Of a stretch of 64,000 nucleotides of DNA, positions 1 through 64,000 are shown piece after piece. Under the pieces are notes generated by a model that was not told the origin of the DNA, ran no database searches, and saw only the letters and a list, made by a program, of their open reading frames with translations. The translations under genes and the position numbers were made by a program. This DNA is from Escherichia phage vB_EcoS_FFH_1. The stretch lies in sequence record KJ190157. The stretch is one strand, 5' to 3'. Position 1 is the stretch's first letter, and each line of letters begins with the position of its first letter.

Positions 1-148
1 TAGGGATTGTACTGTATATGTAGAAATTCTTTATATTACTCTCTCCGCCACAGAAATTTTTAGCAAATTCATACTCTTTATTAATGGTTGAGTCAAGTTT
101 AAAACAACCAGTAAGTAGGAATACAGATAGCAATAAAACTTTCTTCAT
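1..148 (-). CDS. Lipoprotein, N-terminal 49 codons only (runs off window edge)
   Basis: Reverse strand reads ATG at 148-146 then MKKVLLLSVFLLTGC..., a signal peptide with LTGC lipobox; no stop before position 1; a conserved early promoter sits just upstream at 181-209. Confidence 0.45.
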   Translation of the reverse strand, partial: MKKVLLLSVFLLTGCFKLDSTINKEYEFAKNFCGGESNIKNFYIYSTIP

Positions 149-180
149 TTTGCTTTCCTTCTCTTCACTTTATAAAATAT

Positions 181-209
181 ATTATACAGAGAATTAAGTA
201 AAATAGCAA
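181..209 (-). promoter_or_regulatory. Conserved early promoter (-35 TTGCTA, 17 nt spacer, -10 TATAAT)
   Basis: Plus strand shows attata at 181-186 and tagcaa at 204-209, i.e. TATAAT and TTGCTA on the minus strand. Confidence 0.6.
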
Positions 210-601
210 ATGAATTTTTAATAAATTTACTTATTGTGTAGGCCACCTGGAGGCTATGAACCCCACGGCTGACAAAGAAGTTTGCGAGACTTCTCTTAAA
301 AGCCAGAATAGACCCGCCGATCTATCGGAACCTACATAATAAGTAAACTTTATAGTGTCATTCTAGACAGGACTCGAACCTGTTATCACTTGTGCGGACT
401 TACGAGAACCATTCTTTCACTCGAATCGAACGAGCTTCTGCCCTAGCCAAGCTGGTTTCCCCATCAACCACGCTAGAATGTTTGATTGTTTTCAGTGCAA
501 GAGTCCGAGTCTTGGACACGACCGCTTCGCAAGTACATAGGCAGCTTATCATGAGTCAGCACTTCCGAATTGCTAGCCCCGTGTTCTGCACTGAAATTTT
601 A

Positions 602-949
602 TTAGTTTAACCGTAAAGTATTATCTACTTCACCATTAATTGTTCGGCATTCCTCTGGGATTGCCGGTGTAGCCTTGTATTCCCACCACTCAGCACCATC
701 ATATTCCCCACGTTCTAGCCAAGTTCCATCGGCAAACCATACATTACCATAAAGTAATTGTCCACCGTATCCAGAATCATATTCAAAGTCTAGGTTATTA
801 AGAAACCCCTCAATGTCTTCTTCTGTATAATCTAAAGGTAATACCCAGACTTTTTTGTCCCCATAATACCCAAATTCTATTTTAATACACTTAACTTTAG
901 AATTGGTATTTTTTAAGGCGAGTAACAGCTCTTCTTTAGCATTACGCAT
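602..949 (-). CDS. Hypothetical protein (115 aa)
   Basis: ORF in the same orientation as the tRNA cluster; no recognisable motif. Confidence 0.45.
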   Translation of the reverse strand: MRNAKEELLLALKNTNSKVKCIKIEFGYYGDKKVWVLPLDYTEEDIEGFLNNLDFEYDSGYGGQLLYGNVWFADGTWLERGEYDGAEWWEYKATPAIPEECRTINGEVDNTLRLN

Positions 950-974
950 AGTATATTCTCATACTGAATTAAGT

Positions 975-1051
975 TGGCGCGACCGATGGGATTTGAACCC
1001 ACATTCTCTCCCGTGACAGGGGAGTACCATTACCAAGCCAGCCCCGGTCGC
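975..1051 (-). tRNA. tRNA-Asp (anticodon GTC), CCA encoded
   Basis: Manual fold: 7 bp acceptor GCGACCG/CGGTCGC, anticodon loop CTGTCAC, T-arm GTGGG-TTCAAAT-CCCAT. Confidence 0.8.
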
Positions 1052-1060
1052 ATAATTCAT

Positions 1061-1246
1061 TTACTCAGCTTTGAGTTTTTCAATAGCTGCATTAAGTTCT
1101 TTAAGAAACTCTTTTCGTACATTAAGACGATTGAGACTTACTAGTATATCGTGTTTAAGTTCTTCGATGTATTTCTTTTCAACTTCAATATTGTTGATAG
1201 TGCTATCACGATGAACTTCTAGCTGCGCAATTACATTCTTGGACAT
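1061..1246 (-). CDS. Hypothetical protein (61 aa)
   Basis: Short ORF between tRNA genes. Confidence 0.35.
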   Translation of the reverse strand: MSKNVIAQLEVHRDSTINNIEVEKKYIEELKHDILVSLNRLNVRKEFLKELNAAIEKLKAE

Positions 1247-1348
1247 GCTTGTTTCCTCAGTTATTAATGAAAATGGTATCTGTGGCTGAATTCGATGTCA
1301 GCAATGATAGCTGGTTGGCTACCGGTTTACTTAACTCTACACAGAATT

Positions 1349-1431
1349 TGGCGGGCCGTGTAGGATTCGAACCTACGTTGTCTTTCGACATGGATTAACA
1401 GTCCACCGCCAAACCGCTTGGCTAACGACCC
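1349..1431 (-). tRNA. tRNA-Asn (anticodon GTT) with an atypical 13 nt variable arm
   Basis: Acceptor GGGTCGT/ACGGCCC, anticodon stem-loop GTGGA-CTGTTAA-TCCAT, T-arm GTAGG-TTCGAAT-CCTAC, CCA encoded; extra hairpin TGTC-GAAA-GACA in the variable region. Confidence 0.55.
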
Positions 1432-1583
1432 TAAATTTATATTGCTGACTAGGATTTTCACCTAGACGGAGTTAGCACCGTAGCGTGTAGCGGCATACCT
1501 CTCCAAACCGTGCCTCATCTTTCAATTACGGAGACAGTGTTCCTACGCGTGCCTGAATTGATTCAACAATTCTTCCAGCAAAT

Positions 1584-1659
1584 TGGACGACCGCATGAGA
1601 TTTGAACTCACATAAAAAGGATTTGCAATCCTTCGCCTAAGCCCTTCAGCCAACGGTCG
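1584..1659 (-). tRNA. tRNA-Cys (anticodon GCA), CCA encoded
   Basis: Acceptor CGACCGT/GCGGTCG, anticodon arm AAGGA-TTGCAAA-TCCTT, T-arm GTGAG-TTCAAAT-CTCAT. Confidence 0.75.
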
Positions 1660-1707
1660 GTTTATCTTGTTCTGTCATGTTGCTTCTCCAGTTCAATTTA
1701 TGTAATT

Positions 1708-1736
1708 ATTATACAGAACTTTTGGAAACTAAGCAA
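1708..1736 (-). promoter_or_regulatory. Conserved early promoter, positioned to drive the downstream tRNA genes
   Basis: Minus strand reads TTGCTT-17 nt-TATAAT (plus aagcaa 1731-1736, attata 1708-1713). Confidence 0.55.
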
Positions 1737-2016
1737 CTACATTTTTTAAGAATTTGATGCCTTTCTTTTTCTTCTTATATTTCCACGTTAATGGATTCTG
1801 TCGATTATGAACGCTTGAGATCTTTGTCTCGTCAAAGTTCTTCAATATCATGTAATCACAGGATAATTGTTCTAGTAGAATGTGATCACCGTCAAAAGCG
1901 TATACATAAGGCTGTTGACTAACACGATAATGATAGACTTTGTTAATTCTACGTTTCAGCGACTTATCAGCGCAGTAAATAAAGAAGTTTTCAGGATGCA
2001 TCAGCAGCTCCTTCAA
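1729..2016 (-). CDS. Hypothetical protein (95 aa, lysine-rich C-terminus)
   Basis: ORF; no recognisable motif. Confidence 0.4.
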   Translation of the reverse strand: MKELLMHPENFFIYCADKSLKRRINKVYHYRVSQQPYVYAFDGDHILLEQLSCDYMILKNFDETKISSVHNRQNPLTWKYKKKKKGIKFLKNVVA

Positions 2017-2018
2017 TT

Positions 2019-2093
2019 TGGTGCACCCTGTTCGTATCGAACGAACCTCTCAAGCTCTTCAGGCAAGCGCTAATCCATCTCAGCTAAAGGTGC
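2019..2093 (-). tRNA. Probable tRNA-Phe (anticodon GAA); anticodon stem imperfect
   Basis: Acceptor GCACCTT/AGGGTGC, loop CTGAAGA, T-arm GTTCG-TTCGATA-CGAAC, CCA encoded; only 3 of 5 anticodon-stem pairs. Confidence 0.5.
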
Positions 2094-2099
2094 AAATTT

Positions 2100-2176
2100 T
2101 GGCAAACCTACTAGGACTCGAACCTAGACCGTACGGTTTTGGAGACCGACATGCTGTCCAGTAACACTCTAGGAAT
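2100..2176 (-). tRNA. Possible tRNA-Trp (anticodon CCA); acceptor stem has two mismatches
   Basis: T-arm CTAGG-TTCGAGT-CCTAG, anticodon loop CTCCAAA, CCA encoded; T-T mismatches in acceptor stem as read. Confidence 0.4.
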
Positions 2177-2184
2177 GCAGAAAT

Positions 2185-2261
2185 TGGCGTCCTGTGCGGG
2201 GATCGAACCCGCAAATCCTACCTTGAAAGGGTAGTGACTTTACCAGTTTGTCTAACAGGAC
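2185..2261 (-). tRNA. tRNA-Glu (anticodon TTC), CCA encoded
   Basis: Perfect acceptor GTCCTGT/ACAGGAC, anticodon arm CTACC-CTTTCAA-GGTAG, T-arm GCGGG-TTCGATC-CCCGC. Confidence 0.8.
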
Positions 2262-2268
2262 TTAAATT

Positions 2269-2359
2269 TGGTGTTGGATGATGGAGTCGAACCACCCGAG
2301 ACCCTTCCGAGTCGGCAGATTTACAGTCTGCTTCGCTACCTCTACGATACTAATCCAAC
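2269..2359 (-). tRNA. tRNA-Tyr (anticodon GTA), long variable arm, CCA encoded
   Basis: Perfect acceptor GTTGGAT/ATCCAAC, anticodon arm GCAGA-CTGTAAA-TCTGC, T-arm GGTGG-TTCGACT-CCATC; 91 nt. Confidence 0.75.
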
Positions 2360-2489
2360 ATATTTAGAAGTATTCAAAAATTCTCATTTAAACACTTTTA
2401 AATATGTTTTCAAATTAGGTAACTATTATACCAAGTTTTAAGGCACTGAGCAAGTCAAATTTTAAAGAACTTGCTCAGTGCTATATTAG

Positions 2490-2765
2490 TTAGTCGAACT
2501 TAGGAGTGACAGTTAAGGAGAACGGAAGTTCGAAAACTTCTTCACCCTCATTACTAACGGTAACTACACGACCTTTAAGTTCAGACATTAAAATATCAAT
2601 ATCAGCTTTTGCATCTGGAGCCATGCCAGCTTCAATACATTTAGCTTTAACCTCCGGTAGAAGATCTACGTTATAGAGATAGAGCCACTCAATCTCACCT
2701 TCCCAGTCTTCCCAGGATTTGCAGATTGCACTTTCAATACCAGTTGCTGCAACACGATTTTGCAT
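2490..2765 (-). CDS. Hypothetical protein (91 aa)
   Basis: ORF; a long inverted-repeat hairpin lies just downstream at 2446-2482. Confidence 0.45.
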   Translation of the reverse strand: MQNRVAATGIESAICKSWEDWEGEIEWLYLYNVDLLPEVKAKCIEAGMAPDAKADIDILMSELKGRVVTVSNEGEEVFELPFSLTVTPKFD

Positions 2766-2855
2766 TCGTTAACTCCTTCATCAATTTATACAACTATTAT
2801 ATCAGAAATTTAAAGCAAAAGGCAAGTACATTTTTAAAAATTCTGTTTGGAGGAG

Positions 2856-3062
2856 CTAAACTCCAGATTCTTCAGCTAAGTCTAGGCTAATAAGAGTTAT
2901 AGCCATAATTGCTGCACCGTGTTCTTTTTCTCCGGTGTTTTTAGCAGAGTCTATAATAGTCTTAATCTGTTCGTAATAGCCTTTTACTTCTTGTTCAATA
3001 CCTGCCTCGGCTATCATGCCTTTAGTCATGATTCGTTGCATAGTAATTTCACGGTTAGCCAT
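2856..3062 (-). CDS. Hypothetical protein (68 aa)
   Basis: ORF. Confidence 0.4.
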   Translation of the reverse strand: MANREITMQRIMTKGMIAEAGIEQEVKGYYEQIKTIIDSAKNTGEKEHGAAIMAITLISLDLAEESGV

Positions 3063-3222
3063 GATGTTTCTCCAGCTTCATTTTTAATAGTTTACAAATG
3101 AAATCAACGTCTTCATCTGTACCTAGATCTCTATCTTCAAGAGTTGCCTTGAAGTTTTTAGTCAATTCCATGAGGATAACTTCTCTAGAACGACGTGTTG
3201 GCGGAGGTGGATGTCTATACAT
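3055..3222 (-). CDS. Hypothetical small protein (55 aa, MYRHPPPPTRR...), below the ORF-track cutoff
   Basis: Hand translation; ATG at 3222-3220 preceded by AAGGAAATAAG; its stop overlaps the start of the next gene. Confidence 0.3.
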   Translation of the reverse strand: MYRHPPPPTRRSREVILMELTKNFKATLEDRDLGTDEDVDFICKLLKMKLEKHHG

Positions 3223-3237
3223 CTTATTTCCTTAGTT

Positions 3238-3314
3238 TGGTAGGGGTGGTGGGATTCGAACCCACAAAACCTGAATTTTAAGTCCAGTACCTATGCCAAT
3301 TCGATTACACCCCC
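3238..3314 (-). tRNA. tRNA with anticodon TAA (Leu by anticodon) but a short class-I variable loop
   Basis: Acceptor GGGGGTG/CACCCCT, anticodon arm CTGGA-CTTAAAA-TTCAG, T-arm GTGGG-TTCGAAT-CCCAC, CCA encoded. Confidence 0.6.
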
Positions 3315-3321
3315 GTGTAGT

Positions 3322-3510
3322 TTAGTCAATTACTTTTGAGGCTTCAAGGTAGTCGATATAGTGTATGTTTTCTACCGTAATCATATAATCTGCCACTTTA
3401 TCCATAGCTTGGGCTTCAGAGGTAGCTCTGGCTAACCTATATCCTTTTTTATATTCATCCGGGTATTCTCTATCTTGGATAAACACAACATAAACTATAT
3501 ATAGATCCAT
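3322..3510 (-). CDS. Hypothetical protein (62 aa)
   Basis: ORF. Confidence 0.4.
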   Translation of the reverse strand: MDLYIVYVVFIQDREYPDEYKKGYRLARATSEAQAMDKVADYMITVENIHYIDYLEASKVID

Positions 3511-3529
3511 TTGTGACCTCTATTTAATT

Positions 3530-3607
3530 TGGTGGCTCCCCGAGGATTCGAACCTACGTACCTTCCGGTTATGAGCCGGGTGCTCATACCATATGAGCTT
3601 GAGAACC
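3530..3607 (-). tRNA. tRNA with anticodon CAT (Met, fMet or Ile2 type); weak T-stem
   Basis: Anticodon loop CTCATAA, D-arm GCTC...GAGC, acceptor GGTTCTC/GGGAGCC with G-U pairs, CCA encoded. Confidence 0.55.
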
Positions 3608-3613
3608 AGAATT

Positions 3614-3702
3614 TGGCGGAAGAAGCGGGAATCGAACCCACAAGGCTATATTTCAAACCGACAGATTAGCAATCTGCTGCAATACCGTTATGCTATTCTT
3701 CC
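3614..3702 (-). tRNA. tRNA-Ser (anticodon GCT), long variable arm, CCA encoded
   Basis: Perfect acceptor GGAAGAA/TTCTTCC, anticodon loop TTGCTAA, T-arm GTGGG-TTCGATT-CCCGC; 89 nt. Confidence 0.75.
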
Positions 3703-3723
3703 GAATTTATAAGATATATTATA

Positions 3724-4245
3724 TTAGAAATTTAGCTTCATAGCAAGAAAATTTTTCAAGTTTTCGGTAGACATCTCATCCACATCTACGGGAGAAACAA
3801 AGCCGTTTAATTTTCTAGCAAATTTTTCACCCGCAGGATCATTGTCCCCAACAGCTACCAATTTAAAAGGTAGTAATTTCAGTTGCTTTAATAACGCTTT
3901 TCCTGGAGAAGAACCCAACATTGCTAGGGCTGGATAACCAGCATTATGTAACGCAACTGCCTTAAATACAGATTCAGCAATCAATACTACTTTTTCATCT
4001 CCATTGAGAGTTTCTAGTCCCCATACACACTGGGTAGTAGAATAAGTAAAGTATTTAGCTTCAAAGGGGCACTTACCATGACCTTTTGGAGCAGAAGGAT
4101 TATAAGTTTGATAGCCCCTCAACATCCCGGAGAAGTCATACAACGGGACTGTTAGCCATCCTTCCGGACTTAACCAGCAATGATATTTATCTGTATCAAA
4201 TCCTCTAGATAAGAGGTGCTGTGTTAGCTCATCAACATTCATATT
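3724..4245 (-). CDS. Toprim-domain protein (DnaG-type fold), about 173 aa
   Basis: Conserved glutamate in LIAESVF and the acidic motif VGDNDPAGE; start taken at the internal ATG (4245) with RBS GAAAGAGGAA, because the longer ORF would overlap the promoter at 4273-4301. Confidence 0.55.
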   Translation of the reverse strand, partial: NMNVDELTQHLLSRGFDTDKYHCWLSPEGWLTVPLYDFSGMLRGYQTYNPSAPKGHGKCPFEAKYFTYSTTQCVWGLETLNGDEKVVLIAESVFKAVALHNAGYPALAMLGSSPGKALLKQLKLLPFKLVAVGDNDPAGEKFARKLNGFVSPVDVDEMSTENLKNFLAMKLNF

Positions 4246-4272
4246 TGGTTCCTCTTTCAAATTTATAGATAT

Positions 4273-4301
4273 ATTATACAGAGAATTTAGCATTCAAGCA
4301 A
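4273..4301 (-). promoter_or_regulatory. Conserved early promoter (TTGCTT-17-TATAAT)
   Basis: Plus attata 4273-4278 and aagcaa 4296-4301. Confidence 0.6.
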
Positions 4302-4417
4302 TCAAATTTTTTAACTTTTTAGAGGAAAATCATAGGGCACTTAAGGATAGCAGATAAGTGGTGAGGACCAAAATTTGTGACCCCACTAAAAATCCTGGGG
4401 CAATTTTTAAAGACCCC

Positions 4418-4446
4418 TTGACATTTTCGCTGGGGTAGTGTAAAGT
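4418..4446 (+). promoter_or_regulatory. Sigma70-type promoter with consensus -35 TTGACA (spacer 17, -10 TAAAGT)
   Basis: ttgacattttcgc at 4418-4430; the same 13-mer recurs at 33016; drives the antisense plus-strand cassette. Confidence 0.45.
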
Positions 4447-4509
4447 ATATGTTATGGATGAGTGATCAAATAGACACACATTTTCTATATACTAGGAGGT
4501 GTCAAAAAA

Positions 4510-5492
4510 TGACAGAAGAAGTAACTAAGAGTCCTGAGACCGTCGCTAGCGTTGCAGCAGAATTGCACCGTCACGAGGAATCAGATAAGAAAAAGTGGGA
4601 GAAGGTCAGAGCCTACGAAGAAAAACATCGTGAACACGATGATAAAGAAGATGATGATGAACATTGTCATAAATATGGAAAACATAAAATGCAAGAACCA
4701 GTAAACGTATTCACTAGTGGCTTCCCTGGCCTACTGGGTGGTTATCCAGCAAACGCAAGTGCTTTCGGTGGTGAAGGTATGGGACTATTCGGAGCTATCC
4801 TAATCGGTGCTCTATTAACAGGCGGATTCGGTGGTTTCGGTGGATTCGGCGGACGTGGTGTAGTTGGTGAAGGTACCGCAGTTGATGCAGTACTTCAGAA
4901 CCAAGATACCGCTAGTATTCTAGCAGCTATTAACACTACTCGTACAGAAGCTAACCAGGGTACTGGAGCTGTTTTAAGCGCAGTTAACAATGGTTTTAGC
5001 CAGACATCCCAAAACCAGAGCCGTGATACTCAGTCTGTACTGACTACGATCTATGGTACAGGTGCTAATCTGTCTAATCAGATCTGTCAGGAAACTCGCA
5101 ACGTTATTCAGGGTCAGTTCGATCTTTCTCGCCAGATTGATCAATCTTTCGCAGCTAATCAGATAGCTCGTGCACAAGATAAGTTTGATTCTGCACAGAT
5201 CGCTTTCCAGCAGACTTTACAAACTAATAACCAGTTTGCCGCTGTTCAGGCTCAGATGTGTGCTAATCAGAACTCTCTGGAACGTCAGATCGCTGAATGT
5301 TGCTGTGAACTTCAGACTGCGATCGCTGGTGTAACTACTGCGCGTATCCAGGATGAGTTAGATGCATGTCGTCTACGTGAAGCAATCGCTGCGGGTAACG
5401 GTGCTAACGGTCAGGTAATTAATCAAATCGCTGTAAGTCTTGGTGCTATAACTCAGACTCTGGCTGGTCTGCAGGCTAAACTGCCGGCTTAA
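4510..5492 (+). CDS. Low-complexity membrane protein: charged N-terminus, one hydrophobic helix followed by GGFGGFGGFGG, then an N/Q/T/S/A-rich C-terminal region
   Basis: Start taken at the ATG after GGAGG (4510); codon usage biased to GGT/GCT/CGT/CTG unlike neighbouring AT-rich genes; opposite strand to flanking genes. Confidence 0.5.
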
Positions 5493-5513
5493 TATTAAGG
5501 GGAGGAGCCCATT

Positions 5514-5930
5514 ATGAGTAAATATGGTTTTGTAAATAACGGACTTAATCAAAGTATGGGCTCCCAGCAGCCCCTGCCTGGTCTGGATAACCCCTACTTA
5601 CAACAATTGCAACAGCGTTTAGCAGAAGCGCAACAGATGCAGCAACAACTCCAGCAAAACCCTGGAAGTGTGAGTCCTATGCAAATGATGCAGCAAATGA
5701 GCGGGCAGTCGCAAATGCCTCAACAAATGCAGCAACAGGTGCCTCAGCAGCAAGTTCAGCAACAAACCCAACAACCGCAGGTTTCTGCGGAAGGACAGGC
5801 AGTACTAGCCCTTTTCGAAGACTTCGCAAAGACAGAGGATGGGAAACAGCTTGTATCACTTATGGGTAAGTTTAATAGCTTCTGCCAAAGCCAAGTTGCA
5901 AAAGCTCAAAATGGTGGTAATAACTCCTAA
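5514..5930 (+). CDS. Glutamine-rich low-complexity protein (138 aa)
   Basis: RBS GGGGAGGAG upstream; roughly 40 percent Q in the central region. Confidence 0.5.
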   Translation: MSKYGFVNNGLNQSMGSQQPLPGLDNPYLQQLQQRLAEAQQMQQQLQQNPGSVSPMQMMQQMSGQSQMPQQMQQQVPQQQVQQQTQQPQVSAEGQAVLALFEDFAKTEDGKQLVSLMGKFNSFCQSQVAKAQNGGNNS

Positions 5931-5939
5931 GGAGAAATT

Positions 5940-6134
5940 ATGTGTTGCAGAAAACCTGTTTCGTGCTGCCCAATGCCTGTAGCACGTTGTTGCTCTCCAG
6001 CAATGTTTACACAAATACCGGCGTTCAATCCCTTTGCCTTTAAGCCTACTCTTATCCTGCCCCCTAGAGTAGATTTTCAGTCAAGATTGGCCTCCCGTAT
6101 GGGTGGTTGCTGTACACCGAGAGTGTGGTTCTGA
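5940..6134 (+). CDS. Small cysteine-rich protein (64 aa; CC pairs)
   Basis: RBS AAGGAGAAA 5 nt upstream of ATG; followed by an intrinsic terminator. Confidence 0.4.
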   Translation: MCCRKPVSCCPMPVARCCSPAMFTQIPAFNPFAFKPTLILPPRVDFQSRLASRMGGCCTPRVWF

Positions 6135-6150
6135 AGAACCAAACAATAAA

Positions 6151-6186
6151 GCCCCTAGTCGAAAGACTTAGGGGCTTTTCTGTATT
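6151..6186 (+). terminator. Intrinsic terminator ending the plus-strand cassette
   Basis: GC hairpin gcccctag...ctaggggc followed by a T-run. Confidence 0.6.
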
Positions 6187-6190
6187 TAAG

Positions 6191-6230
6191 ATAAAAGAAA
6201 AGCCCTGCGCTCTCCAGGGAACGCAGGGCT
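6191..6230 (-). terminator. Intrinsic terminator downstream of the SPFH gene
   Basis: Hairpin agccctgcg...cgcagggct with an A-run on plus (U-run on the minus transcript). Confidence 0.5.
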
Positions 6231-6254
6231 TACTTCAGATGTTACATGCGGATA

Positions 6255-7202
6255 TTATTTATTACGCATATCCATGATCATTTGACCATCGTAGCCAGTA
6301 CCTACCACAGTCTGTGGTACACCACCTTGATATTTCTGAGCACGAATCATTTCGACTTCCAGTTGTTTCCAACGAATCATCTCAGGAGTAATGGTACGTT
6401 GCAGTGCGGCGTTAGCTTCAGCTTCTTTCTTAGCTGCGTACAGTTTAGCATCTGCGTCACGTTCATTAGCGATAGCTTGGTTGTTGCGAGCTTCACGATC
6501 TGCTTCTGCTTGTTTAACTTTTTGCTGTGCTTCCTGTTCAACACGAGCTAATTCAGCTTTAGCAGCATTAACCTGTTCTTCACGAACTTTGGTATTCTGT
6601 ACCTGTTCCATGATTACCGGTGGCAAAGTAATATCCTGAAGGAATACCTGCTTAACTGTGTAACCATATGGGCGTGCATACTCTTCAACTTCCTGTTGAA
6701 TTGCAGTTTGCAATTGAGCCTGAATTTTAGCATCAAACAAATCTTGTGCTTTAGGTACAGACTTACCAAACTCACGAATAGTAGACAGTAATTTTTCAGT
6801 TACATATTTGTCTAACGCTTGATCCTGAGTACCTGCGTTAATACGGTTAATTGGTGCCTTAGAACCATCAAACTGCAACATAACAGTCAGGTCAACAGTG
6901 GATTTAAACTTATCCTGGCTAGGAACCTGAAGTTTATCTAATTTTACAGCAATATCTTTTGTACTAAAAGTGTCGAAAGATGCAAATGGGTTTACAAGAT
7001 GGAAACCTGGTAATACTGGGTTAGGATCTACTTTACCCAGAAATGTTTGGGTTTTAACCGTACCATCAGAAACAATAGTATATGAATTAAAGGCTAGAAT
7101 CAAGCCTGCTAAACCAACTACAGCACCAATACCCCAACGTTTAATAGTACGAATTACTTTCTGCTCAGAAGTCAGTTCTTTCATATTTTTAGTATTAAAC
7201 AT
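6255..7202 (-). CDS. SPFH/band-7 (prohibitin/HflK-HflC-like) membrane protein
   Basis: N-terminal transmembrane helix, SPFH-like core, long coiled-coil A/E/Q/K-rich C-terminus; RBS AAGGAA. Confidence 0.65.
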   Translation of the reverse strand: MFNTKNMKELTSEQKVIRTIKRWGIGAVVGLAGLILAFNSYTIVSDGTVKTQTFLGKVDPNPVLPGFHLVNPFASFDTFSTKDIAVKLDKLQVPSQDKFKSTVDLTVMLQFDGSKAPINRINAGTQDQALDKYVTEKLLSTIREFGKSVPKAQDLFDAKIQAQLQTAIQQEVEEYARPYGYTVKQVFLQDITLPPVIMEQVQNTKVREEQVNAAKAELARVEQEAQQKVKQAEADREARNNQAIANERDADAKLYAAKKEAEANAALQRTITPEMIRWKQLEVEMIRAQKYQGGVPQTVVGTGYDGQMIMDMRNK

Positions 7203-7236
7203 ATATTTCCTTTGTTTTAGTTACAGTTAATAAAAT

Positions 7237-7311
7237 TGGCCGAGGTGACAGGATTCGAACCTGCATAAAGGAATTTAGAAGACTCCTGCCTCTCCCTTAG
7301 ACTACACCCCG
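7237..7311 (-). tRNA. tRNA-Arg (anticodon TCT), CCA encoded
   Basis: Acceptor CGGGGTG/CACCTCG, anticodon arm GGAGT-CTTCTAA-ATTCC, T-arm GCAGG-TTCGAAT-CCTGT. Confidence 0.7.
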
Positions 7312-7812
7312 TTTAAATATTTTTAAGAACTCTCGTAAAAACTCTTAAAAATACAGACGATACCGGGAGAGTCATAAGTCTCACTCATTAAGTATTTCAA
7401 GACAAAATACAGTAACGTCTATTATTTTCCAGTTTAAGTCAGGGTGACTTAGTGGTTATGTCCTGCGGTATATTGAGGACTCGGTTAGGCTTGGGGTCAT
7501 GACTTCCCGCCTTTTGCTGCTACTCAACAGGAGTTATCGCGAATTACCTGTGCTATTGTGCACCATTAGTGACATCTCTCATGTCAGCATTTCCCACTTT
7601 GTGGATAGCTTGAAAAACTACTCCGATATGGAGAAAAACTTCACTATCCTAGAATACCTTCTAAAGTTCTTCTTTAGCCTGGACATAGTTAAAGCGTAAT
7701 AAAACTATTCAGCAGACTGGTTGGTTAGTCTGGAACCAACTACCGCGTGGTTTAGGCAGTGCGCAACTAACCTCGGAAGCTTTTACGTTAAAAGCATCAG
7801 TTATCCAGTTCT

Positions 7813-7884
7813 TACCGACCGTAGGATTCGAACCTACATCTTCCACCAGTTACGGCTTGATAATACCAATTATACTAGGACGGC
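7813..7884 (-). tRNA. tRNA-like element or pseudo-tRNA; anticodon stem does not pair
   Basis: Good T-arm GTAGG-TTCGAAT-CCTAC and a 6 of 7 acceptor stem; no CCA encoded. Confidence 0.3.
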
Positions 7885-8122
7885 AGTGTTACTACATAAG
7901 TGATTTCCACACCCCACTATTTATAAATTAGAGAAGAGTTTAGGGGAGAGGTTTCAGACGCCTCATTTTACACGTTCTAGCCACTAACCGGGATTGCCGC
8001 CCCCTGTGTACTAGTTTTACAACTAACCCACCGACTCTATTCAACGAATCTTAGTGCTCGACGCATCTTACATTAAGACAAGTTCAGCGTAATCGGCTCG
8101 CTGTTCTCTAATTTATGAATAT

Positions 8123-8151
8123 ATTATACAGAATTTATAAGCATTTAGCAA
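8123..8151 (-). promoter_or_regulatory. Conserved early promoter (TTGCTA-17-TATAAT)
   Basis: Plus attata 8123-8128 and tagcaa 8146-8151. Confidence 0.6.
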
Positions 8152-8159
8152 ATAAATTT

Positions 8160-8603
8160 TTAATTAAATTCGCCAGCAATCTGAGCAGCAGTACCACCAT
8201 CGTAACGCCCAGGAAATTCTTCCTTAATCGCTTTCATCAGCATACCTTTTGTAATTCCAGGGTTTAGCTTAACTAATTCTGCAAAGTATTTACGAATCTC
8301 AGTATCAGATAACTGAGGAGGCAGATACTCCTGCAACCACTTATTTAGAATGTATTCATACTGAGCGGACTGCAAGCTATAACTATCAAGATCTTGACCA
8401 TGAAGTTTAGCTTTCATCTGGTTAATGCTTTTTAGTTGAGCTTTGAGATAAGACACAAATTGTTCAGAAGTGATGAAATCTTTATCAATACGCTGAAGAT
8501 CCCCGATTATGGTCTGATAGCTTTTAGCGACTTCTTTATCAGAACCATTAAACTTAGAATCCTGCAAAGCTCTACGCAAAACATCTAAAATATTCTCTTC
8601 CAT
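8160..8603 (-). CDS. GatB/YqeY-domain protein
   Basis: YLPPQLSDTEI and the C-terminal GITKGMLMKAIKEEFPGRYDGG pattern resemble the YqeY family as recalled from memory. Confidence 0.55.
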   Translation of the reverse strand: MEENILDVLRRALQDSKFNGSDKEVAKSYQTIIGDLQRIDKDFITSEQFVSYLKAQLKSINQMKAKLHGQDLDSYSLQSAQYEYILNKWLQEYLPPQLSDTEIRKYFAELVKLNPGITKGMLMKAIKEEFPGRYDGGTAAQIAGEFN

Positions 8604-8773
8604 TATTTCATTCCTAACGCTTGGTTAAAAGATTGTTCTGTCATAACTGCTGAGACTTTGGCGAAATCAAACTTTTTAGGGTTCGTAGTGATTTCAGCAA
8701 CGTTAGAAGTTTTAACAGTTTTCGTAGTACGAATACCGCGAGTGTTAACACCAATAATTACAACTGATTTCAT
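8603..8773 (-). CDS. Hypothetical small protein (56 aa), translationally coupled to the next gene
   Basis: Hand translation MKSVVIIGVNTRG...; RBS GAGAGGAAG; stop overlaps the next ATG (TAATG). Confidence 0.4.
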   Translation of the reverse strand: MKSVVIIGVNTRGIRTTKTVKTSNVAEITTNPKKFDFAKVSAVMTEQSFNQALGMK

Positions 8774-8804
8774 ATTTCGCTTCCTCTCATTAATTTATGG
8801 AAGT

Positions 8805-8833
8805 ATTATACGGAAATTTAAGTATTTAAGCAA
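8805..8833 (-). promoter_or_regulatory. Conserved early promoter
   Basis: Minus strand TTGCTT-17-TATAAT. Confidence 0.6.
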
Positions 8834-8841
8834 GTAAATTT

Positions 8842-9291
8842 TTAAGTTTTAGTGACAACAGGTTTATAAAACGTATGTCCCTTAATCTTAGTTGTTTTCT
8901 TAAACTTCTTTGTCCAGTAAGGTTTATCTTTACCACTATGGAAGTATAGTGCTCCATATGTAGGATCTTGTGGTAAATCAACGTAGTATATCACTCTAGC
9001 TAAATTCTTAGCGGTTTGCCAAGCCTCATCAGTTTTATCAACTTTTGGTCTCTTAGATACCCAAGAGAACTGGTTAGACTGATATACTACTTTACAGTAG
9101 GAATCTGGGAATTTACCGGAGTTTACACGGTTCTTAGTAACATGTGCAATCGCCGTCATTCCCTTTATGCCCTCACCACGACTTTCGAAATAGATATTTT
9201 TAGCAATGCAATCTATTTCTTTTGCATCGTGCGATGCCTGACTACTAAAGCTGAAGGTAAGGGCAGCTACTAAAAGCAAAGCTGCCTTCAT
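8842..9291 (-). CDS. Secreted cell-wall hydrolase, SleB/Hydrolase_2 family
   Basis: Signal peptide MKAALLLVAALTFSFSSQA and the IYFESRGE motif; start taken at the ATG preceded by AGGAG. Confidence 0.6.
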   Translation of the reverse strand: MKAALLLVAALTFSFSSQASHDAKEIDCIAKNIYFESRGEGIKGMTAIAHVTKNRVNSGKFPDSYCKVVYQSNQFSWVSKRPKVDKTDEAWQTAKNLARVIYYVDLPQDPTYGALYFHSGKDKPYWTKKFKKTTKIKGHTFYKPVVTKT

Positions 9292-9296
9292 TCTTT

Positions 9297-9614
9297 TTAC
9301 TCCTGCCAATCATATTCAACACGATTGGGATTTTCTTTATACCCTAAGTCAAGCAAATCATTACGCATAGTTTGCTTAGCTACGGGATTCGAGGTTACTA
9401 GTACCACTTTCTTTGGTCTCTGCCCAAACTCTAAGAGTAAACGAAGAATTTGATAACCTTCCATACCATCTACAGCCAAGTCATTATCCATATAAACGAA
9501 GTGGCCTGTGGTATCAGTTTTATTCAGAAACTTTACAGCGGCTTCTGGGGTTCGAATGATAATGTCCATTCCGTGAAGATTACGCACATCATCAATCAAA
9601 ATATGAAAAGTCAT
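9297..9614 (-). CDS. Small alpha/beta protein with a CheY-like receiver pattern (tentative)
   Basis: HILIDDV (acidic pair), FVYMDNDL, VVLVTSNP spacing resembles a REC domain; could instead be another Rossmann-like fold. Confidence 0.35.
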   Translation of the reverse strand: MTFHILIDDVRNLHGMDIIIRTPEAAVKFLNKTDTTGHFVYMDNDLAVDGMEGYQILRLLLEFGQRPKKVVLVTSNPVAKQTMRNDLLDLGYKENPNRVEYDWQE

Positions 9615-9644
9615 AATAGCCTCGTTTCATCAATTTAAAAATAT

Positions 9645-9673
9645 ATTATACATATAATGTAGTAGATTAGCAA
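9645..9673 (-). promoter_or_regulatory. Conserved early promoter
   Basis: Minus strand TTGCTA-17-TATAAT. Confidence 0.6.
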
Positions 9674-10056
9674 ATACATTTTTAAATTGTGAAACTAGTA
9701 AACCGATAAACAGCCTAGAGGCGCCACAGGCCATATCTTATGAGCCATGTACCTTTGATCTAGGGTTTGAATCATCAACGAATACTTTGCATCTTTTAGC
9801 TTTAGAAGTTTAGAAGTTTGAGTTCTTTAAACTTTTCAGCTTTCATACTTAAATGTTGATCTTTGAAGTTGTGTCGATAATATCAACGACGCTTTGTTCT
9901 TACGTGTCAGCTTAAAAGGCTGGTGTAATAAACATAATCTCCAATAGATTATACTTTATAGTATGGTCAGCGGTCTTATTTAACCTCGTATTTCAACCGC
10001 TGCTGCGAGGTAAGATGCTTGGGCTTTCGTCTACCGATTTACTAGCTTTTAAATTA

Positions 10057-10695
10057 TTACTCTACTTCAATGAGGGTAGAGGCGTTAGACTCGGACAGAA
10101 CAAAGTCAACATTTGTTGCAAAGTCCTGGTATTCCTCGTCATGCTGCTTAATCAGCTTCTCCAGTTCCAGCGGATCAATCAAGAATGGAGTATTCTTGAG
10201 TTCCAGCAGGTTGAGCTGCATTTTAACTTCATCTTCGGAAGTTTTCTTATCGCGGGTAGCCATACTATCCTGCAAACGCTCATATTTAGCATCAAACTGT
10301 GCTTTCTGCGTATTAAACTTAACCGTAGCGGCATGGAACTGCTTACGCATGTTAGCCAGCAATTGGGCTTTAAGTTCCATAGAACGCTTAGCTTCAATTG
10401 CTTCCGCAACAGTCATCTTACGAGAGCCAATCTCAACGATTGTTTCCGCATTGCTTTTAATCAGAGCAGCTTTGATACGATCACGCTGGGACATCATATC
10501 CAGCAGAGACTGGAAATCAGTCTTAATACGAGTAGACAGATCAGCTACTTCGATTGCAGCGCCAACTACAACCTGGTTTTTATCCTTACCTTCACCAACA
10601 GCGATCAGAAGCTGTTGTTCAGTAGCTTTACGGATTTTAGCTTCCAGAGATTTGATAGTTGCCAGAGCGCGAGTTTTAGAGATACGAGTAGTCAT
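10057..10695 (-). CDS. Hypothetical alpha-helical protein (212 aa)
   Basis: RBS AAGGAAG; same orientation as the operon; overlapping plus-strand ORFs judged spurious. Confidence 0.5.
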   Translation of the reverse strand: MTTRISKTRALATIKSLEAKIRKATEQQLLIAVGEGKDKNQVVVGAAIEVADLSTRIKTDFQSLLDMMSQRDRIKAALIKSNAETIVEIGSRKMTVAEAIEAKRSMELKAQLLANMRKQFHAATVKFNTQKAQFDAKYERLQDSMATRDKKTSEDEVKMQLNLLELKNTPFLIDPLELEKLIKQHDEEYQDFATNVDFVLSESNASTLIEVE

Positions 10696-10748
10696 TATTT
10701 GCTTCCTTATATGAAGTTTGAGATTTGAATTTGTTTAAATTTGGTCTA

Positions 10749-10931
10749 TTACAGACCAATTGCCAGCAGAGTGCGCAGAACAGTATCGTTACTGTTATCA
10801 ATTTTAGGATTAGCACGATTTAGCAGATCAAAGATTTTCTGGATACCTGATTGACGTTCAGCCATACGACGGATACCCAGATTACGAGTAGCTTTCTTAC
10901 CATTTTTACGAACATTTTTAGATACTGGCAT
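10749..10931 (-). CDS. Small basic protein (60 aa)
   Basis: RBS AAGAGGAAAA. Confidence 0.4.
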   Translation of the reverse strand: MPVSKNVRKNGKKATRNLGIRRMAERQSGIQKIFDLLNRANPKIDNSNDTVLRTLLAIGL

Positions 10932-10971
10932 ATTTGTTTTCCTCTTATTGTTTTCTCAAATTTATGAATAT

Positions 10972-11000
10972 ATTATACAGAATTTTGGGGCCGGAAGCAA
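10972..11000 (-). promoter_or_regulatory. Conserved early promoter
   Basis: Minus strand TTGCTT-17-TATAAT. Confidence 0.6.
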
Positions 11001-11001
11001 A

Positions 11002-11703
11002 TCAAATTTTCATTTTTTCGATCATAGCTGCAACACAATAGCTTTCAACTAAGGCATCAAATGCAGGATCATGCTTAACCGGATAGATCCCATAACGAAT
11101 AGTGTCCATCTTCTCCATTTTAGCTATTGCCCAGCTAATACCTTCGGTCTCTAGAGCCTTATAACTGTATCCAGCTTGCATCCAGAGATTACGAAGAGAT
11201 CGAACATTGCCCAAATTCCAGAATTTCCACGGAACTACCTCTTCATTGGTTCCAGCATGGAACGTATTTGCAGAGTAGATAGTCATATCAAACTCTGGGC
11301 CATTGCCATAGTACAAAGCATTGTCGCCTAGAGCCAATTCCATAATATTTTGAGCCATAGAGAAGGCAGCATAGTTAGAGCCAAGTTTATTAGTGCAATG
11401 ATGTTTACCATTTTGGAAGGCAATCAGTTTTGGATTACGTTCCTTCATAGCTTCCATAATGTGGATAGCAGACGGGCTATTTTTAGCTTGATCCATCCAG
11501 AATGCTAGAGTAGATGCTGTAACTTTAGCACCAGAATTAAACTGATCTTGCACATCCAAAGTAACAAATACTAGATCAGGGTCTTTATCAATTCCATGCA
11601 TAGCCACAAAAGCGAAAGAAGGCATTGCGATATGAGTAGTACCACAATCTCCTGGAGTTCCTAGAGATTCAATATCTAGCATACCAAATGGTTTTACTTT
11701 CAT
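11002..11703 (-). CDS. DEDDh-family 3'-5' exonuclease (DnaQ-like fold)
   Basis: Exo I-like MLDIESLG and Exo III-like H-x4-D (HDPAFDA); RBS AAGGA. Confidence 0.55.
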   Translation of the reverse strand: MKVKPFGMLDIESLGTPGDCGTTHIAMPSFAFVAMHGIDKDPDLVFVTLDVQDQFNSGAKVTASTLAFWMDQAKNSPSAIHIMEAMKERNPKLIAFQNGKHHCTNKLGSNYAAFSMAQNIMELALGDNALYYGNGPEFDMTIYSANTFHAGTNEEVVPWKFWNLGNVRSLRNLWMQAGYSYKALETEGISWAIAKMEKMDTIRYGIYPVKHDPAFDALVESYCVAAMIEKMKI

Positions 11704-11731
11704 AACTTATCCTTTATTGTGTAGAAAACTA

Positions 11732-11968
11732 TTAAAGAGCTGTCTCTTTAATAGACTCCCACTTCTTGGGGTCTTTAAAACCAGGAAGCATATCCTCACT
11801 GACATCCCAGTTCTCTTCCATAGAGAAGTCGGGCCATTCATTCCAGCTACCTTCCAGCTCTTCATAACAGGTATCCATTACCTCATGACTAGAAAGTCGT
11901 GTATAATCCCTAGCTGACTTATGGGTGCTAGCACGGTTAAAATCATTCTTTGCTACAAAATTACGCAT
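11732..11968 (-). CDS. Hypothetical acidic protein (78 aa)
   Basis: ORF with RBS GGAG. Confidence 0.4.
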   Translation of the reverse strand: MRNFVAKNDFNRASTHKSARDYTRLSSHEVMDTCYEELEGSWNEWPDFSMEENWDVSEDMLPGFKDPKKWESIKETAL

Positions 11969-12009
11969 AGTTTCTCCAAATAAGAGGGGCTTTCGCCCCC
12001 TGATTTAAA

Positions 12010-12225
12010 TCACTTGCCCAGCAGTTTAAGGATATTTTCCATAATAGTTTGGGCAGACTTTTCACTCTTGTTAGTTTCAGCCAACTTTAAAGCGAGTTCT
12101 TCCTGCTGTTTCTGAATATCAGCTGCGATTTTTTGATCAGCCTCAATACGAGCTTGAAGCTCATCAGTGATAGTGGTAAAGGAAGCAACGATTTCAGTAA
12201 CAGAACGTGGTTTCTTAGAGAACAT
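12010..12225 (-). CDS. Hypothetical protein (71 aa)
   Basis: ORF with RBS AAGGA. Confidence 0.4.
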   Translation of the reverse strand: MFSKKPRSVTEIVASFTTITDELQARIEADQKIAADIQKQQEELALKLAETNKSEKSAQTIMENILKLLGK

Positions 12226-12289
12226 AAAAAATATCCTTGATTAGTTAGAGAATTAGTCGATTGTAGGGGCTTTCGCCCCTACTTATCTA

Positions 12290-12805
12290 TTACTTCGCTT
12301 TACGCTTACGAACTGGTTTAGCAGATTTACGAGCAGAATCACCCGTGAACTTAATGCCTACACCGTAACACAGAGCACGAACATTATCTTTACTATACTC
12401 TACGCCAAAGATATTTGGCTTAACAGAACCAAACTGTCCACGAGTATCACGCAATACATCTGCTGTTGGTTTACGCTTCTGGTTAACTGCTTTCTCGTAA
12501 TCTTTCATGGCCATGCCATTACGAGGGAACAATTCTGCTCCAGCATTGAAACTCAGTGCTACTGGAACAGATTTGTGACCATAACCCTGTACATAGGTCA
12601 CAAGGCGGGCTACAGAACGAGTGGCATTCTTAGCCTTCGGCTTTTGACGAATCGGAGCCGGATTATTCAGTGCTTGAGCAGCCTGAGCATCAGTAGGGTG
12701 CTTGCGCAGGTGGCGTTCCAGACGAGCTTTGCGGTTAGCCTCAGTCTGCGGGAAAGTTTTAACTGTAGTAGCTGCTTGAGTTTTTGCGTTTTTCTGCTTA
12801 GCCAT
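12290..12805 (-). CDS. Basic lysine/arginine-rich protein, possibly nucleic-acid binding
   Basis: ORF with RBS AAGGAAA and its own promoter. Confidence 0.5.
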   Translation of the reverse strand: MAKQKNAKTQAATTVKTFPQTEANRKARLERHLRKHPTDAQAAQALNNPAPIRQKPKAKNATRSVARLVTYVQGYGHKSVPVALSFNAGAELFPRNGMAMKDYEKAVNQKRKPTADVLRDTRGQFGSVKPNIFGVEYSKDNVRALCYGVGIKFTGDSARKSAKPVRKRKAK

Positions 12806-12843
12806 TATTTGTTTTCCTTTTTGTTTATCAATTTATGAAGTAT

Positions 12844-12872
12844 ATTATACAAGAATTTGAAGCGTTTAGCAA
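12844..12872 (-). promoter_or_regulatory. Conserved early promoter
   Basis: Minus strand TTGCTA-17-TATAAT. Confidence 0.6.
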
Positions 12873-12888
12873 ATGAATTTTTTAAAAA

Positions 12889-13167
12889 TTATCTACCAAC
12901 CATCTTGGCTTGTTCTGCATCGGAAACATATTGATACGCTCCTTTATTATACGCTGGAGCAGTACACATTTTCTTACGCTCAATCTCTTCTTGAGCTTTT
13001 CTTTCGCGTTCAGCTAATTCTTCATCCAGATAAACTAAACGTTGTTCTGGAGGAGGTGGAAGACGTGTTTCTGGCTCACCAATATTAGCCTTTCTTATTT
13101 GACGAGGTGATTGTGCACGTTTTCTCAACGGTTTAAATCCTAATGAATTTGAGTTATAAATTCGCAT
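12889..13167 (-). CDS. Hypothetical basic protein (92 aa)
   Basis: RBS GAGGAGGG. Confidence 0.45.
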   Translation of the reverse strand: MRIYNSNSLGFKPLRKRAQSPRQIRKANIGEPETRLPPPPEQRLVYLDEELAERERKAQEEIERKKMCTAPAYNKGAYQYVSDAEQAKMVGR

Positions 13168-13194
13168 AAAGCCCTCCTCACTTTCAATACGAAT

Positions 13195-13223
13195 ATTATA
13201 CTAAATTAGAGGGCTTTAAGCAA
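13195..13223 (-). promoter_or_regulatory. Conserved early promoter
   Basis: Minus strand TTGCTT-17-TATAAT. Confidence 0.55.
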
Positions 13224-13243
13224 GAAGATTTTTAATTTATTTA

Positions 13244-13720
13244 TCACATCTCGGCAAGTTCTTGCTCAGTAATAACTGTGTTACACAATGCATCTACAGC
13301 TTCATTACCACTAATACCAGAATGTCCTTTAACCTTAATAAAGGTAGGATTAGTATTATGAAAGTTGATATACTGCTGTGTTAATTTAAATGCTTCCTGC
13401 CAAAGTTCTAGATTAAGAGGAACTTCACCATCTGCTTTCTTCCAGCCTTTCCTTTGCCAAGAAAACATCCAACTTTCCATACCATTTTTGCAATAAGCAG
13501 AGTCAGTATAGATAGCAATTGGTCTATTATCTTTTTTAACAGACCAACGTAGAGCTTCTACAATAGCTGTGAGTTCCATCTCATTATTTGTAGTTTTAGG
13601 ATTATAACCAGATTTAGAACCTAAACGATCGTCGTTATCATCATAGACAATAAAACCCCAAGCACCTGGACCTGGGTTAGACTTACAAGCACCATCTGTG
13701 TAAATGTGGAAAACCGACAT
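13244..13720 (-). CDS. rnhA: Ribonuclease H (RNase HI family)
   Basis: YTDGAC, NNEMEL, YTDS, KGHSG motifs; start at the ATG overlapping the upstream stop (TAATG) with RBS GGAGG. Confidence 0.85.
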   Translation of the reverse strand: MSVFHIYTDGACKSNPGPGAWGFIVYDDNDDRLGSKSGYNPKTTNNEMELTAIVEALRWSVKKDNRPIAIYTDSAYCKNGMESWMFSWQRKGWKKADGEVPLNLELWQEAFKLTQQYINFHNTNPTFIKVKGHSGISGNEAVDALCNTVITEQELAEM

Positions 13721-14001
13721 TATACCTCCCAACTAATTTTAAGACCCATGTCTACAAAGGCGGCTTCTCGGTAGTATTGTGAGAGATGATACCCCTTATC
13801 CGATAAGGTTTTTAGTACCGATTTAGCTGCTCCTGGCATTTCTCTAGGATTATATAGCCACCTAGCGTAAGGATTATCTCGAATAATTACTTCTGTATTT
13901 CCAGACTTAGCAGCTTCTACAATCTTTTCTTCTATAAACTTTAGAAATGCGGGTACTTCTGTTAATCCTGCAAGTTCTTGGGCTTCTTTGGCTGAAATCA
14001 T
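13720..14001 (-). CDS. Hypothetical protein (93 aa)
   Basis: ORF. Confidence 0.45.
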   Translation of the reverse strand: MISAKEAQELAGLTEVPAFLKFIEEKIVEAAKSGNTEVIIRDNPYARWLYNPREMPGAAKSVLKTLSDKGYHLSQYYREAAFVDMGLKISWEV

Positions 14002-14026
14002 TGTATACCTCCAATTTATAAAATAT

Positions 14027-14055
14027 ATTATATTTAAATTTCACTAAATAAGCAA
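14027..14055 (-). promoter_or_regulatory. Conserved early promoter
   Basis: Minus strand TTGCTT-17-TATAAT. Confidence 0.55.
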
Positions 14056-14096
14056 ATGAAATTTAAATATAATAGCCCCCGAAAGGGCTATTTGAG

Positions 14097-14936
14097 TTAA
14101 GAAGACATCTTAGCTTTAAGAGCTGGGTGAGGATCGTACCCCTCTAAATGGAATGACCAAGCTGCCGTATTATTTTCTAGTAAGTCGTAAAGATCTACAA
14201 ACTCTGGCATTACTAGAGTTGGTAAAGGACGAGGTTTACGTTTTACCTGTTCTTCTACCTGTTCCATGTGGTCATTATAGATATGAGTATCACCGCCACT
14301 AAAGATAAGATAACGAGGTTTTAATCCTGTCAGTTTTGCTAATATATGCGTTAATAAAGCATAACTAGCAATATTGAAAGGTAAACCGAGGAAACAATCC
14401 ACAGAGCGTTGTGTCCATTTAAGATCTAGGTATCCATCGTTACTTACATAGCACTGGAAGCCGTAGTGACAGGGTGGTAATGCCATTTTATCAAGTTCAG
14501 CTACGTTCCATGCAGAAACTAGATGTCTGCGGCCATGAGGATTATTCTTGAGTCCTTCAATAAGTTCTAGAATCTGATCTCGCCCACCAAAGTTGCGCCA
14601 CTGTTTACCATATACTGGTCCTAGATTACCCTTATCATACCCCATACTTATAGCTTGGTCTTCATAATTTGGAGTCCAGATGGTCCACTGTCCTTCGTCA
14701 CGACCAAATGTGAATACACGTAGATCATGGAGATTTGTGGAACCAGACAAGAACCATAAGAGTTCTCCTACTACGGATTTCCAAGCTAGACGTTTGGTAG
14801 TTACAGCCGGGAACCCTTCACGTAGGTCGAACTTAGCATAGGAATCAAAAATTGAAACTGTGCCTGTTCCTGTACGGTCATTACGGGGTTCACCTAGTAA
14901 AATTACATCTGTCAAAATTTTTAAGTATTGTTGCAT
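14097..14936 (-). CDS. thyA: Thymidylate synthase
   Basis: Active-site PPCH motif and overall ThyA-like sequence. Confidence 0.9.
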   Translation of the reverse strand: MQQYLKILTDVILLGEPRNDRTGTGTVSIFDSYAKFDLREGFPAVTTKRLAWKSVVGELLWFLSGSTNLHDLRVFTFGRDEGQWTIWTPNYEDQAISMGYDKGNLGPVYGKQWRNFGGRDQILELIEGLKNNPHGRRHLVSAWNVAELDKMALPPCHYGFQCYVSNDGYLDLKWTQRSVDCFLGLPFNIASYALLTHILAKLTGLKPRYLIFSGGDTHIYNDHMEQVEEQVKRKPRPLPTLVMPEFVDLYDLLENNTAAWSFHLEGYDPHPALKAKMSS

Positions 14937-15469
14937 TAATAAGTAACCAATTCCTGTACAAATCGCAGGCTGTTATCACTGTTTGCGCCAACTGCATAGA
15001 CTAATCGAGTGGATTCATAGTTATAATCCAGTATCATACTATCTAGGTGTATATCTGCCTCTAGCTTCTGTTCGCTAAAGATTGTAGATACAAAAGCACT
15101 TTCAATATGCCCATGTTGGTACATTTCTAGAAGAAGATTAGCTCCACCTAGAACTACTGTTTGCTGATCTTTTAGAAAAGTAGGTAATGTATCACCTATC
15201 ATTGATATGGGAGTGTAAATATCATGTGTAATATCATCTGGCAGTGGACGATCAGCACGAATAAATAGGTCAGAAGCTCCAATCATACGTTCCCTAACGG
15301 CGTATGGAAGAGCTAAATAAGTACCAGCACCAATGATGATGTTATCTGGATTCAACACGTCCAGTTGAGAATAGAAAGCATTCAGTTCTTCTTTGAAAGA
15401 GCCCCAAGGGAGCTTACCTCGGAGGCCGAACTCCCCATTCGGCCCAACTGCGTACATTGCTGTAATCAT
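14936..15469 (-). CDS. Dihydrofolate reductase
   Basis: DHFR-like 177 aa protein directly upstream of thyA, overlapping both neighbours. Confidence 0.8.
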   Translation of the reverse strand: MITAMYAVGPNGEFGLRGKLPWGSFKEELNAFYSQLDVLNPDNIIIGAGTYLALPYAVRERMIGASDLFIRADRPLPDDITHDIYTPISMIGDTLPTFLKDQQTVVLGGANLLLEMYQHGHIESAFVSTIFSEQKLEADIHLDSMILDYNYESTRLVYAVGANSDNSLRFVQELVTY

Positions 15470-16611
15470 AAGAAATCTCCAAATTCATTACCCAGATCTT
15501 TCAGAGTATCAGTAGAGGTCTCAGTTACCTGACCTACACGGTAGGCTGCACCAATCTGGATTTCTTGTGGAGCAGGCTGTAGAGAAGTAGTATCCAACCA
15601 GTTCATAATCCACGGAATAGGGTTTTTAGTGATTACTGGTAAGTGACTAGGCCATTCTACACCAATGTGCATAAATGCATTACGCCCTACAAAGTACAAG
15701 TATTCTTCTAGAAGTTCTGCATTCAAACCAATCAGACTACGACCTTTGAAAATGAAATGACCCCATTCAATTTCAGTTTTCAGAGTTTTCAGGAGCTGTG
15801 CTGGTGCTTTAGCCACTGCTTCGTCTACCAGATCTTTGTCAAACTGCTGGAACATAATCTGGATGATTGCTTTGGACATCTGAGTGTGCAGAGCTTCATC
15901 TTTAGCGATTAATTGCAGATTTTTAGCAATACCTTGCAGAATATCGTTCTCTGCTAATGCAAAGGTACATGCAAAGGATGCGTAGAACTGCATTGCTTCC
16001 AGACCGTAGATTGCAAAATAAGCATCTAACAGTTTAGCCTGAGTTTCACGCTTAACTTCAGGGAACTCCGTTTCTGGGTATGTATTGTCACCACGATGAT
16101 CACGTACTGCGATGAAATACTGACCTAACTGGTACAGTTCATCGAATAGTTCAACAGAATCAGCGATGCGTGCGAATGCTTCTTGGTTTTTGGTTACAGA
16201 ATCAATAAATTCTGCTGGATCAGTTAGCACATTACGAATAATATTGCTATAAGCACGACTGTGCAGATCTTCGAAGTAGCTCCACTGCTTGAGCATACCT
16301 TCCAATTCTGGACGACTTACAAGCGGCATAATAGCTGCTTCAGGAGCACGACTGATGAAGGAATCTGTTTGAGTCTGCCATGCTAAGTTCAGGAGTGTAA
16401 TTTCCTGAATTTCTCGTGGGAGATTAGGCCATTGTTTCTTATCTGCTTCCAGACTGATTTCAGTTTCAGTCCAAAATTGAGAGCGTTGCAGAAGTGCCAG
16501 ACGTTCTAGTTCTGGATGTGCTACACGTACATAATCTGCGATACCTAGAGAATCTCCCAGGAAAAGGTCAGCGTTAGTATGATCCCAATTCAGGTTTAGT
16601 AAAGTAGTCAT
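15466..16611 (-). CDS. nrdB: Ribonucleotide reductase class Ia beta subunit
   Basis: Ferritin-like di-iron protein of NrdB size and pattern; RBS AGAGGAAAA. Confidence 0.9.
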   Translation of the reverse strand: MTTLLNLNWDHTNADLFLGDSLGIADYVRVAHPELERLALLQRSQFWTETEISLEADKKQWPNLPREIQEITLLNLAWQTQTDSFISRAPEAAIMPLVSRPELEGMLKQWSYFEDLHSRAYSNIIRNVLTDPAEFIDSVTKNQEAFARIADSVELFDELYQLGQYFIAVRDHRGDNTYPETEFPEVKRETQAKLLDAYFAIYGLEAMQFYASFACTFALAENDILQGIAKNLQLIAKDEALHTQMSKAIIQIMFQQFDKDLVDEAVAKAPAQLLKTLKTEIEWGHFIFKGRSLIGLNAELLEEYLYFVGRNAFMHIGVEWPSHLPVITKNPIPWIMNWLDTTSLQPAPQEIQIGAAYRVGQVTETSTDTLKDLGNEFGDFL

Positions 16612-16641
16612 TGATTTTCCTCTTTCTCACTATTTCAGGAA

Positions 16642-16670
16642 TATTATAGCAAATCTGGTAGCGATTAGCA
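16642..16670 (-). promoter_or_regulatory. Conserved early promoter upstream of nrdB
   Basis: Minus strand TTGCTA-17-TATAAT. Confidence 0.6.
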
Positions 16671-16677
16671 AATAAAA

Positions 16678-17160
16678 TTATAAACTATCAAGCTCCAATA
16701 GTTTAGCATCGCGCCATTCTATAGCATCCTCTAATTCTTTGAATGTTTTAGTATGTTTTACACCTTTTCTAGCAATCTGGACTTGGTAAGATCCGCTTGC
16801 TTTTTGGTGTATATTTTTAATACCTAACTTATTGTCTTTGTGCGCTCCGACATTCTTTCCATTGTTAAATCTATCAGATGCTAATAAATTAATTGCTCTA
16901 TTATCATGACGTATTCTGTTGTCATGGTCTACTTCTTTTGGAATGTATCCATGGGTGATATAGAATGCTAAGATATGTGCATAGTATTTTTTACCCCTTA
17001 CTTGCATTACTATGTATCCTGAACATTTTTCTAGAGAACCTGCTTCTTTGTCAGCAAACTTAGTATTAAAGGATTTATCTTCTCTAGGTCTGTGGGTAAA
17101 GATTCCGGTTTCTGGATTATAGTCAAATAACTCAGCTATTTCTTTGTATTTTTCTTCCAT
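16678..17160 (-). CDS. HNH homing endonuclease with a C-terminal AP2-like DNA-binding domain
   Basis: HNH motif EVDHDNRIRHDNRAINL; free-standing between nrdA and nrdB; weak RBS and no promoter of its own. Confidence 0.8.
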   Translation of the reverse strand: MEEKYKEIAELFDYNPETGIFTHRPREDKSFNTKFADKEAGSLEKCSGYIVMQVRGKKYYAHILAFYITHGYIPKEVDHDNRIRHDNRAINLLASDRFNNGKNVGAHKDNKLGIKNIHQKASGSYQVQIARKGVKHTKTFKELEDAIEWRDAKLLELDSL

Positions 17161-17191
17161 AATCTAAAATTACAGCCGTTATAGGCCTAAT

Positions 17192-17216
17192 AAAAGGGGC
17201 TTTCGCCCCCTTATTT
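17192..17216 (-). terminator. Conserved GGGGC-TTTC-GCCCC hairpin acting as terminator downstream of nrdA
   Basis: aaaaggggctttcgccccc on plus; a U-run follows the hairpin on the minus transcript. Confidence 0.55.
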
Positions 17217-17217
17217 A

Positions 17218-19551
17218 TTATAATTGGCAACCACCTGATGCGCATCCAGCAGCAGCTTCCTCTCCTGCACCTCCACCGTTTGCGGTGTTGAAGTTAGCAT
17301 AATAGAAAGTTTTCCACCCGTACTTAACAGCAGTCATGAAATCACGAACTACTACTGGGCCAGGAATAATTTCATTCTCAAACTTGGTGTAGTCGTAGTA
17401 CATATTAGTACTGATAGACTGGCTGAAGAATTTCTGCATAGTTGCTACCCATTTGATCCACTCGATACGATCTACATCATAAGCCAATTTATAGCTCATT
17501 AACGTTTCCCAATCGGTTGCACCTGGAGCAATTGCAATTACTTTATTTACTGCACTACCCTTGATAGATACAATCTTACGTGGTGGTTCGATAGAGTTAG
17601 TAACACCTAACAGAACAGAAGAACTTTCTCCCGGCATCTGAGCAGTCAGAACAGAGTTACGCATACCATATTTCAGAATATCTGCACGTAGAGACTCCCA
17701 ATCCATTTCTAGACCTATGGATACCAGTTCATCAACAGTTTTCTTGTACGTGTCGATTACCAAAATTCCCTTAGATGGTTTAGTACGATCAAACCACTCA
17801 CATGCACCCTGTTCTTTAGCTAGGCGTACAGAGGCTTTATGCAGGAAGTAAGACAGTTTTTCAGCCTCACGGTGAATCCAGTTACGTGCTTCAATACCTT
17901 CATAAGCCAGACCTTCTGCGGCCATTGCACCTGCTGCGTTCATTAGGCCAATACCAACATTACGACGTTTCTTAGCCGTATATTCCATAGTTGGGAACGG
18001 ATAATCCTGAATTTCGATAATTGTATCAATGAATTTCAGAAGGATGTAGCAAGTTTTTTCCCACTCAGCCAGAGATTCCATGCGTCCAAGTACAACACCA
18101 CCTAAGTTACACAGAGATACTTCACCAATATCCTCCGGCTTCATTTGATCAAGCTGCTCTTTTGTCTTATACAGCTCTGTGATATGATGGAACGGGCGTG
18201 TAGGCTGAGTAATCTCAACACAAAGGTTTGTCATACGGATCGGATCAAGGAAATTACCATGACGATTAGACTCCCCAATGTGATGAGCATACATACGTCC
18301 TGTTTCCATTCGGATACGTAGCCAAGTATCTAGGATTTCTTTTGCAGAGACTTTAGGAGCTGCTGGAACTGTTTTTCCTTTGTGGTCGATCTTTGTAAGA
18401 GATGCCACACGTTTCTCCGCTGCCACATAGATTTCTTCAAATTTAGCCTCGTCATCACTATAAAACGCTTCATGAACTTCTGGAGCATAGAAGTATGACA
18501 TTAGCGTAATATCTTCATTTTTCAGATAACGTTTTAACAAAAGATTGTTGAAGCTCAGAGAATAATCCATCTTATCGATTTTATTCTCATCTGTAGCACG
18601 TTGTTGCTTAACCTGCATCAATTGAATGATTTCAGGGTCAAAGTATGGATAAGACACTGTAGCAGAACCACCACGAGTTTGCTGAGTATTGGCCTTTACT
18701 GAGCGGTCAATGTGTCGATAATATGGCAGTTTTCCGGAATGCGGGAATGCCCCATTTCGCACCGGATCAGCAATTGATCTGCTCTCAAGATGATACCCGA
18801 TTCCCGCTCTGGCTGCGACCATTTTGAAGACGATGTGCTCGGCGGTGTCGATTGAATCCAACGTGTCAGTGGAATCCACGAGGCAGCAACTAGCAAATCC
18901 ACGGTCACTAGAGCGCAGACCAACCAGTGGCGGCGTAGGAACGTTGATTTTGTGGAGCGACATTGCGTTGTAGAGGTCGATTGCATCTAGAATTGTCCAG
19001 TTAGGTTGAGATAACATCGCCATTGCCATACCCATGTAGGCAAACTGCGGGGTTTCATAAATTTCACCAGTGGCTATGTTACGACGGGAATACTTATCAA
19101 AGAACTGCTTCAGCCCACCACTAGTAAAAAGACGGTCACGATCATGGTCGATAACCTGATTCAGAGCTTCAAATTGCTCATCGGTAATCCATGCACTCAT
19201 GTCTTCCCATGCACCTACGCTAACCATGTGGTCATGGAAGAAACGTAGAGAAGGTGGTTCGAAGGAGTCATAAAGGCGCTTACGCATTTGCGCAAGACGT
19301 AATTCCTTTGCTGGCACATCGTATGCTGGGTTATCTTTGATAAGACTTTCAGCAGCTTTAATTAATGCGTCCATCAGAGTGTCGGAATCTACAACCCCTT
19401 TAGGTAGAGTTTTTTGAGCAGCCATAGTAATGGCTGACCAACTTACATCAACTGTTTTGCAACCATACTCTGCCCAACCATTGAGTTTTTCAGGAGCAAA
19501 GTCTTCTACAGTACCGTCACGTTTAATTACTTTTTCAATGCGATGGCTCAT
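17218..19551 (-). CDS. nrdA: Ribonucleotide reductase class Ia alpha subunit
   Basis: Clear colinear similarity to E. coli NrdA as recalled (ATP-cone start, C-terminal cysteine pair); start set at MSHRIEKVIKRDG with RBS AAGGAAAG. Confidence 0.9.
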   Translation of the reverse strand: MSHRIEKVIKRDGTVEDFAPEKLNGWAEYGCKTVDVSWSAITMAAQKTLPKGVVDSDTLMDALIKAAESLIKDNPAYDVPAKELRLAQMRKRLYDSFEPPSLRFFHDHMVSVGAWEDMSAWITDEQFEALNQVIDHDRDRLFTSGGLKQFFDKYSRRNIATGEIYETPQFAYMGMAMAMLSQPNWTILDAIDLYNAMSLHKINVPTPPLVGLRSSDRGFASCCLVDSTDTLDSIDTAEHIVFKMVAARAGIGYHLESRSIADPVRNGAFPHSGKLPYYRHIDRSVKANTQQTRGGSATVSYPYFDPEIIQLMQVKQQRATDENKIDKMDYSLSFNNLLLKRYLKNEDITLMSYFYAPEVHEAFYSDDEAKFEEIYVAAEKRVASLTKIDHKGKTVPAAPKVSAKEILDTWLRIRMETGRMYAHHIGESNRHGNFLDPIRMTNLCVEITQPTRPFHHITELYKTKEQLDQMKPEDIGEVSLCNLGGVVLGRMESLAEWEKTCYILLKFIDTIIEIQDYPFPTMEYTAKKRRNVGIGLMNAAGAMAAEGLAYEGIEARNWIHREAEKLSYFLHKASVRLAKEQGACEWFDRTKPSKGILVIDTYKKTVDELVSIGLEMDWESLRADILKYGMRNSVLTAQMPGESSSVLLGVTNSIEPPRKIVSIKGSAVNKVIAIAPGATDWETLMSYKLAYDVDRIEWIKWVATMQKFFSQSISTNMYYDYTKFENEIIPGPVVVRDFMTAVKYGWKTFYYANFNTANGGGAGEEAAAGCASGGCQL

Positions 19552-19589
19552 TTGGCTTTCCTTTTTATAGTTATCAGGATTTAAGGAAT

Positions 19590-19618
19590 ATTCTACTTTA
19601 TTATCGGTCATTAGGCAA
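19590..19618 (-). promoter_or_regulatory. Early promoter upstream of nrdA (TTGCCT-17-TAGAAT)
   Basis: Plus attcta 19590-19595 and aggcaa 19613-19618. Confidence 0.5.
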
Positions 19619-19692
19619 ATAAAATTTTCTGATAGAAAAGGCCCGAGTATTTTCATACCCAGGCCTGTATATTACCAGTCTAGCTTTTTAGC

Positions 19693-19914
19693 TTATTCAA
19701 TTACTTTAGCTCTAGCTACTTCTTTTAATAGAATATCTATAGAGGTGCTCAGCTCATTATAATTGAATGGTTTATTTGGATTTGAGGTTACAATTTTCCA
19801 CGCTAGGGTTGTCTTAGGACTTTCTTCCCCTTCCTTACGTGTAATCATATTAGCAGCACTCAGTGAAGTACGATGTATTTTAGTTTTACGGCTCAGATGA
19901 ACGACGTTTCCCAT
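19693..19914 (-). CDS. Hypothetical protein (74 aa), coupled to phoH
   Basis: Start at the internal ATG with RBS GAAGGTG; overlaps the phoH stop (TAATG). Confidence 0.4.
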   Translation of the reverse strand: MGNVVHLSRKTKIHRTSLSAANMITRKEGEESPKTTLAWKIVTSNPNKPFNYNELSTSIDILLKEVARAKVIE

Positions 19915-19915
19915 A

Positions 19916-20677
19916 TTACACCTTCCCCATGTCTTTAAAAATGTCATAGAATGCTTTAGACTCAACAGAACGAACGTTATCAATCAATTCGATCATTGAG
20001 AAGGGGGCATTTTCGTATTTCTCATAGACTTCCATAAGGAGTGCTAGACCTGAGTCACCTTTAATGTCTTTCTGAGCTATATCTCCGCAGATAATTAAAC
20101 GGCAGTCTTGTCCTACACGGGTTAGGAGACAAATCATTGCCTCAACGGAAATATTCTGAGCTTCATCGACAATTACATAGGAGTTGTTGAAAGTTCTGCC
20201 ACGAGCATGTTCGATAGCCAAAAATTTAATTTTCTGACGTTCGACATATCCTTTATATGCATGATCGCCGATGGCCCATTTCATACCATCAGCTATTGGC
20301 TCCAACCAAGGCTCTAGCTTTTCCGCTAGATCACCAGGAAGCATACCAAGAGACTTACCTAGAGGTTCATTAGGACGTACGAGAATCACTTGCTCAATAT
20401 CTGAGTGAATGTCTACTAGTTCCTGAGCTGCAAGAACGGACGGAATAAAGGTTTTACCAGTACCTGGCTCACCGATACCCACAGTCACTGTGTTGTTCTT
20501 GATCATATTGATATATGATTTTTGCTCGCGGTTTTTACCTACTAGGGATTTAGCAACTGGGTTAGCGTAATCATTAGAAAAATCAGCCTGAATTACGTTA
20601 TTCTCATATTTGTTGCCACGCTTTCTTGAACCATTGCGGTTCTCTCTTTTTTGACGTGCTTTTCCCATAAATAACAC
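19916..20677 (-). CDS. phoH: PhoH-like ATPase
   Basis: Walker A GEPGTGKTF and PhoH-like layout; RBS AGGAG. Confidence 0.85.
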   Translation of the reverse strand: MLFMGKARQKRENRNGSRKRGNKYENNVIQADFSNDYANPVAKSLVGKNREQKSYINMIKNNTVTVGIGEPGTGKTFIPSVLAAQELVDIHSDIEQVILVRPNEPLGKSLGMLPGDLAEKLEPWLEPIADGMKWAIGDHAYKGYVERQKIKFLAIEHARGRTFNNSYVIVDEAQNISVEAMICLLTRVGQDCRLIICGDIAQKDIKGDSGLALLMEVYEKYENAPFSMIELIDNVRSVESKAFYDIFKDMGKV

Positions 20678-20744
20678 TCCTATAGTGTACTTCGCTTCTA
20701 ACAGAGGATCAACAAAGAGATCTTGTTTATCAACTTACAAATAT

Positions 20745-20773
20745 ATTATAACAAGGTTTACAGCAAAAAGCAA
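20745..20773 (-). promoter_or_regulatory. Conserved early promoter upstream of phoH
   Basis: Minus strand TTGCTT-17-TATAAT. Confidence 0.6.
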
Positions 20774-20965
20774 GTATAATTTTAAATAAACCTATGATAT
20801 TGCTTTTAAGTAAAAAATTTACTTGCTTTTAACGTGAGATGTACGATACTAGATAATCATTTTATATCGCGTGCACGAGTGCGTGATTATACAATTTTTA
20901 ATAGAGGTTGGCAAATAAAATTTTTTGACTCAGATCATGTTACAGAACTTTATAGTAAAATATTA

Positions 20966-20994
20966 TTGACATCCGCCCTCGAATGAGTTATAAT
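20966..20994 (+). promoter_or_regulatory. Consensus sigma70 promoter (TTGACA-17-TATAAT) upstream of nrdD
   Basis: ttgaca 20966-20971 and tataat 20989-20994, then RBS GAAGGAGGG and ATG at 21024. Confidence 0.65.
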
Positions 20995-21023
20995 AGTAGT
21001 CTTAGTTAGAGAAGGAGGGTGTA

Positions 21024-22898
21024 ATGAATCGTAATGAAGAACTAAAATATAAAGAAATGCAGGCGTTAATTAGAAACTGCAAAGAGATTATCGAAGGGTC
21101 AGCAGATGAAGAGCTGCTGTTTAATAATGCTAATAAACCCTCAGAACGTTTCCCTACACAAAGGGATATGCTTGCAGGTGAATTGAGTAAGTATCTAATT
21201 CTAGAAGAAATGCCTATCCAGATTCGAAATGCTCATATGATTGGGGATATTCATTTCCACGATGCTGATTATGCTGCATTAGGCATGACTAACTGTTGTC
21301 TGGTAGCTTTGGAAGATATGTTGAAGAATGGTATGAAGGTTGGTAATGCTGAAATTAGCACTCCAAACTCTATCACTACTGCGGCGGCTATTACTGCTCA
21401 GATTATCACTCAGGTTAGCTCCCATCAGTATGGCGGTACTTCTGTAGATCGCCTTGATGAAGTATTAGCCCCTTATGTTCGTAAATCCTATGACAAAAAT
21501 CATGCGTTTGCAAAACGTTGGACTAAGGATGAAGCCAAAGCATCAGTAATGGCTACGGAGATGACTGAAAAAGAAGTCTATGACGCTTGTCAGGGTTTAG
21601 AATATGAAATCAATACCATGTTCAACTCTAATGGTCAGAGTCCATTTATTACCTTTGGTTTTGGTCTAGGAACTTCCTGGGAAGCACGTCTAGTACAGAA
21701 AGCAGTACTGAAAGTACGCATGGATGGTTTAGGTATCAATAAACGTACAGCTATCTTCCCGAAACTGGTATTTGTACTTCGCGATGGCGTAAATATGAAA
21801 CCAGGAGATGTTAATTATGACATCAAGAAGTTAGCTATGAAATGTACTGCTGAACGTATGTATCCAGATTATATCAGCTATGACAAGGTTGTAGAAGTTA
21901 CTGGAGACTATAAAGTTTCTATGGGCTGCCGTTCATTCCTAGCTGCTGCAGAAGATGGTGAAACTGCTGGCCGTAATAACTTAGGTGTTGTTTCTGTAAA
22001 CTTGCCTAGAATTGCTATCGAAGCTGAAGGAAATATTGATCTATTCTTTGATTTGCTTGAGCTACGTGTGGATACAGCGTTAAAAGCATTGGAGTGGAGA
22101 GTTGATCGCTTAAAATACATCCAAGCTAAAGCTGCACCCATCCTCTATATGTCAGGAGCCTTTGGGTTACGCTTGGAGCCTGATGAATATGTATTCGATC
22201 ATTTCTATAACCGTGCTTCTGTATCTCTAGGGTATATTGGTTGCCATGAAATGCTACAGTTCATGTTCGGCAAAGATGTAGACACAATGTCAGAGACCTG
22301 CATCAAGTTTGTTCAGCGTGTATTGCAGTACATGCGAGATAGAGTCGATCAGAAGAAGGAAGAGACTAAGTTAGGTTATAGCCTGTATGCTACACCGTCA
22401 GAGTCCCTATGTGATAGGTTTTGCCGTTTAGACCGTGAATATTTCCCAGAGCATGAAGATATTCTGTCTAAAGGATACTACACTAACTCGCACCACCTTG
22501 ATGTAGAGCGTAAAGTTGCTCCTAACGTGAAATTTGATTATGAATCTAACTTTACGCCTATTGCTTCTGGTGGGTGCATTTCCTATGTAGAACTACCGGA
22601 TATGAAACGATTCCCAGATGCACTGGAATGGGTTATTAATTATGCTGCTAGTAAGGTTCATTACTTCGGTATTAATACCCCAGTGGATTCTTGTGGTAAA
22701 TGTGGATTCTTAGGTGAAACAATAGCATCCGAAGATGGATTCAAGTGCCCTATCTGTGGTAATCATGACCCCGAAACTCTTGAAGTAACTCGTCGAGTTT
22801 GTGGGTATCTTGGAAATCCAGGTGCTCGTCCGTTTAACCCAGGAAAACAACATGAGGTTATGGGCAGGGTGAAACATCAGGATATTCGAGCTAAGTAA
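21024..22898 (+). CDS. nrdD: Anaerobic ribonucleoside-triphosphate reductase (class III)
   Basis: C-terminal glycyl-radical motif RVCGYLG and Zn-ribbon CPICG. Confidence 0.9.
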   Translation: MNRNEELKYKEMQALIRNCKEIIEGSADEELLFNNANKPSERFPTQRDMLAGELSKYLILEEMPIQIRNAHMIGDIHFHDADYAALGMTNCCLVALEDMLKNGMKVGNAEISTPNSITTAAAITAQIITQVSSHQYGGTSVDRLDEVLAPYVRKSYDKNHAFAKRWTKDEAKASVMATEMTEKEVYDACQGLEYEINTMFNSNGQSPFITFGFGLGTSWEARLVQKAVLKVRMDGLGINKRTAIFPKLVFVLRDGVNMKPGDVNYDIKKLAMKCTAERMYPDYISYDKVVEVTGDYKVSMGCRSFLAAAEDGETAGRNNLGVVSVNLPRIAIEAEGNIDLFFDLLELRVDTALKALEWRVDRLKYIQAKAAPILYMSGAFGLRLEPDEYVFDHFYNRASVSLGYIGCHEMLQFMFGKDVDTMSETCIKFVQRVLQYMRDRVDQKKEETKLGYSLYATPSESLCDRFCRLDREYFPEHEDILSKGYYTNSHHLDVERKVAPNVKFDYESNFTPIASGGCISYVELPDMKRFPDALEWVINYAASKVHYFGINTPVDSCGKCGFLGETIASEDGFKCPICGNHDPETLEVTRRVCGYLGNPGARPFNPGKQHEVMGRVKHQDIRAK

Positions 22899-22903
22899 GC
22901 TAA

Positions 22904-22940
22904 TCAGCCGGGTTGCTAGTCGACCTGGCTTTTATTTTAT
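22904..22940 (+). terminator. Intrinsic terminator after nrdD
   Basis: Hairpin agccggg...cctggct followed by ttttatttta. Confidence 0.5.
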
Positions 22941-22969
22941 TTGCTTTCAGCCAAAAATTTATATATAAT
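22941..22969 (+). promoter_or_regulatory. PN25-like early promoter
   Basis: TTGCTTTCAG...TATAAT-AGATTTATAAATTTGAGGAGG, very similar to the T5 PN25 sequence recalled from memory. Confidence 0.65.
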
Positions 22970-22998
22970 AGATTTATAAATTTGAGGAGGTAGGAATT

Positions 22999-23379
22999 AT
23001 GACTTTAAAACCGTATATAGTGGAGTCTACGTGTGGCAGTTTCCACCTGGGTGTGGATGATATTGCTGAGGCTGTCTTTGCTGCCACAGGTGATTACTCT
23101 CATATAGGGGGTGCTGGGTACCCCACCGTTATTGGCGATTGGGTGGAAACAAATCTAGATGTGTCGCCTTATAACCCGTATTGCTTGTTTGATGAAGACA
23201 GAGATGAGGTAAAGTGTAATCTTGAATTTGTGTATAATAGAGTATTAAAAGTATACCAACGTAGTCCCGAGGGGTACGGAGATATTACTTGTAGTATTAA
23301 ACAGTATCTTAAAGATGTATACTCTAGTTTTTCTGACGAAGGCCTAGAAACAGTTGCAGTGGAGTTTAATAATGACTAA
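22999..23379 (+). CDS. Hypothetical protein (126 aa); no radical-SAM CxxxCxxC motif, so not an obvious NrdG
   Basis: ORF with RBS GAGGAGG. Confidence 0.5.
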   Translation: MTLKPYIVESTCGSFHLGVDDIAEAVFAATGDYSHIGGAGYPTVIGDWVETNLDVSPYNPYCLFDEDRDEVKCNLEFVYNRVLKVYQRSPEGYGDITCSIKQYLKDVYSSFSDEGLETVAVEFNND

Positions 23380-23578
23380 GAATGTGAAACACCTTAAATA
23401 TCGCTTAATCTATAACGGACGTATGGAAACAGAAGATCTGGCCCAATTAGCTATTAATTCTAATGAGGTTATGGTGCGTGCGCTAGCAATTGAAAAGTTG
23501 CGTGCTTCTTATGAAAATCGTGTTATGGAACTAGAGGAGAAACTGTATGGACTTCTTGAATCAGAGTCTAAAAAGTAA
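23372..23578 (+). CDS. Hypothetical protein (about 68 aa)
   Basis: Start taken at the internal ATG (MTKNVKHL...). Confidence 0.4.
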   Translation: MTKNVKHLKYRLIYNGRMETEDLAQLAINSNEVMVRALAIEKLRASYENRVMELEEKLYGLLESESKK

Positions 23579-23741
23579 TCCAGAAAACATGCTTATTGAG
23601 CAATGGAACTTTGGTTATAATGCCGGTATAGCTACTTGTATTGCTAGATTGGATATGCTTATTAAGCAAGAAAAGGTACGCCCGGAGGAAGCAATTTTAC
23701 TCCGAAATATTATCGAAGGATTTAAGCAAGGAATCGTATAG
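23547..23741 (+). CDS. Hypothetical protein (64 aa)
   Basis: RBS GGAG upstream. Confidence 0.4.
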   Translation: MDFLNQSLKSNPENMLIEQWNFGYNAGIATCIARLDMLIKQEKVRPEEAILLRNIIEGFKQGIV

Positions 23742-24565
23742 TGCGTAGACTAATTATTATTAGCGGTGCGGGTTTGAGTGTTGAAAGTGGTGTACGAGCT
23801 TTTCGTACTGATACTGCTAGTGGTAAAGCATTGTGGGATGATTATAATCTAGAAGAAGTATGTAATATTCATGCCTTTCGTGGTAATTTTTATCATAAAA
23901 CCCATATGTTTTACAACAAGCGACGTGAAGAGTTAGAAACTGTTGAACCTAACCTTGCGCATCTTCGTATTGGTGAGTGGTATAAGAAATATCCGGGTCA
24001 AGTAGTAAATTTGACTACTAACATTGATGACCTTATTGAGCGTGCTGGTGTTCCACATAATGATATTCTCCACATTCATGGATACTTAAAGGAGGTTGTT
24101 GTAGCTGATAGCTACAATAGTAGTAATAAACGAATTATTGATGTTGGGTATAACTCTATTGACCCAGAGGATTATAAATGGGTTAAACCTAACGTTATCT
24201 TCTTTGGTGAGCATGCTCCAGCATATACAGAAATGTACAATGTTTTTGATGGTATTACCAGTCAAGATATGATCATTGTGGTTGGTTGCTCTAACCAAGT
24301 AATTAACTTCTACTGGGAATTATTTCCTGTTCTTAATTTGACTGCTGCCAAATTAATGGTAGTTAACTACTACGATAGTGCCCTAGCGGCAGAACCAGGC
24401 TATCAAGGTATGACTCGTAGTGAGATGTACCAGTTGGAAGATCGTGGTATTCCTTACTGGAGTAAAGGTGCGGTAGATGCTTTTAGTGACCCTGATTTTA
24501 TTGCTCGTGTGGAAGCCCATTTAGAGGGTAGACCTTACGTGCCAGGGAAACAAATATGTCCATAA
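23741..24565 (+). CDS. Sir2-family protein (NAD-dependent deacylase / ADP-ribosyltransferase fold)
   Basis: Motifs GAGLSVESGVRAFR, TTNIDDL, HIHG; GTG start with RBS AAGGAA. Confidence 0.75.
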   Translation: MRRLIIISGAGLSVESGVRAFRTDTASGKALWDDYNLEEVCNIHAFRGNFYHKTHMFYNKRREELETVEPNLAHLRIGEWYKKYPGQVVNLTTNIDDLIERAGVPHNDILHIHGYLKEVVVADSYNSSNKRIIDVGYNSIDPEDYKWVKPNVIFFGEHAPAYTEMYNVFDGITSQDMIIVVGCSNQVINFYWELFPVLNLTAAKLMVVNYYDSALAAEPGYQGMTRSEMYQLEDRGIPYWSKGAVDAFSDPDFIARVEAHLEGRPYVPGKQICP

Positions 24566-24738
24566 TTAAATCTGTGTATACACACCCTGATGATATATTT
24601 GTATGGGCGGACGGTAGTTGGTGCTATCGCTGTGAACTGTGGGAAATGGACTATAAATCCGATGACTATGGTGTCATATATGTTGATACGGCTGAGTATG
24701 ATACGTTCTTAGAAAGGAACAAAAATGGAAATAAGTAA
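24556..24738 (+). CDS. Hypothetical small protein (60 aa)
   Basis: ORF overlapping both neighbours. Confidence 0.35.
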   Translation: MSIIKSVYTHPDDIFVWADGSWCYRCELWEMDYKSDDYGVIYVDTAEYDTFLERNKNGNK

Positions 24739-25231
24739 TACTCCAATTATTTTTCTAGACATTGATGGGGTGCTCAATTCGAGCATCTCCCACCATCATG
24801 CACCTGATGATGAAAAGATTTTCTTTGGAAGTGACTGGGTTTTCAAACCGCTTCTCAAGGCTTTTCAGGACTTTATTCGTCCTTCTCCGATAATGATTGT
24901 TGGGGTATCCTCATGGTTCTCTGTCAGGAATGAGATGGAGAACGTTCAGATTATGACCGGATTAGGTCTTATCGATCGTTTTCTTGGTACAACGGATTTT
25001 ACTGGTGGTGGGCTATCTAGGGGTAATTCTGTTCTTCGCTTCGTTGAAAAGCATAAGCTCAAACATTGGTGTGTACTGGATGACGCTGGTGCTATGATGT
25101 ATCAGTATCCAACGGTTATAGTCAATGGTAGAACTGGAATAAATCTTCAAGATTTAAAAGCTGTTAGCTATATGCTAGAATTTAGCCCAGATCTTGAAAT
25201 GTGTAAATCCTTACAACAATTTAAGGTGTAA
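24725..25231 (+). CDS. HAD-superfamily phosphatase-like protein
   Basis: N-terminal FLDIDGVLN (DxDG motif I); RBS AGGAA. Confidence 0.55.
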   Translation: MEISNTPIIFLDIDGVLNSSISHHHAPDDEKIFFGSDWVFKPLLKAFQDFIRPSPIMIVGVSSWFSVRNEMENVQIMTGLGLIDRFLGTTDFTGGGLSRGNSVLRFVEKHKLKHWCVLDDAGAMMYQYPTVIVNGRTGINLQDLKAVSYMLEFSPDLEMCKSLQQFKV

Positions 25232-25233
25232 AT

Positions 25234-25662
25234 ATGTTCAATAATGTATTCTCTAAAGAAGCTAACCCAATTTTGGTTAACTTTTGGCGTACTCTCCCAG
25301 CTAGCCTGTATAATGAGGCTATTAACTCTTTGAAAATATGGTGTGAGAATAACGAAATCTCCTTTGCTTTTAAAGATGATATTGATGAGGCTCCCTGTAT
25401 TGTTTTAATTGTGCAGGTAGAGGAGGGTCTTGAAGAGATTGTGGGCTGGAAAGAGTTAGACGAAATGGGCTTAGTTTTTGCGTTAAATTATAAACTGTTT
25501 ATGCCTGCTAAGCATCGCCTTGTTGTTAACTATAAAACTAGTGAATCTCCTGGTTTTCAGGTTAATGAACGTTATGGTTGGTCTTACTCACCGGAAGAAG
25601 TAAATGAGGGGATTCAGAAACTTCGACGTTTCGGGTATATGATCCCGGGTTTAACTGCTTAA
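25234..25662 (+). CDS. Hypothetical protein, paralog A of a tandem pair
   Basis: Shares WKELDEMGLVFALNYKLFMP and C-terminal YMIPGLT with the next ORF. Confidence 0.5.
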   Translation: MFNNVFSKEANPILVNFWRTLPASLYNEAINSLKIWCENNEISFAFKDDIDEAPCIVLIVQVEEGLEEIVGWKELDEMGLVFALNYKLFMPAKHRLVVNYKTSESPGFQVNERYGWSYSPEEVNEGIQKLRRFGYMIPGLTA

Positions 25663-25671
25663 GGAGGCAGG

Positions 25672-26064
25672 ATGGAACAAGTATATTGGCGTCAGATTGA
25701 CCCTAGTTTGGTGAAACGTGCGGAGAAGCTGCTACAACGTTGGTTGGGGGTAAGGCAAGCCTCCTTCTCTTTTCCGGAGCAGCAAACGGATGATCCATGC
25801 ATTGGCGTTTTCCTGTCTGGATATGCCGGGGAATGGGAGATGGATTGGAATGAATTGTCCGCTATGGGTTTAATTGTTGCCCTAAATTTCTCTTTGTTCC
25901 ATCCACGTGGTTTGGCCATATGTCGTGTGCCTGATGACGGTTGTTCGCCCCATCTTTTACAGGTGGAAGATGATATTTGGGAGTACACTCCAGATATTCT
26001 CAAAGAAGCTAAAGAACAATTAAACCGTGTTGGGATTTATGTTCCAGGCCTAAATGATGAATGA
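25672..26064 (+). CDS. Hypothetical protein, paralog B of a tandem pair
   Basis: WNELSAMGLIVALNFSLFHP and YVPGLN match the previous ORF; RBS AAGGAGG. Confidence 0.5.
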   Translation: MEQVYWRQIDPSLVKRAEKLLQRWLGVRQASFSFPEQQTDDPCIGVFLSGYAGEWEMDWNELSAMGLIVALNFSLFHPRGLAICRVPDDGCSPHLLQVEDDIWEYTPDILKEAKEQLNRVGIYVPGLNDE

Positions 26065-26088
26065 TTTTTACTAGCTGAACTCTGATTA

Positions 26089-26113
26089 CCGAGTCAAAAT
26101 GACTCGGTTTTAT
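26089..26113 (+). terminator. Intrinsic terminator
   Basis: Hairpin ccgagtc-aaaat-gactcgg followed by ttttat. Confidence 0.55.
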
Positions 26114-26155
26114 CCGTACTCAAGACCAATGATAGCACCATCCGGAAAATTTTAC

Positions 26156-26184
26156 TTGCAGGATGCCCAAAATCTTGATATAAT
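26156..26184 (+). promoter_or_regulatory. Early-type promoter (TTGCAG-17-TATAAT) with no ORF for about 490 nt downstream
   Basis: ttgcag 26156-26161 and tataat 26179-26184 followed by the conserved ATATTTATATTGAGAG box. Confidence 0.5.
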
Positions 26185-26676
26185 ATTTATATTGAGAGAC
26201 ATTAGTAAAAATTGATTTTGCTAATTTTTCTTGTTTACAATCCGCGATACGGAACAGTTAGGCTGCCCCATTAAGGGTTGTTTTAACTATTACTAGTGTT
26301 TATATTGCATTAGTTAATCTTCAATTAAGTGATCTGTGTACCCTGAATTCGGAAAGGTAAATCCAAACCGTGCATATTTAGCTCGTTATATAGGCAGAGC
26401 TTTATATGGGGGTGCGAACGAAAAGAGCAGCGAATGGCGGCACGTACAGTAGTCACCTACCAATAGGATAGTGAGGACAAATAGAATCGGCTTAGCGGCC
26501 AATGACCTAGGTTCTATTCTGTATATGAGCGAAGAGAGCACAGCACTGAGATATGATAACTTATTCATATTGTTTGATGATAATTGATGTTTACGTAAAT
26601 AGTAGTAATAGTTGTTCTATTCTTTCTGAATAGTCCTAAAGAAAAGATTTCTATTAATCAACACAGGAGTATTGTT

Positions 26677-29466
26677 GTGTTTTCTATCCTCCAAGGTCAC
26701 GCCGGTTTTTCTCGTGATTTAGCAACAGGTATTTGGCGAGAAATCAAAGCGGAAGATTATACCTTTGCCAAACGATTCTCGAAAGAGCATCCAGAAGGTA
26801 AACCAGCTTCTATGCCCTTCAAATTTGATGTAATAGAAGAGCACGACCCACAAAGCCTTGCCGAAATGTTACCACTTATGAGACGTTTAACGTCTGACCC
26901 TCATATCGTTGCGGTACGAGGTCGATGTCTTGCACCTAAAAATAATGTGCGACGTAAGAAAGGTAACTTTAATGTATCCAACCCTAGCAATATTATTGCT
27001 ATGGACGTGGATGGTATCCTAGATACCGGTGGGTATGACAAGTTTAATCTTGTAGGTATGGCTCGCCACATTATTAAGATGTTGAATAGTATTAGTGAGG
27101 ATATGTTTCCTCTTGATGCAGGGTTTATTGCTCATGCATCGTCTTCGGCTGGCCTAAAACCAGGTATCCGAATGCACTTAATGCTAGAATCTAACGTCAA
27201 GGTAACTCAAGGTCAGTTAAAGTTCTTATTTACGTCTATCAATGATAGTAGTAAGCAAAAATTCGGTTTTGATATTGCCGACTTAGCTTATTACTCATCT
27301 GTCCAGCTTCACTATTTTGCCGACCCTTTATTTAGCGATGGTATTGTTGATCCGTTTAAAGCGGAGAGTAAGCCACGTCTGGTATATGTTAAAGGTTCGA
27401 AGGTAAATTTGCCCAATAATCTGGTTGACTATGAAACAACTAGAGGGGAATTTAAGGAAGAGTTTTATTCTTTACTTGATCAAATTAAAGGCAAAAAGAT
27501 TGCTTCTGATAAAGTAGAAGAAACCATCAGCGAATTGGAAGAAGCCGAGGATGGGGTGTACTTGCGTATTATCCCCAAACTCTACCATAGAGCATTAGAG
27601 GATGGTGTTGATTTCGCATGGCTAGAACGCGAGATTAAACCCGCTTTATCTGAATATATTGCAACTAAAGATAACAGTCGTAATATTCAAGATTACTTTA
27701 ATAACGGTCGTAAGCAGGCTCTCAAAGCGTTTGTTAATAATTCTAAACGTGAGATCCCATTAAATCTGAAGGGTGTTCCACTCAAGAAATTAGAAGTGGA
27801 TTCTCCACCAGAAGTTCCGTACCTGAAGATTAACATTGTGCCTCCAAAAGGCCATATAACATTTGTTAAGGCAAGTCTTGGTACTGGTAAGACTACGGCA
27901 GTAACTAAATGGCTGGACGCAGGTGTTCTTCCTGGCAACTTTTTAGCAGTTACAAATACTAGAGCACTGGTATCTTCAAACGCTAAGAAATTTAGCGCAG
28001 GACAATATGATAAGTCTGTAGATATGCTCAACTTTAAACGTGGAGCTATTGATCGTATGTCTACAACTATCCACTCTTTGCATAAGTTCAAAAGTTTTAT
28101 TGGTCAAATAGATACCATTTTTATTGATGAATGTGATGCTGTAATGAATGATCTATTATTCGCACCTGTTGTTAAGCAACGTCGCGAATGTATTCAAGTT
28201 CTACGTGACATCCTCATGACAGCTAAAACTGTAATTCTATCAGATGGTGATATTAGTGCCGAAACTATTGAAGCATATGGTTCTCTAATTGATTTTGATA
28301 AACCAGTAGCATTTTATAATCATCACCGTAAGATGCTGTCAAAAGCTCATGCTTATGAGTTCCCGGATGAATCCAGTATTTGGGTTGCACTTCAGACCTC
28401 TCTAGAGATGGGTGAGAAATCTATCCTAGTATCTGATTGTGGGCCGGATGAACTGAATGAGAAGGGCATGGCATTGCGTCGTAATACGGGTGCGCTAGTT
28501 AAGGAAATCCACTCAAACTCCACTTCAGATGTGGATATTAGACGTATTCTGGATTATACGACTAATGAGTTAATTGATCAACAAATTGACTGCTTATTAT
28601 GTAGTCCATCCGTAACGAGTGGCGTTGATTTCAACTATTTTGATAACGTATTTGTTATTACTAGAACTAGTAATCAAGCGCCAAACATGCGTTTCCAAGC
28701 AATTAGGCGCGACCGTGGTGCTCAGAATATCTATTATTTTATTGATAAATCTACGAGTGGATTCTCCGCAGGTTCTGAACAATATAATATTGATGAGGGT
28801 TGGCTGGAGTTAGCACAGCAATTATACGCACGTCGCAGAGAGCTAGAATCTAGGAACTATACTAGTACTTTACGTTATTACTTGCTTGATCAGGGTGCAA
28901 CTATTGATATTTTCAGTGAAAGTTGGGGAACTATTGAAGGTGCTGGTAAAGAGTACACAGAAGAGCGAATTAAAGCTATTCTACATTCAACTCCTGATTA
29001 TTGTGCTCCACGTCATGCGGATGCGTATGAAGCTAAACTACTTCTTGTCCGCTATTATCATCTTGAGTCTATTAAAGATGTAACAGTTGAGCATGTTGAA
29101 CAATATATCAAAGATAAACCGAATGATCGAGCTGCATTCTTCCATAAGATGCACGAGATGTTCTGGGAAGATATTAAGAAGTGTTCAAATGTGACCATTA
29201 AACCATTCATAGAGGCTCTGAAAGGTAAGAAGAAAGACTTCTTCCTTAAAACAGGTCAGAGTGCTAACCCAAAATATGCTAGAATGTATCTTGGTATGAT
29301 GGGTATTGGTAAGGATATGAACACTGAAAATATTGTAGACTGGTACAGAACCTATTGTAAAATCGAGTGTATGCCAATCCCATATAAGTTTATGACTGAT
29401 GAGGAGAAACATATGCATGATGAAGCAATGGCAGAGCTAGGTGCTAGAAATGACAGTGAAGAATAA
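26677..29466 (+). CDS. Large SF2-type helicase / replication-origin-binding-type protein (929 aa)
   Basis: Walker A KASLGTGKTT and DExD-like IFIDECD; GTG start after AGGAG; follows a 600 bp noncoding region. Confidence 0.55.
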   Translation: MFSILQGHAGFSRDLATGIWREIKAEDYTFAKRFSKEHPEGKPASMPFKFDVIEEHDPQSLAEMLPLMRRLTSDPHIVAVRGRCLAPKNNVRRKKGNFNVSNPSNIIAMDVDGILDTGGYDKFNLVGMARHIIKMLNSISEDMFPLDAGFIAHASSSAGLKPGIRMHLMLESNVKVTQGQLKFLFTSINDSSKQKFGFDIADLAYYSSVQLHYFADPLFSDGIVDPFKAESKPRLVYVKGSKVNLPNNLVDYETTRGEFKEEFYSLLDQIKGKKIASDKVEETISELEEAEDGVYLRIIPKLYHRALEDGVDFAWLEREIKPALSEYIATKDNSRNIQDYFNNGRKQALKAFVNNSKREIPLNLKGVPLKKLEVDSPPEVPYLKINIVPPKGHITFVKASLGTGKTTAVTKWLDAGVLPGNFLAVTNTRALVSSNAKKFSAGQYDKSVDMLNFKRGAIDRMSTTIHSLHKFKSFIGQIDTIFIDECDAVMNDLLFAPVVKQRRECIQVLRDILMTAKTVILSDGDISAETIEAYGSLIDFDKPVAFYNHHRKMLSKAHAYEFPDESSIWVALQTSLEMGEKSILVSDCGPDELNEKGMALRRNTGALVKEIHSNSTSDVDIRRILDYTTNELIDQQIDCLLCSPSVTSGVDFNYFDNVFVITRTSNQAPNMRFQAIRRDRGAQNIYYFIDKSTSGFSAGSEQYNIDEGWLELAQQLYARRRELESRNYTSTLRYYLLDQGATIDIFSESWGTIEGAGKEYTEERIKAILHSTPDYCAPRHADAYEAKLLLVRYYHLESIKDVTVEHVEQYIKDKPNDRAAFFHKMHEMFWEDIKKCSNVTIKPFIEALKGKKKDFFLKTGQSANPKYARMYLGMMGIGKDMNTENIVDWYRTYCKIECMPIPYKFMTDEEKHMHDEAMAELGARNDSEE

Positions 29467-29683
29467 AAAATGGGAAACAAGGAAGTTCCCAGTAAAAGAA
29501 CGTAAAGTTCCTGTTTATGATACTTCGGAAAAGCTATGTAGGGTGGTACCGCATAGATTAGCTGGTATCCCTAACATATCCGAATGGTTACTTAAACAAC
29601 GGAAAACAAACGTGTCTCTTCGCATCGGCTTTGAGTTAGATAAAGTCTATGCTGAACTTGCTTCTTTGCTCAAGGAATCGTAA
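29441..29683 (+). CDS. Hypothetical protein (80 aa)
   Basis: ORF overlapping the end of the previous gene. Confidence 0.35.
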   Translation: MLEMTVKNKKWETRKFPVKERKVPVYDTSEKLCRVVPHRLAGIPNISEWLLKQRKTNVSLRIGFELDKVYAELASLLKES

Positions 29684-29691
29684 AAATTTAT

Positions 29692-29720
29692 TTGCATAGT
29701 TCAAAAAATTTCTGTATAAT
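29692..29720 (+). promoter_or_regulatory. PN25-like strong early promoter
   Basis: AAAAATTTATTTGCAT...TCTGTATAAT-AGATTCATAAATTTGAGAGAGGAGTT, matching the T5 PN25 sequence recalled from memory across the -10 and downstream box. Confidence 0.75.
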
Positions 29721-29751
29721 AGATTCATAAATTTGAGAGAGGAGTTTAAAT

Positions 29752-30456
29752 ATGGCTGGTTCTCGCAGAAAGAAACATATCCATGAAATCCCGGATGAAG
29801 TCTTTAAAAAAGTTATAGAGCATCTGGAGAACGGTGGTACTAAGAAAGCAGCATGTGAAATGCTTGGCGTATCATCCAACCCAACTATGGAAAGGATGAT
29901 AGAAGAGTGGCAAGATCGCCAAATTCAAGTTGCCGAGATGAAGAAAAAGAAACGTGGCACACTCATTGAAGGCATTGAGTTGGCCAACGTTATTGAACAG
30001 TATCTATCTGGCGATTCTTTTGAAGAGATTGCCGATCGTAATTACCGCTCTGTAGCAATGGTTAAATCTGTTCTGGAACGCTATGGTGCTCTGCTTCGTT
30101 TGAACGATATTGTAGATCCATTGAATCCACCAATTATTCCTGATGATGCTGTAGCAGAAGAATTTGAGGTAGGTGAGCTTGTTTGGGTTCCTGGATACCA
30201 GTGTATCGGTGAAATCAAAAAAGCAATGGATACCCCTGTTGGTTGTTACCGTGTATGGCTTCTATCAGAAGGCAAACAACAGAACGTTCATTATATGAAT
30301 TATGAGTTGGCTTCTGTTAAACATCTGGAAAAGCTAGGGGTTGATGTAAAATCTCTAGGGTATAAGTGGACTCGTGAAGAAGTTATTACGTTGATTAACG
30401 AAGCTGTTAAGGCTGCCTTGAAACTTGATAAAGAAAAAGGAAAACGCCGTGAGTAG
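29752..30456 (+). CDS. DNA-binding protein with N-terminal helix-turn-helix (possible T5 D5 analogue)
   Basis: HTH-like GGTKKAACEMLGVS; driven by the PN25-like promoter with RBS GAGGAG. Confidence 0.5.
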   Translation: MAGSRRKKHIHEIPDEVFKKVIEHLENGGTKKAACEMLGVSSNPTMERMIEEWQDRQIQVAEMKKKKRGTLIEGIELANVIEQYLSGDSFEEIADRNYRSVAMVKSVLERYGALLRLNDIVDPLNPPIIPDDAVAEEFEVGELVWVPGYQCIGEIKKAMDTPVGCYRVWLLSEGKQQNVHYMNYELASVKHLEKLGVDVKSLGYKWTREEVITLINEAVKAALKLDKEKGKRRE

Positions 30457-30700
30457 ACTAACTGATTTACTTAAAGATGGGGAAATAAAAACACTATATC
30501 GTAGAAGCTGGGATAACGATAATAACGGCTTAGTGTTACTAACTTTAGATGCTGACTCGGATGTAGCTACTCAGCATACCTGGGTAGCCGGTAACTATCC
30601 ATATAGCGAGGTTGTTTCATTAACAGTATGCGAAGCTATTGCAGATGATTGGGAGGTTGCCAGCATCGAGGATATGCTCGCTGTTGGCCTGGTGGAGTAA
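30449..30700 (+). CDS. Hypothetical protein (about 83 aa)
   Basis: GTG start with RBS AAGGAA; overlaps the previous stop. Confidence 0.4.
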   Translation: MSRLTDLLKDGEIKTLYRRSWDNDNNGLVLLTLDADSDVATQHTWVAGNYPYSEVVSLTVCEAIADDWEVASIEDMLAVGLVE

Positions 30701-30717
30701 CTACTTAAAAATTTCAG

Positions 30718-30746
30718 TTGCTTAATCCTACAATTCTTGATATAAT
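30718..30746 (+). promoter_or_regulatory. Conserved early promoter
   Basis: TTGCTT-17-TATAAT. Confidence 0.6.
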
Positions 30747-30803
30747 ATTCTCATAGTTTGAAAGAACTATTCTGTTTAATTCTTAATTAAGGAAATATAA
30801 AAT

Positions 30804-31214
30804 ATGACTACTCCAACTCAGTGGACTGATGAACTGTTCGAAAAAATGTCTTCCGAATACGTTGCTCGTATGGAGCAATTCCCAGAGGATGAACGTCCGG
30901 GTGTTAGCATGGAAATTGTTAGCGAAATTGCCCAGGAAAACGGTGTAACTCCGAACGGTTTTCGTATGAAGCTGACTAAAGCAGGTTTGTATATTAAGAA
31001 AGCTGCTGGTTCTACTTCTAAATCTAGCGCATCTACTGGAGAAAAAGCTTCTGGTGGTTCTCGTACCTCCAAAGCTCAAGCCCATGCCGACCTTCGCGCA
31101 GCATTCTCTGACGCTGGCTTAGCACCAGATTTTCTGGATGATGCAATTATCGACAAACTGACCGGTAAAGCGGCTGCTCATCTGGCAGAAGCAATCCGAG
31201 CTATCACTAAGTAA
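30804..31214 (+). CDS. Hypothetical protein (136 aa) with host-like codon usage
   Basis: RBS AAGGAAA; Ser/Ala/Gly-rich linker. Confidence 0.5.
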   Translation: MTTPTQWTDELFEKMSSEYVARMEQFPEDERPGVSMEIVSEIAQENGVTPNGFRMKLTKAGLYIKKAAGSTSKSSASTGEKASGGSRTSKAQAHADLRAAFSDAGLAPDFLDDAIIDKLTGKAAAHLAEAIRAITK

Positions 31215-31250
31215 TTTTTAGATAAATCCACCAACAAAAGGAACACAGTT

Positions 31251-31547
31251 ATGACCAAAGCTGAAATTATCGCACAATGTGAAAAATTTGGTGAGTTTTA
31301 TCTTCATTACGAGAAACTTCGTCAGAAAGGAACCACGTACCTTCAGGGTACGATGGAATTTGATCCAGCCCAAGATAAATATCTGGCTGAGCGTATTAAA
31401 CGTGAACGTATTCGTAAAGCGAAAGATGATGAGATCCTTGTCTTCTCTCGTACTAATGATAGCTTCCGTTTTATTCCTGTTGAGAAAGTCCGTCGTGTGA
31501 CTAGCCTCCAATCAGAGTTAGATCGTGCTTCTCCAGTAGGCCGATAA
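31251..31547 (+). CDS. Hypothetical protein (98 aa)
   Basis: RBS AAGGAA. Confidence 0.5.
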   Translation: MTKAEIIAQCEKFGEFYLHYEKLRQKGTTYLQGTMEFDPAQDKYLAERIKRERIRKAKDDEILVFSRTNDSFRFIPVEKVRRVTSLQSELDRASPVGR

Positions 31548-31557
31548 GAAACCAATT

Positions 31558-31586
31558 AGCCCCTATATGGGGCTTTTTGTGTATTT
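31558..31586 (+). terminator. Intrinsic terminator
   Basis: Hairpin agcccc-tatat-ggggct followed by ttttgtgtattt. Confidence 0.55.
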
Positions 31587-31597
31587 GGGATATGTAA

Positions 31598-31906
31598 ATG
31601 AGCGAACAGGTAAATCAAAACTATGAAGGACACGTTGATGACCAGTCCATCATACTTTGGGAGAAGGAGGGGGAACAAGTAAGATTAACAGTATCGGAAT
31701 TTCGTGGGAATCTATACATGGGTATTCGTTACTGGCTTCTTGATATTAATGATGAATGGTTTCCAACGAAATCTGGCTTCTCTTTTCCTTACACCCTAGA
31801 AACAACATCACAGCTTTTCTACGCGTTTACACAGATTCTTAGTGAATCTGAGGTTTTACATGAGGTACAGAAACGAGCTGAAGAACTCAAAGCCAAGAAT
31901 GCCTAG
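31598..31906 (+). CDS. Hypothetical protein (102 aa)
   Basis: ORF; terminator hairpin spans its stop codon. Confidence 0.45.
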   Translation: MSEQVNQNYEGHVDDQSIILWEKEGEQVRLTVSEFRGNLYMGIRYWLLDINDEWFPTKSGFSFPYTLETTSQLFYAFTQILSESEVLHEVQKRAEELKAKNA

Positions 31907-31933
31907 TTCTTGGCTTTTTCTTTATAAATGTAT

Positions 31934-31962
31934 TTGCTTTCAACTCAGTTTTGTTATATAAT
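31934..31962 (+). promoter_or_regulatory. Conserved early promoter upstream of the ligase N-terminal ORF
   Basis: TTGCTT-17-TATAAT. Confidence 0.6.
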
Positions 31963-31993
31963 ATTTATATAAATTGATGAGAGATACAAATAA

Positions 31994-32965
31994 ATGACTA
32001 ATGTAAAAAACTTTATTAAACGTTGCCAAGAAGCGTACTACCAGGGAATGTCTTTAATCTCTGACGAAGAATATGATCGTCTGATTAAAAGATTTCCGTT
32101 AGAAGAAGAGATCGGTCCTAAGGGCGATATTCCACATCTGTATCGTATGTATTCTTTACAGAAAGTTTATTATAATCGTGGAGATAAACCTCCGTTTAAC
32201 CCATTAGGTCAGGTAGAAACTGATAAGTTAGATGGTTGTGCGATTTCTCTGCTATATATTAATGGCGAATTTGTTCAAGCACTAACTCGTGGTAATGGTA
32301 TTCTAGGGAATGATGTCACAAGCAACGTAAGATTGCTGAACATTCCTAAAAAGATTTCCCAAAAAGTACCTACTCAAATCACTGGTGAAGTTCTAATTAC
32401 AAAAGAAGTAGAAAATAAACGTAACTTTGCCTCTGGTGCTATTAACCTCAAAGATAGTGATGATTTCGTACAACGTATCGGGGAAGGTGGTTTAATCTTT
32501 GTTGCATATGGTATCCAGTGTTCTGCTGAATCTGTAGGTATTACAGAAGCATATTTAAAAGATATGCTTTGGCTAGAGAATGAGAACTTCTTAACAGTTG
32601 TTAATGTACGTTCCTTCTTTAAATGGATTCCGACGGACGGTAAAGTTGTTCGTATTAATGACAACAACAAATTCTTCCGCGAAGGCTGGACTAATAAATT
32701 CCCTCGCGGGGCGTTCGCTATTAAAGAGGATGAAGAAGGCGAGATTACAACTCTTACTAAAGTTGAATGGCAGGTAGGGGCTTCTGGTAAAGTAACTCCA
32801 GTTGGTTATTTCGAACCGGTAATTATTGATGATGCTACAATTGTTAAAGCGACTCTTAATAACGTTGATTATATTAACTCTCTCTATCTAGAGATCGGTT
32901 GCCAGATTCGAGTGATTCGTGCTGGTGGTGTAATCCCGTGTATAGTAGAGCGAGTATACGATTAA
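31994..32965 (+). CDS. NAD-dependent DNA ligase, N-terminal part (Ia and adenylation domains plus OB)
   Basis: ISDEEYDRL (Ia domain) and the KxDG adenylation motif TDKLDGCA. Confidence 0.75.
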   Translation: MTNVKNFIKRCQEAYYQGMSLISDEEYDRLIKRFPLEEEIGPKGDIPHLYRMYSLQKVYYNRGDKPPFNPLGQVETDKLDGCAISLLYINGEFVQALTRGNGILGNDVTSNVRLLNIPKKISQKVPTQITGEVLITKEVENKRNFASGAINLKDSDDFVQRIGEGGLIFVAYGIQCSAESVGITEAYLKDMLWLENENFLTVVNVRSFFKWIPTDGKVVRINDNNKFFREGWTNKFPRGAFAIKEDEEGEITTLTKVEWQVGASGKVTPVGYFEPVIIDDATIVKATLNNVDYINSLYLEIGCQIRVIRAGGVIPCIVERVYD

Positions 32966-33015
32966 TACATAACCCTTTGCTACCCATCTACCATATCGGA
33001 ATTATAAAGTGGTTA

Positions 33016-33044
33016 TTGACATTTTCGCCGCTTAGGTATATACT
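33016..33044 (+). promoter_or_regulatory. Sigma70-type promoter TTGACA-17-TATACT inside the ligase split
   Basis: Shares the 13-mer ttgacattttcgc with the promoter at 4418. Confidence 0.45.
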
Positions 33045-33108
33045 ATTATCATTCAGTTGAGGGATAGAAAGTTATGGCGAGGGTAAGCAAAGTTAGTTAA
33101 AATTGTAG

Positions 33109-33137
33109 TTGCTAAATGCTTAAATACTTGCTATAAT
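33109..33137 (+). promoter_or_regulatory. Conserved early promoter upstream of the ligase C-terminal ORF
   Basis: TTGCTA-17-TATAAT. Confidence 0.6.
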
Positions 33138-33164
33138 ATTTATATAAATTGATAAGGAAGAAAT

Positions 33165-33947
33165 TTGATGAAAATCGAAATTCCAACACAATGTCCCTCT
33201 TGTGGTTCTAAGCTAGATCTTGTCAACGGACAATTATTCTGTCGTAATAAGTCCAACTGTCCAGCGCAATCAAGCAAGTTAATTGAGAACTTCTGTTCAA
33301 AAATGAAGTTAAAGGGCTTTGGCCCAAAAACTATTGAGAAGCTGGAGCTGACGAAGATTTCAGAACTATTTTACCTAACCGAAGAAGATTTGGTTAGAGT
33401 CGTGGGTAGCAAGGTTGCCGCTAAGTTAATTAGCGAATTAAATACTAAAGTTCGCGGAGACATTGACTTTGGTTCAGTTCTCGGTTCTTTAGGAATCCCT
33501 CTAATTGGAGAGGTTGCAGCAAAGAAATTATCCCAAAATTGCACTAGCTTCCACGATGTGAAGGCTGACGGCAAGGCTGGAGAAAATTACAAAGCCTGGC
33601 TAAATTCCCCACAAGGCAAGGATGTTATTGAACTACCGTGGAAATTTTCAACTGGTATTAAGGGCACTAAAGCTGACGTCATCATTACAGATGAATTAGT
33701 TGCCCAGCCAAATGGAATCGCGGTATGTATTACCGGATCTTTGCAAGATTTTGCAAATCGAACGGATGCAACAAACTATTTAGAAGGTCTAGGGTATACG
33801 GTTAAGAAATCCGTTACTAAAGACGTCAAATACCTAATCTGTGAGGATGAATCAAAACGTTCTTCCTCATCTTATAAGAAAGCCGAAACGAATGGGATAG
33901 AAATCCTGTCGATTAAAGAACTATTGGAGAAAAATAATAATGTCTAA
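33165..33947 (+). CDS. NAD-dependent DNA ligase, C-terminal part (Zn-finger, HhH, BRCT-like)
   Basis: Cys4 zinc finger CPSCGS...CRNKSNCPAQ, HhH-like FGPKTIEKL, C-terminal BRCT-like region. Confidence 0.7.
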   Translation: MMKIEIPTQCPSCGSKLDLVNGQLFCRNKSNCPAQSSKLIENFCSKMKLKGFGPKTIEKLELTKISELFYLTEEDLVRVVGSKVAAKLISELNTKVRGDIDFGSVLGSLGIPLIGEVAAKKLSQNCTSFHDVKADGKAGENYKAWLNSPQGKDVIELPWKFSTGIKGTKADVIITDELVAQPNGIAVCITGSLQDFANRTDATNYLEGLGYTVKKSVTKDVKYLICEDESKRSSSSYKKAETNGIEILSIKELLEKNNNV

Positions 33948-34707
33948 ACTGAACTGGAACGTAGAAGGTGTAACCGAGTCTCTGAAAGCAAAAGCCACTG
34001 CTCTGGGTGTTGCTGTAATCTCTCAAGAACAAGTAGCTGCTATCGCTGCTGAACTGGCTGCTGAAACTGGTAAAGACGTTACAGCTCGCTCTGTTGGCTC
34101 TAAACTGCGTAAAGAAGGTTTTGAAGTACAGAAAGCTAACGAAGTACAGAAATCCCCGTGGACTCCTGAGCAGGAAGCTGAACTGGTTGATTTCCTGAAC
34201 GCTCATGCTGGTCAGTATACCTATGCTGAAATCGCTGCTGCTGTAGCTGGTGGTCAGTTCGGTGCTAAACAGGTACAGGGTAAGATCCTGAGTCTGGAAA
34301 TGACCGCTTCTGTTAAACCAACTGAAAAAGCTGCTGCTGTTCGTTCCTTCACTCCTGATGAAGAAACTGATTTTGTTAATCAGGTTGTTGCTGGTGCTAC
34401 TATTGAAGCTATCGCTGCTCACTTCGGTCGTAATATCAAGCAGATCCGTGGTAAAGCTCTGAGCCTGCTTCGTGAAGGTCGTATCGCTGCTATGCCGGTA
34501 CAGGAAACCTCAAGTGCTAAAACTCGTGAAGATCTGTTAGAAGGTCTGGATCTGGCTAACATGACTGTTGCTGAGATCGCTGAGAAAACTGGTAAATCTG
34601 AGCGCGGTGTTAAATCTATGCTGTCTCGTCGTGGTCTGGTTGCTAAGGACTATGATGGTGCTGCTAAGCGTGCTAAACTGGATGCAAAAGCTGCGGCTGC
34701 TGAATAA
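33940..34707 (+). CDS. Protein with three tandem helix-turn-helix-like repeats and host-like codon usage
   Basis: Repeats TYAEIAAAVAG...LSLEM, TIEAIAAHFGRN...LSLLREG, TVAEIAEKTGKS...LSRRGL; strong GCT/CTG/GGT codon bias. Confidence 0.5.
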   Translation: MSKLNWNVEGVTESLKAKATALGVAVISQEQVAAIAAELAAETGKDVTARSVGSKLRKEGFEVQKANEVQKSPWTPEQEAELVDFLNAHAGQYTYAEIAAAVAGGQFGAKQVQGKILSLEMTASVKPTEKAAAVRSFTPDEETDFVNQVVAGATIEAIAAHFGRNIKQIRGKALSLLREGRIAAMPVQETSSAKTREDLLEGLDLANMTVAEIAEKTGKSERGVKSMLSRRGLVAKDYDGAAKRAKLDAKAAAAE

Positions 34708-34738
34708 TCTGGTAAATTAAACCTAAGGGGAGGGGGCT

Positions 34739-36262
34739 ATGCTCCTTCCCCTTTTTGCATTTAGAAGGCACGAAAGCGTGCAAAGGAGAATGACCTTGTT
34801 TAACGTGCAAGCTGTAGTGTTGAAGATGCTTCTAGCTTCCGAACAGAAGCAGATAGCATTGGAAACATTCTCAAAACTGCATAAAGATCATTTTAATGAC
34901 GCTTTCTCCTCAATTTACCAAGCCGTCCAGAATTATTATAAAAAATATAACACAATGCCGTCCATTGACGCACTGATGCTTGAGGCTAATAGGAACGCCC
35001 GCCTTTCTCAAGCTCTAGTCGTTTTAGCTAACACTCAAATTCCAGAAGTTAGCATGGAACAGGCACTTGAAGTCCTAGAGGCCGAGTATACACAGGATTT
35101 ATTCCTGAAGCTTCTAGAAACAGACGTGCTTCAAGATTTAACAATGCTGGATCAGGGAGAAATTCTTAACCGAGTTGCCTCCCTTCACTTAAAATTAGAA
35201 GAGAAAGTAACGAATACTGGAAAAGTATTCAACGCAGATAACATGCGTATTTTCCAGAGAGAAGAAGATACCAAACTGAACTTAATCGCTCTTGGTATTT
35301 GTAATGAGTTCGACGCTCAAATTGGTTTAGCTCGCACAGAAACGTTACTGCTTGGTGGTTGGCGTGGTACTGGTAAATCCATTATCTGTTCAAACATACA
35401 GGTTCAGCAATATTTGAATGGAGATATTGCTCCATACTTCTCAATTGAGATGAAAGAACATGAAGTATTTAGACGTAATCTAGCCATGTTAGCTGGTGTA
35501 TCCGCACTAGCAATGCGTAATAATACTCTAGAAGGTGCAGCTCTGTTGAGATTAGCCAGAACTAGAGCTAGGATGTTTAACGGTGGTGAAGAGCTTTTCG
35601 ATAACTTCGTTAAACAGTACACAATGGCTAAGATGAGTGATTTCTACGATATGGAGAGTAAGCTAATAGAAGGATATGAGCTACATACTCCTATGATTAT
35701 TGTTTATGATCCTGAGCTGTCTATTACAACAGTTGACGTAGAATTAAATAAATTAGTTGCTAGATATGGAGATAAAGTTACAGTAGCTTTACTGGACTAT
35801 ATTAACCAAACCCGACTTCCAGACTCTAAAACCATTGATATGTATGACTGGAAAGAACAGATGGTTGTTAGCTCGTCTTTCAAATCTATCTGCCAGAAAC
35901 ATAACGTGGCTGGTGTAGCTCCTTACCAGATCGATCAAGATGGTAGAACACGTATGTCAAAGGGGATTCTTGATTCCGCAGACATGGCTGCTAATCTTAA
36001 TGCTGCAAAAGCTGATAATGGTCAAGGTGCTATTATGTTTGACTTCGTTAAGACTCGTTCTTCTGATAGCGTGAAGTTTATGCCTAAGATGAACTGGGAA
36101 ACTCTGCGAATGGATAATACAACTAACCTAGCAATGGAAGATATATCTCAAATGGAAGCTGAGTTCGTTATCCCTATTGAGAAGGATAAGCCGGCTCAAC
36201 CTAAACGTGCTAAGAAAGACAAAACTGAAAATTCAACAGGTGAACAGGCCAGCGATATATGA
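34739..36262 (+). CDS. DnaB-like replicative helicase (RecA-fold ATPase); start codon uncertain
   Basis: Walker A-like LLLGGWRGTGKS; sits directly upstream of primase; possible TTG start near 34797. Confidence 0.55.
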   Translation: MLLPLFAFRRHESVQRRMTLFNVQAVVLKMLLASEQKQIALETFSKLHKDHFNDAFSSIYQAVQNYYKKYNTMPSIDALMLEANRNARLSQALVVLANTQIPEVSMEQALEVLEAEYTQDLFLKLLETDVLQDLTMLDQGEILNRVASLHLKLEEKVTNTGKVFNADNMRIFQREEDTKLNLIALGICNEFDAQIGLARTETLLLGGWRGTGKSIICSNIQVQQYLNGDIAPYFSIEMKEHEVFRRNLAMLAGVSALAMRNNTLEGAALLRLARTRARMFNGGEELFDNFVKQYTMAKMSDFYDMESKLIEGYELHTPMIIVYDPELSITTVDVELNKLVARYGDKVTVALLDYINQTRLPDSKTIDMYDWKEQMVVSSSFKSICQKHNVAGVAPYQIDQDGRTRMSKGILDSADMAANLNAAKADNGQGAIMFDFVKTRSSDSVKFMPKMNWETLRMDNTTNLAMEDISQMEAEFVIPIEKDKPAQPKRAKKDKTENSTGEQASDI

Positions 36263-37149
36263 GTAGAATAACAGAACTACTTGATCTGAAAGGCATTGAA
36301 TATAAAGACACAGGTGGGGACATCCTCATCTGTTGTCTCAATCCAGATCATGACGATAAACACCCAAGTTTGCGTATTGATCCTGAAACAGGTATTATGC
36401 ACTGCTTGAGTTGTGGCTTCGGTAAAGGTATACCGAGCATTTACCATTATTTTAATGAGACTCAGTACCGACAGTCTCCAAGACTATCACAGGTACGTAA
36501 AAAGATTTCAGAGATTAGGAATGGATCAACGAATCTTGCAATTCCTGAATCTGCTTACCTTTTCGAAGGTGATTTCCGAGGTATAAGTTCTAAGACCTTG
36601 AAGAAATATTTTGCTTTCCAACACCAAGCAGACTGGGAAGGCAGAATTGTATTCCCAATCACAGATGCTGTTGGACGCAATATCCTATTTTTGGGTCGTT
36701 CTATAAACAGTTCTGCCCCTCCTAAATACTTAGTAAAACCAAAACAAGTTTCACCGCCAATTTTTCCTGTACGATATAATACTCCAGTTCTTATTCTAGT
36801 TGAAGGCATCTTTGATATGCTGAACCTAGAGGATAATGGTATAGACTATGCTTCTTGCTGCTTTGGTACACATCAGTTTACTTCGGATAACATTGCAGAT
36901 AAGTTCAGTCCTTATATTATTGCTGGGGTAAAAGTTGTTGTTATCTTACTAGATAATGATGCTTCTGGTAATAAAGCTGCACAAGCATTGGCTAAGCTAA
37001 TTCGTACAAAAACGCGTTTAACACCTGTAGTTGCTAACTTCCTCCTGCCTGAAGGCAAAGATCCAGGTGATTTAAACAAAGATGAAATTGATATGTTAGC
37101 AAAACGTATTGAAATTTTAGTTGCTGAATCGCTTAAAGATTTGGTATAA
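36259..37149 (+). CDS. DNA primase (zinc-binding plus Toprim, DnaG-like)
   Basis: Zn motif CLNPDHDDKHPS...HCLSCG and Toprim acidic motif LLDNDASGNKAA. Confidence 0.8.
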   Translation: MSRITELLDLKGIEYKDTGGDILICCLNPDHDDKHPSLRIDPETGIMHCLSCGFGKGIPSIYHYFNETQYRQSPRLSQVRKKISEIRNGSTNLAIPESAYLFEGDFRGISSKTLKKYFAFQHQADWEGRIVFPITDAVGRNILFLGRSINSSAPPKYLVKPKQVSPPIFPVRYNTPVLILVEGIFDMLNLEDNGIDYASCCFGTHQFTSDNIADKFSPYIIAGVKVVVILLDNDASGNKAAQALAKLIRTKTRLTPVVANFLLPEGKDPGDLNKDEIDMLAKRIEILVAESLKDLV

Positions 37150-37211
37150 TATATTGGTAAGTTAGAGAAGAAACACTGAAGTTATACTTACTTACCAAGA
37201 GGAGATTAAAT

Positions 37212-39779
37212 TTGAAAATCGCAGTAGTTGATAAAGCTCTAAATAACACTCGTTACGATAAACATTTCCAGCTATACGGCGAGGAAGTTGATGTATTCCA
37301 TATGTGTAACGAGAAGTTATCTGGTCGTTTGCTTAAAAAGCACATTACTATTGGAACACCAGAAAACCCATTTGATCCGAATGATTATGATTTTGTTATA
37401 CTAGTAGGTGCTGAACCTTTCCTGTATTTCGCAGGTAAGAAAGGCATTGGTGACTATACTGGTAAACGTGTAGAGTATAATGGATATGCTAACTGGATTG
37501 CGAGTATCAGCCCAGCCCAGTTACACTTTAAGCCTGAAATGAAACCAGTTTTCGATGCAACAGTAGAGAATATCCACGATATTATCAATGGTCGTGAGAA
37601 GATTGCAAAAGCTGGTGATTACCGTCCTATTACTGACCCTGACGAGGCGGAAGAATATATCAAGATGGTGTATAATATGGTTATCGGACCTGTCGCATTC
37701 GACTCCGAAACCTCAGCACTATACTGTCGAGATGGTTATCTGCTTGGTGTTTCTATATCTCACCAAGAGTATCAGGGTGTATATATCGATTCTGATTGTC
37801 TCACAGAGGTTGCAGTATATTATCTCCAGAAAATTCTGGATAGTGAAAACCACACTATTGTTTTTCACAACTTGAAGTTTGATATGCACTTTTATAAGTA
37901 CCATCTGGGACTTACTTTTGATAAGGCACATAAAGAACGTAGGCTCCACGATACCATGTTGCAGCACTACGTTCTAGATGAACGTCGTGGTACTCATGGC
38001 TTGAAATCTCTAGCAATGAAGTATACCGATATGGGTGACTATGACTTTGAACTAGATAAGTTCAAGGAGGATTACTGCAAAGCACATAAAATCAAGAAAG
38101 AAGATTTCACATATGATTTAATTCCGTTTGATATTATGTGGCCTTACGCTGCAAAAGATACCGATGCCACCATACGTTTGCACAATTTCTTCTTACCAAA
38201 AATTGAGAAGAATGAAAAACTTTGCAGTCTGTATTATGATGTTCTAATGCCTGGTTGTGTATTTCTCCAGCGTGTTGAGGATCGTGGTGTACCTATTTCT
38301 ATTGATCGTTTAAAAGAAGCTCAGTACCAGTTAACCCATAATCTGAATAAAGCTCGTGAAAAGCTGTATACTTATCCAGAAGTCGTTCAGCTAGAGAAAG
38401 ATCAGAACGAAGCGTTTAACCCAAACTCTGTTAAGCAGCTACGTGTTCTTCTGTTTGATTATGTTGGCTTAACTCCAACAGGTAAATTGACGGATACTGG
38501 AGCAGACTCTACAGATGCAGAAGCTCTGAACGAACTGTCTACGCAGCATCCAATTGCTAAAACTCTGCTAGAGATTCGTAAGCTAACTAAGCTGATCTCT
38601 ACTTACGTTGAGAAGATTCTTCTGAGCATTGATGCTGATGGTTGCATTCGTACTGGCTTCCATGAACACATGACTACTTCTGGTCGTCTGAGTTCTTCTG
38701 GTAAACTGAACCTGCAACAGTTACCTCGTGATGAATCTATTATCAAGGGTTGTGTAGTAGCTCCTCCAGGGTATCGTGTAATCGCATGGGACTTAACAAC
38801 TGCGGAAGTTTATTATGCTGCTGTTCTATCTGGTGATAGAAATATGCAACAAGTATTTATCAACATGAGAAATGAACCTGATAAATACCCTGACTTCCAC
38901 TCTAACATCGCCCACATGGTATTTAAACTGCAATGTGAACCTCGTGATGTTAAGAAGCTGTTCCCAGCTCTACGTCAAGCAGCTAAGGCAATTACCTTTG
39001 GTATTTTGTATGGTTCTGGCCCGGCTAAAGTAGCACATTCTGTTAACGAAGCATTGCTAGAACAAGCAGCCAAAACTGGTGAACCGTTTGTTGAATGTAC
39101 TGTTGCAGATGCTAAAGAGTACATTGAAACTTACTTCGGTCAGTTCCCGCAGCTTAAGCGTTGGATTGATAAGTGCCACGATCAGATCAAGAATCATGGA
39201 TTTATCTATAGTCACTTTGGTCGTAAGCGTCGTCTGCACAATATCCACTCCGAAGACCGTGGTGTTCAGGGTGAAGAAATTCGTTCTGGATTTAACGCAA
39301 TCATTCAGTCTGCTTCCTCTGATAGCCTTCTTTTAGGTGCTGTAGATGCAGATAATGAGATCATTTCTCTTGGCCTGGAACAAGAGATGAAGATTGTTAT
39401 GCTAGTTCACGACTCCGTAGTTGCTATTGTTCGTGAAGACTTGATTGATCAATACAATGAAATCCTGATTCGTAATATTCAGAAAGACCGTGGTATCAGT
39501 ATTCCTGGCTGTCCGATTGGTATTGATTCAGATTCTGAAGCTGGAGGTTCTCGTGACTACTCTTGTGGTAAGATGAAGAAACAGCACCCATCAATCGCTT
39601 GTATTGATGATGATGAATATACTCATTATGTCAAGGGTGTATTACTTGATGCAGAATTCGAGTATAAGAAACTAGCTGCAATGGATAAAGAGCATCCAGA
39701 TCATAGCAAATACAAGGATGATAAGTTTATTGCTGTATGTAAAGATTTGGATAACGTGAGAAGGATTCTCGGTGCTTGA
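37212..39779 (+). CDS. Family A DNA polymerase with 3'-5' exonuclease domain
   Basis: Exo motifs FDSETS and YAAKD; Pol motif B RQAAKAITFGILYG; motif C VHDS; 855 aa matches the T5 polymerase length as recalled. Confidence 0.9.
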   Translation: MKIAVVDKALNNTRYDKHFQLYGEEVDVFHMCNEKLSGRLLKKHITIGTPENPFDPNDYDFVILVGAEPFLYFAGKKGIGDYTGKRVEYNGYANWIASISPAQLHFKPEMKPVFDATVENIHDIINGREKIAKAGDYRPITDPDEAEEYIKMVYNMVIGPVAFDSETSALYCRDGYLLGVSISHQEYQGVYIDSDCLTEVAVYYLQKILDSENHTIVFHNLKFDMHFYKYHLGLTFDKAHKERRLHDTMLQHYVLDERRGTHGLKSLAMKYTDMGDYDFELDKFKEDYCKAHKIKKEDFTYDLIPFDIMWPYAAKDTDATIRLHNFFLPKIEKNEKLCSLYYDVLMPGCVFLQRVEDRGVPISIDRLKEAQYQLTHNLNKAREKLYTYPEVVQLEKDQNEAFNPNSVKQLRVLLFDYVGLTPTGKLTDTGADSTDAEALNELSTQHPIAKTLLEIRKLTKLISTYVEKILLSIDADGCIRTGFHEHMTTSGRLSSSGKLNLQQLPRDESIIKGCVVAPPGYRVIAWDLTTAEVYYAAVLSGDRNMQQVFINMRNEPDKYPDFHSNIAHMVFKLQCEPRDVKKLFPALRQAAKAITFGILYGSGPAKVAHSVNEALLEQAAKTGEPFVECTVADAKEYIETYFGQFPQLKRWIDKCHDQIKNHGFIYSHFGRKRRLHNIHSEDRGVQGEEIRSGFNAIIQSASSDSLLLGAVDADNEIISLGLEQEMKIVMLVHDSVVAIVREDLIDQYNEILIRNIQKDRGISIPGCPIGIDSDSEAGGSRDYSCGKMKKQHPSIACIDDDEYTHYVKGVLLDAEFEYKKLAAMDKEHPDHSKYKDDKFIAVCKDLDNVRRILGA

Positions 39780-40269
39780 TTTCAAATTGCCCGTATATGC
39801 TTTACGGGCTTTTGTATCAATTGAGCAAGAAGGTGATTATTCCGTAATTACAACAAGATATAATAAATATGTGCTAGATAACAGGAAGTTGCCTGGCACG
39901 TTTTCTCAACGTAGGCTTATTCTATTTGAGAAACGGAAAGAATTACCATACAAGCTCTATCCTATTAGGGGTAGAATATCAATGTTGTCTCAATTAGTTG
40001 GGTCAAAGCGTAACCAATTTATAGATTCTGATGGAAATCTTATTAATTGGAAGAAAACTACGTTCTATGATGTTGTCACCTCTAAAGTTTTGCATTCAGC
40101 TAGAATTTATAATGGAAAGTACCAATGCTATGTGGCTAAAGTTCCTTATCCATTTGTACTATCCTATGTTCCAGCTTATATAAGCTATATTCTGGTAAAT
40201 AATAGCCCTGTTATTTATCAAGTCCATCAAGAGGAGCCTGAAATTCCTAGACTTAGAATAAAATTATGA
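39772..40269 (+). CDS. Hypothetical protein (165 aa)
   Basis: ORF overlapping polymerase stop. Confidence 0.45.
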   Translation: MLDFKLPVYALRAFVSIEQEGDYSVITTRYNKYVLDNRKLPGTFSQRRLILFEKRKELPYKLYPIRGRISMLSQLVGSKRNQFIDSDGNLINWKKTTFYDVVTSKVLHSARIYNGKYQCYVAKVPYPFVLSYVPAYISYILVNNSPVIYQVHQEEPEIPRLRIKL

Positions 40270-41618
40270 AGGTTGTTATATCTAATAAAGCCTATTTCAA
40301 GCCCGATGATGAACTTTGGGATTATTGTAGTAAGCAAACCACTTATCATATAGAGACAATGACTAGTAAATACCCTATTATGTATAAGAATAGTGGTGTT
40401 GTTGCCAAAGAGATTAAGTGGATTCCTATTACGCGTCTGGACTTACTGGATGCTAAAGGAGTAAAATACGAATTAGTCGATAAACGCACATTAGCTCCGG
40501 TAGGTATACCAAAACCTAAGTTCAAGCTGCGTGAAGAAGATCAGCTTCCAATATACGAAGAATGCGATGATACCTGTATTATTAATGGTAAGCCTGGATT
40601 TGGTAAAACTATCCTAGCCCTTGCACTTGCGTATAAATTTGGCCAGAAAACTTTGGTAATTTGTACCAACACATCTATTCGTGAAATGTGGGCGGCAGAA
40701 GTTCGTAAATGGTTTGGGTTTGAACCAGGTATCATAGGTTCTGGGAAATACAATATTGATCCACCAATTGTGGTCAGTAATATTCAAACAGTGAATAAAC
40801 ATGCGAATAATCTTTCTAAAGTATTCGGTACTGTTATAGTTGATGAAGTTCACCATTGTGTGGCTACAACTTTCACTAACTTCCTAGAAATATCATGTGC
40901 TCGCTATAAGATTGGGCTATCTGGAACATTAAAACGTAAAGATGGTCTACAAGTTATGTTCAAAGATTTCTTTGGATATAAGATATTTAGCCCACCGGTT
41001 AATAATACTGTTGCACCTACAATCCATAGATACTCCGTACCTGTTGAGTTATCAGGGAACCAAAACGTACCATGGGCATTACGTGCTAACGATGTATATA
41101 ATCATCCTGAATATCGAGAGAATATTATAAATCTAGCACATTTATATGTGAATATGGGGCATAAAGTACTCATTGTAAGTGACAGAACAGAGTTAATCCA
41201 AACAGTACTAGAAGCTCTTGCGCAGCGTGGTGTTACAACATATGAAATTATAGGGGCAACTCACTTAGATGACCGATTAAAAATTCAGGAAGATATAGCA
41301 AAAGGTGGACCTTGTGTACTTGCAGCAGCTCAAAGTATCTTCTCTGAAGGTATTTCCCTTAATGAGCTATCTTGTTTAATAATGGGAAGCCTCATTAATA
41401 ATGAATCTCTCATTGAACAGCTTGCAGGCCGTGTTCAACGTATTGTCGATGGTAAACTCGACCCTATTGTTGTGGATCTGATTATGAAAGGTGGCACTGG
41501 ACTAAGACAGGCTTCTGGACGTATGGCAGTATATCGTAACAACGGGTGGAAAACTATTACTATGACTCCAGAGAAAGCAGTTCAATTAGCTAAAATTGCA
41601 TTTGGCAACAGCTTATAA
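40266..41618 (+). CDS. SF2 DNA helicase (DEVH box)
   Basis: Walker A GKPGFGKT and Walker B VIVDEVHH. Confidence 0.8.
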   Translation: MKVVISNKAYFKPDDELWDYCSKQTTYHIETMTSKYPIMYKNSGVVAKEIKWIPITRLDLLDAKGVKYELVDKRTLAPVGIPKPKFKLREEDQLPIYEECDDTCIINGKPGFGKTILALALAYKFGQKTLVICTNTSIREMWAAEVRKWFGFEPGIIGSGKYNIDPPIVVSNIQTVNKHANNLSKVFGTVIVDEVHHCVATTFTNFLEISCARYKIGLSGTLKRKDGLQVMFKDFFGYKIFSPPVNNTVAPTIHRYSVPVELSGNQNVPWALRANDVYNHPEYRENIINLAHLYVNMGHKVLIVSDRTELIQTVLEALAQRGVTTYEIIGATHLDDRLKIQEDIAKGGPCVLAAAQSIFSEGISLNELSCLIMGSLINNESLIEQLAGRVQRIVDGKLDPIVVDLIMKGGTGLRQASGRMAVYRNNGWKTITMTPEKAVQLAKIAFGNSL

Positions 41619-41630
41619 ATGATGTATAAT
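41602..41630 (+). promoter_or_regulatory. Early promoter P1 of a tandem pair (TTGGCA-17-TATAAT)
   Basis: Followed by the conserved box ATATACATAAATTTGAGAGAG but no ORF. Confidence 0.5.
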
Positions 41631-41701
41631 ATATACATAAATTTGAGAGAGAAAGTTTCGGATTGATAAGAAAGTCCAAAGCAGAAAAATAAAAATTTTA
41701 G

Positions 41702-41731
41702 TTGCTAAATTCTCTCGAAATATAGTATAAT
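41702..41731 (+). promoter_or_regulatory. Early promoter P2 of a tandem pair (TTGCTA-18-TATAAT)
   Basis: Followed by ATATACATAAATTCGAGGAG. Confidence 0.5.
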
Positions 41732-41837
41732 ATATACATAAATTCGAGGAGAAAACAAAATTAAATTCTTCAATTATGAAAAGCTATACTTATTAGCTAG
41801 AGGAAATTCCGACCTAATTATTAAGCTATTCAAAAGA

Positions 41838-42122
41838 ATGCTTACAGAGCCTGATGCTCACCAATTATTGGTAGGTTCCTCATTCATTTTGAATGAATCA
41901 ACAATAGTTGATAATCCAAATAAATTGTCTAATAGACAACTGGCAGAATATCTAGGAATTTTAAGTCTACGAAATTATGCCGAATACAAGTTTACAAACG
42001 ATCCTAGTTTGGACATACAATATGTTCCAGTATGGATACCACGTTTAGTAATCGACACTAACCCACTAATCGCAATTAACAAATCGAAATTAATCTTTAA
42101 AGAGGAAATAAAATATGGCTAA
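41838..42122 (+). CDS. Hypothetical protein (94 aa)
   Basis: ORF with weak RBS. Confidence 0.35.
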   Translation: MLTEPDAHQLLVGSSFILNESTIVDNPNKLSNRQLAEYLGILSLRNYAEYKFTNDPSLDIQYVPVWIPRLVIDTNPLIAINKSKLIFKEEIKYG

Positions 42123-42888
42123 GTCTTGGGGCGAAACTACTGGCGGTTCTAACGATAAAATCGAATTCCTGAAGTTCAACAACGGTATCACTCGTGTTCG
42201 TATCGTTTCTGGTGTTCTTCCACGTTATGTCTATTGGCTGACTAATAAAGAGGGTAGCGTAGCTCCTTTCGAATGTCTTCGTTTCAACCGTGACAAAGAG
42301 AGCTTTGTTCGTGGTAAAGCTGATCCGGTTCATGAGATGGGCTTCTTTGAGAAGGAGCTGGATAAAGATGGTAATCGGGTTCCGCTGAAACCGAAGAAAA
42401 ACTATATCGCTTTTGTTATTGACCGTTCTGATAACAAACTGAAAGTAATGGAAGTCAAGGCTACTATTCTGAAAGGCATCCAGTCTATCATGAAGCAGTT
42501 GAACCTGGCAACTCCGTTTGATATTGATATTTCTATCGAGAAAAAAGGTAAAGGTTTCGATACTGAGTATGATGTACAGCAGATTGCTGCTATGCAGTTC
42601 CAGATTAAGCTGCAAGATCCTAACAGTGCGGAATCTAAGCAATATGCTGCGGATGTAGATCTGATCGGTGAAGCTATGTGTGATGAAGATGGCGACATCA
42701 TTAAGTTCGAAAAAGTTCCTTCTCTGGAACAAACCTATCCGGTTCCTACCTATGAAGAGCAGAAAGAAGCAATTCTAGCCTTCATGGAAGGTCGTGAGAA
42801 TAAAGATGATGATGCCAAATCTGGTAATAGCAATGCAGGTTCCCAGAAAGGTATTGACTCAGAAGCTGCAAGCGATCTGGACGACTAA
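42115..42888 (+). CDS. Probable single-stranded DNA-binding protein
   Basis: Acidic C-terminal tail ending DSEAASDLDD; host-like codon usage; position within the replication module. Confidence 0.5.
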   Translation: MAKSWGETTGGSNDKIEFLKFNNGITRVRIVSGVLPRYVYWLTNKEGSVAPFECLRFNRDKESFVRGKADPVHEMGFFEKELDKDGNRVPLKPKKNYIAFVIDRSDNKLKVMEVKATILKGIQSIMKQLNLATPFDIDISIEKKGKGFDTEYDVQQIAAMQFQIKLQDPNSAESKQYAADVDLIGEAMCDEDGDIIKFEKVPSLEQTYPVPTYEEQKEAILAFMEGRENKDDDAKSGNSNAGSQKGIDSEAASDLDD

Positions 42889-42894
42889 TAAATA

Positions 42895-42920
42895 GAGGGG
42901 CTTCGGCCCCTTTCTTTTTA
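42895..42920 (+). terminator. Intrinsic terminator (ggggc-ttcg-gcccc plus T-run)
   Basis: GC tetraloop hairpin followed by tttcttttta. Confidence 0.65.
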
Positions 42921-42924
42921 ACCA

Positions 42925-43902
42925 ATGAGAATATTATTTAGTGCTGATCATCATATCAAACTAGGACAAGATAAAGTTCCAAAGGAATGGCAGAAGCGTC
43001 GTTTCCTGATGCTAGGAGAACGGTTAAATGATATATTCCATAATCATAACTGTGATCTTCATATTGCTGGTGGTGATATACTTGATGTTGCCGACCCGTC
43101 GTCAGAAGAAATAGAACTGCTTGAACAGTTCATGTCAAGACTCGACCATCCAGGAAAAATCTTTACTGGAAATCATGAAATGCTAACTAAAACCATTTCA
43201 TGTCTATATCATTATGCAGGAGTTATTAATAAAGTAACTAGTGGGAAGTGGGAAGTAATTACCAAACCATATCGTTCCCCTGAATTTGATATTGTTCCGT
43301 ATGATGAGATTCATAAACCTAAGTGGAAACCATCTGAATCAAAACTATGTTTCACGCATGTTCGTGGTGAAATCCCTCCGCATGTAAAACCAGAAATTGA
43401 TCTAACTAAGTATAACTGTTATGATACTGTAATTGCTGGCGATTTACATTCTTATACTAATAGTCAGACTATCGGATCTACTAGACTTCTCTACCCAGGG
43501 TCTCCATTAACTACATCGTTCCATAGAGAACGCACAAAAGGTACAAATGGTTGCTTTATCGTTGATACCGACACATTAAAAGTAGAATGGATTGAACTAG
43601 GTGATTTACCACAACTGATTCGTAGAACAATCGGAGCCGGTGAAGAGATGGAACCTAGTGATTATGATCGTGTAGTCTATGAAGTTACTGGTGACGTTGT
43701 TCAATTAAAGTCTATCAAAGACTCTGATTTATTAGATAAGAAGATTAACCATCGAGTTACTAAAGACGCTAAGTTAAATCTTGTTGATCTTGATATGTTA
43801 GGTGAACTTGAACTTTACTTCCGTGAAGTCGAGAAGCTATCTCAAGGCGACATTGATAGAATCTTGGCTAGAGCTGCGAAATATGTCAAAGATTACAATT
43901 AA
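42925..43902 (+). CDS. Mre11/SbcD-like nuclease (calcineurin-like phosphoesterase)
   Basis: Motifs SADHH, GGDILD, GNHE. Confidence 0.8.
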   Translation: MRILFSADHHIKLGQDKVPKEWQKRRFLMLGERLNDIFHNHNCDLHIAGGDILDVADPSSEEIELLEQFMSRLDHPGKIFTGNHEMLTKTISCLYHYAGVINKVTSGKWEVITKPYRSPEFDIVPYDEIHKPKWKPSESKLCFTHVRGEIPPHVKPEIDLTKYNCYDTVIAGDLHSYTNSQTIGSTRLLYPGSPLTTSFHRERTKGTNGCFIVDTDTLKVEWIELGDLPQLIRRTIGAGEEMEPSDYDRVVYEVTGDVVQLKSIKDSDLLDKKINHRVTKDAKLNLVDLDMLGELELYFREVEKLSQGDIDRILARAAKYVKDYN

Positions 43903-45721
43903 GACACTAAAATTTAGTAACGTTATGTCTTACGGTAAAGACATCGTAATTCATTTCGATAAGAATCCAGTTACTCAACTAATTGGTGGCAATGGGCTAG
44001 GGAAATCTACTATCGCCACGGTTATAGAAGAGCTATTCTATAATAAAAATTCTCGCGGTATTAAAAAGGATGCATTGTTCTCTTGGAATGCCCCTAAGAA
44101 AGAATATGATATGCACGCTTATTTCTCGAAAGATGATGATGAGTATGAGCTGCATAAAGTAGTTAAGTCAACTGCTAAAGTAACGTTGATTAAGAATGGG
44201 GAAGATATTAGTGGACACACTGCAACCCAAACATACAAGATGATTGAAGAGATTATGGGTGGTGACTTTCAAACATTCACCAAACTGATTTATCAATCAG
44301 TGGGTTCCAACCTAGATTTTCTAAAAGCAACGGATGCAACACGTAAGGCTTTTCTTGTTAACTTGTTCAATCAAGAGCAATACAAAGAAATGTCGGAAAC
44401 TGTTAAGGCTGACCGTAAAGAAATAGCAAATACCTTAAATAATTTGCAGGGCCAGATGGCTGTAATTACGAAAATCCTTAATGGGAAAAATAATCTAGGA
44501 ACTTTGCAGGAACCTGTAGAAGTACCGGAGTTTGATGAAGAACCATTAGCACAAGAACTTACTGAATCGAAAATTAAGGCGGCATTAGCCAAGTCTCAAG
44601 AGGCTAATATTACTAAATTGCGTAATTTGGACAAAGCTGTACAAGTTGCCGAACAATCTTTCGAGCCTTTCAAAAATTTGCCTGCGCCCACTGACCAAAA
44701 TGAAGAGATCTCGAGTGTTACGCGTGACCTAACGATTGTGACCTCACGTGCGAGCGAAGTTAAGAAACGTTATCAGAAGTTCAAGCAAGAGGCTTCAAAT
44801 ACTGAATGCCCTACTTGCGGTACTCACCTGGATACAACTGCTGCTAAAAAAGCAATGGATATGGCTAGAGTAGAATATGATCCTCTGTTCAAAGAGAAGC
44901 AATCTCTTGAAGCTAAGCTAGAACAGTTGAAGAAAGAACAACTTGAGTACGTTGCGTATACTAGAGCAAAGGATGCTTTGGATAAAGCAGTGGTAGCTAG
45001 AGACGAGTTCAAAAATTCAATGAGTGATGCTTCTTTTGAAGAACTCAATGTGCAAATCCTACAGGTGCAAATCCGACAATTAGAACAGGAAATCGCTGAT
45101 GGCCGCTCTAAAGTTGCAATTGCCAAAGAGCATAATGCAAATGTTGAATTAGCCAATGCAAAATATAAAGCGAAACTAGAACAGATTGAGAAAGCTGAGG
45201 CAGAAATGTCTGAGATTACTTCCAAACTGGATGGAGTATCAGAGGCTGTTGCTGATCTGGATATTCTGATCGCCGCATTGAAAAATCTGGTAGGGTATAA
45301 ACTAGAACATAGTGTGAAAGTATTTGAAGAGCTTATCAATAAATACCTTTCCATTATGACTGGCGGTAAGTTCGCACTTGGATTTGAGCTTGATGAAACA
45401 AAATTACAAGTAGTAATCTTCAATGATGGAAACCGTACCAGTATGGAGAACTGCTCTACTGGCCAGCAAAGTCGAATCAACCTAGCAACTCTGTTAGCTA
45501 TTCGAATGCTACTAACATCTATTAGTAAAGTTAATATTAATCTTCTATTCCTTGATGAAGTAATTAGCTTTATTGATACTAAAGGACTTGACACTCTTGT
45601 TGAACTATTAAATGAGGAAGAAAGTCTAAACTCTATCATTGTTTCTCATGGGCATACGCATCCATTAGCTCATAAGATTACTGTCAAAAAAGATGCAGAA
45701 GGATTTTCCTACTTAGAATAA
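43883..45721 (+). CDS. Rad50/SbcC-like ATPase
   Basis: Walker A GGNGLGKST, long coiled coil with CPTCG zinc-hook-like motif, C-terminal LLFLDEV. Confidence 0.8.
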   Translation: MSKITIKTLKFSNVMSYGKDIVIHFDKNPVTQLIGGNGLGKSTIATVIEELFYNKNSRGIKKDALFSWNAPKKEYDMHAYFSKDDDEYELHKVVKSTAKVTLIKNGEDISGHTATQTYKMIEEIMGGDFQTFTKLIYQSVGSNLDFLKATDATRKAFLVNLFNQEQYKEMSETVKADRKEIANTLNNLQGQMAVITKILNGKNNLGTLQEPVEVPEFDEEPLAQELTESKIKAALAKSQEANITKLRNLDKAVQVAEQSFEPFKNLPAPTDQNEEISSVTRDLTIVTSRASEVKKRYQKFKQEASNTECPTCGTHLDTTAAKKAMDMARVEYDPLFKEKQSLEAKLEQLKKEQLEYVAYTRAKDALDKAVVARDEFKNSMSDASFEELNVQILQVQIRQLEQEIADGRSKVAIAKEHNANVELANAKYKAKLEQIEKAEAEMSEITSKLDGVSEAVADLDILIAALKNLVGYKLEHSVKVFEELINKYLSIMTGGKFALGFELDETKLQVVIFNDGNRTSMENCSTGQQSRINLATLLAIRMLLTSISKVNINLLFLDEVISFIDTKGLDTLVELLNEEESLNSIIVSHGHTHPLAHKITVKKDAEGFSYLE

Positions 45722-45724
45722 AAC

Positions 45725-46207
45725 ATGGCTGTAGATAGTAGAGAGAAAGGTAAACGTGGTGAATATCAGGTAAGAGATATTTTACGTGAACGTACGGGTC
45801 TTGAGTGGGAACGTGTTCCTGGTTCTGGTGCTTTTGGCCAGAGCCACGGATTGAAGGGTGACATCTACCTTCCACCACAAAGCGGACACATTAGTAAATA
45901 CTGCTTCGAAGTTAAGTGGTATAAAGATGATAATATATCAAGTAATTTATTTAATGTTGGTGAATCCACTCTAGAGAAATGGTGGCAGCAGTGCTCACGT
46001 GAAGGTGAGCAGATGAACTCTAAACCTGCATTAATATTCAAAAAAGACAGAGGACAGTGGTTAATAGCTTTGGATAGCTCAGACCCGATGGTTGACAACT
46101 TAATGAGTCGTACCCATATGGTGTTAAATAAGAAAGACATGGAAATCGTAATTGGTTTATTTGAGCCGTGGCTACATCATGCATCTGTTGAGGACTTAGT
46201 TAAATAA
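45725..46207 (+). CDS. Putative PD-(D/E)xK-fold nuclease (tentative)
   Basis: GDIYL ... FEVKW spacing resembles a D...ExK motif. Confidence 0.35.
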   Translation: MAVDSREKGKRGEYQVRDILRERTGLEWERVPGSGAFGQSHGLKGDIYLPPQSGHISKYCFEVKWYKDDNISSNLFNVGESTLEKWWQQCSREGEQMNSKPALIFKKDRGQWLIALDSSDPMVDNLMSRTHMVLNKKDMEIVIGLFEPWLHHASVEDLVK

Positions 46208-47082
46208 TGAGTAAATCCTGGGGAAAATTTATTGAAGAAGAGGAAGCTGAAATGGCTTCCCGTCGTAACCTAATGATTGTCGATGGAACTAACTTAGGCT
46301 TTCGCTTCAAACATAACAATAGTAAAAAACCATTTGCCTCAAGTTATGTTTCCACTATTCAGTCTCTAGCAAAATCTTATTCTGCTAGAACTACAATAGT
46401 TTTAGGGGATAAAGGGAAGTCTGCATTTCGCCTAGAACATCTTCCAGAGTATAAGGGGAATCGAGATGAGAAATACTCTCAGCGTACGGAAGAGGAGAAA
46501 GCGTTAGATGAGCAGTTCTTCGAGTATTTGAAAGATGCTTTCGAACTATGTGAAACTACATTCCCAACCTTCACTATTCGTGGCGTAGAAGCAGATGATA
46601 TGGCAGCTTATATTGTTAAGCTGATTGGGCATCTATATGATCATGTTTGGCTAATTTCTACCGATGGTGACTGGGATACTTTATTAACTGATAAAGTTTC
46701 TCGCTTCTCTTTCACAACACGTCGTGAATATCATCTTCGTGATATGTATGAGCATCATAATGTTGACGATGTAGAGCAGTTCATCTCCCTGAAAGCAATT
46801 ATGGGTGATCTAGGGGATAATATCCGAGGTGTTGAAGGTATTGGGGCAAAACGCGGATATAATATTATTCGTGAATTTGGTAACGTTCTGGATATTATTG
46901 ATCAGCTTCCACTGCCTGGAAAACAGAAATATATACAGAATTTAAATGCTTCGGAAGAATTGCTTTATCGAAACCTAATTCTGGTTGATTTACCTACCTA
47001 CTGTGTGGATGCTATTGCTGCTGTAGGTCAAGATGTATTAGATAAGTTTACAAAAGATATTTTGGAGATTGCAGAACAATGA
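46207..47082 (+). CDS. Flap endonuclease / 5'-3' exonuclease
   Basis: N-terminal LMIVDGTNL and FEN-like acidic clusters; 291 aa matches the T5 D15 exonuclease length as recalled. Confidence 0.85.
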   Translation: MSKSWGKFIEEEEAEMASRRNLMIVDGTNLGFRFKHNNSKKPFASSYVSTIQSLAKSYSARTTIVLGDKGKSAFRLEHLPEYKGNRDEKYSQRTEEEKALDEQFFEYLKDAFELCETTFPTFTIRGVEADDMAAYIVKLIGHLYDHVWLISTDGDWDTLLTDKVSRFSFTTRREYHLRDMYEHHNVDDVEQFISLKAIMGDLGDNIRGVEGIGAKRGYNIIREFGNVLDIIDQLPLPGKQKYIQNLNASEELLYRNLILVDLPTYCVDAIAAVGQDVLDKFTKDILEIAEQ

Positions 47083-47525
47083 TTAAAATTAAACTAACCC
47101 ATCCAGATTGTATGCCTAAGATTGGTTCCGAAAATGCTGCAGGTATGGATCTGCGAGCATTCTTTGGTACTAACCCTGCTGCAGATTTACGTGCTATTGC
47201 ACCAGGCAAATCCTTAATGATTGACACCGGTGTCGCGGTGGAAATTCCGCGAGGTTGGTTCGGTTTGGTAGTTCCACGTAGTTCTTTAGGTAAACGCCAT
47301 CTGATGATTGCAAATACCGCAGGTGTGATCGACTCAGATTATCGTGGGACTATTAAGATGAACCTGTTTAACTACGGTTCTGAAATTCAAACTCTGGAAA
47401 ATTTTGAAAGACTTTGTCAGTTGGTAGTAGTACCACACTACTCAACACATAATTTTGAAATTGTTGATGAACTAGGGGAAACTGATCGTGGTGAAGGCGG
47501 GTTTGGAAGCTCCGGAAGCAGATAA
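47079..47525 (+). CDS. dut: dUTPase
   Basis: Motifs AGMDLRA, PRSS, GVIDSDYRG. Confidence 0.9.
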   Translation: MIKIKLTHPDCMPKIGSENAAGMDLRAFFGTNPAADLRAIAPGKSLMIDTGVAVEIPRGWFGLVVPRSSLGKRHLMIANTAGVIDSDYRGTIKMNLFNYGSEIQTLENFERLCQLVVVPHYSTHNFEIVDELGETDRGEGGFGSSGSR

Positions 47526-47754
47526 TTTTAGTGATCCTAATATGGTAGGTATTGATACTAGTATGTCAGCTTATCAGATTAAAACTACTAAACCAGAAAC
47601 GTTTGTGCTAAAAACAGATAAAGAAGGTAATGTTACTTTCTGGGATCCTGAAGGTTTTGTAGAGTTTTGTACTAATACTAATAATGAGCATTTAAAAATA
47701 CTATTAACTATCTATAATCTTGGTATTATAGAAGGTTGTAGAAGCAAGTAATAT

Positions 47755-47795
47755 AAAAACCCCAGCGGACAAAATCCGCTGGGGTTTCTTTTTAC
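47755..47795. terminator. Bidirectional intrinsic terminator between the early (plus) and late (minus) modules
   Basis: 10 bp GC stem ccccagcgga/tccgctgggg flanked by an A-run and a T-run. Confidence 0.7.
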
Positions 47796-47874
47796 TATGC
47801 GTATATAATTATCTATCTGGATTATTGAGCTGGTTCACAAGTTTTTCAGTTCGATTAATTCTTGCTCAAATTTG

Positions 47875-49617
47875 TTAGGAACCATTCGCTTCTTTTAATG
47901 CAGCTAATTCTGCTTCTAGGTTTTCCACCTTTTCCATCAAAGCAAGTATCGCCTCGTGGTGCAGTGCAGCTGCTACACCTGGCGTATTAACAGATTTTAT
48001 GTTATCCAACGTCGAACCGTCGCGCAGAGTAACAGGTGATGACTGAGTTTCAGATACTGCTTCAGGAAAGTCTTTCTCTACATCCTGAGCAATAAATCCA
48101 TACCCAACTGAGCCGTTTGTTTCTAGCACCCATTTAACCCCTTTAATGTTTCGCATCTTAGATAGTGGATCGTTTATACGCTCAATATTACTTTTAATGC
48201 GTTTGTCGGATAAGTTTCTCCATTCTTGACCTTTTGCTATACCATCCGTCCCAAAAAGATAAGATGCAGCTCCTCCGATTCCGTTATAGACATTAAGCTG
48301 TACTCTATCTAACAACGTATTACCGGAGCGAATACCACCAAACATCCAGTTTCCATCGTACCAATCGCCGCTTATAGTGTTTACATAATACCCTTCTGAC
48401 ACATTCGCGTAGTTAATCATTCTGATGGCGTTTCTTTCTATAGCGGCAACTCCAACAGAGTTTAATGGCTGTGCAACGAAGTCTTTTGCTCGTATGTATG
48501 CGTTAACCTGTAGCTCGCCATCAGACCTTAGCGTGCCAATTTGAGTTTCTGCGCTTGGGAAGTACAAAGTCCCAGCTTGATTAAATGACCACTCTTGAAC
48601 CCCGTTTGATATAACTGCACCTTGTTCAGACGTCAATCCATCAATCTTTCCGTAAGATTGCAGATATGCTTGATGCGTAGTAGTTGTGCCAATCTTGTAT
48701 TCTGACTTCACACTACCACCCCTTACAACTGTCCCAGTAGGAGGTTTGACAGCATCAGCGTTTATTACACTCCATGATGTATTTGCCGCAACGAAACCAC
48801 CGGACGCCCGTATTACCCACACCCCGACAAAGTTTCGTGTAAGAATCTCGTCGGTTGATGCTCCGTAAATCGGACTTGACATTGAGGCATTGAAGTCGCA
48901 GGTATTATAACGCCCGGCGAGCGCCGCTGTGCCTGGGGGTATACCGTCTCCTTTTCCTTCCGGAAATACATTATTACTTGCGGTAAAAGAACCGCCTGTC
49001 ATACCTAATACCTGGCCGTAAGTTTGAGCGGAATATGTGGTGAAAAAGCCTGTAATATTAGGCGCAGCAGATTCGAACAGTTGCCCATTTGCACCACTAT
49101 TCCCGCCATCTCCACGGCCATAAAGAGCACGTATTGATCCCTCCTGCACCCCATTCTTATCTGGAACACGAAAAGTTGTTGCTCCGTCACCATTAGAGTA
49201 TTTGCCACGCTGGAATTTATCCGCTAACCATACGGAATCCTCTATAACACCAACCATTTGAGCGTATGCCCAAAGCTCCGGCCAGTCAGCCCTGTTAAGA
49301 AGCTGCCCATCAGAAACTACTTCATAAGGTTGAATATACGCACGGCTATCGCGAAGGTGGAAATCACCAACACCGTAATTCATAACACCATTCATAGTGG
49401 GACCGACTGTACCGGTGTTAATCTTATTCTCTACCCAACGTTTAGTTGCGGCATCATAGTCCCCAACAGGATCTCCCGCAAGAGGGGTGGACCCAATAGG
49501 ACGCACATTTAACCATGCTGCTGCACGGTCTGCAAGATCGGATAAATTGTTGTTTTTATCCATCTTTTCGTCTTTAAGTTTTGTAATATCCTGGGGGATA
49601 TTAGTATAAGTAGTCAT
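47875..49617 (-). CDS. L-shaped tail fibre distal component with C-terminal intramolecular chaperone (self-cleaving S74-like) domain
   Basis: C-terminal region resembles the auto-processing chaperone domain of T5 pb1 and endosialidases as recalled. Confidence 0.65.
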   Translation of the reverse strand: MTTYTNIPQDITKLKDEKMDKNNNLSDLADRAAAWLNVRPIGSTPLAGDPVGDYDAATKRWVENKINTGTVGPTMNGVMNYGVGDFHLRDSRAYIQPYEVVSDGQLLNRADWPELWAYAQMVGVIEDSVWLADKFQRGKYSNGDGATTFRVPDKNGVQEGSIRALYGRGDGGNSGANGQLFESAAPNITGFFTTYSAQTYGQVLGMTGGSFTASNNVFPEGKGDGIPPGTAALAGRYNTCDFNASMSSPIYGASTDEILTRNFVGVWVIRASGGFVAANTSWSVINADAVKPPTGTVVRGGSVKSEYKIGTTTTHQAYLQSYGKIDGLTSEQGAVISNGVQEWSFNQAGTLYFPSAETQIGTLRSDGELQVNAYIRAKDFVAQPLNSVGVAAIERNAIRMINYANVSEGYYVNTISGDWYDGNWMFGGIRSGNTLLDRVQLNVYNGIGGAASYLFGTDGIAKGQEWRNLSDKRIKSNIERINDPLSKMRNIKGVKWVLETNGSVGYGFIAQDVEKDFPEAVSETQSSPVTLRDGSTLDNIKSVNTPGVAAALHHEAILALMEKVENLEAELAALKEANGS

Positions 49618-49627
49618 TAATCACCTC

Positions 49628-49894
49628 TTATGCCCATTTGCGTACACCGGGATTCTCAATAATGAATTGTTCGATGTCTGACAAGTCTATATTATCTCCT
49701 ACTATCCTTATATTTATGTAATAACCTTCTTTACCAATAATAGCAGGGGTTTTACTTTTAGGGTCGTCTACCACAGGGATAAAACCAATTTCATCTATAA
49801 ACACGTTACCGTAGTTTGTCTTAAGCCACCCACTATCAACGACAACATCCAGATAATGTTTTTCATCCTTGAATTGTAAATTAATATCTTTCAC
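49628..49894 (-). CDS. Hypothetical small protein (88 aa) between the two fibre genes
   Basis: ORF. Confidence 0.4.
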   Translation of the reverse strand: MKDINLQFKDEKHYLDVVVDSGWLKTNYGNVFIDEIGFIPVVDDPKSKTPAIIGKEGYYINIRIVGDNIDLSDIEQFIIENPGVRKWA

Positions 49895-52345
49895 TTAAAC
49901 TTTCTCCCGCATTTGACTATCTGTTAATACTCTATTCCATATTCTAAGGTTTCGCACATGACCATATAATTTAGTTGAATCGGAGGGTCTTCCTCCTATC
50001 TCCAGCAAGGAATCCGGAGGTAGCCCTTCCCACGTTGAACCGGAGGATGTTATATTCTTAAGACCATTCAAAAACGATGTTACATCTCCATCTTTTGTAT
50101 GAATGAACCCCCATATAGACGGGACACCTACCCCACTAAATGAAGATCCGTTCGATCCTATGGAGGTTCCAGTTTCTTTATTTAAAAAGTAAACGCTGGG
50201 AACCCTTGTACCTATGACAACTTCGGATACAAAAGATTCACCAGCAGTATTGTAACGGTTGTTATCAATTATCATCGGGTATGTATTATCCAATTGAAAG
50301 CTATCCCAGTTAGTGCTTACCTCAACAAGGAATGAAATGTTCAACCCTGAGAAATTATTTCTTGCGGGTATAGTAACATAATCTAGAGCCCTTGTTGCAG
50401 GAGTGCTTCCCGTAATAATGAAGGAGGATGCACAAAAACCCTTTTCAAATTGTGGAGTACAAAATGATATCGTGTCCCCAACTTGCACAGGTTGATCATT
50501 ATTCCGACAATAATTTACAGATCCAATAGAACTACCTCCACGTTCTACAAATTTACACATAGCTTCAACTTTCAACCATCCGTTGTCTTCTCTATATATT
50601 CTATGTGCTATAGTCCCTCTCCCTTCTACTATAGAAGAAACTTCGCCGGTTTCGCAATTTATGAAAGATCTAGCGCCGAGAATAAGACCCCCATCCTCAC
50701 CTACTAAATAAAATTGTGGGGTGATATAGATATCCAAGTTTGCCTTTACTCGTATAGATAAAGAAACGTATTCATTTTGCTGACAGTTGATTGCATTTAC
50801 TGTTTCACAATAAAATAATGGGGGATACTCACCTTGTGACTTTTCGTTTGCTGTCGCCGTTGCATATGCAAAACCATACTTATCGACATTATAAGTAACA
50901 TCACTACGGTATTTATCTGTATTTAATGAAGCGGGGTCATTACTGAAAGTAATGTGATTTGTCCTCTGGCCCTCAATCAAGAGTCCTTGCTTTTCAAATC
51001 TAGGTTCATCGATATTAGCAATGCAAAATTCACCATGCTTATTTATGTATGTTGCATTTGACGCACGTGAGAAACTAACAACCTTATCAGAAGGCATTGT
51101 AATAACATCTGCACCAACTGTTATTTTCTTATAGCCGGGTGAGTAACCTGCTAGCATATCAAGCGAGTCATTAAATGGAATCCATACGTCAGGGAATGGT
51201 TGAAGATCCGGAGCCCTGTTAGCTGCAATTTCCGCACGGTCTGCTTCTGCTTTTGCACGGTCTGCTTCTGCTTTAGAGCTGTTTGCACTACCAGCAGCAT
51301 TGCTAGCTTGTTGCCCGGCCTCAATAGCACTATTACCAGCTTGTGTAGCAGAAGCAGCAGCTTGGTTTTTTAAAGCTGTTGTATCAGATACCGCGCTATC
51401 CTTAATACCTTGTGTATCCGTTTTTAATTGCTCAACATCTGCTTTTAAAGTTGTTATCTCGGATACCGCGCTATTTTTAATGGCCTGGGTATCAGATTTT
51501 AACTGTTCTACATCCGCTTTTAAAGCTGTTGTCTCTGTTACAGCACTATTTTTAATGGCCTGGGTATCAGATTTTAACTGTTCGACATCTGATTTAAGTC
51601 CTTGAATAGCAGCTACAGATTGGCTGGCAGAAGTTGCAGATCCCGCAGCATTAGTTTCACTAGCCTTAGCTTTTGTTTCCGAGGTTTTTGCATTGGTTTC
51701 AGAGATTTTTGCCGCAGATGCCGATGCAGCAGCTTGCCCAGAAAATATTTCCGCCTCATTCCTAAAACCGCTAGAATCATCCGCTGATTGAGCTGCATTA
51801 GTCTCACTGACCTTTGCGTTACCCTCGCTAAGTTTTGCATCAGCCGCTGATTGAGCTGCATTAGTCTCACTTGCCTTTGCATTAGTCTCACTAATTTTTG
51901 CAGCAGCAGCTGATGCGTCAGCGTTAGTTTCACTAGTCTTTGCATTAGTTTCACTAGTCTTCGCATTAGCTTCACTAGTCTTCGAGTTAGTCTCGGATGT
52001 TTTAGCTGCGGCAGCGGATTCTGCAGACTTATTGGCTGATGCTGCAGACTGAGTAGCAGAAGTAGCTGATTGAGTAGCAGAAGCTTCTGAAGCTCCAGCG
52101 GAAATAGCAGCATCATTTTCAGATTCTTTAGCATTAAGTTCTGAGGTTTTAGCAGCTACTTCAGAATCTTTTGCAGCCGCAGCAGATTTAGCGGCGGCCT
52201 CTATAGAAGATACTAACTCATTAGCAGTAATAGAGCTAATAGAATTTCCAAGAGTTACTGTGTATCTAGGAAATTTACTAGCAGTAGTTTTAGTATCATC
52301 AATATTTAATATTTGTTGTACAATAATCTTAGTAGTTATTGCCAT
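49895..52345 (-). CDS. L-shaped tail fibre proximal component, rich in tandem repeats
   Basis: Coiled-coil repeat block of 25 aa (x3), 7 aa KTSETNA repeats, C-terminal beta-rich domain. Confidence 0.65.
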   Translation of the reverse strand: MAITTKIIVQQILNIDDTKTTASKFPRYTVTLGNSISSITANELVSSIEAAAKSAAAAKDSEVAAKTSELNAKESENDAAISAGASEASATQSATSATQSAASANKSAESAAAAKTSETNSKTSEANAKTSETNAKTSETNADASAAAAKISETNAKASETNAAQSAADAKLSEGNAKVSETNAAQSADDSSGFRNEAEIFSGQAAASASAAKISETNAKTSETKAKASETNAAGSATSASQSVAAIQGLKSDVEQLKSDTQAIKNSAVTETTALKADVEQLKSDTQAIKNSAVSEITTLKADVEQLKTDTQGIKDSAVSDTTALKNQAAASATQAGNSAIEAGQQASNAAGSANSSKAEADRAKAEADRAEIAANRAPDLQPFPDVWIPFNDSLDMLAGYSPGYKKITVGADVITMPSDKVVSFSRASNATYINKHGEFCIANIDEPRFEKQGLLIEGQRTNHITFSNDPASLNTDKYRSDVTYNVDKYGFAYATATANEKSQGEYPPLFYCETVNAINCQQNEYVSLSIRVKANLDIYITPQFYLVGEDGGLILGARSFINCETGEVSSIVEGRGTIAHRIYREDNGWLKVEAMCKFVERGGSSIGSVNYCRNNDQPVQVGDTISFCTPQFEKGFCASSFIITGSTPATRALDYVTIPARNNFSGLNISFLVEVSTNWDSFQLDNTYPMIIDNNRYNTAGESFVSEVVIGTRVPSVYFLNKETGTSIGSNGSSFSGVGVPSIWGFIHTKDGDVTSFLNGLKNITSSGSTWEGLPPDSLLEIGGRPSDSTKLYGHVRNLRIWNRVLTDSQMREKV
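51365..51600. repeat. Roughly 75 nt tandem direct repeats (about 3 copies) inside the proximal fibre gene
   Basis: Repeated taaagctgttgtatcagataccgcgct... units encoding ALKADVEQLKSDTQAIKNSAV. Confidence 0.6.
51640..52000. repeat. 21 nt tandem repeats inside the proximal fibre gene
   Basis: Repeated tttgcattagtttcactagtc-like units. Confidence 0.55.
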
Positions 52346-52767
52346 TATCTAGTTACCCCATCACTGATAAATACTTTACCCTCCATTATACGAAAAGAGC
52401 TAATAGCTGATCCTATGACATCTCGTGTCATAATTATATCATAGTATCCTGCAAAACGTTGGCGAGGGTTATACTTATCTCTCTCTTTGGTAGCTTTTTC
52501 GCCGATATTATCTACCGCCTCTACAGGTAAACTTATAGCTATAGCACCTTGAGCAGCATCAATAATTTTAGTAGTAAAAGATGCCAAAGTTTCCGCGTCC
52601 TCATCAAGCCCGGCCTTTATAGTACCCCTTAGGGAATACCCTGTTAAGTTAACAGGGGTATTTGTAGGTGGATAAGTACTATCATCAACATCTAAGAATT
52701 GCATCATTAGACCATAAGGTACTTTCTCATCTATCACTAAGTCTATAACTCTATTTTCAGTACTCAT
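52345..52767 (-). CDS. Tail collar protein (T5 p132-like by position; 140 aa)
   Basis: Position between the fibre gene and pb4-like gene; naming is from memory of T5 gene order. Confidence 0.5.
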
Positions 52768-52773
52768 TATTTA

Positions 52774-54846
52774 TTACCTTATATGGATATACCCACTATT
52801 TAGGTCTATCTTCATCTTGTAGTATGCCTCAGGGTTTCCGGATAATGCAGCGTTCCTATCATAAATGATGTTAACACCGATCTGGGATAAAAAAGCATTT
52901 CCTGCTACAATTTTATCTGCCGTCACCGTTCCGTTAACAATCATGTTTCCGTGGAGAACCATTGCAGGGTTAACCCACCCAGATCCATTCCATTGTCTGG
53001 TAAATGCTGATTGGGGGGCATTACTATTAAATTCAGTTAATACATCGTATTTAACTGGTGGAGAACCGAAGTTACTTTGAAAGAAGGAATTAGCTTGTCC
53101 ATCATCCCAACCACCTAAACCTGCTATACCTACAGAATACATCCCAGGACCACGTTGTCCATCATGCCCTATAGTACCTTCAGTACCACTCCACTGAACT
53201 ACATCCGACCAGCTAGTACCCTCTAATAACCTATTAGTAACTGGATCAAGCGTACCTGTAGTGGCATAGATATTTTGTGCCATATCTGTACGGTTAGGCG
53301 GAGTTTTTGACCAACCAGGAGGCGGATAATCTTGTTCTAGTGGTTTAGCAGGTAGAGATGTTGCTAACTTATAAACAAATACTGTTTGCTTACCTTGCAT
53401 ACCAGTACCCAGATCTACATCGCCATTAGGAGTTCCAATTACTACACCACTAGAGATACGCAAAGTAGTACCATCATAACGTATCCATTGTGTAGCGTTA
53501 CCAATGTCTAGTTTAGCTTTGGCAGAAGTATTATCCATACCCATCCAAATACCGGAGTTATTATCACCCCAAGATTTACCTTGAGTGTAAATTGCTGGAT
53601 TATCCTTACCAGATAAGTTAGTCATGATAAAGCTCGCAGCATTAATATCTCTAGTAATTACTTTACCATCAACGTTAACAACACGGTTTATAGGGTCAAA
53701 AGAAATAGGTGCTTTTCCTTCTTCATCTAGCAGACCAATGTTAATAGCACCAGTAGCTGCGTCGATTAAGAATGTCTGTCTCCAGATTTCTCCATCTTTC
53801 ATGCTGCCCTTAATAAAGGCATAGTTAACATCAATACCAGTCTCATTGACAAAGCTGTTGTCTAGAGGAGTATCTTCATTTAATATAAATGTTACAGGAG
53901 CTGATTCTGTTATATCTTGCTTATTTGGTCCCCAGGCAATTGATGATACCTTAAAAGTATGCTCAACTTTCCACGGGAATGATATAATCGTTGCAGCTCT
54001 AGCAGCCCCAACGTTTATCTTTTGAGCTTTAGCCCAGCCAGTCTTAGCGTATTCTTCAGAGTTTATATAAGTAACCAGAAATTCACGGACATTAGCACCC
54101 GCACCACGTTCCCAGTCCCACTCTATTCTGACATCATATCGTTCCTTACCATCTGCAATTCGTGCAGCTTTAAAGGCAATGTTAGTAGGTGCAGTAGGTG
54201 GTACAAAATTATAAGCTACAGTGAAAATGCTAGGATATTCATAATAACCAGATGAGTCAACTGTAACACCATCTGGCATCGTAATTTGACCAGATATTCT
54301 GATCTTATAGTCGCCAACAGGAACACCACCAAATTTGATAGTAGGTCCCAGTGCGCCTATATAATATTTAACCCATTCACTATCTTCTGATGCAGTACTT
54401 TTTAATTCAATAGTGCAGTAACTAGCTTCACCAGCAGTCTCTACAACAACTATTGGAGCACCAACACCAACGTCAACGGGTTCTGATTCAGATCTTGCTG
54501 CAGTAATTATTGGCTTTTCCTTTGTTCTAAAGTTAGTTTCATTAGAGAGGTTGATACCAATCTTAGCTTCCAGTAACTCTGAGTCAATAATTGAGTCATA
54601 GAAAGCCCCCTGAATCTCATAGGAGGTAGAGGGGGTTAGATTATTAATCATTACGAAGAAAGTATCTATACCGGTGTAATCACGTCTATCTATACTTTCT
54701 CCTATTTTTAACCAAAAAGATCTACCAATAACATCATAATCAGTATAAATGGAGTGCTGGACATAAGCCAAAGTATATCCAGTCATTATACTATTTAAGA
54801 CCATTTTGGCTGGTGCATTATTTGAAATCATTAAATGGATGCCCAC
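52774..54846 (-). CDS. Baseplate central fibre protein (T5 pb4-like, 690 aa)
   Basis: Size and position downstream of the hub gene. Confidence 0.55.
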   Translation of the reverse strand: MGIHLMISNNAPAKMVLNSIMTGYTLAYVQHSIYTDYDVIGRSFWLKIGESIDRRDYTGIDTFFVMINNLTPSTSYEIQGAFYDSIIDSELLEAKIGINLSNETNFRTKEKPIITAARSESEPVDVGVGAPIVVVETAGEASYCTIELKSTASEDSEWVKYYIGALGPTIKFGGVPVGDYKIRISGQITMPDGVTVDSSGYYEYPSIFTVAYNFVPPTAPTNIAFKAARIADGKERYDVRIEWDWERGAGANVREFLVTYINSEEYAKTGWAKAQKINVGAARAATIISFPWKVEHTFKVSSIAWGPNKQDITESAPVTFILNEDTPLDNSFVNETGIDVNYAFIKGSMKDGEIWRQTFLIDAATGAINIGLLDEEGKAPISFDPINRVVNVDGKVITRDINAASFIMTNLSGKDNPAIYTQGKSWGDNNSGIWMGMDNTSAKAKLDIGNATQWIRYDGTTLRISSGVVIGTPNGDVDLGTGMQGKQTVFVYKLATSLPAKPLEQDYPPPGWSKTPPNRTDMAQNIYATTGTLDPVTNRLLEGTSWSDVVQWSGTEGTIGHDGQRGPGMYSVGIAGLGGWDDGQANSFFQSNFGSPPVKYDVLTEFNSNAPQSAFTRQWNGSGWVNPAMVLHGNMIVNGTVTADKIVAGNAFLSQIGVNIIYDRNAALSGNPEAYYKMKIDLNSGYIHIR

Positions 54847-57680
54847 TCCACAGACTGTTCTCCATCATCCCCTTCAGCCCTAATACGAAAATACAATTTT
54901 CTATTTATACCTAGAGCACCACTGTTCTGGAGAGCAAAGTCTGCCTTATTATACGTTAATAAATAGTCATAAGTATACTGATTTTCAATACGTACACTTC
55001 TTAACATCCTATTTTGTGAATCGTGTATTTCAAGGGTATAAAATATACTCTCTATTATATCTTCTTCAGGTATTCTATCCCAGGCTAGTTTCACATCTGG
55101 GCCAACAAACTCAGTTACATCTCCGGAAGCAGTATTAGTTACCCTAAAATTAGATACTACACTAAGGTTTTTAGCAGAGTTAAGTTCTATAGACAGAGTC
55201 ACCGGGGAACTTCTTCTACCATTAATATCTACTGCCCTTATCTCAAATATAGCCAGACCTGCTGGTTCTCCAATTATTTCTTGGATCATACGTTCGTTAG
55301 GGTTGGTCTCTAACTGTTGTACTATGTAAGGTTCGGCATGGCCTGAGTGCACGATAGAGTAATAAACTACATTATTGGTTAGACTCGGAAGCCAGGATAA
55401 CTCACCATTTTTACCTATAGAACCAACTAAGCCACCGGGTGTAGGAGTATACTTAAAATCTCTAGGAGGAAGAACATTGTTACTAATATCTGGTATATCA
55501 TTACCGCTATTATCAACCTGCTCAGAGTTAATGAATACATCTTCTCCATACTCCTGTAGAGTAACATTTATCTTACCCTCTCTAGAGTTTTCAACCTCAT
55601 CAACTAGGAAATACTTTTTGTCCCATCCATAACGATCATATGTGAATGCAATAGCATCATTAGGCTCAATACCAATGAATTGATATGGCAATGAGAAAGA
55701 AAGTGTTCTTGAGTATCTGGATTTCTTAAGTTCTCTATCCGCAAAACTTCTTGCAGTATAGTAATTAGTAATATTAGCAAAAGATAGTTGTAATTTTTTA
55801 TCCAGGTTCTTGTCCTGTTCCTTATACTTGGAGTTATAGAATGTAATGGAATTAGTTTTCCAGCTAAGGGCTGGGTCTACGATAGATGCTTGAACTGAGT
55901 TGAATTTATTTCTACCAGTAGTATCTGATAGCTCCAAATCACCATAAGTATCTAGAAAATTAATCTCTAATGGAGTATTAGAGTATTTTTCTACAGTAAC
56001 CCTGTACTGGCCAGATAAGTTGTTAATAGCCCCACCGTAGGACTCTAATAAACCTTGCACATTTTTAAATACTGATTCAGATGTATCCAGAATAGTATTC
56101 ATTTGTACTATTTGTCTATTTTCTGCTAGTGGATCAGTCCACCCAACGTATCTCCAATATGGCTGCCAAGATACCTGATAGGATTCATCTATAATATCTA
56201 AAATAGCTGCTTCCTGTATTAATTGCTGAAGGGGGAACTGATCAATGGTAATATTAGCGCCATATCTATCAGAGGTTAAGTAATCAAGTGTTTGCCAAAT
56301 ACCATTTAAACTAGTACTATTAGCAGTTACTCTACCATCAGAATGATAGACTTTTACTTTTTTACCTTGAATTTCAGCACTAACTTCAGGAATCTCAGTC
56401 CTATTTTCATTAATAGTGAAGCGCACCACTGCGTATGCAGTATCTAATAGTTTATACCTAGCATCCCAGTACTCCGGTCCATTGCCATTCATATTCTGAA
56501 GGTAGAACCCACGTTCTTTAGCTATATCTACTAGTACTTCAGAAGCCGTTTGATCAGATTTTCCATGATACGTCCAAATTCTTATGTCACCATTACCATC
56601 ATTATACTTATATTCCTGCCCATGCACGGAAGGACTACTAGAAGGTGTTCCTGACGCTATTCTTTGCATGGTGTCCCCAGCCACTTTTTTAGTACCAAAG
56701 CAGGTTCTAGCGGAGCTATCATTAGCATCTACGCAGATCATAGGGTTATCACCAAAGGAGAAATCAAGAAAACCATCAATCTCCCCCTCAGCAAAGGCAT
56801 ATACGACATAAACTATGTTGGGATTGTGTAGTTCTGTATCAGCAAAAATGGGTATTCCAGGAATTTTTTGAACTCCATAAACCACCGGTATGTATTTAGC
56901 AGCAAGGTTAAAATCTATATCCACTTCCTTAGTGACAGTTTCATAGTATTTTTTAAGGCTGTAGCTTCTAGATAAACCAAATAGCTTTTTCTTAGACTTT
57001 AGCTTGTATCTTTCTTCCTGTACCTGATATTTTGCTAGAATAGAGATACTTTTATTGGCATGAAAGAACCCATAATCTTCTTGGTATTCAAGTCTTTTAG
57101 CCCCGTTAGATGGAACTAACTGCCCTGCTACAACCTCAAGCCCTCTATGAGAAGCATCATCAGTAAATCTACCATTAACCCTATCAAAATCATAGAACTG
57201 GTTAGAACAATTCCAAGTAATTGTGGATGTTCCAACCCCAGAAGTACTAATGTTGTCCTTAATACCACCACCGGTAATTCTTCCTCTAAAGTATAATAAA
57301 GGGCCATTTGTGTCTGGGTCTACCGGTAAAATAGAACCATCTTCTGTAATAATTGCTTGGTGGATTGATACTATTCTATCTAAAAAGGACACACCATTCT
57401 GCACTAATTTAAGTACTTCATCCTGCGCTGTACCTGTAATAGTAAAAGATAGACTGCCAATAGATAAATCTCTATTTTGTTTATGTGTGCTAATGGACTT
57501 AACCTTACCGGCCTGGTACAAAATACCATTATATAGTACATCTCTAAAATAATCAGTTAAATAAATAAAAGCAGTACTAGTACCAGTAGAGCCAGGTAAT
57601 TCTAGGGAAATTAGACTAGCAGTTTTTATTCTGCTATTATTTTTTAAGTAGTTTCTAGCACTATCTAGTATTTTCTTCAT
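54831..57680 (-). CDS. Baseplate hub protein (T5 pb3-like)
   Basis: 949 aa, the length recalled for T5 pb3; sits between Dit and the central fibre. Confidence 0.65.
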   Translation of the reverse strand: MKKILDSARNYLKNNSRIKTASLISLELPGSTGTSTAFIYLTDYFRDVLYNGILYQAGKVKSISTHKQNRDLSIGSLSFTITGTAQDEVLKLVQNGVSFLDRIVSIHQAIITEDGSILPVDPDTNGPLLYFRGRITGGGIKDNISTSGVGTSTITWNCSNQFYDFDRVNGRFTDDASHRGLEVVAGQLVPSNGAKRLEYQEDYGFFHANKSISILAKYQVQEERYKLKSKKKLFGLSRSYSLKKYYETVTKEVDIDFNLAAKYIPVVYGVQKIPGIPIFADTELHNPNIVYVVYAFAEGEIDGFLDFSFGDNPMICVDANDSSARTCFGTKKVAGDTMQRIASGTPSSSPSVHGQEYKYNDGNGDIRIWTYHGKSDQTASEVLVDIAKERGFYLQNMNGNGPEYWDARYKLLDTAYAVVRFTINENRTEIPEVSAEIQGKKVKVYHSDGRVTANSTSLNGIWQTLDYLTSDRYGANITIDQFPLQQLIQEAAILDIIDESYQVSWQPYWRYVGWTDPLAENRQIVQMNTILDTSESVFKNVQGLLESYGGAINNLSGQYRVTVEKYSNTPLEINFLDTYGDLELSDTTGRNKFNSVQASIVDPALSWKTNSITFYNSKYKEQDKNLDKKLQLSFANITNYYTARSFADRELKKSRYSRTLSFSLPYQFIGIEPNDAIAFTYDRYGWDKKYFLVDEVENSREGKINVTLQEYGEDVFINSEQVDNSGNDIPDISNNVLPPRDFKYTPTPGGLVGSIGKNGELSWLPSLTNNVVYYSIVHSGHAEPYIVQQLETNPNERMIQEIIGEPAGLAIFEIRAVDINGRRSSPVTLSIELNSAKNLSVVSNFRVTNTASGDVTEFVGPDVKLAWDRIPEEDIIESIFYTLEIHDSQNRMLRSVRIENQYTYDYLLTYNKADFALQNSGALGINRKLYFRIRAEGDDGEQSVEWASI

Positions 57681-58291
57681 AAACTTTCCCGTAAATTTAA
57701 TGAGATGCCGGAATATGTTCCGTTATTATTTAATGTAGATCCGAAAGCATCACCATTCATGAGTTTTGTTCTAAATAGTATTCCGTTAAATACGGGTTTC
57801 TCAGCCCCAGTAGTAGTTATAAATAAATCAGGATATAAGTTTATAGACCACGTATTACCTGATTTATTGAATGATGTTATTTTATATACTTTTGGATGGT
57901 TAGATAGCTTAAATAGATCCCCTGGTTTTGGAGTACCGATAAGAAGTCCTTTTGTATCCATAGTTATATTAGAACCCTTCTGTCCAGCAGGTATATTTAC
58001 TAGACTAGTATTACCTCTAACTCTAAAAGCTTCGTATTGTGGTAATATAACATCTATATAACTACCAGTCCTTTTGTATTCTAGAATAAAAGCATCTAGA
58101 ACATTATATTCATCTGGAAATAATTCTGGATAAGAAATATTTATACCCCAGTATTGAGCAGATACCTTAACTTCGTTAACTTTACCATTTGGTAACTCAT
58201 CACGAATTACTGGGTCATTATCAATCAGGTTAACACTTTCGAATCCTAATCCTGAAAGTTCTGGATTCGTGTATGGGTCTGGTAATCTCAT
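57677..58291 (-). CDS. Distal tail protein Dit (T5 pb9-like)
   Basis: 204 aa immediately downstream of the tape measure gene. Confidence 0.6.
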   Translation of the reverse strand: MRLPDPYTNPELSGLGFESVNLIDNDPVIRDELPNGKVNEVKVSAQYWGINISYPELFPDEYNVLDAFILEYKRTGSYIDVILPQYEAFRVRGNTSLVNIPAGQKGSNITMDTKGLLIGTPKPGDLFKLSNHPKVYKITSFNKSGNTWSINLYPDLFITTTGAEKPVFNGILFRTKLMNGDAFGSTLNNNGTYSGISLNLRESL

Positions 58292-58400
58292 AGTTAATTT
58301 CTCCTCTTTAATAACAATATTATAATAGTATTAGAAAATTTTATCAAGAAATTTTTATTTTTCCATAAAGAAAAGGAGGACTCAAAGTCCTCCTCCAGTT

Positions 58401-61400
58401 TTAAGAATTTCCTAATGTTTTCAGACTAGCACCGTTCTCATTCAGAGCTAATTCTACTGCGTCTCTTAGAGCACCACTATTACTAGAAGCAAACTCTCTA
58501 AAACTTGCAGCATCCATAGCACTAATATTCAGGATGATAGGTCTTCCTGAAGTTGAGTTAGACGAGGTTTTTAGCTCATCATTAGGTGTAGCTTTCATAG
58601 GAACCATAGGGGTAACTACTTCTGTACCATGCTCACCCATTTGATAGCTAACCCCTGGATACATATTACCACCCTCAGCACGAGGAACGAAAGAGTTGGC
58701 ACTACCTATACCTTGATCGCCACGAATATAAGATAGTTCACCTGCATTAGCAGACATGGACACATCTATATTCTTCTGACGCTCTCCTAAGGTTAAGTAA
58801 CTAGTTGTATCCGCCCCAGAATCAGCAATACTTGACATACCAGATGCAGAAGATGCTTGTGCTAATGCCAATGCACCCGCTAAACCTGCCGCAACCATTA
58901 AAGGAATAGAGAACGGGTATGGTACAGCTGTTGCCGCTTGCATTACAGCTACTGCAGTTTGGATGATAATCTGCTTCTTAGCTGCGTCTTGTTGAATCTT
59001 CAGCTTTTCAGCTTCCAACTTCTTCAACTTAGCTTTAGATGCTTCTGATTTACCATCACGTTTCTGTTCTGCTGCGATAGCTGCATCAATAGCACTAACC
59101 TGTTGACTAGTACTATACTGAATCATAGAAGATACAGTTTGCATGCCAGAAGCAATCAAGGAGGTAGTATCTAGGGATCCCTGAGAGAACTGGATCATAG
59201 CGTTAGTTAAGTTACCCATACTTTGAGCCACAGCGGTTGCTTCAGAATTTAATTCAGATAGCTTAGAGATTGCCTGATCATAAGAAGCCATTCTATTTTG
59301 CATATCTGCAAAATCTTTGTCTTCCCCCGATAGTCCAGTTGTAGGAGTGTACACAGCACCCACAGAAGATCCTACCTGTTGCTGCATTTGGCCTTCTCTT
59401 TGCTTTCTAAGTTGCTCTAGAGCAGCAGCAGTTTTATAGATCTCATTACGATACTTGATCTCTTCTTCGGTATTGCCCTTAGATAGTTCTAGCTGTTCTT
59501 GCAAAACAGATAATCTTTCCGTAAGAATCTGAGCTTGGCCAGTAACATTTCTTTGTGTTTGGCTGACTTCTAGTGCATCCATGAGAGCTGATACATGTGA
59601 GGCAGTTGCCTGCTTCTCCGTTTCCCATAGTTCCCTACTTATTTGTGCTTGAGCACGTCTAGACTGTTCCGCCTCTTTCTGTTTGTCCGCTTGTTTTGTA
59701 TACCATTCGTACTTCTCTTTCTCTACAGTTAGTTCTAGTTTTAGCTGAGCTAATCTATATTGAGTAGTAGTCATAGTACGGTCATTCAGAAGAGCTATCT
59801 CACGATCTACACCAAGAATTTTATCTGTGTAATCCTTGACCTTCTTCTGAGCTTCCATACCCTGATTGGTAAGTTTAAGTTTCTCCAGCTGAATTTTTTC
59901 AATTTCTTTCTCAACAGCTTTATTCCCCTGGTTTGTTTGAAGAACACGGCGTAAAGCAGCTTCTTGCTCTTCTAACTGTTGCAACTCTAAACGTCTACCA
60001 GCTTCCTGAGCCTTTTCCTTATCCTTAGTTTGAGTGTATACATCAGCTATCTTCTGTTGAACTGCTAACTGATTTTTAGTTTCATTACCAGTTAGTTTAA
60101 CATACTCAGATAGAGCCTGAGATGCAGTTTTCATTTCAGACAGGGTGTTATAACCCAGGTTAAGGTTTTTAACATACTCATCGGCACTCTTACCGGTACC
60201 TAAGGATAGAGATTCTATATTTTTTATAGCATCAGCTAAAGTGGCACTAGTTTTAGCCGCAGTATCTGTATTCTGAGCAACGTTCTGTATATCATTAGCT
60301 AAGTCACTAGCAGTTTTCTTAGTTTGATTATACGCTTTCTGTTGTTCAGTTAGTCCTTTTAATACTGTGGAGTTAAAGTCATATACAGCACCAGGATCAG
60401 TAGTATCCCTCTGTAGATTAATTTGCTTCTGAAACTCTGGACTAGCCTTTGCAGCAGCGGCCCCAGCAGCTTGATACGCTGATTTCCAAGCATTGAGATT
60501 CTCTGTAGAATCCTCTACTTCCTTACCAAGTCTAGTTACTTGTAGACCCATAGCTGCAGTTTCTGCTACAAATTGCTTATTGGCCTCCGAAGCACCTGCT
60601 GCTGCAAGACCAACAGGAATACCTTCACCAACTTGACGTATAGCTAGTTTTGTATAGAAATCTGCTTGTTCCATTCGTTTATCGAACTCAGATTTTAGCT
60701 TATTACGCTTATCAAGAGATTCCTTATACATATCTAGAGCTTTATTATACCCTTCTTCAGAAGCGGCTAAACTTAAAGCAACAGCACCAACGTTGGTAGG
60801 ATCTATCTGTCTATTAGTTTTTTCTTGAGCTCTAGCTGCTTCAGCAGATACAGAAGCCTGAGAAGTATAAAATACTGTGTTGATAGCATCAATTACGGGC
60901 CCTAAGTATTTAGCAGCAGCCTGCTGAATCTTTCTCAGTGCGGCATCAGCATTAGCGGCAAATTGCTCCCACGGAGTAGCACGTAAAACTTCATCTAAGT
61001 AGCCAAAACGTTTAGTAGACTCTGCTATAACAGCATTAGCATACGCCTGCTGTTTCTGGAAAGTAGTAAGGCTGTTAATATTATATGTTATACCTGTGTT
61101 TGCAGCATTTAACTGCTTAACGTAATCAGCATAAGCATCATTAAGACGAATAGTAACACCAAGTTCATCCAGAAGTTCGATTTCTTGTTTAGATACACCC
61201 TTAATTACACGGTTAAGTGCATCAGTCATATCAACGCCAAGAACAGCAGCAGCACGACGAGCTACTAAACCAAATTTATTAAGTTGTTCGGCGTCAAATC
61301 CATAAGCGGACGCTGAGGATGCTTGCCTCATAGCTTCTTCAAAAGAGATTGCATAGCCAGCTGCCTCTTGTAGTGATCTAGCAAGGGACTGAACAGGAGT

Positions 61401-62081
61401 ACCTGTCTGAGTACCTACTATAACACCAAATTTTTCTAGACGATTTAGCTGATCACCTAGTTTAAGTTGCTCGAATGCAGATTGCAAAACGAAGATGTTG
61501 GAAGCAAGAGCTGCGTACATAATAGGTAAACTACCACCGATCTTAGCCATTGCTGCAAAATCACGAGTTGCACCGCGTGCCGAACCAGAAGTATTACCGA
61601 TAGCTCTGGAAGCTCTTCCAGCAGCACCAGTAGTATCATTAAAGCCCTTAGCTGTACCACCTAAAGCTCTATTAGTATCGTATAACCTATCTTGAACTTT
61701 CTCTGTTGCAGCTGCAACATCATTGCCCATTGTTTTAACAGATCTAGAAACTCCATCGAATCCAACTTCTAGTTTATCTGCTACTTCAATCATTGTAATA
61801 GCTAGGTCATCCAGCTTAGTCCCTATATCATTAATAGATTTAGTAATACTAAGCATGCCCCTACTAGCCTGCATTTTAGTAAGACTTTTCGCTGCTCTAT
61901 CTGCTGCCCTCTCAATGGAATAAAGAGTTCTGGGCATTTTACCTAACTGCTCATTTGTCAGTTCGGAAGCAGCAGCAGCATTTTCCAACGCATCAGATAC
62001 GTTTTCAATAGACTTTGCAGTACGAGTTGCCCCCTTCTGTTTAACGTCTATTAGTAATTCTCGTATTAGCTTATCAGTCAT
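58401..62081 (-). CDS. Tail tape measure protein (T5 pb2-like)
   Basis: 1226 aa, alpha-helical coiled-coil-rich, hydrophobic segment, C-terminal Gly-rich region. Confidence 0.85.
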   Translation of the reverse strand: MTDKLIRELLIDVKQKGATRTAKSIENVSDALENAAAASELTNEQLGKMPRTLYSIERAADRAAKSLTKMQASRGMLSITKSINDIGTKLDDLAITMIEVADKLEVGFDGVSRSVKTMGNDVAAATEKVQDRLYDTNRALGGTAKGFNDTTGAAGRASRAIGNTSGSARGATRDFAAMAKIGGSLPIMYAALASNIFVLQSAFEQLKLGDQLNRLEKFGVIVGTQTGTPVQSLARSLQEAAGYAISFEEAMRQASSASAYGFDAEQLNKFGLVARRAAAVLGVDMTDALNRVIKGVSKQEIELLDELGVTIRLNDAYADYVKQLNAANTGITYNINSLTTFQKQQAYANAVIAESTKRFGYLDEVLRATPWEQFAANADAALRKIQQAAAKYLGPVIDAINTVFYTSQASVSAEAARAQEKTNRQIDPTNVGAVALSLAASEEGYNKALDMYKESLDKRNKLKSEFDKRMEQADFYTKLAIRQVGEGIPVGLAAAGASEANKQFVAETAAMGLQVTRLGKEVEDSTENLNAWKSAYQAAGAAAAKASPEFQKQINLQRDTTDPGAVYDFNSTVLKGLTEQQKAYNQTKKTASDLANDIQNVAQNTDTAAKTSATLADAIKNIESLSLGTGKSADEYVKNLNLGYNTLSEMKTASQALSEYVKLTGNETKNQLAVQQKIADVYTQTKDKEKAQEAGRRLELQQLEEQEAALRRVLQTNQGNKAVEKEIEKIQLEKLKLTNQGMEAQKKVKDYTDKILGVDREIALLNDRTMTTTQYRLAQLKLELTVEKEKYEWYTKQADKQKEAEQSRRAQAQISRELWETEKQATASHVSALMDALEVSQTQRNVTGQAQILTERLSVLQEQLELSKGNTEEEIKYRNEIYKTAAALEQLRKQREGQMQQQVGSSVGAVYTPTTGLSGEDKDFADMQNRMASYDQAISKLSELNSEATAVAQSMGNLTNAMIQFSQGSLDTTSLIASGMQTVSSMIQYSTSQQVSAIDAAIAAEQKRDGKSEASKAKLKKLEAEKLKIQQDAAKKQIIIQTAVAVMQAATAVPYPFSIPLMVAAGLAGALALAQASSASGMSSIADSGADTTSYLTLGERQKNIDVSMSANAGELSYIRGDQGIGSANSFVPRAEGGNMYPGVSYQMGEHGTEVVTPMVPMKATPNDELKTSSNSTSGRPIILNISAMDAASFREFASSNSGALRDAVELALNENGASLKTLGNS

Positions 62082-62164
62082 GTTTTATTTTTCCCAATAA
62101 AAAAGGCTCTGGGCAAATCACCCAGAGCCAAGCCTCATCGTGGAACGCCCATTGGAGGAAACTT

Positions 62165-62533
62165 TTACCGTGCACGAGATCTAGCATGTGGCTTAACGTT
62201 AGGAATCCTTCCGTTTTGCGGTTTATGCTTCTCAGCACGTTTACGTGCAGCATCTACAGCTTTAGCATCAAATATATTGATAATGTGTAGAACAAATTCT
62301 TTCTCTATAGGATCAGTAATCCCATAAATATCAAATAAAACACCTAGAGCAGCCTTATCTTTACCTATAAAGATAGGAAAGTCACCTGGTATGAAGCAGT
62401 CAATTAGACTGTTATAAATATTCATACTAGTAGCTACAATAGGTGGAAAGTCTTCAAGTTCAACAGGCATGGCCTTAGGATCAGGCTCTATACCCATTGA
62501 TTCACAAAGTATTAAATATTGTTGTTTAGTCAT
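62165..62533 (-). CDS. Probable tail assembly chaperone
   Basis: Small ORF between tail tube and tape measure genes. Confidence 0.45.
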   Translation of the reverse strand: MTKQQYLILCESMGIEPDPKAMPVELEDFPPIVATSMNIYNSLIDCFIPGDFPIFIGKDKAALGVLFDIYGITDPIEKEFVLHIINIFDAKAVDAARKRAEKHKPQNGRIPNVKPHARSRAR

Positions 62534-62594
62534 TTTAGATGCTGAGCTTTTAATACACTTATCTGCAAAATCAGCAACAGCATCTAGGAGTTCT

Positions 62595-63014
62595 TTACGC
62601 TTTTGGGCTACGAAAAGTGTCTAAGTGGAACACTGTCTGGTTGATCCAAGAATCAAACGCAGCAGAGTTCTGCATGAGCATTATAGCATTATCGCGGCTA
62701 AAAGGAACTTCAGTAGCAGGATCAGCATCTGTTTCAATCAGCATCAGTTTTTCAACGTCACCTACAGTCAAACCGGTCCAACCTTTAATAGCTGCGTCAA
62801 CGAAGGCTTCAATGAACTTATCATCATCCTGTACCTGAATCAAAGTACCATTAACCCATTCATCGCGTTTAGCAGAAGAAATAACACGTTTAGAGGTAGC
62901 ACGAGACATATAGTTAAGTTCTAATTTAAAGTTCGGCATACCTGGGTAGGAAAGAGTAATAGTACGAGTATCAAGAGTAATATCTTTTAAATTAATCATT
63001 TTTAATTTCTCCAA
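62595..63014 (-). CDS. Probable tail assembly chaperone
   Basis: Small ORF between tail tube and tape measure genes. Confidence 0.45.
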   Translation of the reverse strand: MEKLKMINLKDITLDTRTITLSYPGMPNFKLELNYMSRATSKRVISSAKRDEWVNGTLIQVQDDDKFIEAFVDAAIKGWTGLTVGDVEKLMLIETDADPATEVPFSRDNAIMLMQNSAAFDSWINQTVFHLDTFRSPKA

Positions 63015-63894
63015 AGAAATCTATTCTCACTGGGTCTGAAGAAGCAGTAGGTATAATATCCCACTCAACTCTATACACATCTGAGAAATCTAGGCGTTTT
63101 GTAATACGTGCTGAAGGAAAATCTATAGAAATATTATTATTTCTTATATTTAAAGGTACATCTGTCTCCGGTTCGATATTGTAAACCATACCTCCTGCAA
63201 AACGTTTTAAGTAATATAGAGAAATGGTTGCCGAAGCATTCATTTCATTTACATAAGCTCTTTTATTATTATAAATTTTATTTATATCAAAAACACTCTT
63301 ATCCTCTCTCCAGGAGCACTGCTGTTGGAAAGATAAAGAGGCAGAAATAAGACCGGGTAAGATGCTGCCATTAGTAGAAGCTATTACTGGGCTGTAAGAC
63401 ATTACTTCACCCTGTATAATAGAAGCTGCTTCTCTATAGGTAGATACTTCTGAGAATTTCCCAGACTCAATACCAACATTAAGAATTGGTATGTTCTTAT
63501 CTAAAGAAAAATCTACCGTAGATACATAACAGTTTTCAAAATATACACAGTTATTATCTTTATTTACTATATAGATATTGAACATAATAGGTTCAATATT
63601 ACTACTATATAGTGGGAGTAAGAAAGTATTACCTTTTCTATCAAAACCTAACCATTCAAAGAAGTTAGCCTCTGTAAGAGTATTACTGAAATTTATTGCT
63701 AGAGAGATAGAAGAGGGGGTTTGAGCATTTATAATAGAGTCTGCATAGTTAGTTCTACGATGAACAGTCCTACGAAGAGTCTTGAATTCCTCGTAGGAAG
63801 TCTGTATATCATAGTTTGATAGGGCATCAAAATGAAATGCCCTACCATCATACTCAACTATAACTTTTGACTCTCGCATTAGAGAGTAGTACAT
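62992..63894 (-). CDS. Tail tube-associated protein (T5 p140-like by position; 300 aa)
   Basis: Immediately downstream of the partial tail tube gene. Confidence 0.45.
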   Translation of the reverse strand: MYYSLMRESKVIVEYDGRAFHFDALSNYDIQTSYEEFKTLRRTVHRRTNYADSIINAQTPSSISLAINFSNTLTEANFFEWLGFDRKGNTFLLPLYSSNIEPIMFNIYIVNKDNNCVYFENCYVSTVDFSLDKNIPILNVGIESGKFSEVSTYREAASIIQGEVMSYSPVIASTNGSILPGLISASLSFQQQCSWREDKSVFDINKIYNNKRAYVNEMNASATISLYYLKRFAGGMVYNIEPETDVPLNIRNNNISIDFPSARITKRLDFSDVYRVEWDIIPTASSDPVRIDFFGEIKND

Positions 63895-63898
63895 TTAT

Positions 63899-64000
63899 TT
63901 AACCACCAGCACTAACTGTGATAGTTTTAGTACCTTCTACACCAGAACCGTCTTTAGCTACAGCCTTCACAGTAACTGCACCAGTTTTAGAAACATCAGC
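63899..64000 (-). CDS. Tail tube protein, C-terminal end only (T5 pb6-like)
   Basis: Reverse frame ends ...KAVAKDGSGVEGTKTITVSAGG then stop at 63901-63899. Confidence 0.45.
   Translation of the reverse strand, partial: ADVSKTGAVTVKAVAKDGSGVEGTKTITVSAGG

Follow-up and report, generated by a model that had tools for sequence, protein, structure and literature searches.

The window analysed here, a 64,000-nucleotide stretch of DNA from Escherichia phage vB_EcoS_FFH_1 (KJ190157), carries at positions 29681-29751 the sequence TAAAAATTTATTTGCATAGTTCAAAAAATTTCTGTATAATAGATTCATAAATTTGAGAGAGGAGTTTAAAT, which is followed immediately by an ATG codon at 29752 (letters read from the window). A sequence-only reading had seen in this stretch a near-copy of the strong T5 promoter PN25 and one of a family of more than 20 conserved early promoters. 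The strings quoted in that reading are present, with AAAAATTTATTTGCAT at 29682-29697 and TCTGTATAAT/AGATTCATAAATTTGAGAGAGGAGTT at 29711-29746. The locus raises the question of whether this element is indeed PN25 as carried by another phage, and of how it relates to the other promoters of the window.

PN25 is the 'T5 promoter' of the pQE and pDS expression vectors and, under the name N25, serves as a model for promoter escape. Knowledge of PN25 and of the other T5 early promoters goes back to the 1980s, and Gentz and Bujard reportedly described the promoter together with an early-promoter consensus in 1985.

The PN25 locus and its T5 counterpart

In the T5 record (AY543070), whose promoters were annotated by hand, 'promoter P-N 25' is placed at 63043-63117, between T5.110 and D2 (T5.111). 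The window element occupies exactly the syntenic site, 3′ of the T5.110 ortholog and directly 5′ of D2. Specifically, the ORF on its 5′ side matches phrog_5291 and the ORF on its 3′ side matches phrog_3611 (D2 family). When the window was searched by BLAST with a 275-bp T5 query centred on P-N25, the query aligned to 29573-29847 with 91.7% identity (E 4.5e-110), whereas paralogous units gave only short matches to the T5 P-N25 query (78-93% identity, E 2e-12 or weaker). Similarity to the authentic promoter is thus well above the paralog level, which confirms the identification of the element as a near-copy of T5 PN25.

Measured against the 75-nt T5 annotation, 64 of 74 positions are identical (68 of 78 columns with gaps). 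The segment from −16 to +20 matches at 36 of 36 positions, and the window copy is the same as T5 PN25 from TTTCTG, across TATAAT and AGATTC, to the end of the 20-nt initial transcribed sequence. The PN25 sequence in the T5 record also agrees with a published PN25 primer, CATAAAAAATTTATTTGCTTTCAGGAAAATTTTTCTGTATAATAGATTCATAAATTTGAGAGAGGAGTT (PMC4447248).

A 2-kb query around the PN25 site matched 468 phage records, nearly all of them from T5-like phages of Salmonella, Escherichia and Klebsiella. Escherichia phage phiLLS and phage NBSal005 came closest, each at about 98%, and T5 itself (AY543070) matched the central 341 bp of the query at 92.4%. The window therefore belongs to a T5-like phage (Tequintavirus), of which it spans the early region and part of the late region, in keeping with the phage type that had been read from the promoter family. 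The parts of the promoter, together with the gene that it precedes, are as follows.

29670-29746, plus strand: PN25 ortholog, whole unit (about −57 to +20), 5′ of D2; maps to AY543070 63043-63117, 'promoter P-N 25'
29673-29691, plus strand: A/T-rich upstream (UP-like) element GAATCGTAAAAATTTAT, from the sequence; the AAAAWT block of the family carries 1.0-1.6 bits per position
29692-29697, plus strand: −35 hexamer TTGCAT (T5: TTGCTT); allele common to five contigs of related phages
29698-29714, plus strand: 17-bp A/T-rich spacer AGTTCAAAAAATTTCTG (T5: TCAGGAAAATTTTTCTG; 7 differences)
29715-29720, plus strand: −10 hexamer TATAAT, invariant in 24 orthologs
29721-29726, plus strand: discriminator AGATTC with G at −5, identical to N25
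29727-29746, plus strand: inferred +1 (A) and initial transcribed sequence ATAAATTTGAGAGAGGAGTT, 20 of 20 positions identical to T5
29752-30456, plus strand: D2 gene, 234 aa, first gene of the transcript (phrog_3611, E 3e-128; T5.111 D2)

The core of the ortholog comprises a TTGnnn −35 element, a 17-bp spacer, TATAAT, a 6-bp discriminator with G at −5, and a start at the A of ATAAATTT. The −35 hexamer matches the consensus at three of six positions, and so does the T5 hexamer TTGCTT. Because TATAATAGATTCAT spans −12 to +2 of T5 N25 (Klimuk et al., 2020; PMC7472727), we infer by homology that +1 of the window promoter is the A at 29727. With this numbering, the Shine-Dalgarno sequence AGGAG of the D2 leader (29740-29744) spans +14 to +18, and the D2 ATG follows at +26. 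On the other side of the core, the TAA stop codon of the preceding 80-aa ORF (29681-29683) falls within the A/T-rich tract of the promoter.

The window copy and T5 PN25 are alike in genomic position, upstream A/T tract, 17-bp spacing, TATAAT, AGATTC, the 20-nt initial transcribed sequence and the Shine-Dalgarno sequence. The differences are clustered. The window copy has TTGCAT in place of TTGCTT and seven substitutions in the spacer, its upstream A-tract is shorter by one A, and it has an extra T between the Shine-Dalgarno sequence and the ATG. The same T occurs in all 21 non-T5 sequences that were read from IMG/VR (see below).

These similarities make it very probable that 29670-29746 is the ortholog of the T5 early promoter PN25, a strong promoter that would be used by host sigma-70 RNA polymerase to start the D2 transcript at 29727. 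All temporal classes of T5 genes are transcribed by the host sigma-70 enzyme (PMC7472727). The T5 promoter combines TTGctt, a 17-bp spacer and a consensus −10 with an UP element, an A/T-rich UP-like tract in the spacer and a 6-bp G−5 discriminator; its open complexes are extremely stable, and promoter escape is rate-limiting (Hsu and Han, 2025; PMC12464699). Replacement of +3 to +20 of N25 lowers full-length RNA about ten-fold through impaired promoter escape (PMC12464699).

Since every feature except the exact −35 and spacer is kept, the window copy is expected to work as T5 N25 does. The weak −35 (3/6) would be offset by the A/T-rich upstream element, by a consensus −10 placed at the best spacing (17 bp) and by the G−5 discriminator. 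The resulting open complexes, by homology with those established for T5 N25, should be very tight and long-lived. The initial transcribed sequence, which begins ATAAATTTGAGAG, would set the rate at which polymerase escapes, and would also provide an A/U-rich leader and the Shine-Dalgarno sequence that precedes the ATG.

Among other promoters, lambda PR resembles N25 in its near-consensus core, 17-bp spacing, UP element and 6-bp G−5 discriminator (Hsu and Han; PMC12464699). PR differs in that it has neither a family of 25 paralogs nor an ATAAATT start box, and its repressor operators have no counterpart here.

The early promoter family of the window

Scanning 20-40 kb for the generic sigma-70 consensus returned 51 sites when 58.8 were expected, and hence no enrichment. 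Because such a scan is uninformative in this A/T-rich DNA, we used a pattern specific to the family, and only this pattern carries statistical weight. TTGC-N19-TATAAT has 21 exact matches, compared with a mean of 0.33 and a maximum of 2 in 100 dinucleotide shuffles. By also allowing 18-bp spacers and TTGG, 25 units were reached. A two-block weight matrix scored 24 of the sites at 34-61 bits against a best score of 13.1 in 40 shuffled windows, although this matrix was trained on the same sites and is descriptive only. An additional candidate on the minus strand at 19618 (20.2 bits with the weight matrix) was left out; it is located inside the 5′ end of nrdA and has no T5 annotation.

All 25 units are located in the early region, and each coincides with a T5-annotated promoter site (52-75 identical positions of 63-75 aligned). 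The T5 names covered are P13a, P14a/b, P15a/b/c, P16-17, P-D/E33, P-H207, P-N25, P-N26, P-K28a and P31A/B, to which eleven unnamed promoters are added. The prediction of more than 20 conserved early promoters is thereby borne out. Together with three early-region promoters outside the family and one late promoter, the units give 29 promoter positions with T5 names, which is their value for annotation. PN25 (−35 at 29692) is described above and the other 28 are listed here, with the first base of the −35 in brackets for members of the family.

155-231, minus strand (209): family, T5 P13a (T5 alignment and pattern)
1682-1758, minus strand (1736): family, T5 P14b (T5 alignment and pattern)
2399-2475, minus strand (2453): family, T5 P14a; drives a tRNA cluster (tRNA-Tyr at about +60)
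2770-2847, minus strand (2825): family, T5 P15c, 18-bp spacer; 75/75 identical
3692-3768, minus strand (3746): family, T5 P15b; tRNA-Ser about 9-10 nt past the start site
4247-4323, minus strand (4301): family, T5 P15a; early by primer extension in T5
4396-4472, plus strand: non-family, T5 P12; TTGACA / TTTTCGCTGGGGTAGTG / TAAAGT
8097-8173, minus strand (8151): family, T5 P16-17; drives the stable-RNA/tRNA region
8779-8855, minus strand (8833): family, T5 P-D/E33
9619-9695, minus strand (9673): family, unnamed T5 promoter 43067-43141
10946-11022, minus strand (11000): family, unnamed T5 promoter 44393-44467
12818-12894, minus strand (12872): family, T5 P-H207
13169-13245, minus strand (13223): family, T5 promoter 46337-46411
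14001-14077, minus strand (14055): family, T5 promoter 46937-47011, upstream of thy
16617-16693, minus strand (16671): family, upstream of nrdB, T5 50061-50135
20719-20795, minus strand (20773): family, upstream of a phoH-like gene, T5 53638-53712
20860-20936, minus strand (20914): marginal family member (10.2 bits), TTGCCA-17-TATAAT without the conserved start region, T5 53776-53850
20944-21020, plus strand: non-family, nrdD promoter, full-consensus TTGACA-17-TATAAT (−35 at 20966), T5 53884-53958
22919-22995, plus strand (22941): family, T5 55708-55782
26134-26210, plus strand (26156): family, T5 58999-59073; followed by about 490 untranslated nt
30696-30772, plus strand (30718): family, T5 P-N26, upstream of D3; 75/75 identical
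31912-31988, plus strand (31934): family, upstream of ligA, T5 65284-65358
32994-33070, plus strand: non-family, T5 P-K28b; TTGACA / TTTTCGCCGCTTAGGTA / TATACT; 75/75 identical
33087-33163, plus strand (33109): family, T5 P-K28a, upstream of ligB and D5; 75/75 identical
37099-37176, plus strand (37121): family, within the 3′ end of the primase gene, upstream of pol, T5 70987-71061
41580-41656, plus strand (41602): family, T5 P31A (−35 TTGGCA), in the 3′ end of the D10 helicase gene
41680-41757, plus strand (41702): family, T5 P31B, 18-bp spacer
58293-58369, minus strand: late promoter, T5 P-G25 (TTGATA-17-TATAAT), without an early-type start region

Primer extension in T5 has classified P15A and Ppol as early and PG25 and PJ5 as late (PMC7472727); the unit at 37099-37176 is presumably Ppol.

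Alignment of all 25 units revealed strong conservation outside the hexamers, with the consensus AAAAWT upstream, TTGCTw, 17-18 bp, TATAATA and an ATAAATT start region. By column, TTGC is found in 24-25 of 25 units, TATAAT in 25, the A after the −10 in 24, AAAA.T in 22-25 and the ATAAATT block in 17-21. Site selection had made no use of the AAAA.T block (5-10 nt before the −35), the A after the −10, the AT-rich discriminator or the ATAAATT block, and among these positions an A 7 nt and a T 5 nt before the −35 are each present in 25 of 25. PN25 departs from the consensus TTGCTw/TATAATA/AAAAATT/TAAATT only at position 5 of the −35.

All 25 units are on the strand of the genes that follow them: each of the 16 in the leftward block is on the minus strand, and each of the 9 in the rightward block is on the plus strand. 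The point of divergence between the two gene blocks, at about 20.9 kb, is also where the GC skew changes sign. The units would head the early transcription units of both divergent blocks, tRNA clusters included. The statement that most genes in the window carry a similar unit was too strong, as about a third of the genes have one of their own. For some 68 ORFs and 10-12 tRNA genes, the early part contains 28 promoter units; in the late part (16 kb) the P-G25 ortholog was the sole promoter found. The weight matrix detected no family members in 42-64 kb apart from a weak match at P-G25. An Rfam scan of the window returned tRNAs only.

The conserved downstream box of these units might be mainly a translation signal, an A/U-rich enhancer with a Shine-Dalgarno sequence, that lies outside the promoter proper. 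Most units do carry an SD-like GAGG or AGGA at +9 to +22 with an ATG at +20 to +35, and PN25 itself, with its AGGAG and ATG placed as given above, conforms to this arrangement. Yet the ATAAATT core (+1 to +7) is also kept where tRNA or stable-RNA genes, and no coding sequence, follow the unit: a tRNA-Ser begins at about +10 after unit 3746, a tRNA-Tyr lies at about +60 after unit 2453, and a stable-RNA region follows unit 8151. Conservation where no protein is made marks the ATAAATT start region as a promoter-level feature, and the loss of productive RNA on replacement of the N25 initial transcribed sequence likewise acts through escape. A mainly translational role is consequently unlikely. 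The two roles probably coexist, with the start box acting in transcription and the GAGAGG part (+9 to +22) in translation.

According to Klimuk et al. (2020; PMC7472727), T5 early promoters have a common ATATT-type discriminator, and gpT5.026 binds the polymerase beta subunit, loosens discriminator contacts and is required for a normal shift from early to late. The discriminator and start region shared by the window units may offer the route, proposed in T5, by which gpT5.026 turns early promoters down at the early-to-late switch. An exact ATATT discriminator is present in about 8 of the 25 units. That of PN25 is AGATT, unlike the ATATT consensus said to typify early promoters.

The family consensus is the one that Niu et al. 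(2012; PMC3326045) described for phage AKFV33, in which TTGCTw, 17-18 bp and TATAATA are combined with AAAAATT near −43 and with TAAATT at +1. Compared with the early families of AKFV33 and T5 (PMC3326045; PMC7472727), the window family has the same consensus, with ATATT-like discriminators as a consensus trend only, and there is no difference of substance. AKFV33 has 32 promoters in a whole genome and the window 25 in 64 kb; with respect to T5, exact ATATT is found in only about a third of the window units. PN25, the family and its consensus are already published (Niu et al., 2012; Klimuk et al., 2020) and the sites are annotated in AY543070, so that none of these is new. The main worth of the present analysis is annotation, in that it establishes the identity of the window, assigns T5-named promoter positions and documents a natural PN25 allele.

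A natural allele of PN25

In a site-by-site comparison with T5, PN25 is among the less conserved units; over 74-75 nt, P-N26, P-K28a, P-K28b, P15b, P15c and the pol promoter do not differ from T5 at any position. The PN25 divergence is concentrated in a −35/spacer patch of 23 positions, 8 of which have another base than in the characterised T5 allele. The window allele keeps the spacing, the A/T-rich character of the spacer and everything from −16 on.

Relatives were gathered by anchoring on the D2 N-terminal coding sequence, which leaves the promoter itself unselected, and this yielded 22 IMG/VR contigs of T5-like phages. Their upstream regions are of two types. The T5 type reads TTGCTT-TCAGGAAAA(A)TTTTCTG, and the window type, found in five contigs (L005, L007, L008, L010 and L015), reads TTGCAT-AGT(T/G)CAAAAAATTTCTG. 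The segment from −16 to +20 is invariant in 24 sequences, except that two contigs carry one more GA within the GAGAG run. By this comparison of sequences, the window patch is a natural allele that is maintained in at least five other sequenced T5-like phages.

A patch of differences between perfectly identical flanks, in one of 25 copies of a unit, also invites the idea that these units of about 70 bp are mainly dispersed recombination or mobile cassettes that shuffle genes, with the PN25 patch acquired by gene conversion. Promoter-stem-loop cassettes that shuffle genes have been proposed for T4-type phages. Moreover, different units cross-match in BLAST (72-97% identity over 25-84 bp), and a homing-endonuclease gene shifts place beside unit 16671. 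Against this, all units are at T5-syntenic positions, and strand concordance and published promoter function account for their conservation without mobility. The patch, GCATAGTTCAAAAAATTT, has no second site in the window within 3 mismatches, and in other loci it occurs at the PN25 position only. As nothing else in the window resembles it, there is no sign that the patch was copied from a paralogous promoter, and gene conversion was dropped as its origin. We regard the cassette explanation as highly improbable, and treat the patch as allelic variation of an orthologous promoter.

Because 8 of the 23 patch positions differ from the characterised allele, the strength and escape kinetics of the window allele may differ from those of T5 PN25. 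With its identical −10, discriminator and initial transcribed sequence, this natural allele could be used as a ready-made variant in N25 promoter-escape assays.

TTGACA-type promoters and the shared 13-mer

The promoters at 4418 and 33016 had been set apart in the sequence-only reading as a possible second class, on the strength of a shared core. Each carries the exact 13-mer TTGACATTTTCGC, and they correspond to T5 P12 (−10 TAAAGT) and T5 P-K28b (−10 TATACT), respectively. Both score less than 8 bits with the family matrix and are thus outside the early family. A third non-family site is the nrdD promoter (20966), which is a perfect TTGACA-17-TATAAT.

We compared these three with T5 P-H22 and P-D/E20 (pre-early) and P-J5 (late). 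All have TTGACA and a spacer richer in G+C, and all lack the early start box. The imperfect −10 of the T5 promoters is also seen in P12 and P-K28b, whereas the nrdD promoter has both hexamers perfect. The 1985 abstract of Gentz and Bujard reportedly states that a consensus −35 and a consensus −10 do not co-occur in strong T5 promoters. The window promoters differ from the T5 promoters in that they sit in the early region. A structurally different minority promoter type therefore exists, and it is already annotated in T5.

What remained to be weighed is whether 4418 and 33016 form a separately regulated second class in which TTGACATTTTCGC is functional, for example as the binding site of a phage regulator, overlapping the −35. 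The 13-mer lies at the −35 of two intergenic, correctly oriented promoters that are annotated in T5, and both of its sites lack the upstream and start boxes of the family. The combination of TTGACA, G+C-rich spacer and imperfect −10 recurs in P-H22, P-D/E20 and P-J5, which indicates that a structural 'type II' exists. In addition, that two of three TTGACA promoters share the next 7 nt has, by our estimate, a chance of roughly 1e-4 per pair.

The behaviour of this heptamer in relatives argues in the opposite direction. At P12 it is the most variable stretch among 17 relatives, where it reads TTTTCGC, TTTTAGC, TTTTTGT, TTTTCTC (T5) or TTTTTGC; it is changed in 4 of 10 haplotypes, whereas the hexamers and the downstream 40 nt are invariant. 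Among the TTGACA-type promoters compared, only P12 and P-K28b have the TTTTCGC extension, which is absent from nrdD, P-J5, P-H22 and P-D/E20. The two sites exhibit no dyad symmetry and no likeness beyond the 13-mer, and a literature search found no temporal data for P12 or P-K28b. Finally, TTGACA-N16-18-TAnnnT occurs 3 times in the window when 3.3 occurrences are expected, and the TTGACA-type set, which this count leaves statistically unsupported, is recognized only through synteny with T5-annotated promoters.

Because the P12 heptamer varies among relatives and the TTGACA pattern is not enriched, the 13-mer defines no class. The distinct architecture of the two promoters and their position outside the family stand, and their separate regulation through the 13-mer is unlikely.

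There is a slim chance that P12, P-K28b and the nrdD promoter constitute a separately timed set within the early region, and TTGACATTTTCGC would then be more than coincidence. If they were separately timed, their genes could be expressed outside the normal early window, because these promoters lack the discriminator and start box that are the proposed route of early turn-down. P-K28b is located just upstream of ligB and D5. A literature search on D5 and late transcription returned nothing relevant; D5 is a DNA-binding protein needed for late transcription.

Predicted nrdD promoter and a possible promoter site within nrdA

Two promoter-like sites lie at nrd genes, one on each strand.

20966-20994, plus strand: predicted nrdD promoter, TTGACA-17-TATAAT
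19590-19618, minus strand: family-like site, aaaattttat TTGCCT-17-TAGAAT attcc

Both hexamers of the predicted nrdD promoter are perfect and optimally spaced, and the T5 nrdD promoter carries the same two perfect hexamers at the same spacing. According to Hsu and Han (PMC12464699), the full consensus occurs in no natural sigma-70 promoter. The predicted promoter shares a divergent region of 340 bp with two leftward promoters, whose -35 elements begin at 20773 and 20914. The second site resembles the 25 early promoters of the family and scores 20.2 bits with the weight matrix trained on them, versus a shuffle maximum of 13.1. It falls inside nrdA, in the opening ~20 codons, and has no annotated promoter at the same place in T5. 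This site may be a remnant, or it may act as a promoter from within the gene.

The D5 operon

The operon headed by P-K28b, a TTGACA-type promoter outside the family, and the family promoter P-K28a includes the following gene.

33940-34707, plus strand: D5 ortholog, DNA-binding protein

The T5 record (AY543070) describes D5 as needed for late transcription and early shut-off. Residues 204-230 of the ortholog match the Pfam model Sigma70_r4_2 (E 7.7e-7) at 29.1 bits, above the curated cut-off of 25.7 bits. The region 4 module of sigma is the part that reads -35 elements.

Between P-K28b and P-K28a there is also a mini-ORF of eight codons (MARVSKVS*; 33074-33100, plus strand). A Shine-Dalgarno-like GAGGGA is located 9 nt 5′ of it, and at its other end the stop codon overlaps the A/T tract that forms the upstream part of P-K28a. 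The region is near-invariant among 27 relatives.

A long ORF-free stretch and candidate RNAs

From the promoter at 26156 to the gene for the replication-origin-binding protein, ~490 nt (26191-26676, plus strand) contain no ORF on the coding strand, and T5 has the same ORF-free stretch before this gene. No Rfam family matched this stretch. It may serve as a long leader, encode an RNA that is missing from the annotation, or be related to an origin. Rfam tRNA models matched two other sites, neither of which was called by ARAGORN.

3533-3607, minus strand: tRNA-model match, 40.3 bits
7813-7884, minus strand: tRNA-model match, 35.5 bits

The latter falls in a region annotated in T5 as the stable 'RNAX'.

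Endonuclease genes, the P-G25 ortholog and the ltf locus

16678-17160, minus strand: HNH endonuclease ORF (Pfam HNH_3, phrog_99)
58291-58369, minus strand: P-G25 ortholog, a late promoter

The HNH endonuclease ORF lies upstream of the promoter at 16671; in T5, hegH is found on the downstream side of this promoter's ortholog. Two further T5 homing-endonuclease genes are absent from the window: hegI, between T5.108 and T5.110 (junction ~29450), and hegJ, which in T5 separates D6 from the primase gene (junction ~36260).

The P-G25 ortholog is followed by ATTAAAGAGGAGAAATTAACTATGAGA, the sequence known as 'RBSII', which serves as a ribosome-binding site in pQE/pDS expression vectors. At 47749-52345 the window lacks equivalents of two T5 features, the promoter at 81735-81809 and ltf, the gene for the L-shaped tail fibre; only the terminator flank aligns. 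In this interval ltf is replaced by ORFs of 580 and 816 aa, an organization that resembles the AKFV33 arrangement (Niu et al., 2012; PMC3326045).

Follow-up and report, generated by a model that had tools for sequence, protein, structure and literature searches.

The ligase locus and its source phage

The locus lies in a window of 64,000 nucleotides (the whole stretch of DNA analysed here), where two ligase genes, ligA and ligB, are followed by the D5 gene. A preliminary description had reported a ligase encoded as two ORFs about 200 bp apart with two promoters between them, and ORF calls, Pfam domains, our promoter scan and the phage T5 record all agree with this arrangement. The coordinates given then for ligA (31994-32965, + strand) stood, whereas the start of ligB had to be moved. 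As called, the second ORF spans 33165-33947 (+ strand) and encodes 260 aa from a TTG, but relatives and the PDB construct start at the ATG at 33168, one codon after the TTG. With this ATG as the start of ligB, the gap between the genes spans 32966-33167 (202 bp). The features of the locus are as follows.

31598-31906: PC4-like transcriptional regulator gene, upstream of ligA
31889-31917, + strand: intrinsic terminator, 12-bp stem followed by a T run; ends the upstream unit
31934-31981, + strand: ligA early promoter; -35 TTGCTT (31934-31939), 17-nt spacer, -10 TATAAT (31957-31962), initial transcribed module ATTTATATAAATTGATGAG
31994-32965, + strand: ligA, 323 aa; putative domain Ia, adenylation and OB domains; ORF call with Pfam, PDB and PHROG matches
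32966-33015, + strand: variable 5' part of the gap, site of 0-3 unrelated genes in other genera
33016-33044, + strand: promoter P1 (P-K28b of T5); TTGACA-17-TATACT, score 11/12
33051-33108, + strand: P1 leader, containing a TTGAGGGA box and a non-conserved 8-codon mini-ORF (33075-33101)
33109-33156, + strand: promoter P2 (P-K28a of T5); -35 TTGCTA, 17 nt, TG-extended -10 TATAAT (33132-33137), then the 25-nt module of the ligA promoter
33168-33947, + strand: ligB, 259 aa; Cys4 Zn finger, HhH and BRCT domains; RBS AAGGAAG at 33154-33160
33940-34707, + strand: D5 DNA-binding/transcription-regulator gene; phrog_323, D5-like, 1.9e-71, and T5 D5 annotation
34725-34753, + strand: intrinsic terminator, 13-bp stem (8 GC pairs) and downstream T run; ends the ligB-D5 unit

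Database matches identify the window as DNA of a T5-like phage (Tequintavirus): Tequintavirus genomes share 98.7% identity with it, 446 phage records match, and Salmonella phage SPLA5b (98.7%) comes nearest over the full length. The region of the ligA-ligB gap is identical to that of phage T5 at 232 of 232 positions. A search of 5,426 E. coli genomes gave no match, and a prophage or host origin was rejected. The T5 reference record calls the genes ligA and ligB and lists the promoters of the gap as P-K28b and P-K28a, so that a split ligase with both promoters in its gap is an already known arrangement of T5-like phages. The split has been annotated ever since the T5 genome was published, and P-K28b and P-K28a are classical T5 promoters.

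LigA and LigB as complementary parts of a probable NAD+-dependent ligase

The first ORF matched the Pfam families DNA_ligase_aden (2.2e-23, 83.5 bits, cut-off 27) and, over residues 252-321, DNA_ligase_OB (8.8e-21, 74 bits, cut-off 32.9), and in the OB region its residues 214-320 pair with residues 284-390 of E. coli LigA. The K78LDG motif aligns to K115LDG of E. coli, making K78 the counterpart of K115, and the TRGNG, GEV, DG and AIK motifs are likewise aligned or invariant. Among 11 representatives of the family, the invariant residues include K78-x-D-G, TRGxG, E132, D215-G216 and K244, as well as R220, a conservative replacement that stands where E. coli has K290. LigA has the N-terminal ~60 aa that would form domain Ia; within them, residues 20-34 (SLISDEEYDRLIKRF) pair with E. 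coli 28-42 at a local score that is not significant, and every family member examined keeps Y15, Y27 and D28. From membership of this family, together with the weakly aligned residues of domain Ia, we infer that NAD+ would be the cofactor. Over its full length LigA matched phrog_3359 (4.2e-175, residues 1-323 on profile positions 1-325), and it matched chain A of PDB entry 9hu3 (2.7e-104). It ends at the equivalent of about residue 393 of E. coli LigA.

The possibility, raised earlier, that the second ORF belongs to an unrelated family did not hold, as this ORF encodes the Zn finger/HhH/BRCT part of LigA. LigB residues 3-122 pair with E. coli LigA 402-529, and a further stretch aligns to 585-666. 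All four cysteines of the Zn finger (C9, C12, C25 and C31, aligned to E. coli 402-432) are invariant, as are KGFG and the TG of the BRCT domain. The BRCT domain was recognized by Pfam (9.6e-8, 32.6 bits, cut-off 21.3), while the HhH region gave weak Pfam matches, with HHH_2 scoring 24, just below the cut-off of 27. LigB also matched phrog_3498 (9.5e-137, residues 1-258 on profile positions 1-255) and chain B of 9hu3 (3.4e-81).

Aligned to a single LigA, as had been suggested, the two halves are colinear, and the break falls at the boundary between the OB and Zn-finger domains (E. coli LigA residues ~393|400). On a fused PHROG profile of 656 positions, LigA occupies positions 10-381 and LigB positions 388-654, placing the break at 381|388. 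The ligase of the window is not the single polypeptide of the LigA family: it is encoded by two ORFs, and the 202-bp gap carries stops in all frames. Instead the locus has the features of the T5 type, with a full-length subunit match for each ORF, the OB/Zn-finger break, and the order ligA, promoter block, ligB, D5.

PDB 9hu3/9i5i holds a chain A named 'DNA ligase (NAD(+))' and a chain B named 'DNA ligase subunit B', the latter 100% identical to LigB of Providencia phage vB_PreS_PR1. The PR1 pair is orthologous to that of the window over the full length and with the same boundary, and because these orthologues were deposited as a two-chain entry, LigA and LigB of the window may be expected to associate in trans. 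In such an enzyme, LigA, whose NTase domain contains the adenylated lysine K78, would generate the enzyme-AMP intermediate from NAD+ and carry the nick-sealing chemistry, as in LigA enzymes generally. LigB would bind LigA non-covalently at the OB/Zn-finger junction and so restore a LigA-like enzyme, contributing the Zn finger, HhH and BRCT domains that in single-chain LigA complete the clamp around nicked DNA. Our literature search found no biochemical study of a split NAD+ ligase.

A conserved promoter block occupies the gap

The gap lies in an AT-rich region where promoter-like sites are no more frequent than chance (5 found against 7.4 expected in shuffled sequences); P1 and P2 are the best-scoring of them. 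Both coincide with the T5 features 'promoter P-K 28b' and 'P-K 28a', and their hexamers, which for P2 span 33109-33137 and score 10/12, are the columns that never vary when nine relatives are aligned, five genera outside Tequintavirus/Epseptimavirus being included among them. The P1 hexamers are present in Vibrio phages too. Compared with Sugarlandvirus, the gap is 79% identical, whereas four-fold degenerate sites are only ~41% identical. Judged from its sequence, the gap is a conserved regulatory region. Papers on PK28a or PK28b were sought in the literature, and the search returned nothing relevant.

A promoter feature also stands before ligA in the T5 record and is a predicted early promoter in the Bf23 record; its 25-nt module recurs before ligB. 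The early-promoter pattern TTGNNN-16..18-TATAATATT has seven occurrences in the window (four on the coding strand, three on the other), mostly with a TTGCTx -35 element, and the ligA promoter is one of them; this agrees with a published report of an ATATT element in T5 early promoters (PMC7472727). Downstream, an 8-nt overlap (ATGTCTAA) links the start of the D5 gene to the ligB stop, which indicates that ligB and D5 are co-transcribed and that translation of D5 is probably coupled to that of ligB. Under this arrangement, ligA would be read from its own early promoter, separately from ligB, and ligB and D5 would be read together from the tandem promoters PK28b and PK28a. The -10 element and the 25-nt module that PK28a has in common with the ligA promoter would help the two subunits to be expressed early and in step.

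We also considered two further elements in the leader of P1. The segment 33051-33180 folds at -29.4 kcal/mol (z = -4.5); a conserved structured 5' leader was nevertheless unsupported, since RNAalifold on eight genomes of different genera returned 0 conserved pairs in the P1 leader and the minimum-free-energy folds differ from genus to genus. The mini-ORF starting at the ATG at 33075 (MARVSKVS*) was rejected for its lack of conservation in Sugarlandvirus, AAS21 and AhSzw-1.

Both halves are conserved and under purifying selection

The split ligase was found in all 11 sampled genomes, which include nine named Demerecviridae genera at 44-99% aa identity, always with the same boundary and with no internal stops, even at 44% identity. 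The split arrangement is old, as its presence throughout this sample shows. Values of dN/dS were 0.03-0.16 for ligA and 0.10-0.125 for ligB; both halves are under strong purifying selection. The arrangement is a working, conserved one and not a broken gene.

In other genera, the stretch from ligA to the promoter block contains 0-3 genes, which are unrelated to one another. Our analysis adds to the known arrangement that the slot following ligA is a hot spot for insertion, that the tandem promoter block before ligB-D5 is kept in every Demerecviridae genome sampled, and that unsplit relatives with the same synteny exist.

A two-subunit ligase and its alternatives

Taken together, our results indicate, with a probability of about 0.93, that the locus encodes the two-subunit NAD+-dependent DNA ligase that T5-like phages (Demerecviridae) typically carry, with separately transcribed subunits that most likely derive from an old fission. 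Among the explanations offered earlier was a two-subunit ligase, and this one is borne out by the colinear halves, the clean break at a domain boundary, the intact genes in 11/11 genomes, purifying selection and the two-chain structure from PR1. The other two, a decayed gene and an insertion-disrupted one, fared differently. That a nonsense or frameshift lesion split a single gene whose pieces are now drifting has one point in its favour, namely that a normally single-chain enzyme is seen as two ORFs, and we consider it highly improbable: internal stops are lacking, the boundary is identical in 11/11 representatives, dN/dS is 0.03-0.16 with invariant catalytic and Zn-binding residues, ligB comes with an RBS, a start codon and conserved promoters of its own, a dedicated PHROG family exists for each half, and the structure of the orthologues has been solved. 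Decay is rejected on the intact genes, the purifying selection and the invariant catalytic residues. Hardly any weight falls either on a mobile element (a group I intron, an intein, or a homing-endonuclease cassette or its remnant) that interrupts the gene, with RNA or protein splicing restoring the product. T5-like genomes are rich in HNH homing endonucleases, hegI and hegJ flank the region in T5, and the interval 3' of ligA takes foreign genes in other genera; these inserted genes, however, show no relationship to one another and are found 5' of the conserved promoter block, and the two separate chains of 9hu3/9i5i speak against splicing. Rfam gave no match at E<=1 across 31800-33300, and so no intron or structured RNA in the gap, which also contained no ORF of >=40 aa; Pfam found no intein or endonuclease domain in either half. 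Flanking inverted or direct repeats were absent from the gap apart from the shared promoter module, and the remnant of an excised element that had been thought worth seeking in the spacer was not there, the promoter module being the only repeat. Insertion is thus rejected as a recent event, the gap being a conserved regulatory region with no ORF, intron or inverted-repeat remnant.

An explanation of another kind holds that the halves act independently, LigA being a self-sufficient minimal NAD+ ligase and LigB a separate BRCT/HhH DNA-binding or scaffold protein for D5 or the replisome. Each of the two genes has promoters of its own, and it is with D5 rather than ligA that ligB shares an operon and a start/stop overlap. 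Moreover, up to three genes can part ligA from ligB, the place of ligA relative to a DprA-like gene varies by genus, and ligB and D5 stay together wherever D5 was annotated or tested (Lindwurm, Achelous, AhSzw-1, KpGranit, T5, and contigs L016 and L015). Against this, ligA and ligB co-occur in every complete Demerecviridae genome examined, and on the split contig L016 the gene upstream of ligB is a LigA C-terminus. In addition, the PR1 proteins were deposited as one two-chain structure, and the cut through the linker is clean, with no new domains gained by LigA or LigB. In LigA fragments from E. coli and Bacillus, the N-terminal part can adenylate itself, yet efficient nick joining needs the HhH domain, which argues against independent halves. 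We regard independent function as unlikely.

Origin and significance of the split

The most likely origin of the split is that a compact (~560 aa) phage LigA underwent fission at the linker joining its OB domain to its Zn finger. Compact fused phage NAD+ ligases of ~555-578 aa (phrog_3869) exist, for example P0032 on metagenomic contig L015, which comes from a T5-like phage. This unsplit 568-aa ligase is 36.6-36.7% identical to both halves of the window and combines the compact set of domains with the synteny of the window (PC4-like regulator, ligase, D5 homologue). One ORF encodes it, and a short linker (…IIPQVIGVEIKPLSRTVINLDINCPSC…) stands at the T5-type split point. Fused ~560-aa forms are scattered among >100 split-type LigB lineages, and neighbour-joining with Fitch parsimony gave at least 7 fission/fusion changes in 200/200 bootstraps, a count that is inflated by poor resolution at 30-45% identity and is only suggestive as a number of events. 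More tentatively, and with the odds somewhat against it, compact phage NAD+ ligases may have in this linker a labile point of fission and fusion that was crossed more than once, the split perhaps being held by the gap promoter block that drives ligB-D5. If that block does hold the split in place, the fission would serve the transcriptional wiring of D5, not ligase enzymology.

As a discovery the locus carries little weight, given the annotated split, the named promoters and the solved structure of an orthologous pair. The T5 ligase is nonetheless a tidy natural case of a multidomain nucleic-acid enzyme in two chains, cut at a domain boundary, with relevance to split-ligase engineering and to gene-fission theory; the conserved promoter block, the insertion slot and the unsplit relatives together make it a concrete system in which to ask why a fission persists.

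Comparison with known systems

Phage T5 itself has ligA and ligB (T5.116/T5.117; AAU05253/AAU05254) with genes, order and size as in the window and with common flanks, a PC4-like regulator upstream and D5 and the DnaB-like D6 downstream. The window represents a different isolate or lineage, its coding sequences diverging from T5 by a few percent. The annotated terminator of T5 sits upstream of the PC4-like regulator gene, while Lindwurm has one annotated at the position matching that of the window, but on the opposite strand. The PR1 subunits are ~56-57% identical to those of the window at the aa level; the PR1 gap contains a terminator and a promoter plus both conserved promoter blocks, and its terminator is annotated directly 3' of ligA, where the window has none.

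Finally, bacterial single-chain LigA (E. coli, PDB 2owo; T. filiformis, 1dgs) has the same domain order as the window, namely Ia (putative in the window), NTase, OB, Zn finger, HhH and BRCT, and in common with it KxDG, TRGxG, the motif III Glu, the motif IV Asp-Gly, the motif V Lys and the four Zn cysteines. Identity between them is low, with aligned stretches of 29-55 bits each, and LigA and LigB of the window total 582 aa against 671 aa in bacterial LigA, the NTase domain being shortened in the window. Where bacterial LigA has an OB/Zn-finger linker of ~6-8 residues, the window has a stop codon, the 202-bp gap and a start codon.

Two adjacent genes encode the ligase of a T5-like phage

The preliminary description had reported an NAD-dependent DNA ligase divided between two ORFs, and our ORF scan and Pfam searches agreed on both genes and their domains: ORF1 (ligA) matched the NAD-ligase adenylation domain (83.5 bits) and the OB domain (74 bits), and ORF2 (ligB) matched BRCT and, weakly, HhH. 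Only the ligB start shifts, to the ATG used in annotated relatives and in the PDB construct, and the gap is therefore 202 bp. The features are as follows.

31889-31917, terminator ahead of the ligA promoter
31994-32965, ORF1 (ligA), 323 aa
32966-33167, ligA-ligB gap, 202 bp
33016-33044, coding strand, promoter-like site P1 (PK28b), TTGACA-17-TATACT, 11/12 in the consensus scan
33109-33137, coding strand, promoter-like site P2 (PK28a), TTGCTA-17-TATAAT with upstream TG, 10/12 in the consensus scan
33154-33160, AAGGAAG preceding the ligB ATG
33165-33947, ORF2 (ligB) as listed, TTG start at 33165
33168, ATG start of ligB by relatives, giving 259 aa
34725-34753, next terminator after ligB-D5

Salmonella phage SPLA5b shares 98.7% identity with the locus region, which matches 446 phage records, and all seven close (megablast-level) relatives inspected belong to Tequintavirus or Epseptimavirus (Demerecviridae). 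Since the E. coli genomes searched with the region gave no match, we ruled out a prophage fragment. Some records labelled as Listeria or Campylobacter phages (e.g. OR848168.1, 'Listeria phage LM 4-14-1', 13.6 kb) hold T5-like sequence at 100% identity, which probably reflects mislabelling or contamination. In the T5 reference record NC_005859, ligA, ligB and the regulator gene D5 directly after ligB are T5.116, T5.117 and T5.118; a promoter feature lies ahead of ligA, and 'promoter P-K 28b' and 'promoter P-K 28a' lie within the gap. Because the T5 gap and its 15-nt flanks are identical to those of the window (232/232), P1 is PK28b and P2 is PK28a.

LigA and LigB as a probable two-subunit enzyme

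Both products proved colinear with single-chain LigA, and ORF2 does not belong to an unrelated family. On the solved E. coli LigA (2owo/4glx), ORF1 places K78LDG on K115LDG and residues 214-320 on 284-390, and ORF2 begins at residue 400-402 in the Zn finger, continuing through HhH to 529 and BRCT at 585-666. On the fused phage NAD ligase profile phrog_3869 (656 positions), the halves occupy 10-381 and 388-654, and the split costs just the short linker between OB fold and Zn finger. A separate full-length PHROG family exists for each half as well (ORF1, phrog_3359, 4e-175; ORF2, phrog_3498, 9.5e-137).

The preliminary description had left open whether this arrangement represents a two-subunit ligase or a gene that has decayed or been disrupted by an insertion. 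The best PDB matches of the two ORFs are different chains of one entry, 9hu3 (likewise 9i5i): ORF1 matches chain A, 'DNA ligase (NAD(+))' (339 aa, E 2.7e-104), and ORF2 matches chain B, 'DNA ligase subunit B' (248 aa, E 3.4e-81), which equals LigB of the T5-like Priunavirus vB_PreS_PR1, a Providencia phage, at 100% identity. Searching with the concatenated product (tblastn), we found the two-piece ligase in Tequintavirus, Epseptimavirus, Sugarlandvirus, Pantoea phage AAS21, Priunavirus, Thalassavirus and other Vibrio phages, and Shenzhenvirus, with identities as low as 44%; phage ligases further removed, at 25-28% identity, are single-piece. Decay is rejected, since both genes are intact in 11 representatives with the same termini (LigA ending …IVERVYD, LigB starting MKIEIPTxCPxCGS), dN/dS in unsaturated comparisons is 0.03-0.16 for ligA and 0.10-0.125 for ligB, and key residues are invariant (LigA K78, D80, G81, T98-R99-G100, G131-E132, D215-G216 and K244; LigB C9, C12, C25, C31, K49-G50-F51-G52 and T189-G190). 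Disruption by an insertion fares no better: the gap gave no Rfam match and contains no ORF of at least 40 aa, and the search for remnants of an excised element found a single repeat, the 25-nt promoter module common to the ligA promoter and P2. The two-subunit reading is strongly supported.

Some jumbo-phage ligases (PhiPA3, Phosso) matched the LigA-subunit part of the query only. E. coli LigA K290 is catalytically important; the aligned motif IV position, LigA R220 (about nt 32651-32653), is an invariant Arg across Demerecviridae, and this substitution may merit inspection in the 9hu3 structure.

Alongside the domains, colinearity, break point, conservation, purifying selection, conserved promoters, operon layout and two-chain solved orthologue described here, established LigA enzymology suggests that LigA would be adenylated at K78 by NAD+, that LigB would supply the Zn-finger/HhH/BRCT DNA clamp in trans, and that together they would seal nicks, those of Okazaki fragments and perhaps also the site-specific ones in T5 DNA.

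Conserved regulatory sequence in the gap

The promoter scan alone is weak evidence, because the promoter-like sites in this AT-rich stretch (5, versus 7.4 in shuffles) do not exceed expectation. P1 and P2, already proposed in the preliminary description, are credible through comparative and annotation evidence; PK28b and PK28a reportedly belong to the strong T5 promoters that the Bujard laboratory characterised in the 1980s. The gap sequence recurs at 95% identity or more in 430 records, and its identity to Sugarlandvirus is still 79% across 184 nt, compared with only ~41% at four-fold degenerate sites of the flanking genes. In an alignment of nine gaps, with five genera outside Tequintavirus and Epseptimavirus among them, all -35 and -10 positions of P1 and P2 fall among the invariant columns (TTGAC, TATA.T, TTGC, TTG.TATA.T), and Vibrio phages Achelous and D332 carry the same tandem block directly upstream of ligB. 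The gap is thus conserved regulatory sequence, not debris. Since ligB and the D5 start share 8 nt and the first terminator beyond them lies at 34725-34753, the tandem promoters would drive a ligB-D5 unit; ligA has a promoter of its own, located after the 31889-31917 terminator.

The RNA that would begin at P1 (window 33051-33180) has an unusually stable predicted fold of -29.4 kcal/mol (z = -4.5; 0/200 shuffles as stable), with pairing between the leader and the P2 promoter region; a consensus structure sought over eight genomes from different genera was not shared.

The 25-nt module (TATAATATTTATATAAATTGAT[G/A]AG) spans promoter and initial-transcribed sequence at ligA (31957-31981) and P2 (33132-33156), with 24/25 positions identical, and within it lies a perfect 12-nt palindrome, ATTTATATAAAT. 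Three further window sites, on the minus strand, carry looser copies (1692, 2780 and 9629; 0.01 expected by chance). The module belongs to a general class, TTGNNN-16..18-TATAATATT, with a -35 that is mostly TTGCTx, found at seven window sites (four on the coding strand, three on the other). Within this pattern lies ATATT, an element that all known T5 early promoters are reported to have (PMC7472727). The module with its palindrome could act as an operator or as a downstream promoter element in addition to that known motif.

Window 29752-30456 and 30718-30749 are the region of two well-known T5 promoters, P-N25, which precedes D2, and P-N26 (30718, TTGCTTAATCCTACAATTCTTGATATAATATT), placed by correspondence with the T5 locus (L017) at 3044-3118 and 4069-4143. 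The 'T5 promoter' of expression vectors derives from these.

Insertion slots flank ligA

Nothing lies between ligA and the promoter block in Tequintavirus, Sugarlandvirus, Shenzhenvirus or Priunavirus. TrudiRoth (Epseptimavirus; L012, ~1205-1390) has an unannotated ~60-aa ORF (MLEALEKLFWNGPTKVWDM…) in an extra 156 bp just after ligA, AAS21 has one gene, Achelous three, one of them DprA-like, and D332 one or two small ORFs, the second of which extends across the promoter block and is therefore probably spurious. Because these inserts are mutually unrelated between genera, and the DprA-like gene lies upstream of ligA in AAS21 but in the ligA-ligB interval in Achelous (30% identity, 5e-16), the interval is an ordinary insertion-tolerant intergenic slot. 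In Salmonella phage 1-23 the span is ~156 bp longer than typical.

A second slot lies between the ligA promoter and ligA (window equivalent 31962-31994), where relatives carry a small extra gene (L003, 1094-1366; L004, 1093-1281; L012, 43-246; L014, 259-459; L010, 326-601) that the window and T5 lack. These genes are of two unrelated types, ~62-67 aa (KPP2018, TrudiRoth, bobsandoy) and ~90 aa (HK6 and KpGranit, which share 41% identity).

Fused and split relatives

An exhaustive phmmer search of 1.84 billion cluster representatives with LigB gave 3,921 matches. Standalone proteins of 235-265 aa make up most of the top 150, which include 10 compact fused ligases (555-578 aa) with a LigB-like part from residue ~311-334; classical bacterial-length ligases (610-720 aa) are more distant. 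The fused ligase P0032 (568 aa), on metagenomic contig L015, sits between homologues of the PC4-like regulator (upstream) and of D5 (downstream), with a Phage_T5_A2-family gene close by, so that its synteny is that of the window but its ligase is unsplit. A near-consensus promoter-like site (L015 3355-3383, TTGACG-17-TATAAT, 11/12) lies within its LigB-equivalent part, ~300 nt after the OB/Zn junction, and might feed the D5 homologue. In the split relative P0068, 65 nt that hold one promoter, TTGACT-17-TATAAT, separate the LigA C-terminus from ligB, after which comes a D5 homologue. Fused forms are scattered among split ones in a neighbour-joining tree, and Fitch parsimony gave at least seven state changes in 200/200 bootstraps; since the tree is poorly resolved, repeated fission and fusion is suggestive only.

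Taken together, the split T5-type ligase is already known and annotated, and to this picture the fused syntenic relatives and the family-wide conserved tandem promoters before ligB-D5 are small additions.

What the first reader, a model, noticed from the sequence alone, without database searches (positions are those of the whole stretch)
33940..34707. Triple-repeat helix-turn-helix protein with host-like codon usage
Three internal repeats of about 60 aa each end in an HTH-like segment, and the gene uses highly expressed E. coli-type codons unlike its neighbours. That suggests an abundant DNA-binding or transcription-modulating protein, possibly horizontally acquired.
Basis: seen in the sequence. 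Interest (0 to 1): 0.5.

Follow-up and report, generated by a model that had tools for sequence, protein, structure and literature searches.

The report
Phage T5 D5 DNA-binding protein gene
This gene is the long-known D5 gene of a T5-like phage, an early DNA-binding protein built from four (not three) helix-turn-helix modules; its host-optimal codons most likely reflect selection for very high expression, not gene transfer from the host.

Summary
Window 33940-34707 (+) encodes a 255-aa protein that is 253/255 identical to D5 of phage T5 (YP_006946.1). T5's record annotates D5 as a DNA-binding protein required for replication and late transcription.

- Codon bias is real and extreme. CAI is 0.73-0.79, the highest of 61 ORFs and within the range of E. 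coli ribosomal-protein genes. Recoding the same protein with the window's codon usage gives 0.325 +/- 0.026.
- The ~60-aa repeats are real, but there are four. Repeats 2 and 3 are clearly homologous (hhalign P 5e-9). Repeats 1 and 4 show up only with profiles and in the AlphaFold model: four three-helix bundles plus a C-terminal helix, pLDDT 90.

Horizontal acquisition is not supported.
- GC3 is phage-like (0.305, against 0.50 in E. coli).
- Homologues were found only in T5-like phages, always between ligB and the helicase.
- Orthologues in Klebsiella, Proteus and Vibrio phages keep the bias.
- The D3 and SSB genes share it.

Verdict: a correctly spotted but already known gene. The four-module anatomy and the transcription unit are minor additions.

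The parts
33016..33044 (+). Sigma-70 promoter-like site (TTGACA-17-TATACT) in the ligA-ligB spacer. It falls in the stretch that T5's record annotates as early promoter P-K28b.
   Evidence: The scan found 11 of 12 consensus matches. The spacer 32966-33170 is 100% identical to the T5 stretch annotated with P-K28b and P-K28a.
33109..33137 (+). Second promoter-like site (TTGCTA-17-TATAAT with a TG extension). It falls in the stretch annotated as T5 promoter P-K28a.
33165..33947 (+). ligB, the NAD-dependent DNA ligase subunit B and the upstream cistron of the same unit. T5 annotates the start at the ATG at 33168. Its stop overlaps the D5 start by 8 nt. CAI is only 0.238.
33926..33929 (+). Shine-Dalgarno GGAG, followed by an A-rich 10-nt spacer before the D5 ATG.
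   Evidence: Read directly from the sequence.
33940..34707 (+). D5 coding sequence: 255 aa, 27.0 kDa, pI 6.8, 18% Ala.
   Evidence: 253/255 identical to T5 D5 YP_006946.1. PHROG 323 'transcriptional regulator, D5-like', E 1.9e-71. 98.8% nucleotide identity to annotated D5 genes.
33940..34149 (+). HTH repeat 1 (aa 1-70): helices 11-22, 29-43 and 49-58. Helix 3 reads ARSVGSKLRK, with R50, K55, L56 and R57 invariant.
   Evidence: Weak PDB sequence hit to an engrailed homeodomain design, E 0.009.
34150..34338 (+). HTH repeat 2 (aa 71-133): helices 76-88, 95-101 and 109-118. It opens Myb-like (WTPEQEAEL). Helix 3 reads AKQVQGKILS, with Q113, G114, K115 and L117 invariant.
34339..34515 (+). HTH repeat 3 (aa 134-192): helices 139-150, 155-162 and 166-178. 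Helix 3 reads IKQIRGKALSLLR, with G171 and K172 invariant.
   Evidence: hhalign against repeat 2 gives P 4.7e-9. Pfam HTH_23, E 1e-4. Also.
34516..34656 (+). HTH repeat 4 (aa 193-239): helix 1 is degenerate, followed by helices 210-217 and 221-231. Helix 3 reads ERGVKSMLSRR, with G223, L228, R230 and R231 invariant.
   Evidence: Pfam Sigma70_r4_2 scores 29.1 bits, above the 25.7 cut-off, and matches 25 of 30 family members. Also.
34657..34704 (+). C-terminal Ala/Lys-rich helix (aa 240-255, GAAKRAKLDAKAAAAE). Its role is unknown; a part in self-association is only a guess.
   Evidence: The AF2 model has a helix at 240-254. Mean conservation is 0.68.
34725..34753 (+). Intrinsic terminator-like hairpin (13-bp stem with 8 G-C pairs, then a T run), 18 nt after the D5 stop. 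It ends the ligB-D5 unit.
   Evidence: RNA fold is -25.6 kcal/mol, z -2.66. A terminator is annotated at the same place in Klebsiella phage Sugarland.

Best explanation
The gene is D5 of a Tequintavirus (T5-like phage), an early protein that binds DNA.

Shown here:
- It is 99% identical to T5 D5.
- It consists of four tandem tri-helical helix-turn-helix modules of about 60 aa, joined by linkers that are conserved in sequence and almost free of indels, and it ends in an Ala/Lys-rich helix.
- In every module the third helix carries the invariant basic and Gly-Lys residues. In HTH domains this is the recognition helix.
- The gene is the last cistron of a ligB-D5 unit. That unit starts at the two sites T5's record annotates as promoters P-K28b and P-K28a and ends at a strong hairpin terminator.
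- Its codons are as host-optimal as those of E. coli ribosomal-protein genes.

Taken from published work on T5: D5 binds DNA and is needed for phage DNA replication, for late transcription and for shutting off earlier expression. A 2026 preprint shows that D5's HTH fold binds a retron msDNA stem-loop.

Inferred:
- The protein is made in stoichiometric amounts, like the phage SSB.
- Its four weakly specific HTH modules are flexible relative to each other when free. On duplex DNA they probably occupy successive major grooves, so that many copies coat the phage genome.
- This coating would change the template state: early promoters are silenced and replication and late transcription become possible.
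- The codon bias is translational selection for fast, high-yield synthesis from host tRNAs. It is not a sign of foreign origin.
For: Identity.

Repeats and fold:
- hhalign and shuffle controls.
- AF2 model with pLDDT 90 but pTM 0.43, meaning confident domains with undefined mutual orientation.
- Pfam hits across 30 members: Sigma70_r4_2 in 25, HTH_23 in 18, Myb in 9, GcrA in 3.
- Helix 3 major-residue frequencies are 0.90, 0.85, 0.69 and 0.80, against 0.64 for the whole protein and 0.46-0.64 for helix 1.
- The repeat is a unit of duplication: homologue P0121 carries an extra copy of repeat 2.

Expression:
- CAI and Nc.
- Promoters and terminator.
- The three top-CAI ORFs are D5, D3 (PHROG 'DNA binding protein') and the D11 SSB.
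- The bias is conserved in orthologues: Sugarland CAI 0.685, rank 1 of 30; PM135 rank 1 by CAI; Vibrio phage River4 Nc 30.7, rank 1 of 37.

Function from the literature:
- T5 RefSeq note.
- McCorquodale 1979, cited in PMC12630848.
- PMC10194208.
- bioRxiv 10.64898/2026.07.11.737809.

From my own memory and not checked here: Rice et al. 1979 (J Biol Chem) purified D5 as an abundant, cooperatively binding double-stranded-DNA-binding protein of about 29 kDa.
Against: - No abundance measurement and no DNA-binding assay was available here.
- The protein is nearly neutral (pI 6.8), unlike typical basic nucleoid proteins.
- Repeats 1 and 4 are not significant from the single sequence.
- The coating-and-switch step is inference. 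D5 could instead act at specific sites or through protein partners.
- The preprint reports free D5 as a 26-kDa monomer, and a viable escape phage with a W74 stop in D5. The latter sits uneasily with an essential structural role.
- No D5-specific Pfam or NCBIfam model matched, and no solved structure of D5 or a close relative was found.
Confidence: 0.8

Rival explanations
1. D5 is a sequence-specific late-gene transcription factor. In this reading it is a sigma-like or sigma-appropriating activator that reads late promoters with its HTH modules, rather than a general DNA-coating protein.
For: - Repeat 4 passes the Pfam cut-off for Sigma70_r4_2 (29.1 against 25.7 bits) and does so in 25 of 30 members.
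- Many records annotate the gene as 'transcription factor D5' or 'late gene transcription factor'.
- Remote relatives P0251 and P0242 fuse a GerE/sigma-r4-type HTH to D5-like repeats.
- Published genetics link D5 to late transcription.
Against: - There is no match to sigma region 2 or any core-binding region, even at E up to 10.
- Codon adaptation at the level of the phage SSB and of host ribosomal proteins suggests stoichiometric rather than regulatory amounts.
- D5 is also needed for replication.
- It binds an unrelated msDNA stem-loop, which speaks for low sequence specificity.
Confidence: 0.12
2. D5 is mainly a replisome accessory factor. It would act on duplex or nicked DNA together with the neighbouring ligase, helicase, primase and polymerase, and its transcription effects would be secondary to blocked replication.
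For: - The gene sits inside the replication module, co-transcribed with ligB and directly upstream of the helicase, primase and polymerase genes. This order is kept across three Demerecviridae lineages.
- D5 is required for replication.
- From memory, not checked here: Fujimura and Roop 1983 reported that D5 modulates T5 DNA polymerase on duplex templates in vitro.
Against: - No interaction domain or enzyme domain is detectable; the protein consists only of HTH modules.
- This reading is not exclusive of the main explanation, because a coating protein would also affect the replisome.
Confidence: 0.06
3. The gene was recently acquired from the host or another bacterium, which would explain its host-like codons.
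For: Only the high CAI itself.
Against: - GC3 is 0.305, equal to the phage background of 0.315, against 0.50-0.53 in E. coli.
- Of 185,579 species genomes, only 5 have hits, and all are MAG contigs with T5-like gene order. That scan used a single peptide pattern, so it is not exhaustive.
- A profile search of 1.84 billion representatives gave only 517 hits at E up to 0.001. The strongest are full-length D5-sized proteins and fragments; the few longer proteins I inspected, further down the list, are other HTH arrays.
- Position and bias are conserved in phages of four host genera.
Confidence: 0.02

Closest known systems
Bacteriophage T5 D5 protein (T5.118, YP_006946.1; PHROG 323 'transcriptional regulator, D5-like')
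   Same: 253/255 residues are identical. The length, the position between ligB and the D6 helicase, the upstream promoter region (100% identical) and the residues hit in published escape mutants (G53, W74, V149, G232) are all the same.
   Different: Two substitutions (A25D and A206V relative to T5). The rest of the window is closest to other Tequintavirus isolates, at 96-97% nucleotide identity.
Tri-helical HTH domains: GcrA DNA-binding domain, Myb/SANT repeats, sigma-70 region 4 and LuxR/GerE, resolvase and Tc3 HTH
   Different: - Only repeat 4 reaches a Pfam gathering score.
- The three regularly spaced Trp of Myb repeats are absent.
- There is no sigma region 2 and no resolvase or transposase catalytic domain.
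- Four modules sit in one chain with conserved linkers.
Phage phi29 protein p6 and SPO1 TF1 (abundant phage-encoded double-stranded-DNA-binding 'histone-like' proteins). This comparison rests on established knowledge and was not tested here.
   Same: All are early, very abundant phage proteins that bind duplex DNA with low sequence specificity. All influence both replication and the early-to-late transcription switch.
   Different: The folds are unrelated: p6 has its own fold, TF1 is HU-like, and D5 is a 4xHTH array. There is no sequence similarity. That D5 works in the same way is an inference.
Other tandem-HTH arrays (paired/Tc3 bipartite domains, SelB C-terminal four winged helices, poly-HTH proteins such as P0258 and P0245)
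   Same: Several small HTH units are strung on one chain. These proteins appear as low-scoring matches to the D5 model or profile.
   Different: Global arrangement is not shared (TM 0.16-0.26). Only the D5 orthologue of a Vibrio phage matches globally (TM 0.67).

Membership tests
T5 D5 protein family (PHROG 323) | Full-length sequence homology to T5 D5 | tested here: met
   253/255 identical to YP_006946.1. PHROG 323 E 1.9e-71 over residues 1-253.
T5 D5 protein family (PHROG 323) | Position in the early replication module, between ligase subunit B and the replicative helicase | tested here: met
   The order ligA-ligB-D5-D6-primase-pol is found in the window and in BF23, T5, Sugarland, PM135 and River4.
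T5 D5 protein family (PHROG 323) | Binds double-stranded DNA; required for replication and late transcription | not testable with these tools
   Known only from the literature on T5. Here there is only the predicted HTH fold.
Tri-helical HTH DNA-binding domains (HTH clan) | Three-helix bundle with helix-turn-helix geometry | tested here: met
Tri-helical HTH DNA-binding domains (HTH clan) | Match to a curated HTH model above its gathering score | tested here: inconclusive
   Repeat 4 scores 29.1 bits for Sigma70_r4_2, above the 25.7 cut-off. Repeats 1-3 match HTH_33, Myb and HTH_23 only below their cut-offs. Other family members score better, for example HTH_23 at 2.9e-7 and Myb at 4.2e-6.
Sigma-70 family sigma factors | Region 2 (core binding and -10 recognition) together with region 4 | tested here: not met
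   No Sigma70_r2 match at E up to 10. TIGR02937 scores 15 bits against a cut-off of 42.9.
Myb/SANT repeat proteins | Repeats of about 50 aa with three regularly spaced Trp (or aromatic) residues, passing the Myb_DNA-binding model | tested here: not met
   17.6 bits against a cut-off of 24.4, and only the first helix of repeat 2 matches. Each of repeats 1-3 has only a single opening aromatic (W6, W74, F137).
Host-derived (horizontally acquired) genes | Homologues in cellular chromosomes, and base composition unlike the rest of the phage | tested here: not met
   Only mis-binned phage contigs were found. GC3 is 0.305 against a phage mean of 0.315 and 0.50 in E. coli.

The most novel reading that the evidence does not exclude
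D5 may represent a distinct, structurally uncharacterised class of phage 'chromatin' protein. In this reading it is a near-neutral array of four tri-helical HTH modules with conserved linkers that polymerises along duplex DNA. By coating the phage genome it would act as the global switch from early transcription to replication and late transcription. Relatives would show the module number to be evolvable: five repeats in P0121 and P0194, and fusions to a GerE/sigma-r4-type HTH in P0251 and P0242. No D5-DNA complex or D5 structure has been solved, so the binding mode is open.
Probability: 0.3. Interest if true: 0.45.

Novelty: already known. Interest (0 to 1): 0.2.

Why it matters
The gene itself is a textbook T5 early gene, so nothing new is discovered by finding it.

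What the analysis adds is modest.
- It gives an explicit four-module HTH anatomy, with the conserved recognition helices mapped.
- It delimits the transcription unit: tandem P-K28 promoters, then ligB, D5 and a terminator.
- It shows that the extreme host-optimal codon usage is a conserved trait. The trait is shared with the other stoichiometric DNA-binding proteins of the phage (D3 and SSB), and points to translational selection rather than transfer.

This is useful for three groups. Annotators will find it relevant because records label the gene anything from 'hypothetical' to 'ssDNA-binding protein' or 'transposase'. People working on the retron that senses D5 can use the module map. It also serves as a caution against reading high CAI as evidence of foreign origin.

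Tried and rejected
- A profile search of PDB sequences found no solved relative; the best hit was E 0.009 to a designed engrailed homeodomain.
- NCBIfam gave nothing above any cut-off.
- Tandem Repeats Finder found no DNA-level repeat of the ~180-nt period, only a 12-nt GCT-rich stretch. A recent duplication is therefore rejected.
- The consensus scan found no promoter-like site on the + strand inside ligB. I therefore did not propose a separate D5 promoter, though a weak or atypical one cannot be excluded.
- Single-sequence Smith-Waterman failed to support repeats 1 and 4. I accepted them only on the combined profile, structure and conservation evidence.
- Amino-acid composition as a cause of the high CAI was rejected by the recoding simulation.
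- An error in my remembered weight table was ruled out by the empirical E. coli reference set.
- The classic D5 paper (PMC353123) is not held in the library. Statements on cooperative dsDNA binding and abundance rest on secondary citations and on my memory.
- The 169-aa antisense ORF at 33913-34422 was dismissed as a by-product of the biased sense codons.
Full report
**What is at the coordinates.** A 255-codon ORF occupies 33940-34707 on the + strand. Its DNA is 98.8% identical to genes annotated 'D5 protein' or 'transcription factor D5' in T5-like phages. 511 phage records hold at least 80% of it. The protein is 253/255 identical to D5 of phage T5 (T5.118, YP_006946.1). That record notes it as a 'DNA-binding protein; required for DNA replication and late transcription; also is involved in shutoff of expression of ...'. 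PHROGs places it in family 323, 'transcriptional regulator, D5-like' (E 1.9e-71). The window as a whole is a Tequintavirus genome segment, 96-97% identical over 20 kb to several isolates. It carries a tRNA cluster and the early replication module in the order ligA, ligB, D5, D6 helicase, primase, polymerase.

**Codon usage.**
- With the Sharp-Li E. coli weights (recalled from memory), D5 has CAI 0.733. That is the highest of 61 non-overlapping ORFs, whose mean is 0.288 with sd 0.105.
- I checked the recalled table against weights derived from 29 ribosomal-protein, EF-Tu, EF-G and rpoA genes of E. coli K-12 (locus L011). The two tables correlate at r = 0.98.
- With the empirical weights D5 scores 0.794. 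The window mean is 0.377 +/- 0.110, the E. coli reference genes average 0.681 (range 0.543-0.837), and the weakly expressed gsp genes average 0.332.
- Recoding the same amino-acid sequence 5000 times with the codon usage of the other 60 ORFs gives 0.325 +/- 0.026 (maximum 0.438). The observed value is therefore at z = 15.6.
- Wright's Nc is 30.3, the lowest of the 38 ORFs of at least 150 aa.
- The signature is the classical one: GCT, GGT, CGT, CTG, ATC, AAC, CAG, GAA and AAA are preferred. AGA, AGG, ATA, CTA and GGA are absent.

**Repeats.**
- From the single sequence, only segments 71-133 and 134-192 align significantly (Smith-Waterman 54, z 7.9, 0 of 2000 shuffles). Pairs 1-4 and 3-4 are marginal at about p 0.04.
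- I aligned 30 homologues of 50-81% identity (alignment A1), cut the alignment into four column blocks and compared them with hhalign. Block 2 against block 3 gives P 4.7e-9. The other five pairs give P between 1.2e-2 and 7.6e-5.
- Every pair aligns the 'x-I-A-x-x-...-G-+-x-x-+-x-V/I-x-G/S-K-x-L' segments onto each other.
- All six pairs exceed the mean of 60 column-shuffled controls (z 3.1 to 15.9), although for pairs 1-2 and 2-4 one shuffle in 60 reached the observed score.
- AlphaFold2 on A1 gives a confident model (mean pLDDT 90) with four three-helix units and a C-terminal helix. The helices are 11-22/29-43/49-58, 76-88/95-101/109-118, 139-150/155-162/166-178 and a degenerate helix 1 then 210-217/221-231, followed by helix 240-254. 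The pTM of 0.43 shows that the mutual arrangement of the units is not defined.
- There are therefore four repeats of about 60 aa, not three.
- No DNA-level repeat of that period exists, so the duplications are old.
- The unit is still evolutionarily mobile. Homologue P0121 (309 aa) carries two copies of repeat 2, and P0194 has five units.

**Fold and conserved surface.**
- Whole-chain Foldseek against the PDB finds nothing significant, as expected for flexible beads on a string.
- In Pfam, repeat 4 passes the Sigma70_r4_2 cut-off (29.1 against 25.7 bits). Repeats 3, 2 and 1 give sub-threshold hits to HTH_23, Myb_DNA-binding and HTH_33.
- Across the 30 members, Sigma70_r4_2 matches 25, HTH_23 18, Myb 9 and GcrA 3.
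- No D5-specific Pfam or NCBIfam model matched, and no solved structure of a relative was found.
- In every repeat the third helix is the best conserved element. Major-residue frequencies are 0.90, 0.85, 0.69 and 0.80, against 0.64 for the whole protein and 0.46-0.64 for the first helices. It holds the invariant residues R50, K55, L56, R57 / Q113, G114, K115, L117 / G171, K172 / G223, L228, R230, R231. This is the pattern expected if all four recognition helices contact DNA.
- The linkers are also conserved and almost free of indels.

**Transcription unit.**
- The 205-bp ligA-ligB spacer contains two near-consensus sigma-70 sites, at 33016-33044 (TTGACA-17-TATACT) and 33109-33137 (TTGCTA-17-TG-TATAAT).
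- The spacer is 100% identical to the T5 stretch annotated as promoters P-K28b and P-K28a.
- The scan found no + strand promoter-like site inside ligB.
- The D5 ATG overlaps the ligB stop by 8 nt. It is preceded by GGAG and an A-rich spacer.
- Eighteen bases after the D5 stop lies a 13-bp G+C-rich hairpin followed by a T run, at 34725-34753 (-25.6 kcal/mol). Klebsiella phage Sugarland has a terminator annotated at the same place.
- D5 is thus the last cistron of a short ligB-D5 unit driven by two promoter-like sites. Within one mRNA, ligB has CAI 0.238 and D5 0.733. This suggests that D5 output is boosted at the level of translation.

**Is it foreign?** No.
- GC3 of D5 is 0.305. The mean of the window's ORFs is 0.315, and E. 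coli genes, highly or weakly expressed, have 0.50-0.53. Only the choice among synonymous codons is host-like, not the base composition.
- tblastn finds the protein in 901 phage records, with hosts named as Escherichia, Salmonella, Klebsiella, Proteus, Vibrio, Aeromonas, Pectobacterium and others.
- The order ligB-D5-helicase-primase-polymerase is kept in Sugarlandvirus, Novosibvirus and Thalassavirus.
- A scan of one genome for each of 185,579 prokaryotic species found five loci. All are on MAG contigs assigned to unrelated phyla, and all carry the same T5-like gene order, so they are mis-binned phage DNA. The scan used a single peptide pattern and is not exhaustive.
- A profile search of 1.84 billion representative proteins gave only 517 hits at E up to 0.001. 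Most of the 150 best listed are D5-sized proteins or short fragments. The few longer ones I inspected are other HTH arrays.
- The bias is kept in orthologues. Sugarland has CAI 0.685 and Nc 35.0, rank 1 of 30. Proteus phage PM135 is rank 1 by CAI and rank 2 by Nc. Vibrio phage River4 has Nc 30.7, rank 1 of 37.
- In the window, the next two ORFs by CAI are D3 (PHROG 'DNA binding protein') and D11 (single-strand DNA-binding protein).
- A trait shared by the stoichiometric DNA-binding proteins and maintained across hosts fits translational selection for high output better than transfer.

**What is known about D5.**
- McCorquodale et al. [quoted passage not shown] It is cited in PMC12630848.
- A July 2026 preprint (10.64898/2026.07.11.737809) identifies T5 D5 as the trigger of retron-Kva2. 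It describes D5 as 255 residues, 26 kDa by mass photometry, and mildly toxic on its own. Its HTH fold is modelled as binding the msDNA stem-loop in mimicry of the retron's winged-helix protein.
- The escape phage in that preprint carried G53D, W74*, V149I and G232D. All four residues are present in the window protein. G53 lies in helix 3 of repeat 1, and G232 lies directly after helix 3 of repeat 4.
- From my own memory, not verifiable in the held library: Rice et al. 1979 (J Biol Chem) purified D5 as an abundant, cooperatively binding dsDNA-binding protein of about 29 kDa. Fujimura and Roop 1983 showed effects on T5 DNA polymerase in vitro.

**How it most likely works.**
- Shown: identity with D5, four HTH modules with conserved recognition helices, conserved linkers, the promoter-to-terminator unit, and extreme codon adaptation.
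- Published: DNA binding, and a requirement for replication, late transcription and shutoff.
- Inferred: D5 is produced in amounts comparable to the SSB. Its four low-specificity modules lie along successive major grooves of duplex DNA. Coating of the phage genome changes the template so that early promoters are shut off and replication and late transcription proceed. Functionally this resembles phi29 p6 or SPO1 TF1, although the fold is unrelated.
- Rivals are a site-specific late activator or sigma-like factor (no region 2; the inferred abundance argues against it) and a dedicated replisome accessory (not exclusive of the main model). Host origin is effectively excluded.

**Verdict.** In detail: the codon bias is fully confirmed and the repeats are confirmed but number four. 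The functional guess is right, and the horizontal-transfer suggestion is not supported. The object is a gene known since the 1970s and annotated in hundreds of genomes, so novelty is 'already known' and interest is low. What remains open is the actual DNA-binding mode of the 4xHTH array and how it switches transcription. Neither has been solved structurally.

Noticed in passing
window 34725-34790: The ATG at 34739, used as the start of the D6 helicase by mechanical ORF calling and by the BF23 annotation (and, by its 31-nt gap after D5, apparently by T5's), lies in the loop of the terminator hairpin after D5. The ATG at 34790 follows AAGGAG. It gives an N-terminus (MTLFNVQAVVLKMLLAS) that matches the annotated start of the Sugarland orthologue (MYNVQAVVLKMLLAS). 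The helicase is probably annotated 17 codons too long.
   Followed up: partly
window 30804-31214 (D3) and 42115-42888 (D11 SSB): After D5, these two ORFs have the highest codon adaptation in the window: CAI 0.57 and 0.54 with recalled weights, 0.65 each with empirical weights. Both fall in PHROG families of DNA-binding proteins. Their orthologues in a Vibrio phage are also at the top. All three stoichiometric DNA-binding proteins share the trait.
   Followed up: partly
window 32966-33170: The ligA-ligB spacer is 100% identical to the T5 stretch annotated as promoters P-K28b and P-K28a. The split NAD-dependent ligase is thus interrupted by a promoter region. In Proteus and Vibrio relatives, extra genes (DprA-like and hypothetical) sit between the two ligase halves.
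   Followed up: partly
proteins P0121, P0194, P0251, P0242, P0258: Relatives vary in module number. P0121 has a duplicated repeat 2 and P0194 has five units. Remote hits P0251 and P0242 combine a GerE/sigma-r4-type HTH with four or five D5-repeat-3-like HTH units. P0258 is an array of about ten resolvase-type HTH units. Their genomic contexts were not examined.
   Followed up: no
window 33913-34422 (- strand): A 169-aa Ser-rich antisense ORF overlaps D5. It is most simply a by-product of the GCT/CTG-biased sense codons, which leave the opposite strand free of stop codons.
   Followed up: no
(public records): DNA or protein 98-99% identical to this D5 is filed under 'Listeria phage LM 4-11-1', Campylobacter phage records and partial 'Enterococcus faecalis' proteins. 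These are probably contamination or mislabelling. Annotations of the same gene range from 'hypothetical protein' through 'late gene transcription factor' to 'single stranded DNA-binding protein' and 'transposase'.
   Followed up: no
window 34159-34161 (codon W74 of D5): The retron preprint reports a plaque-forming T5 escape phage with a stop at W74 of D5, along with three missense changes. D5 is described as required for replication. Either the stock was mixed, the stop is suppressed, or D5 is less essential than believed.
   Followed up: no
window 975-7311 (- strand): A cluster of ten tRNA genes (Asp, Asn, Cys, Phe, Trp, Glu, Tyr, Leu-UAA, Ser-GCU, Arg-UCU). Leu-UAA and Arg-UCU read TTA and AGA, which are frequent in the other ORFs but nearly absent from D5 (one TTA, no AGA).
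   Followed up: partly
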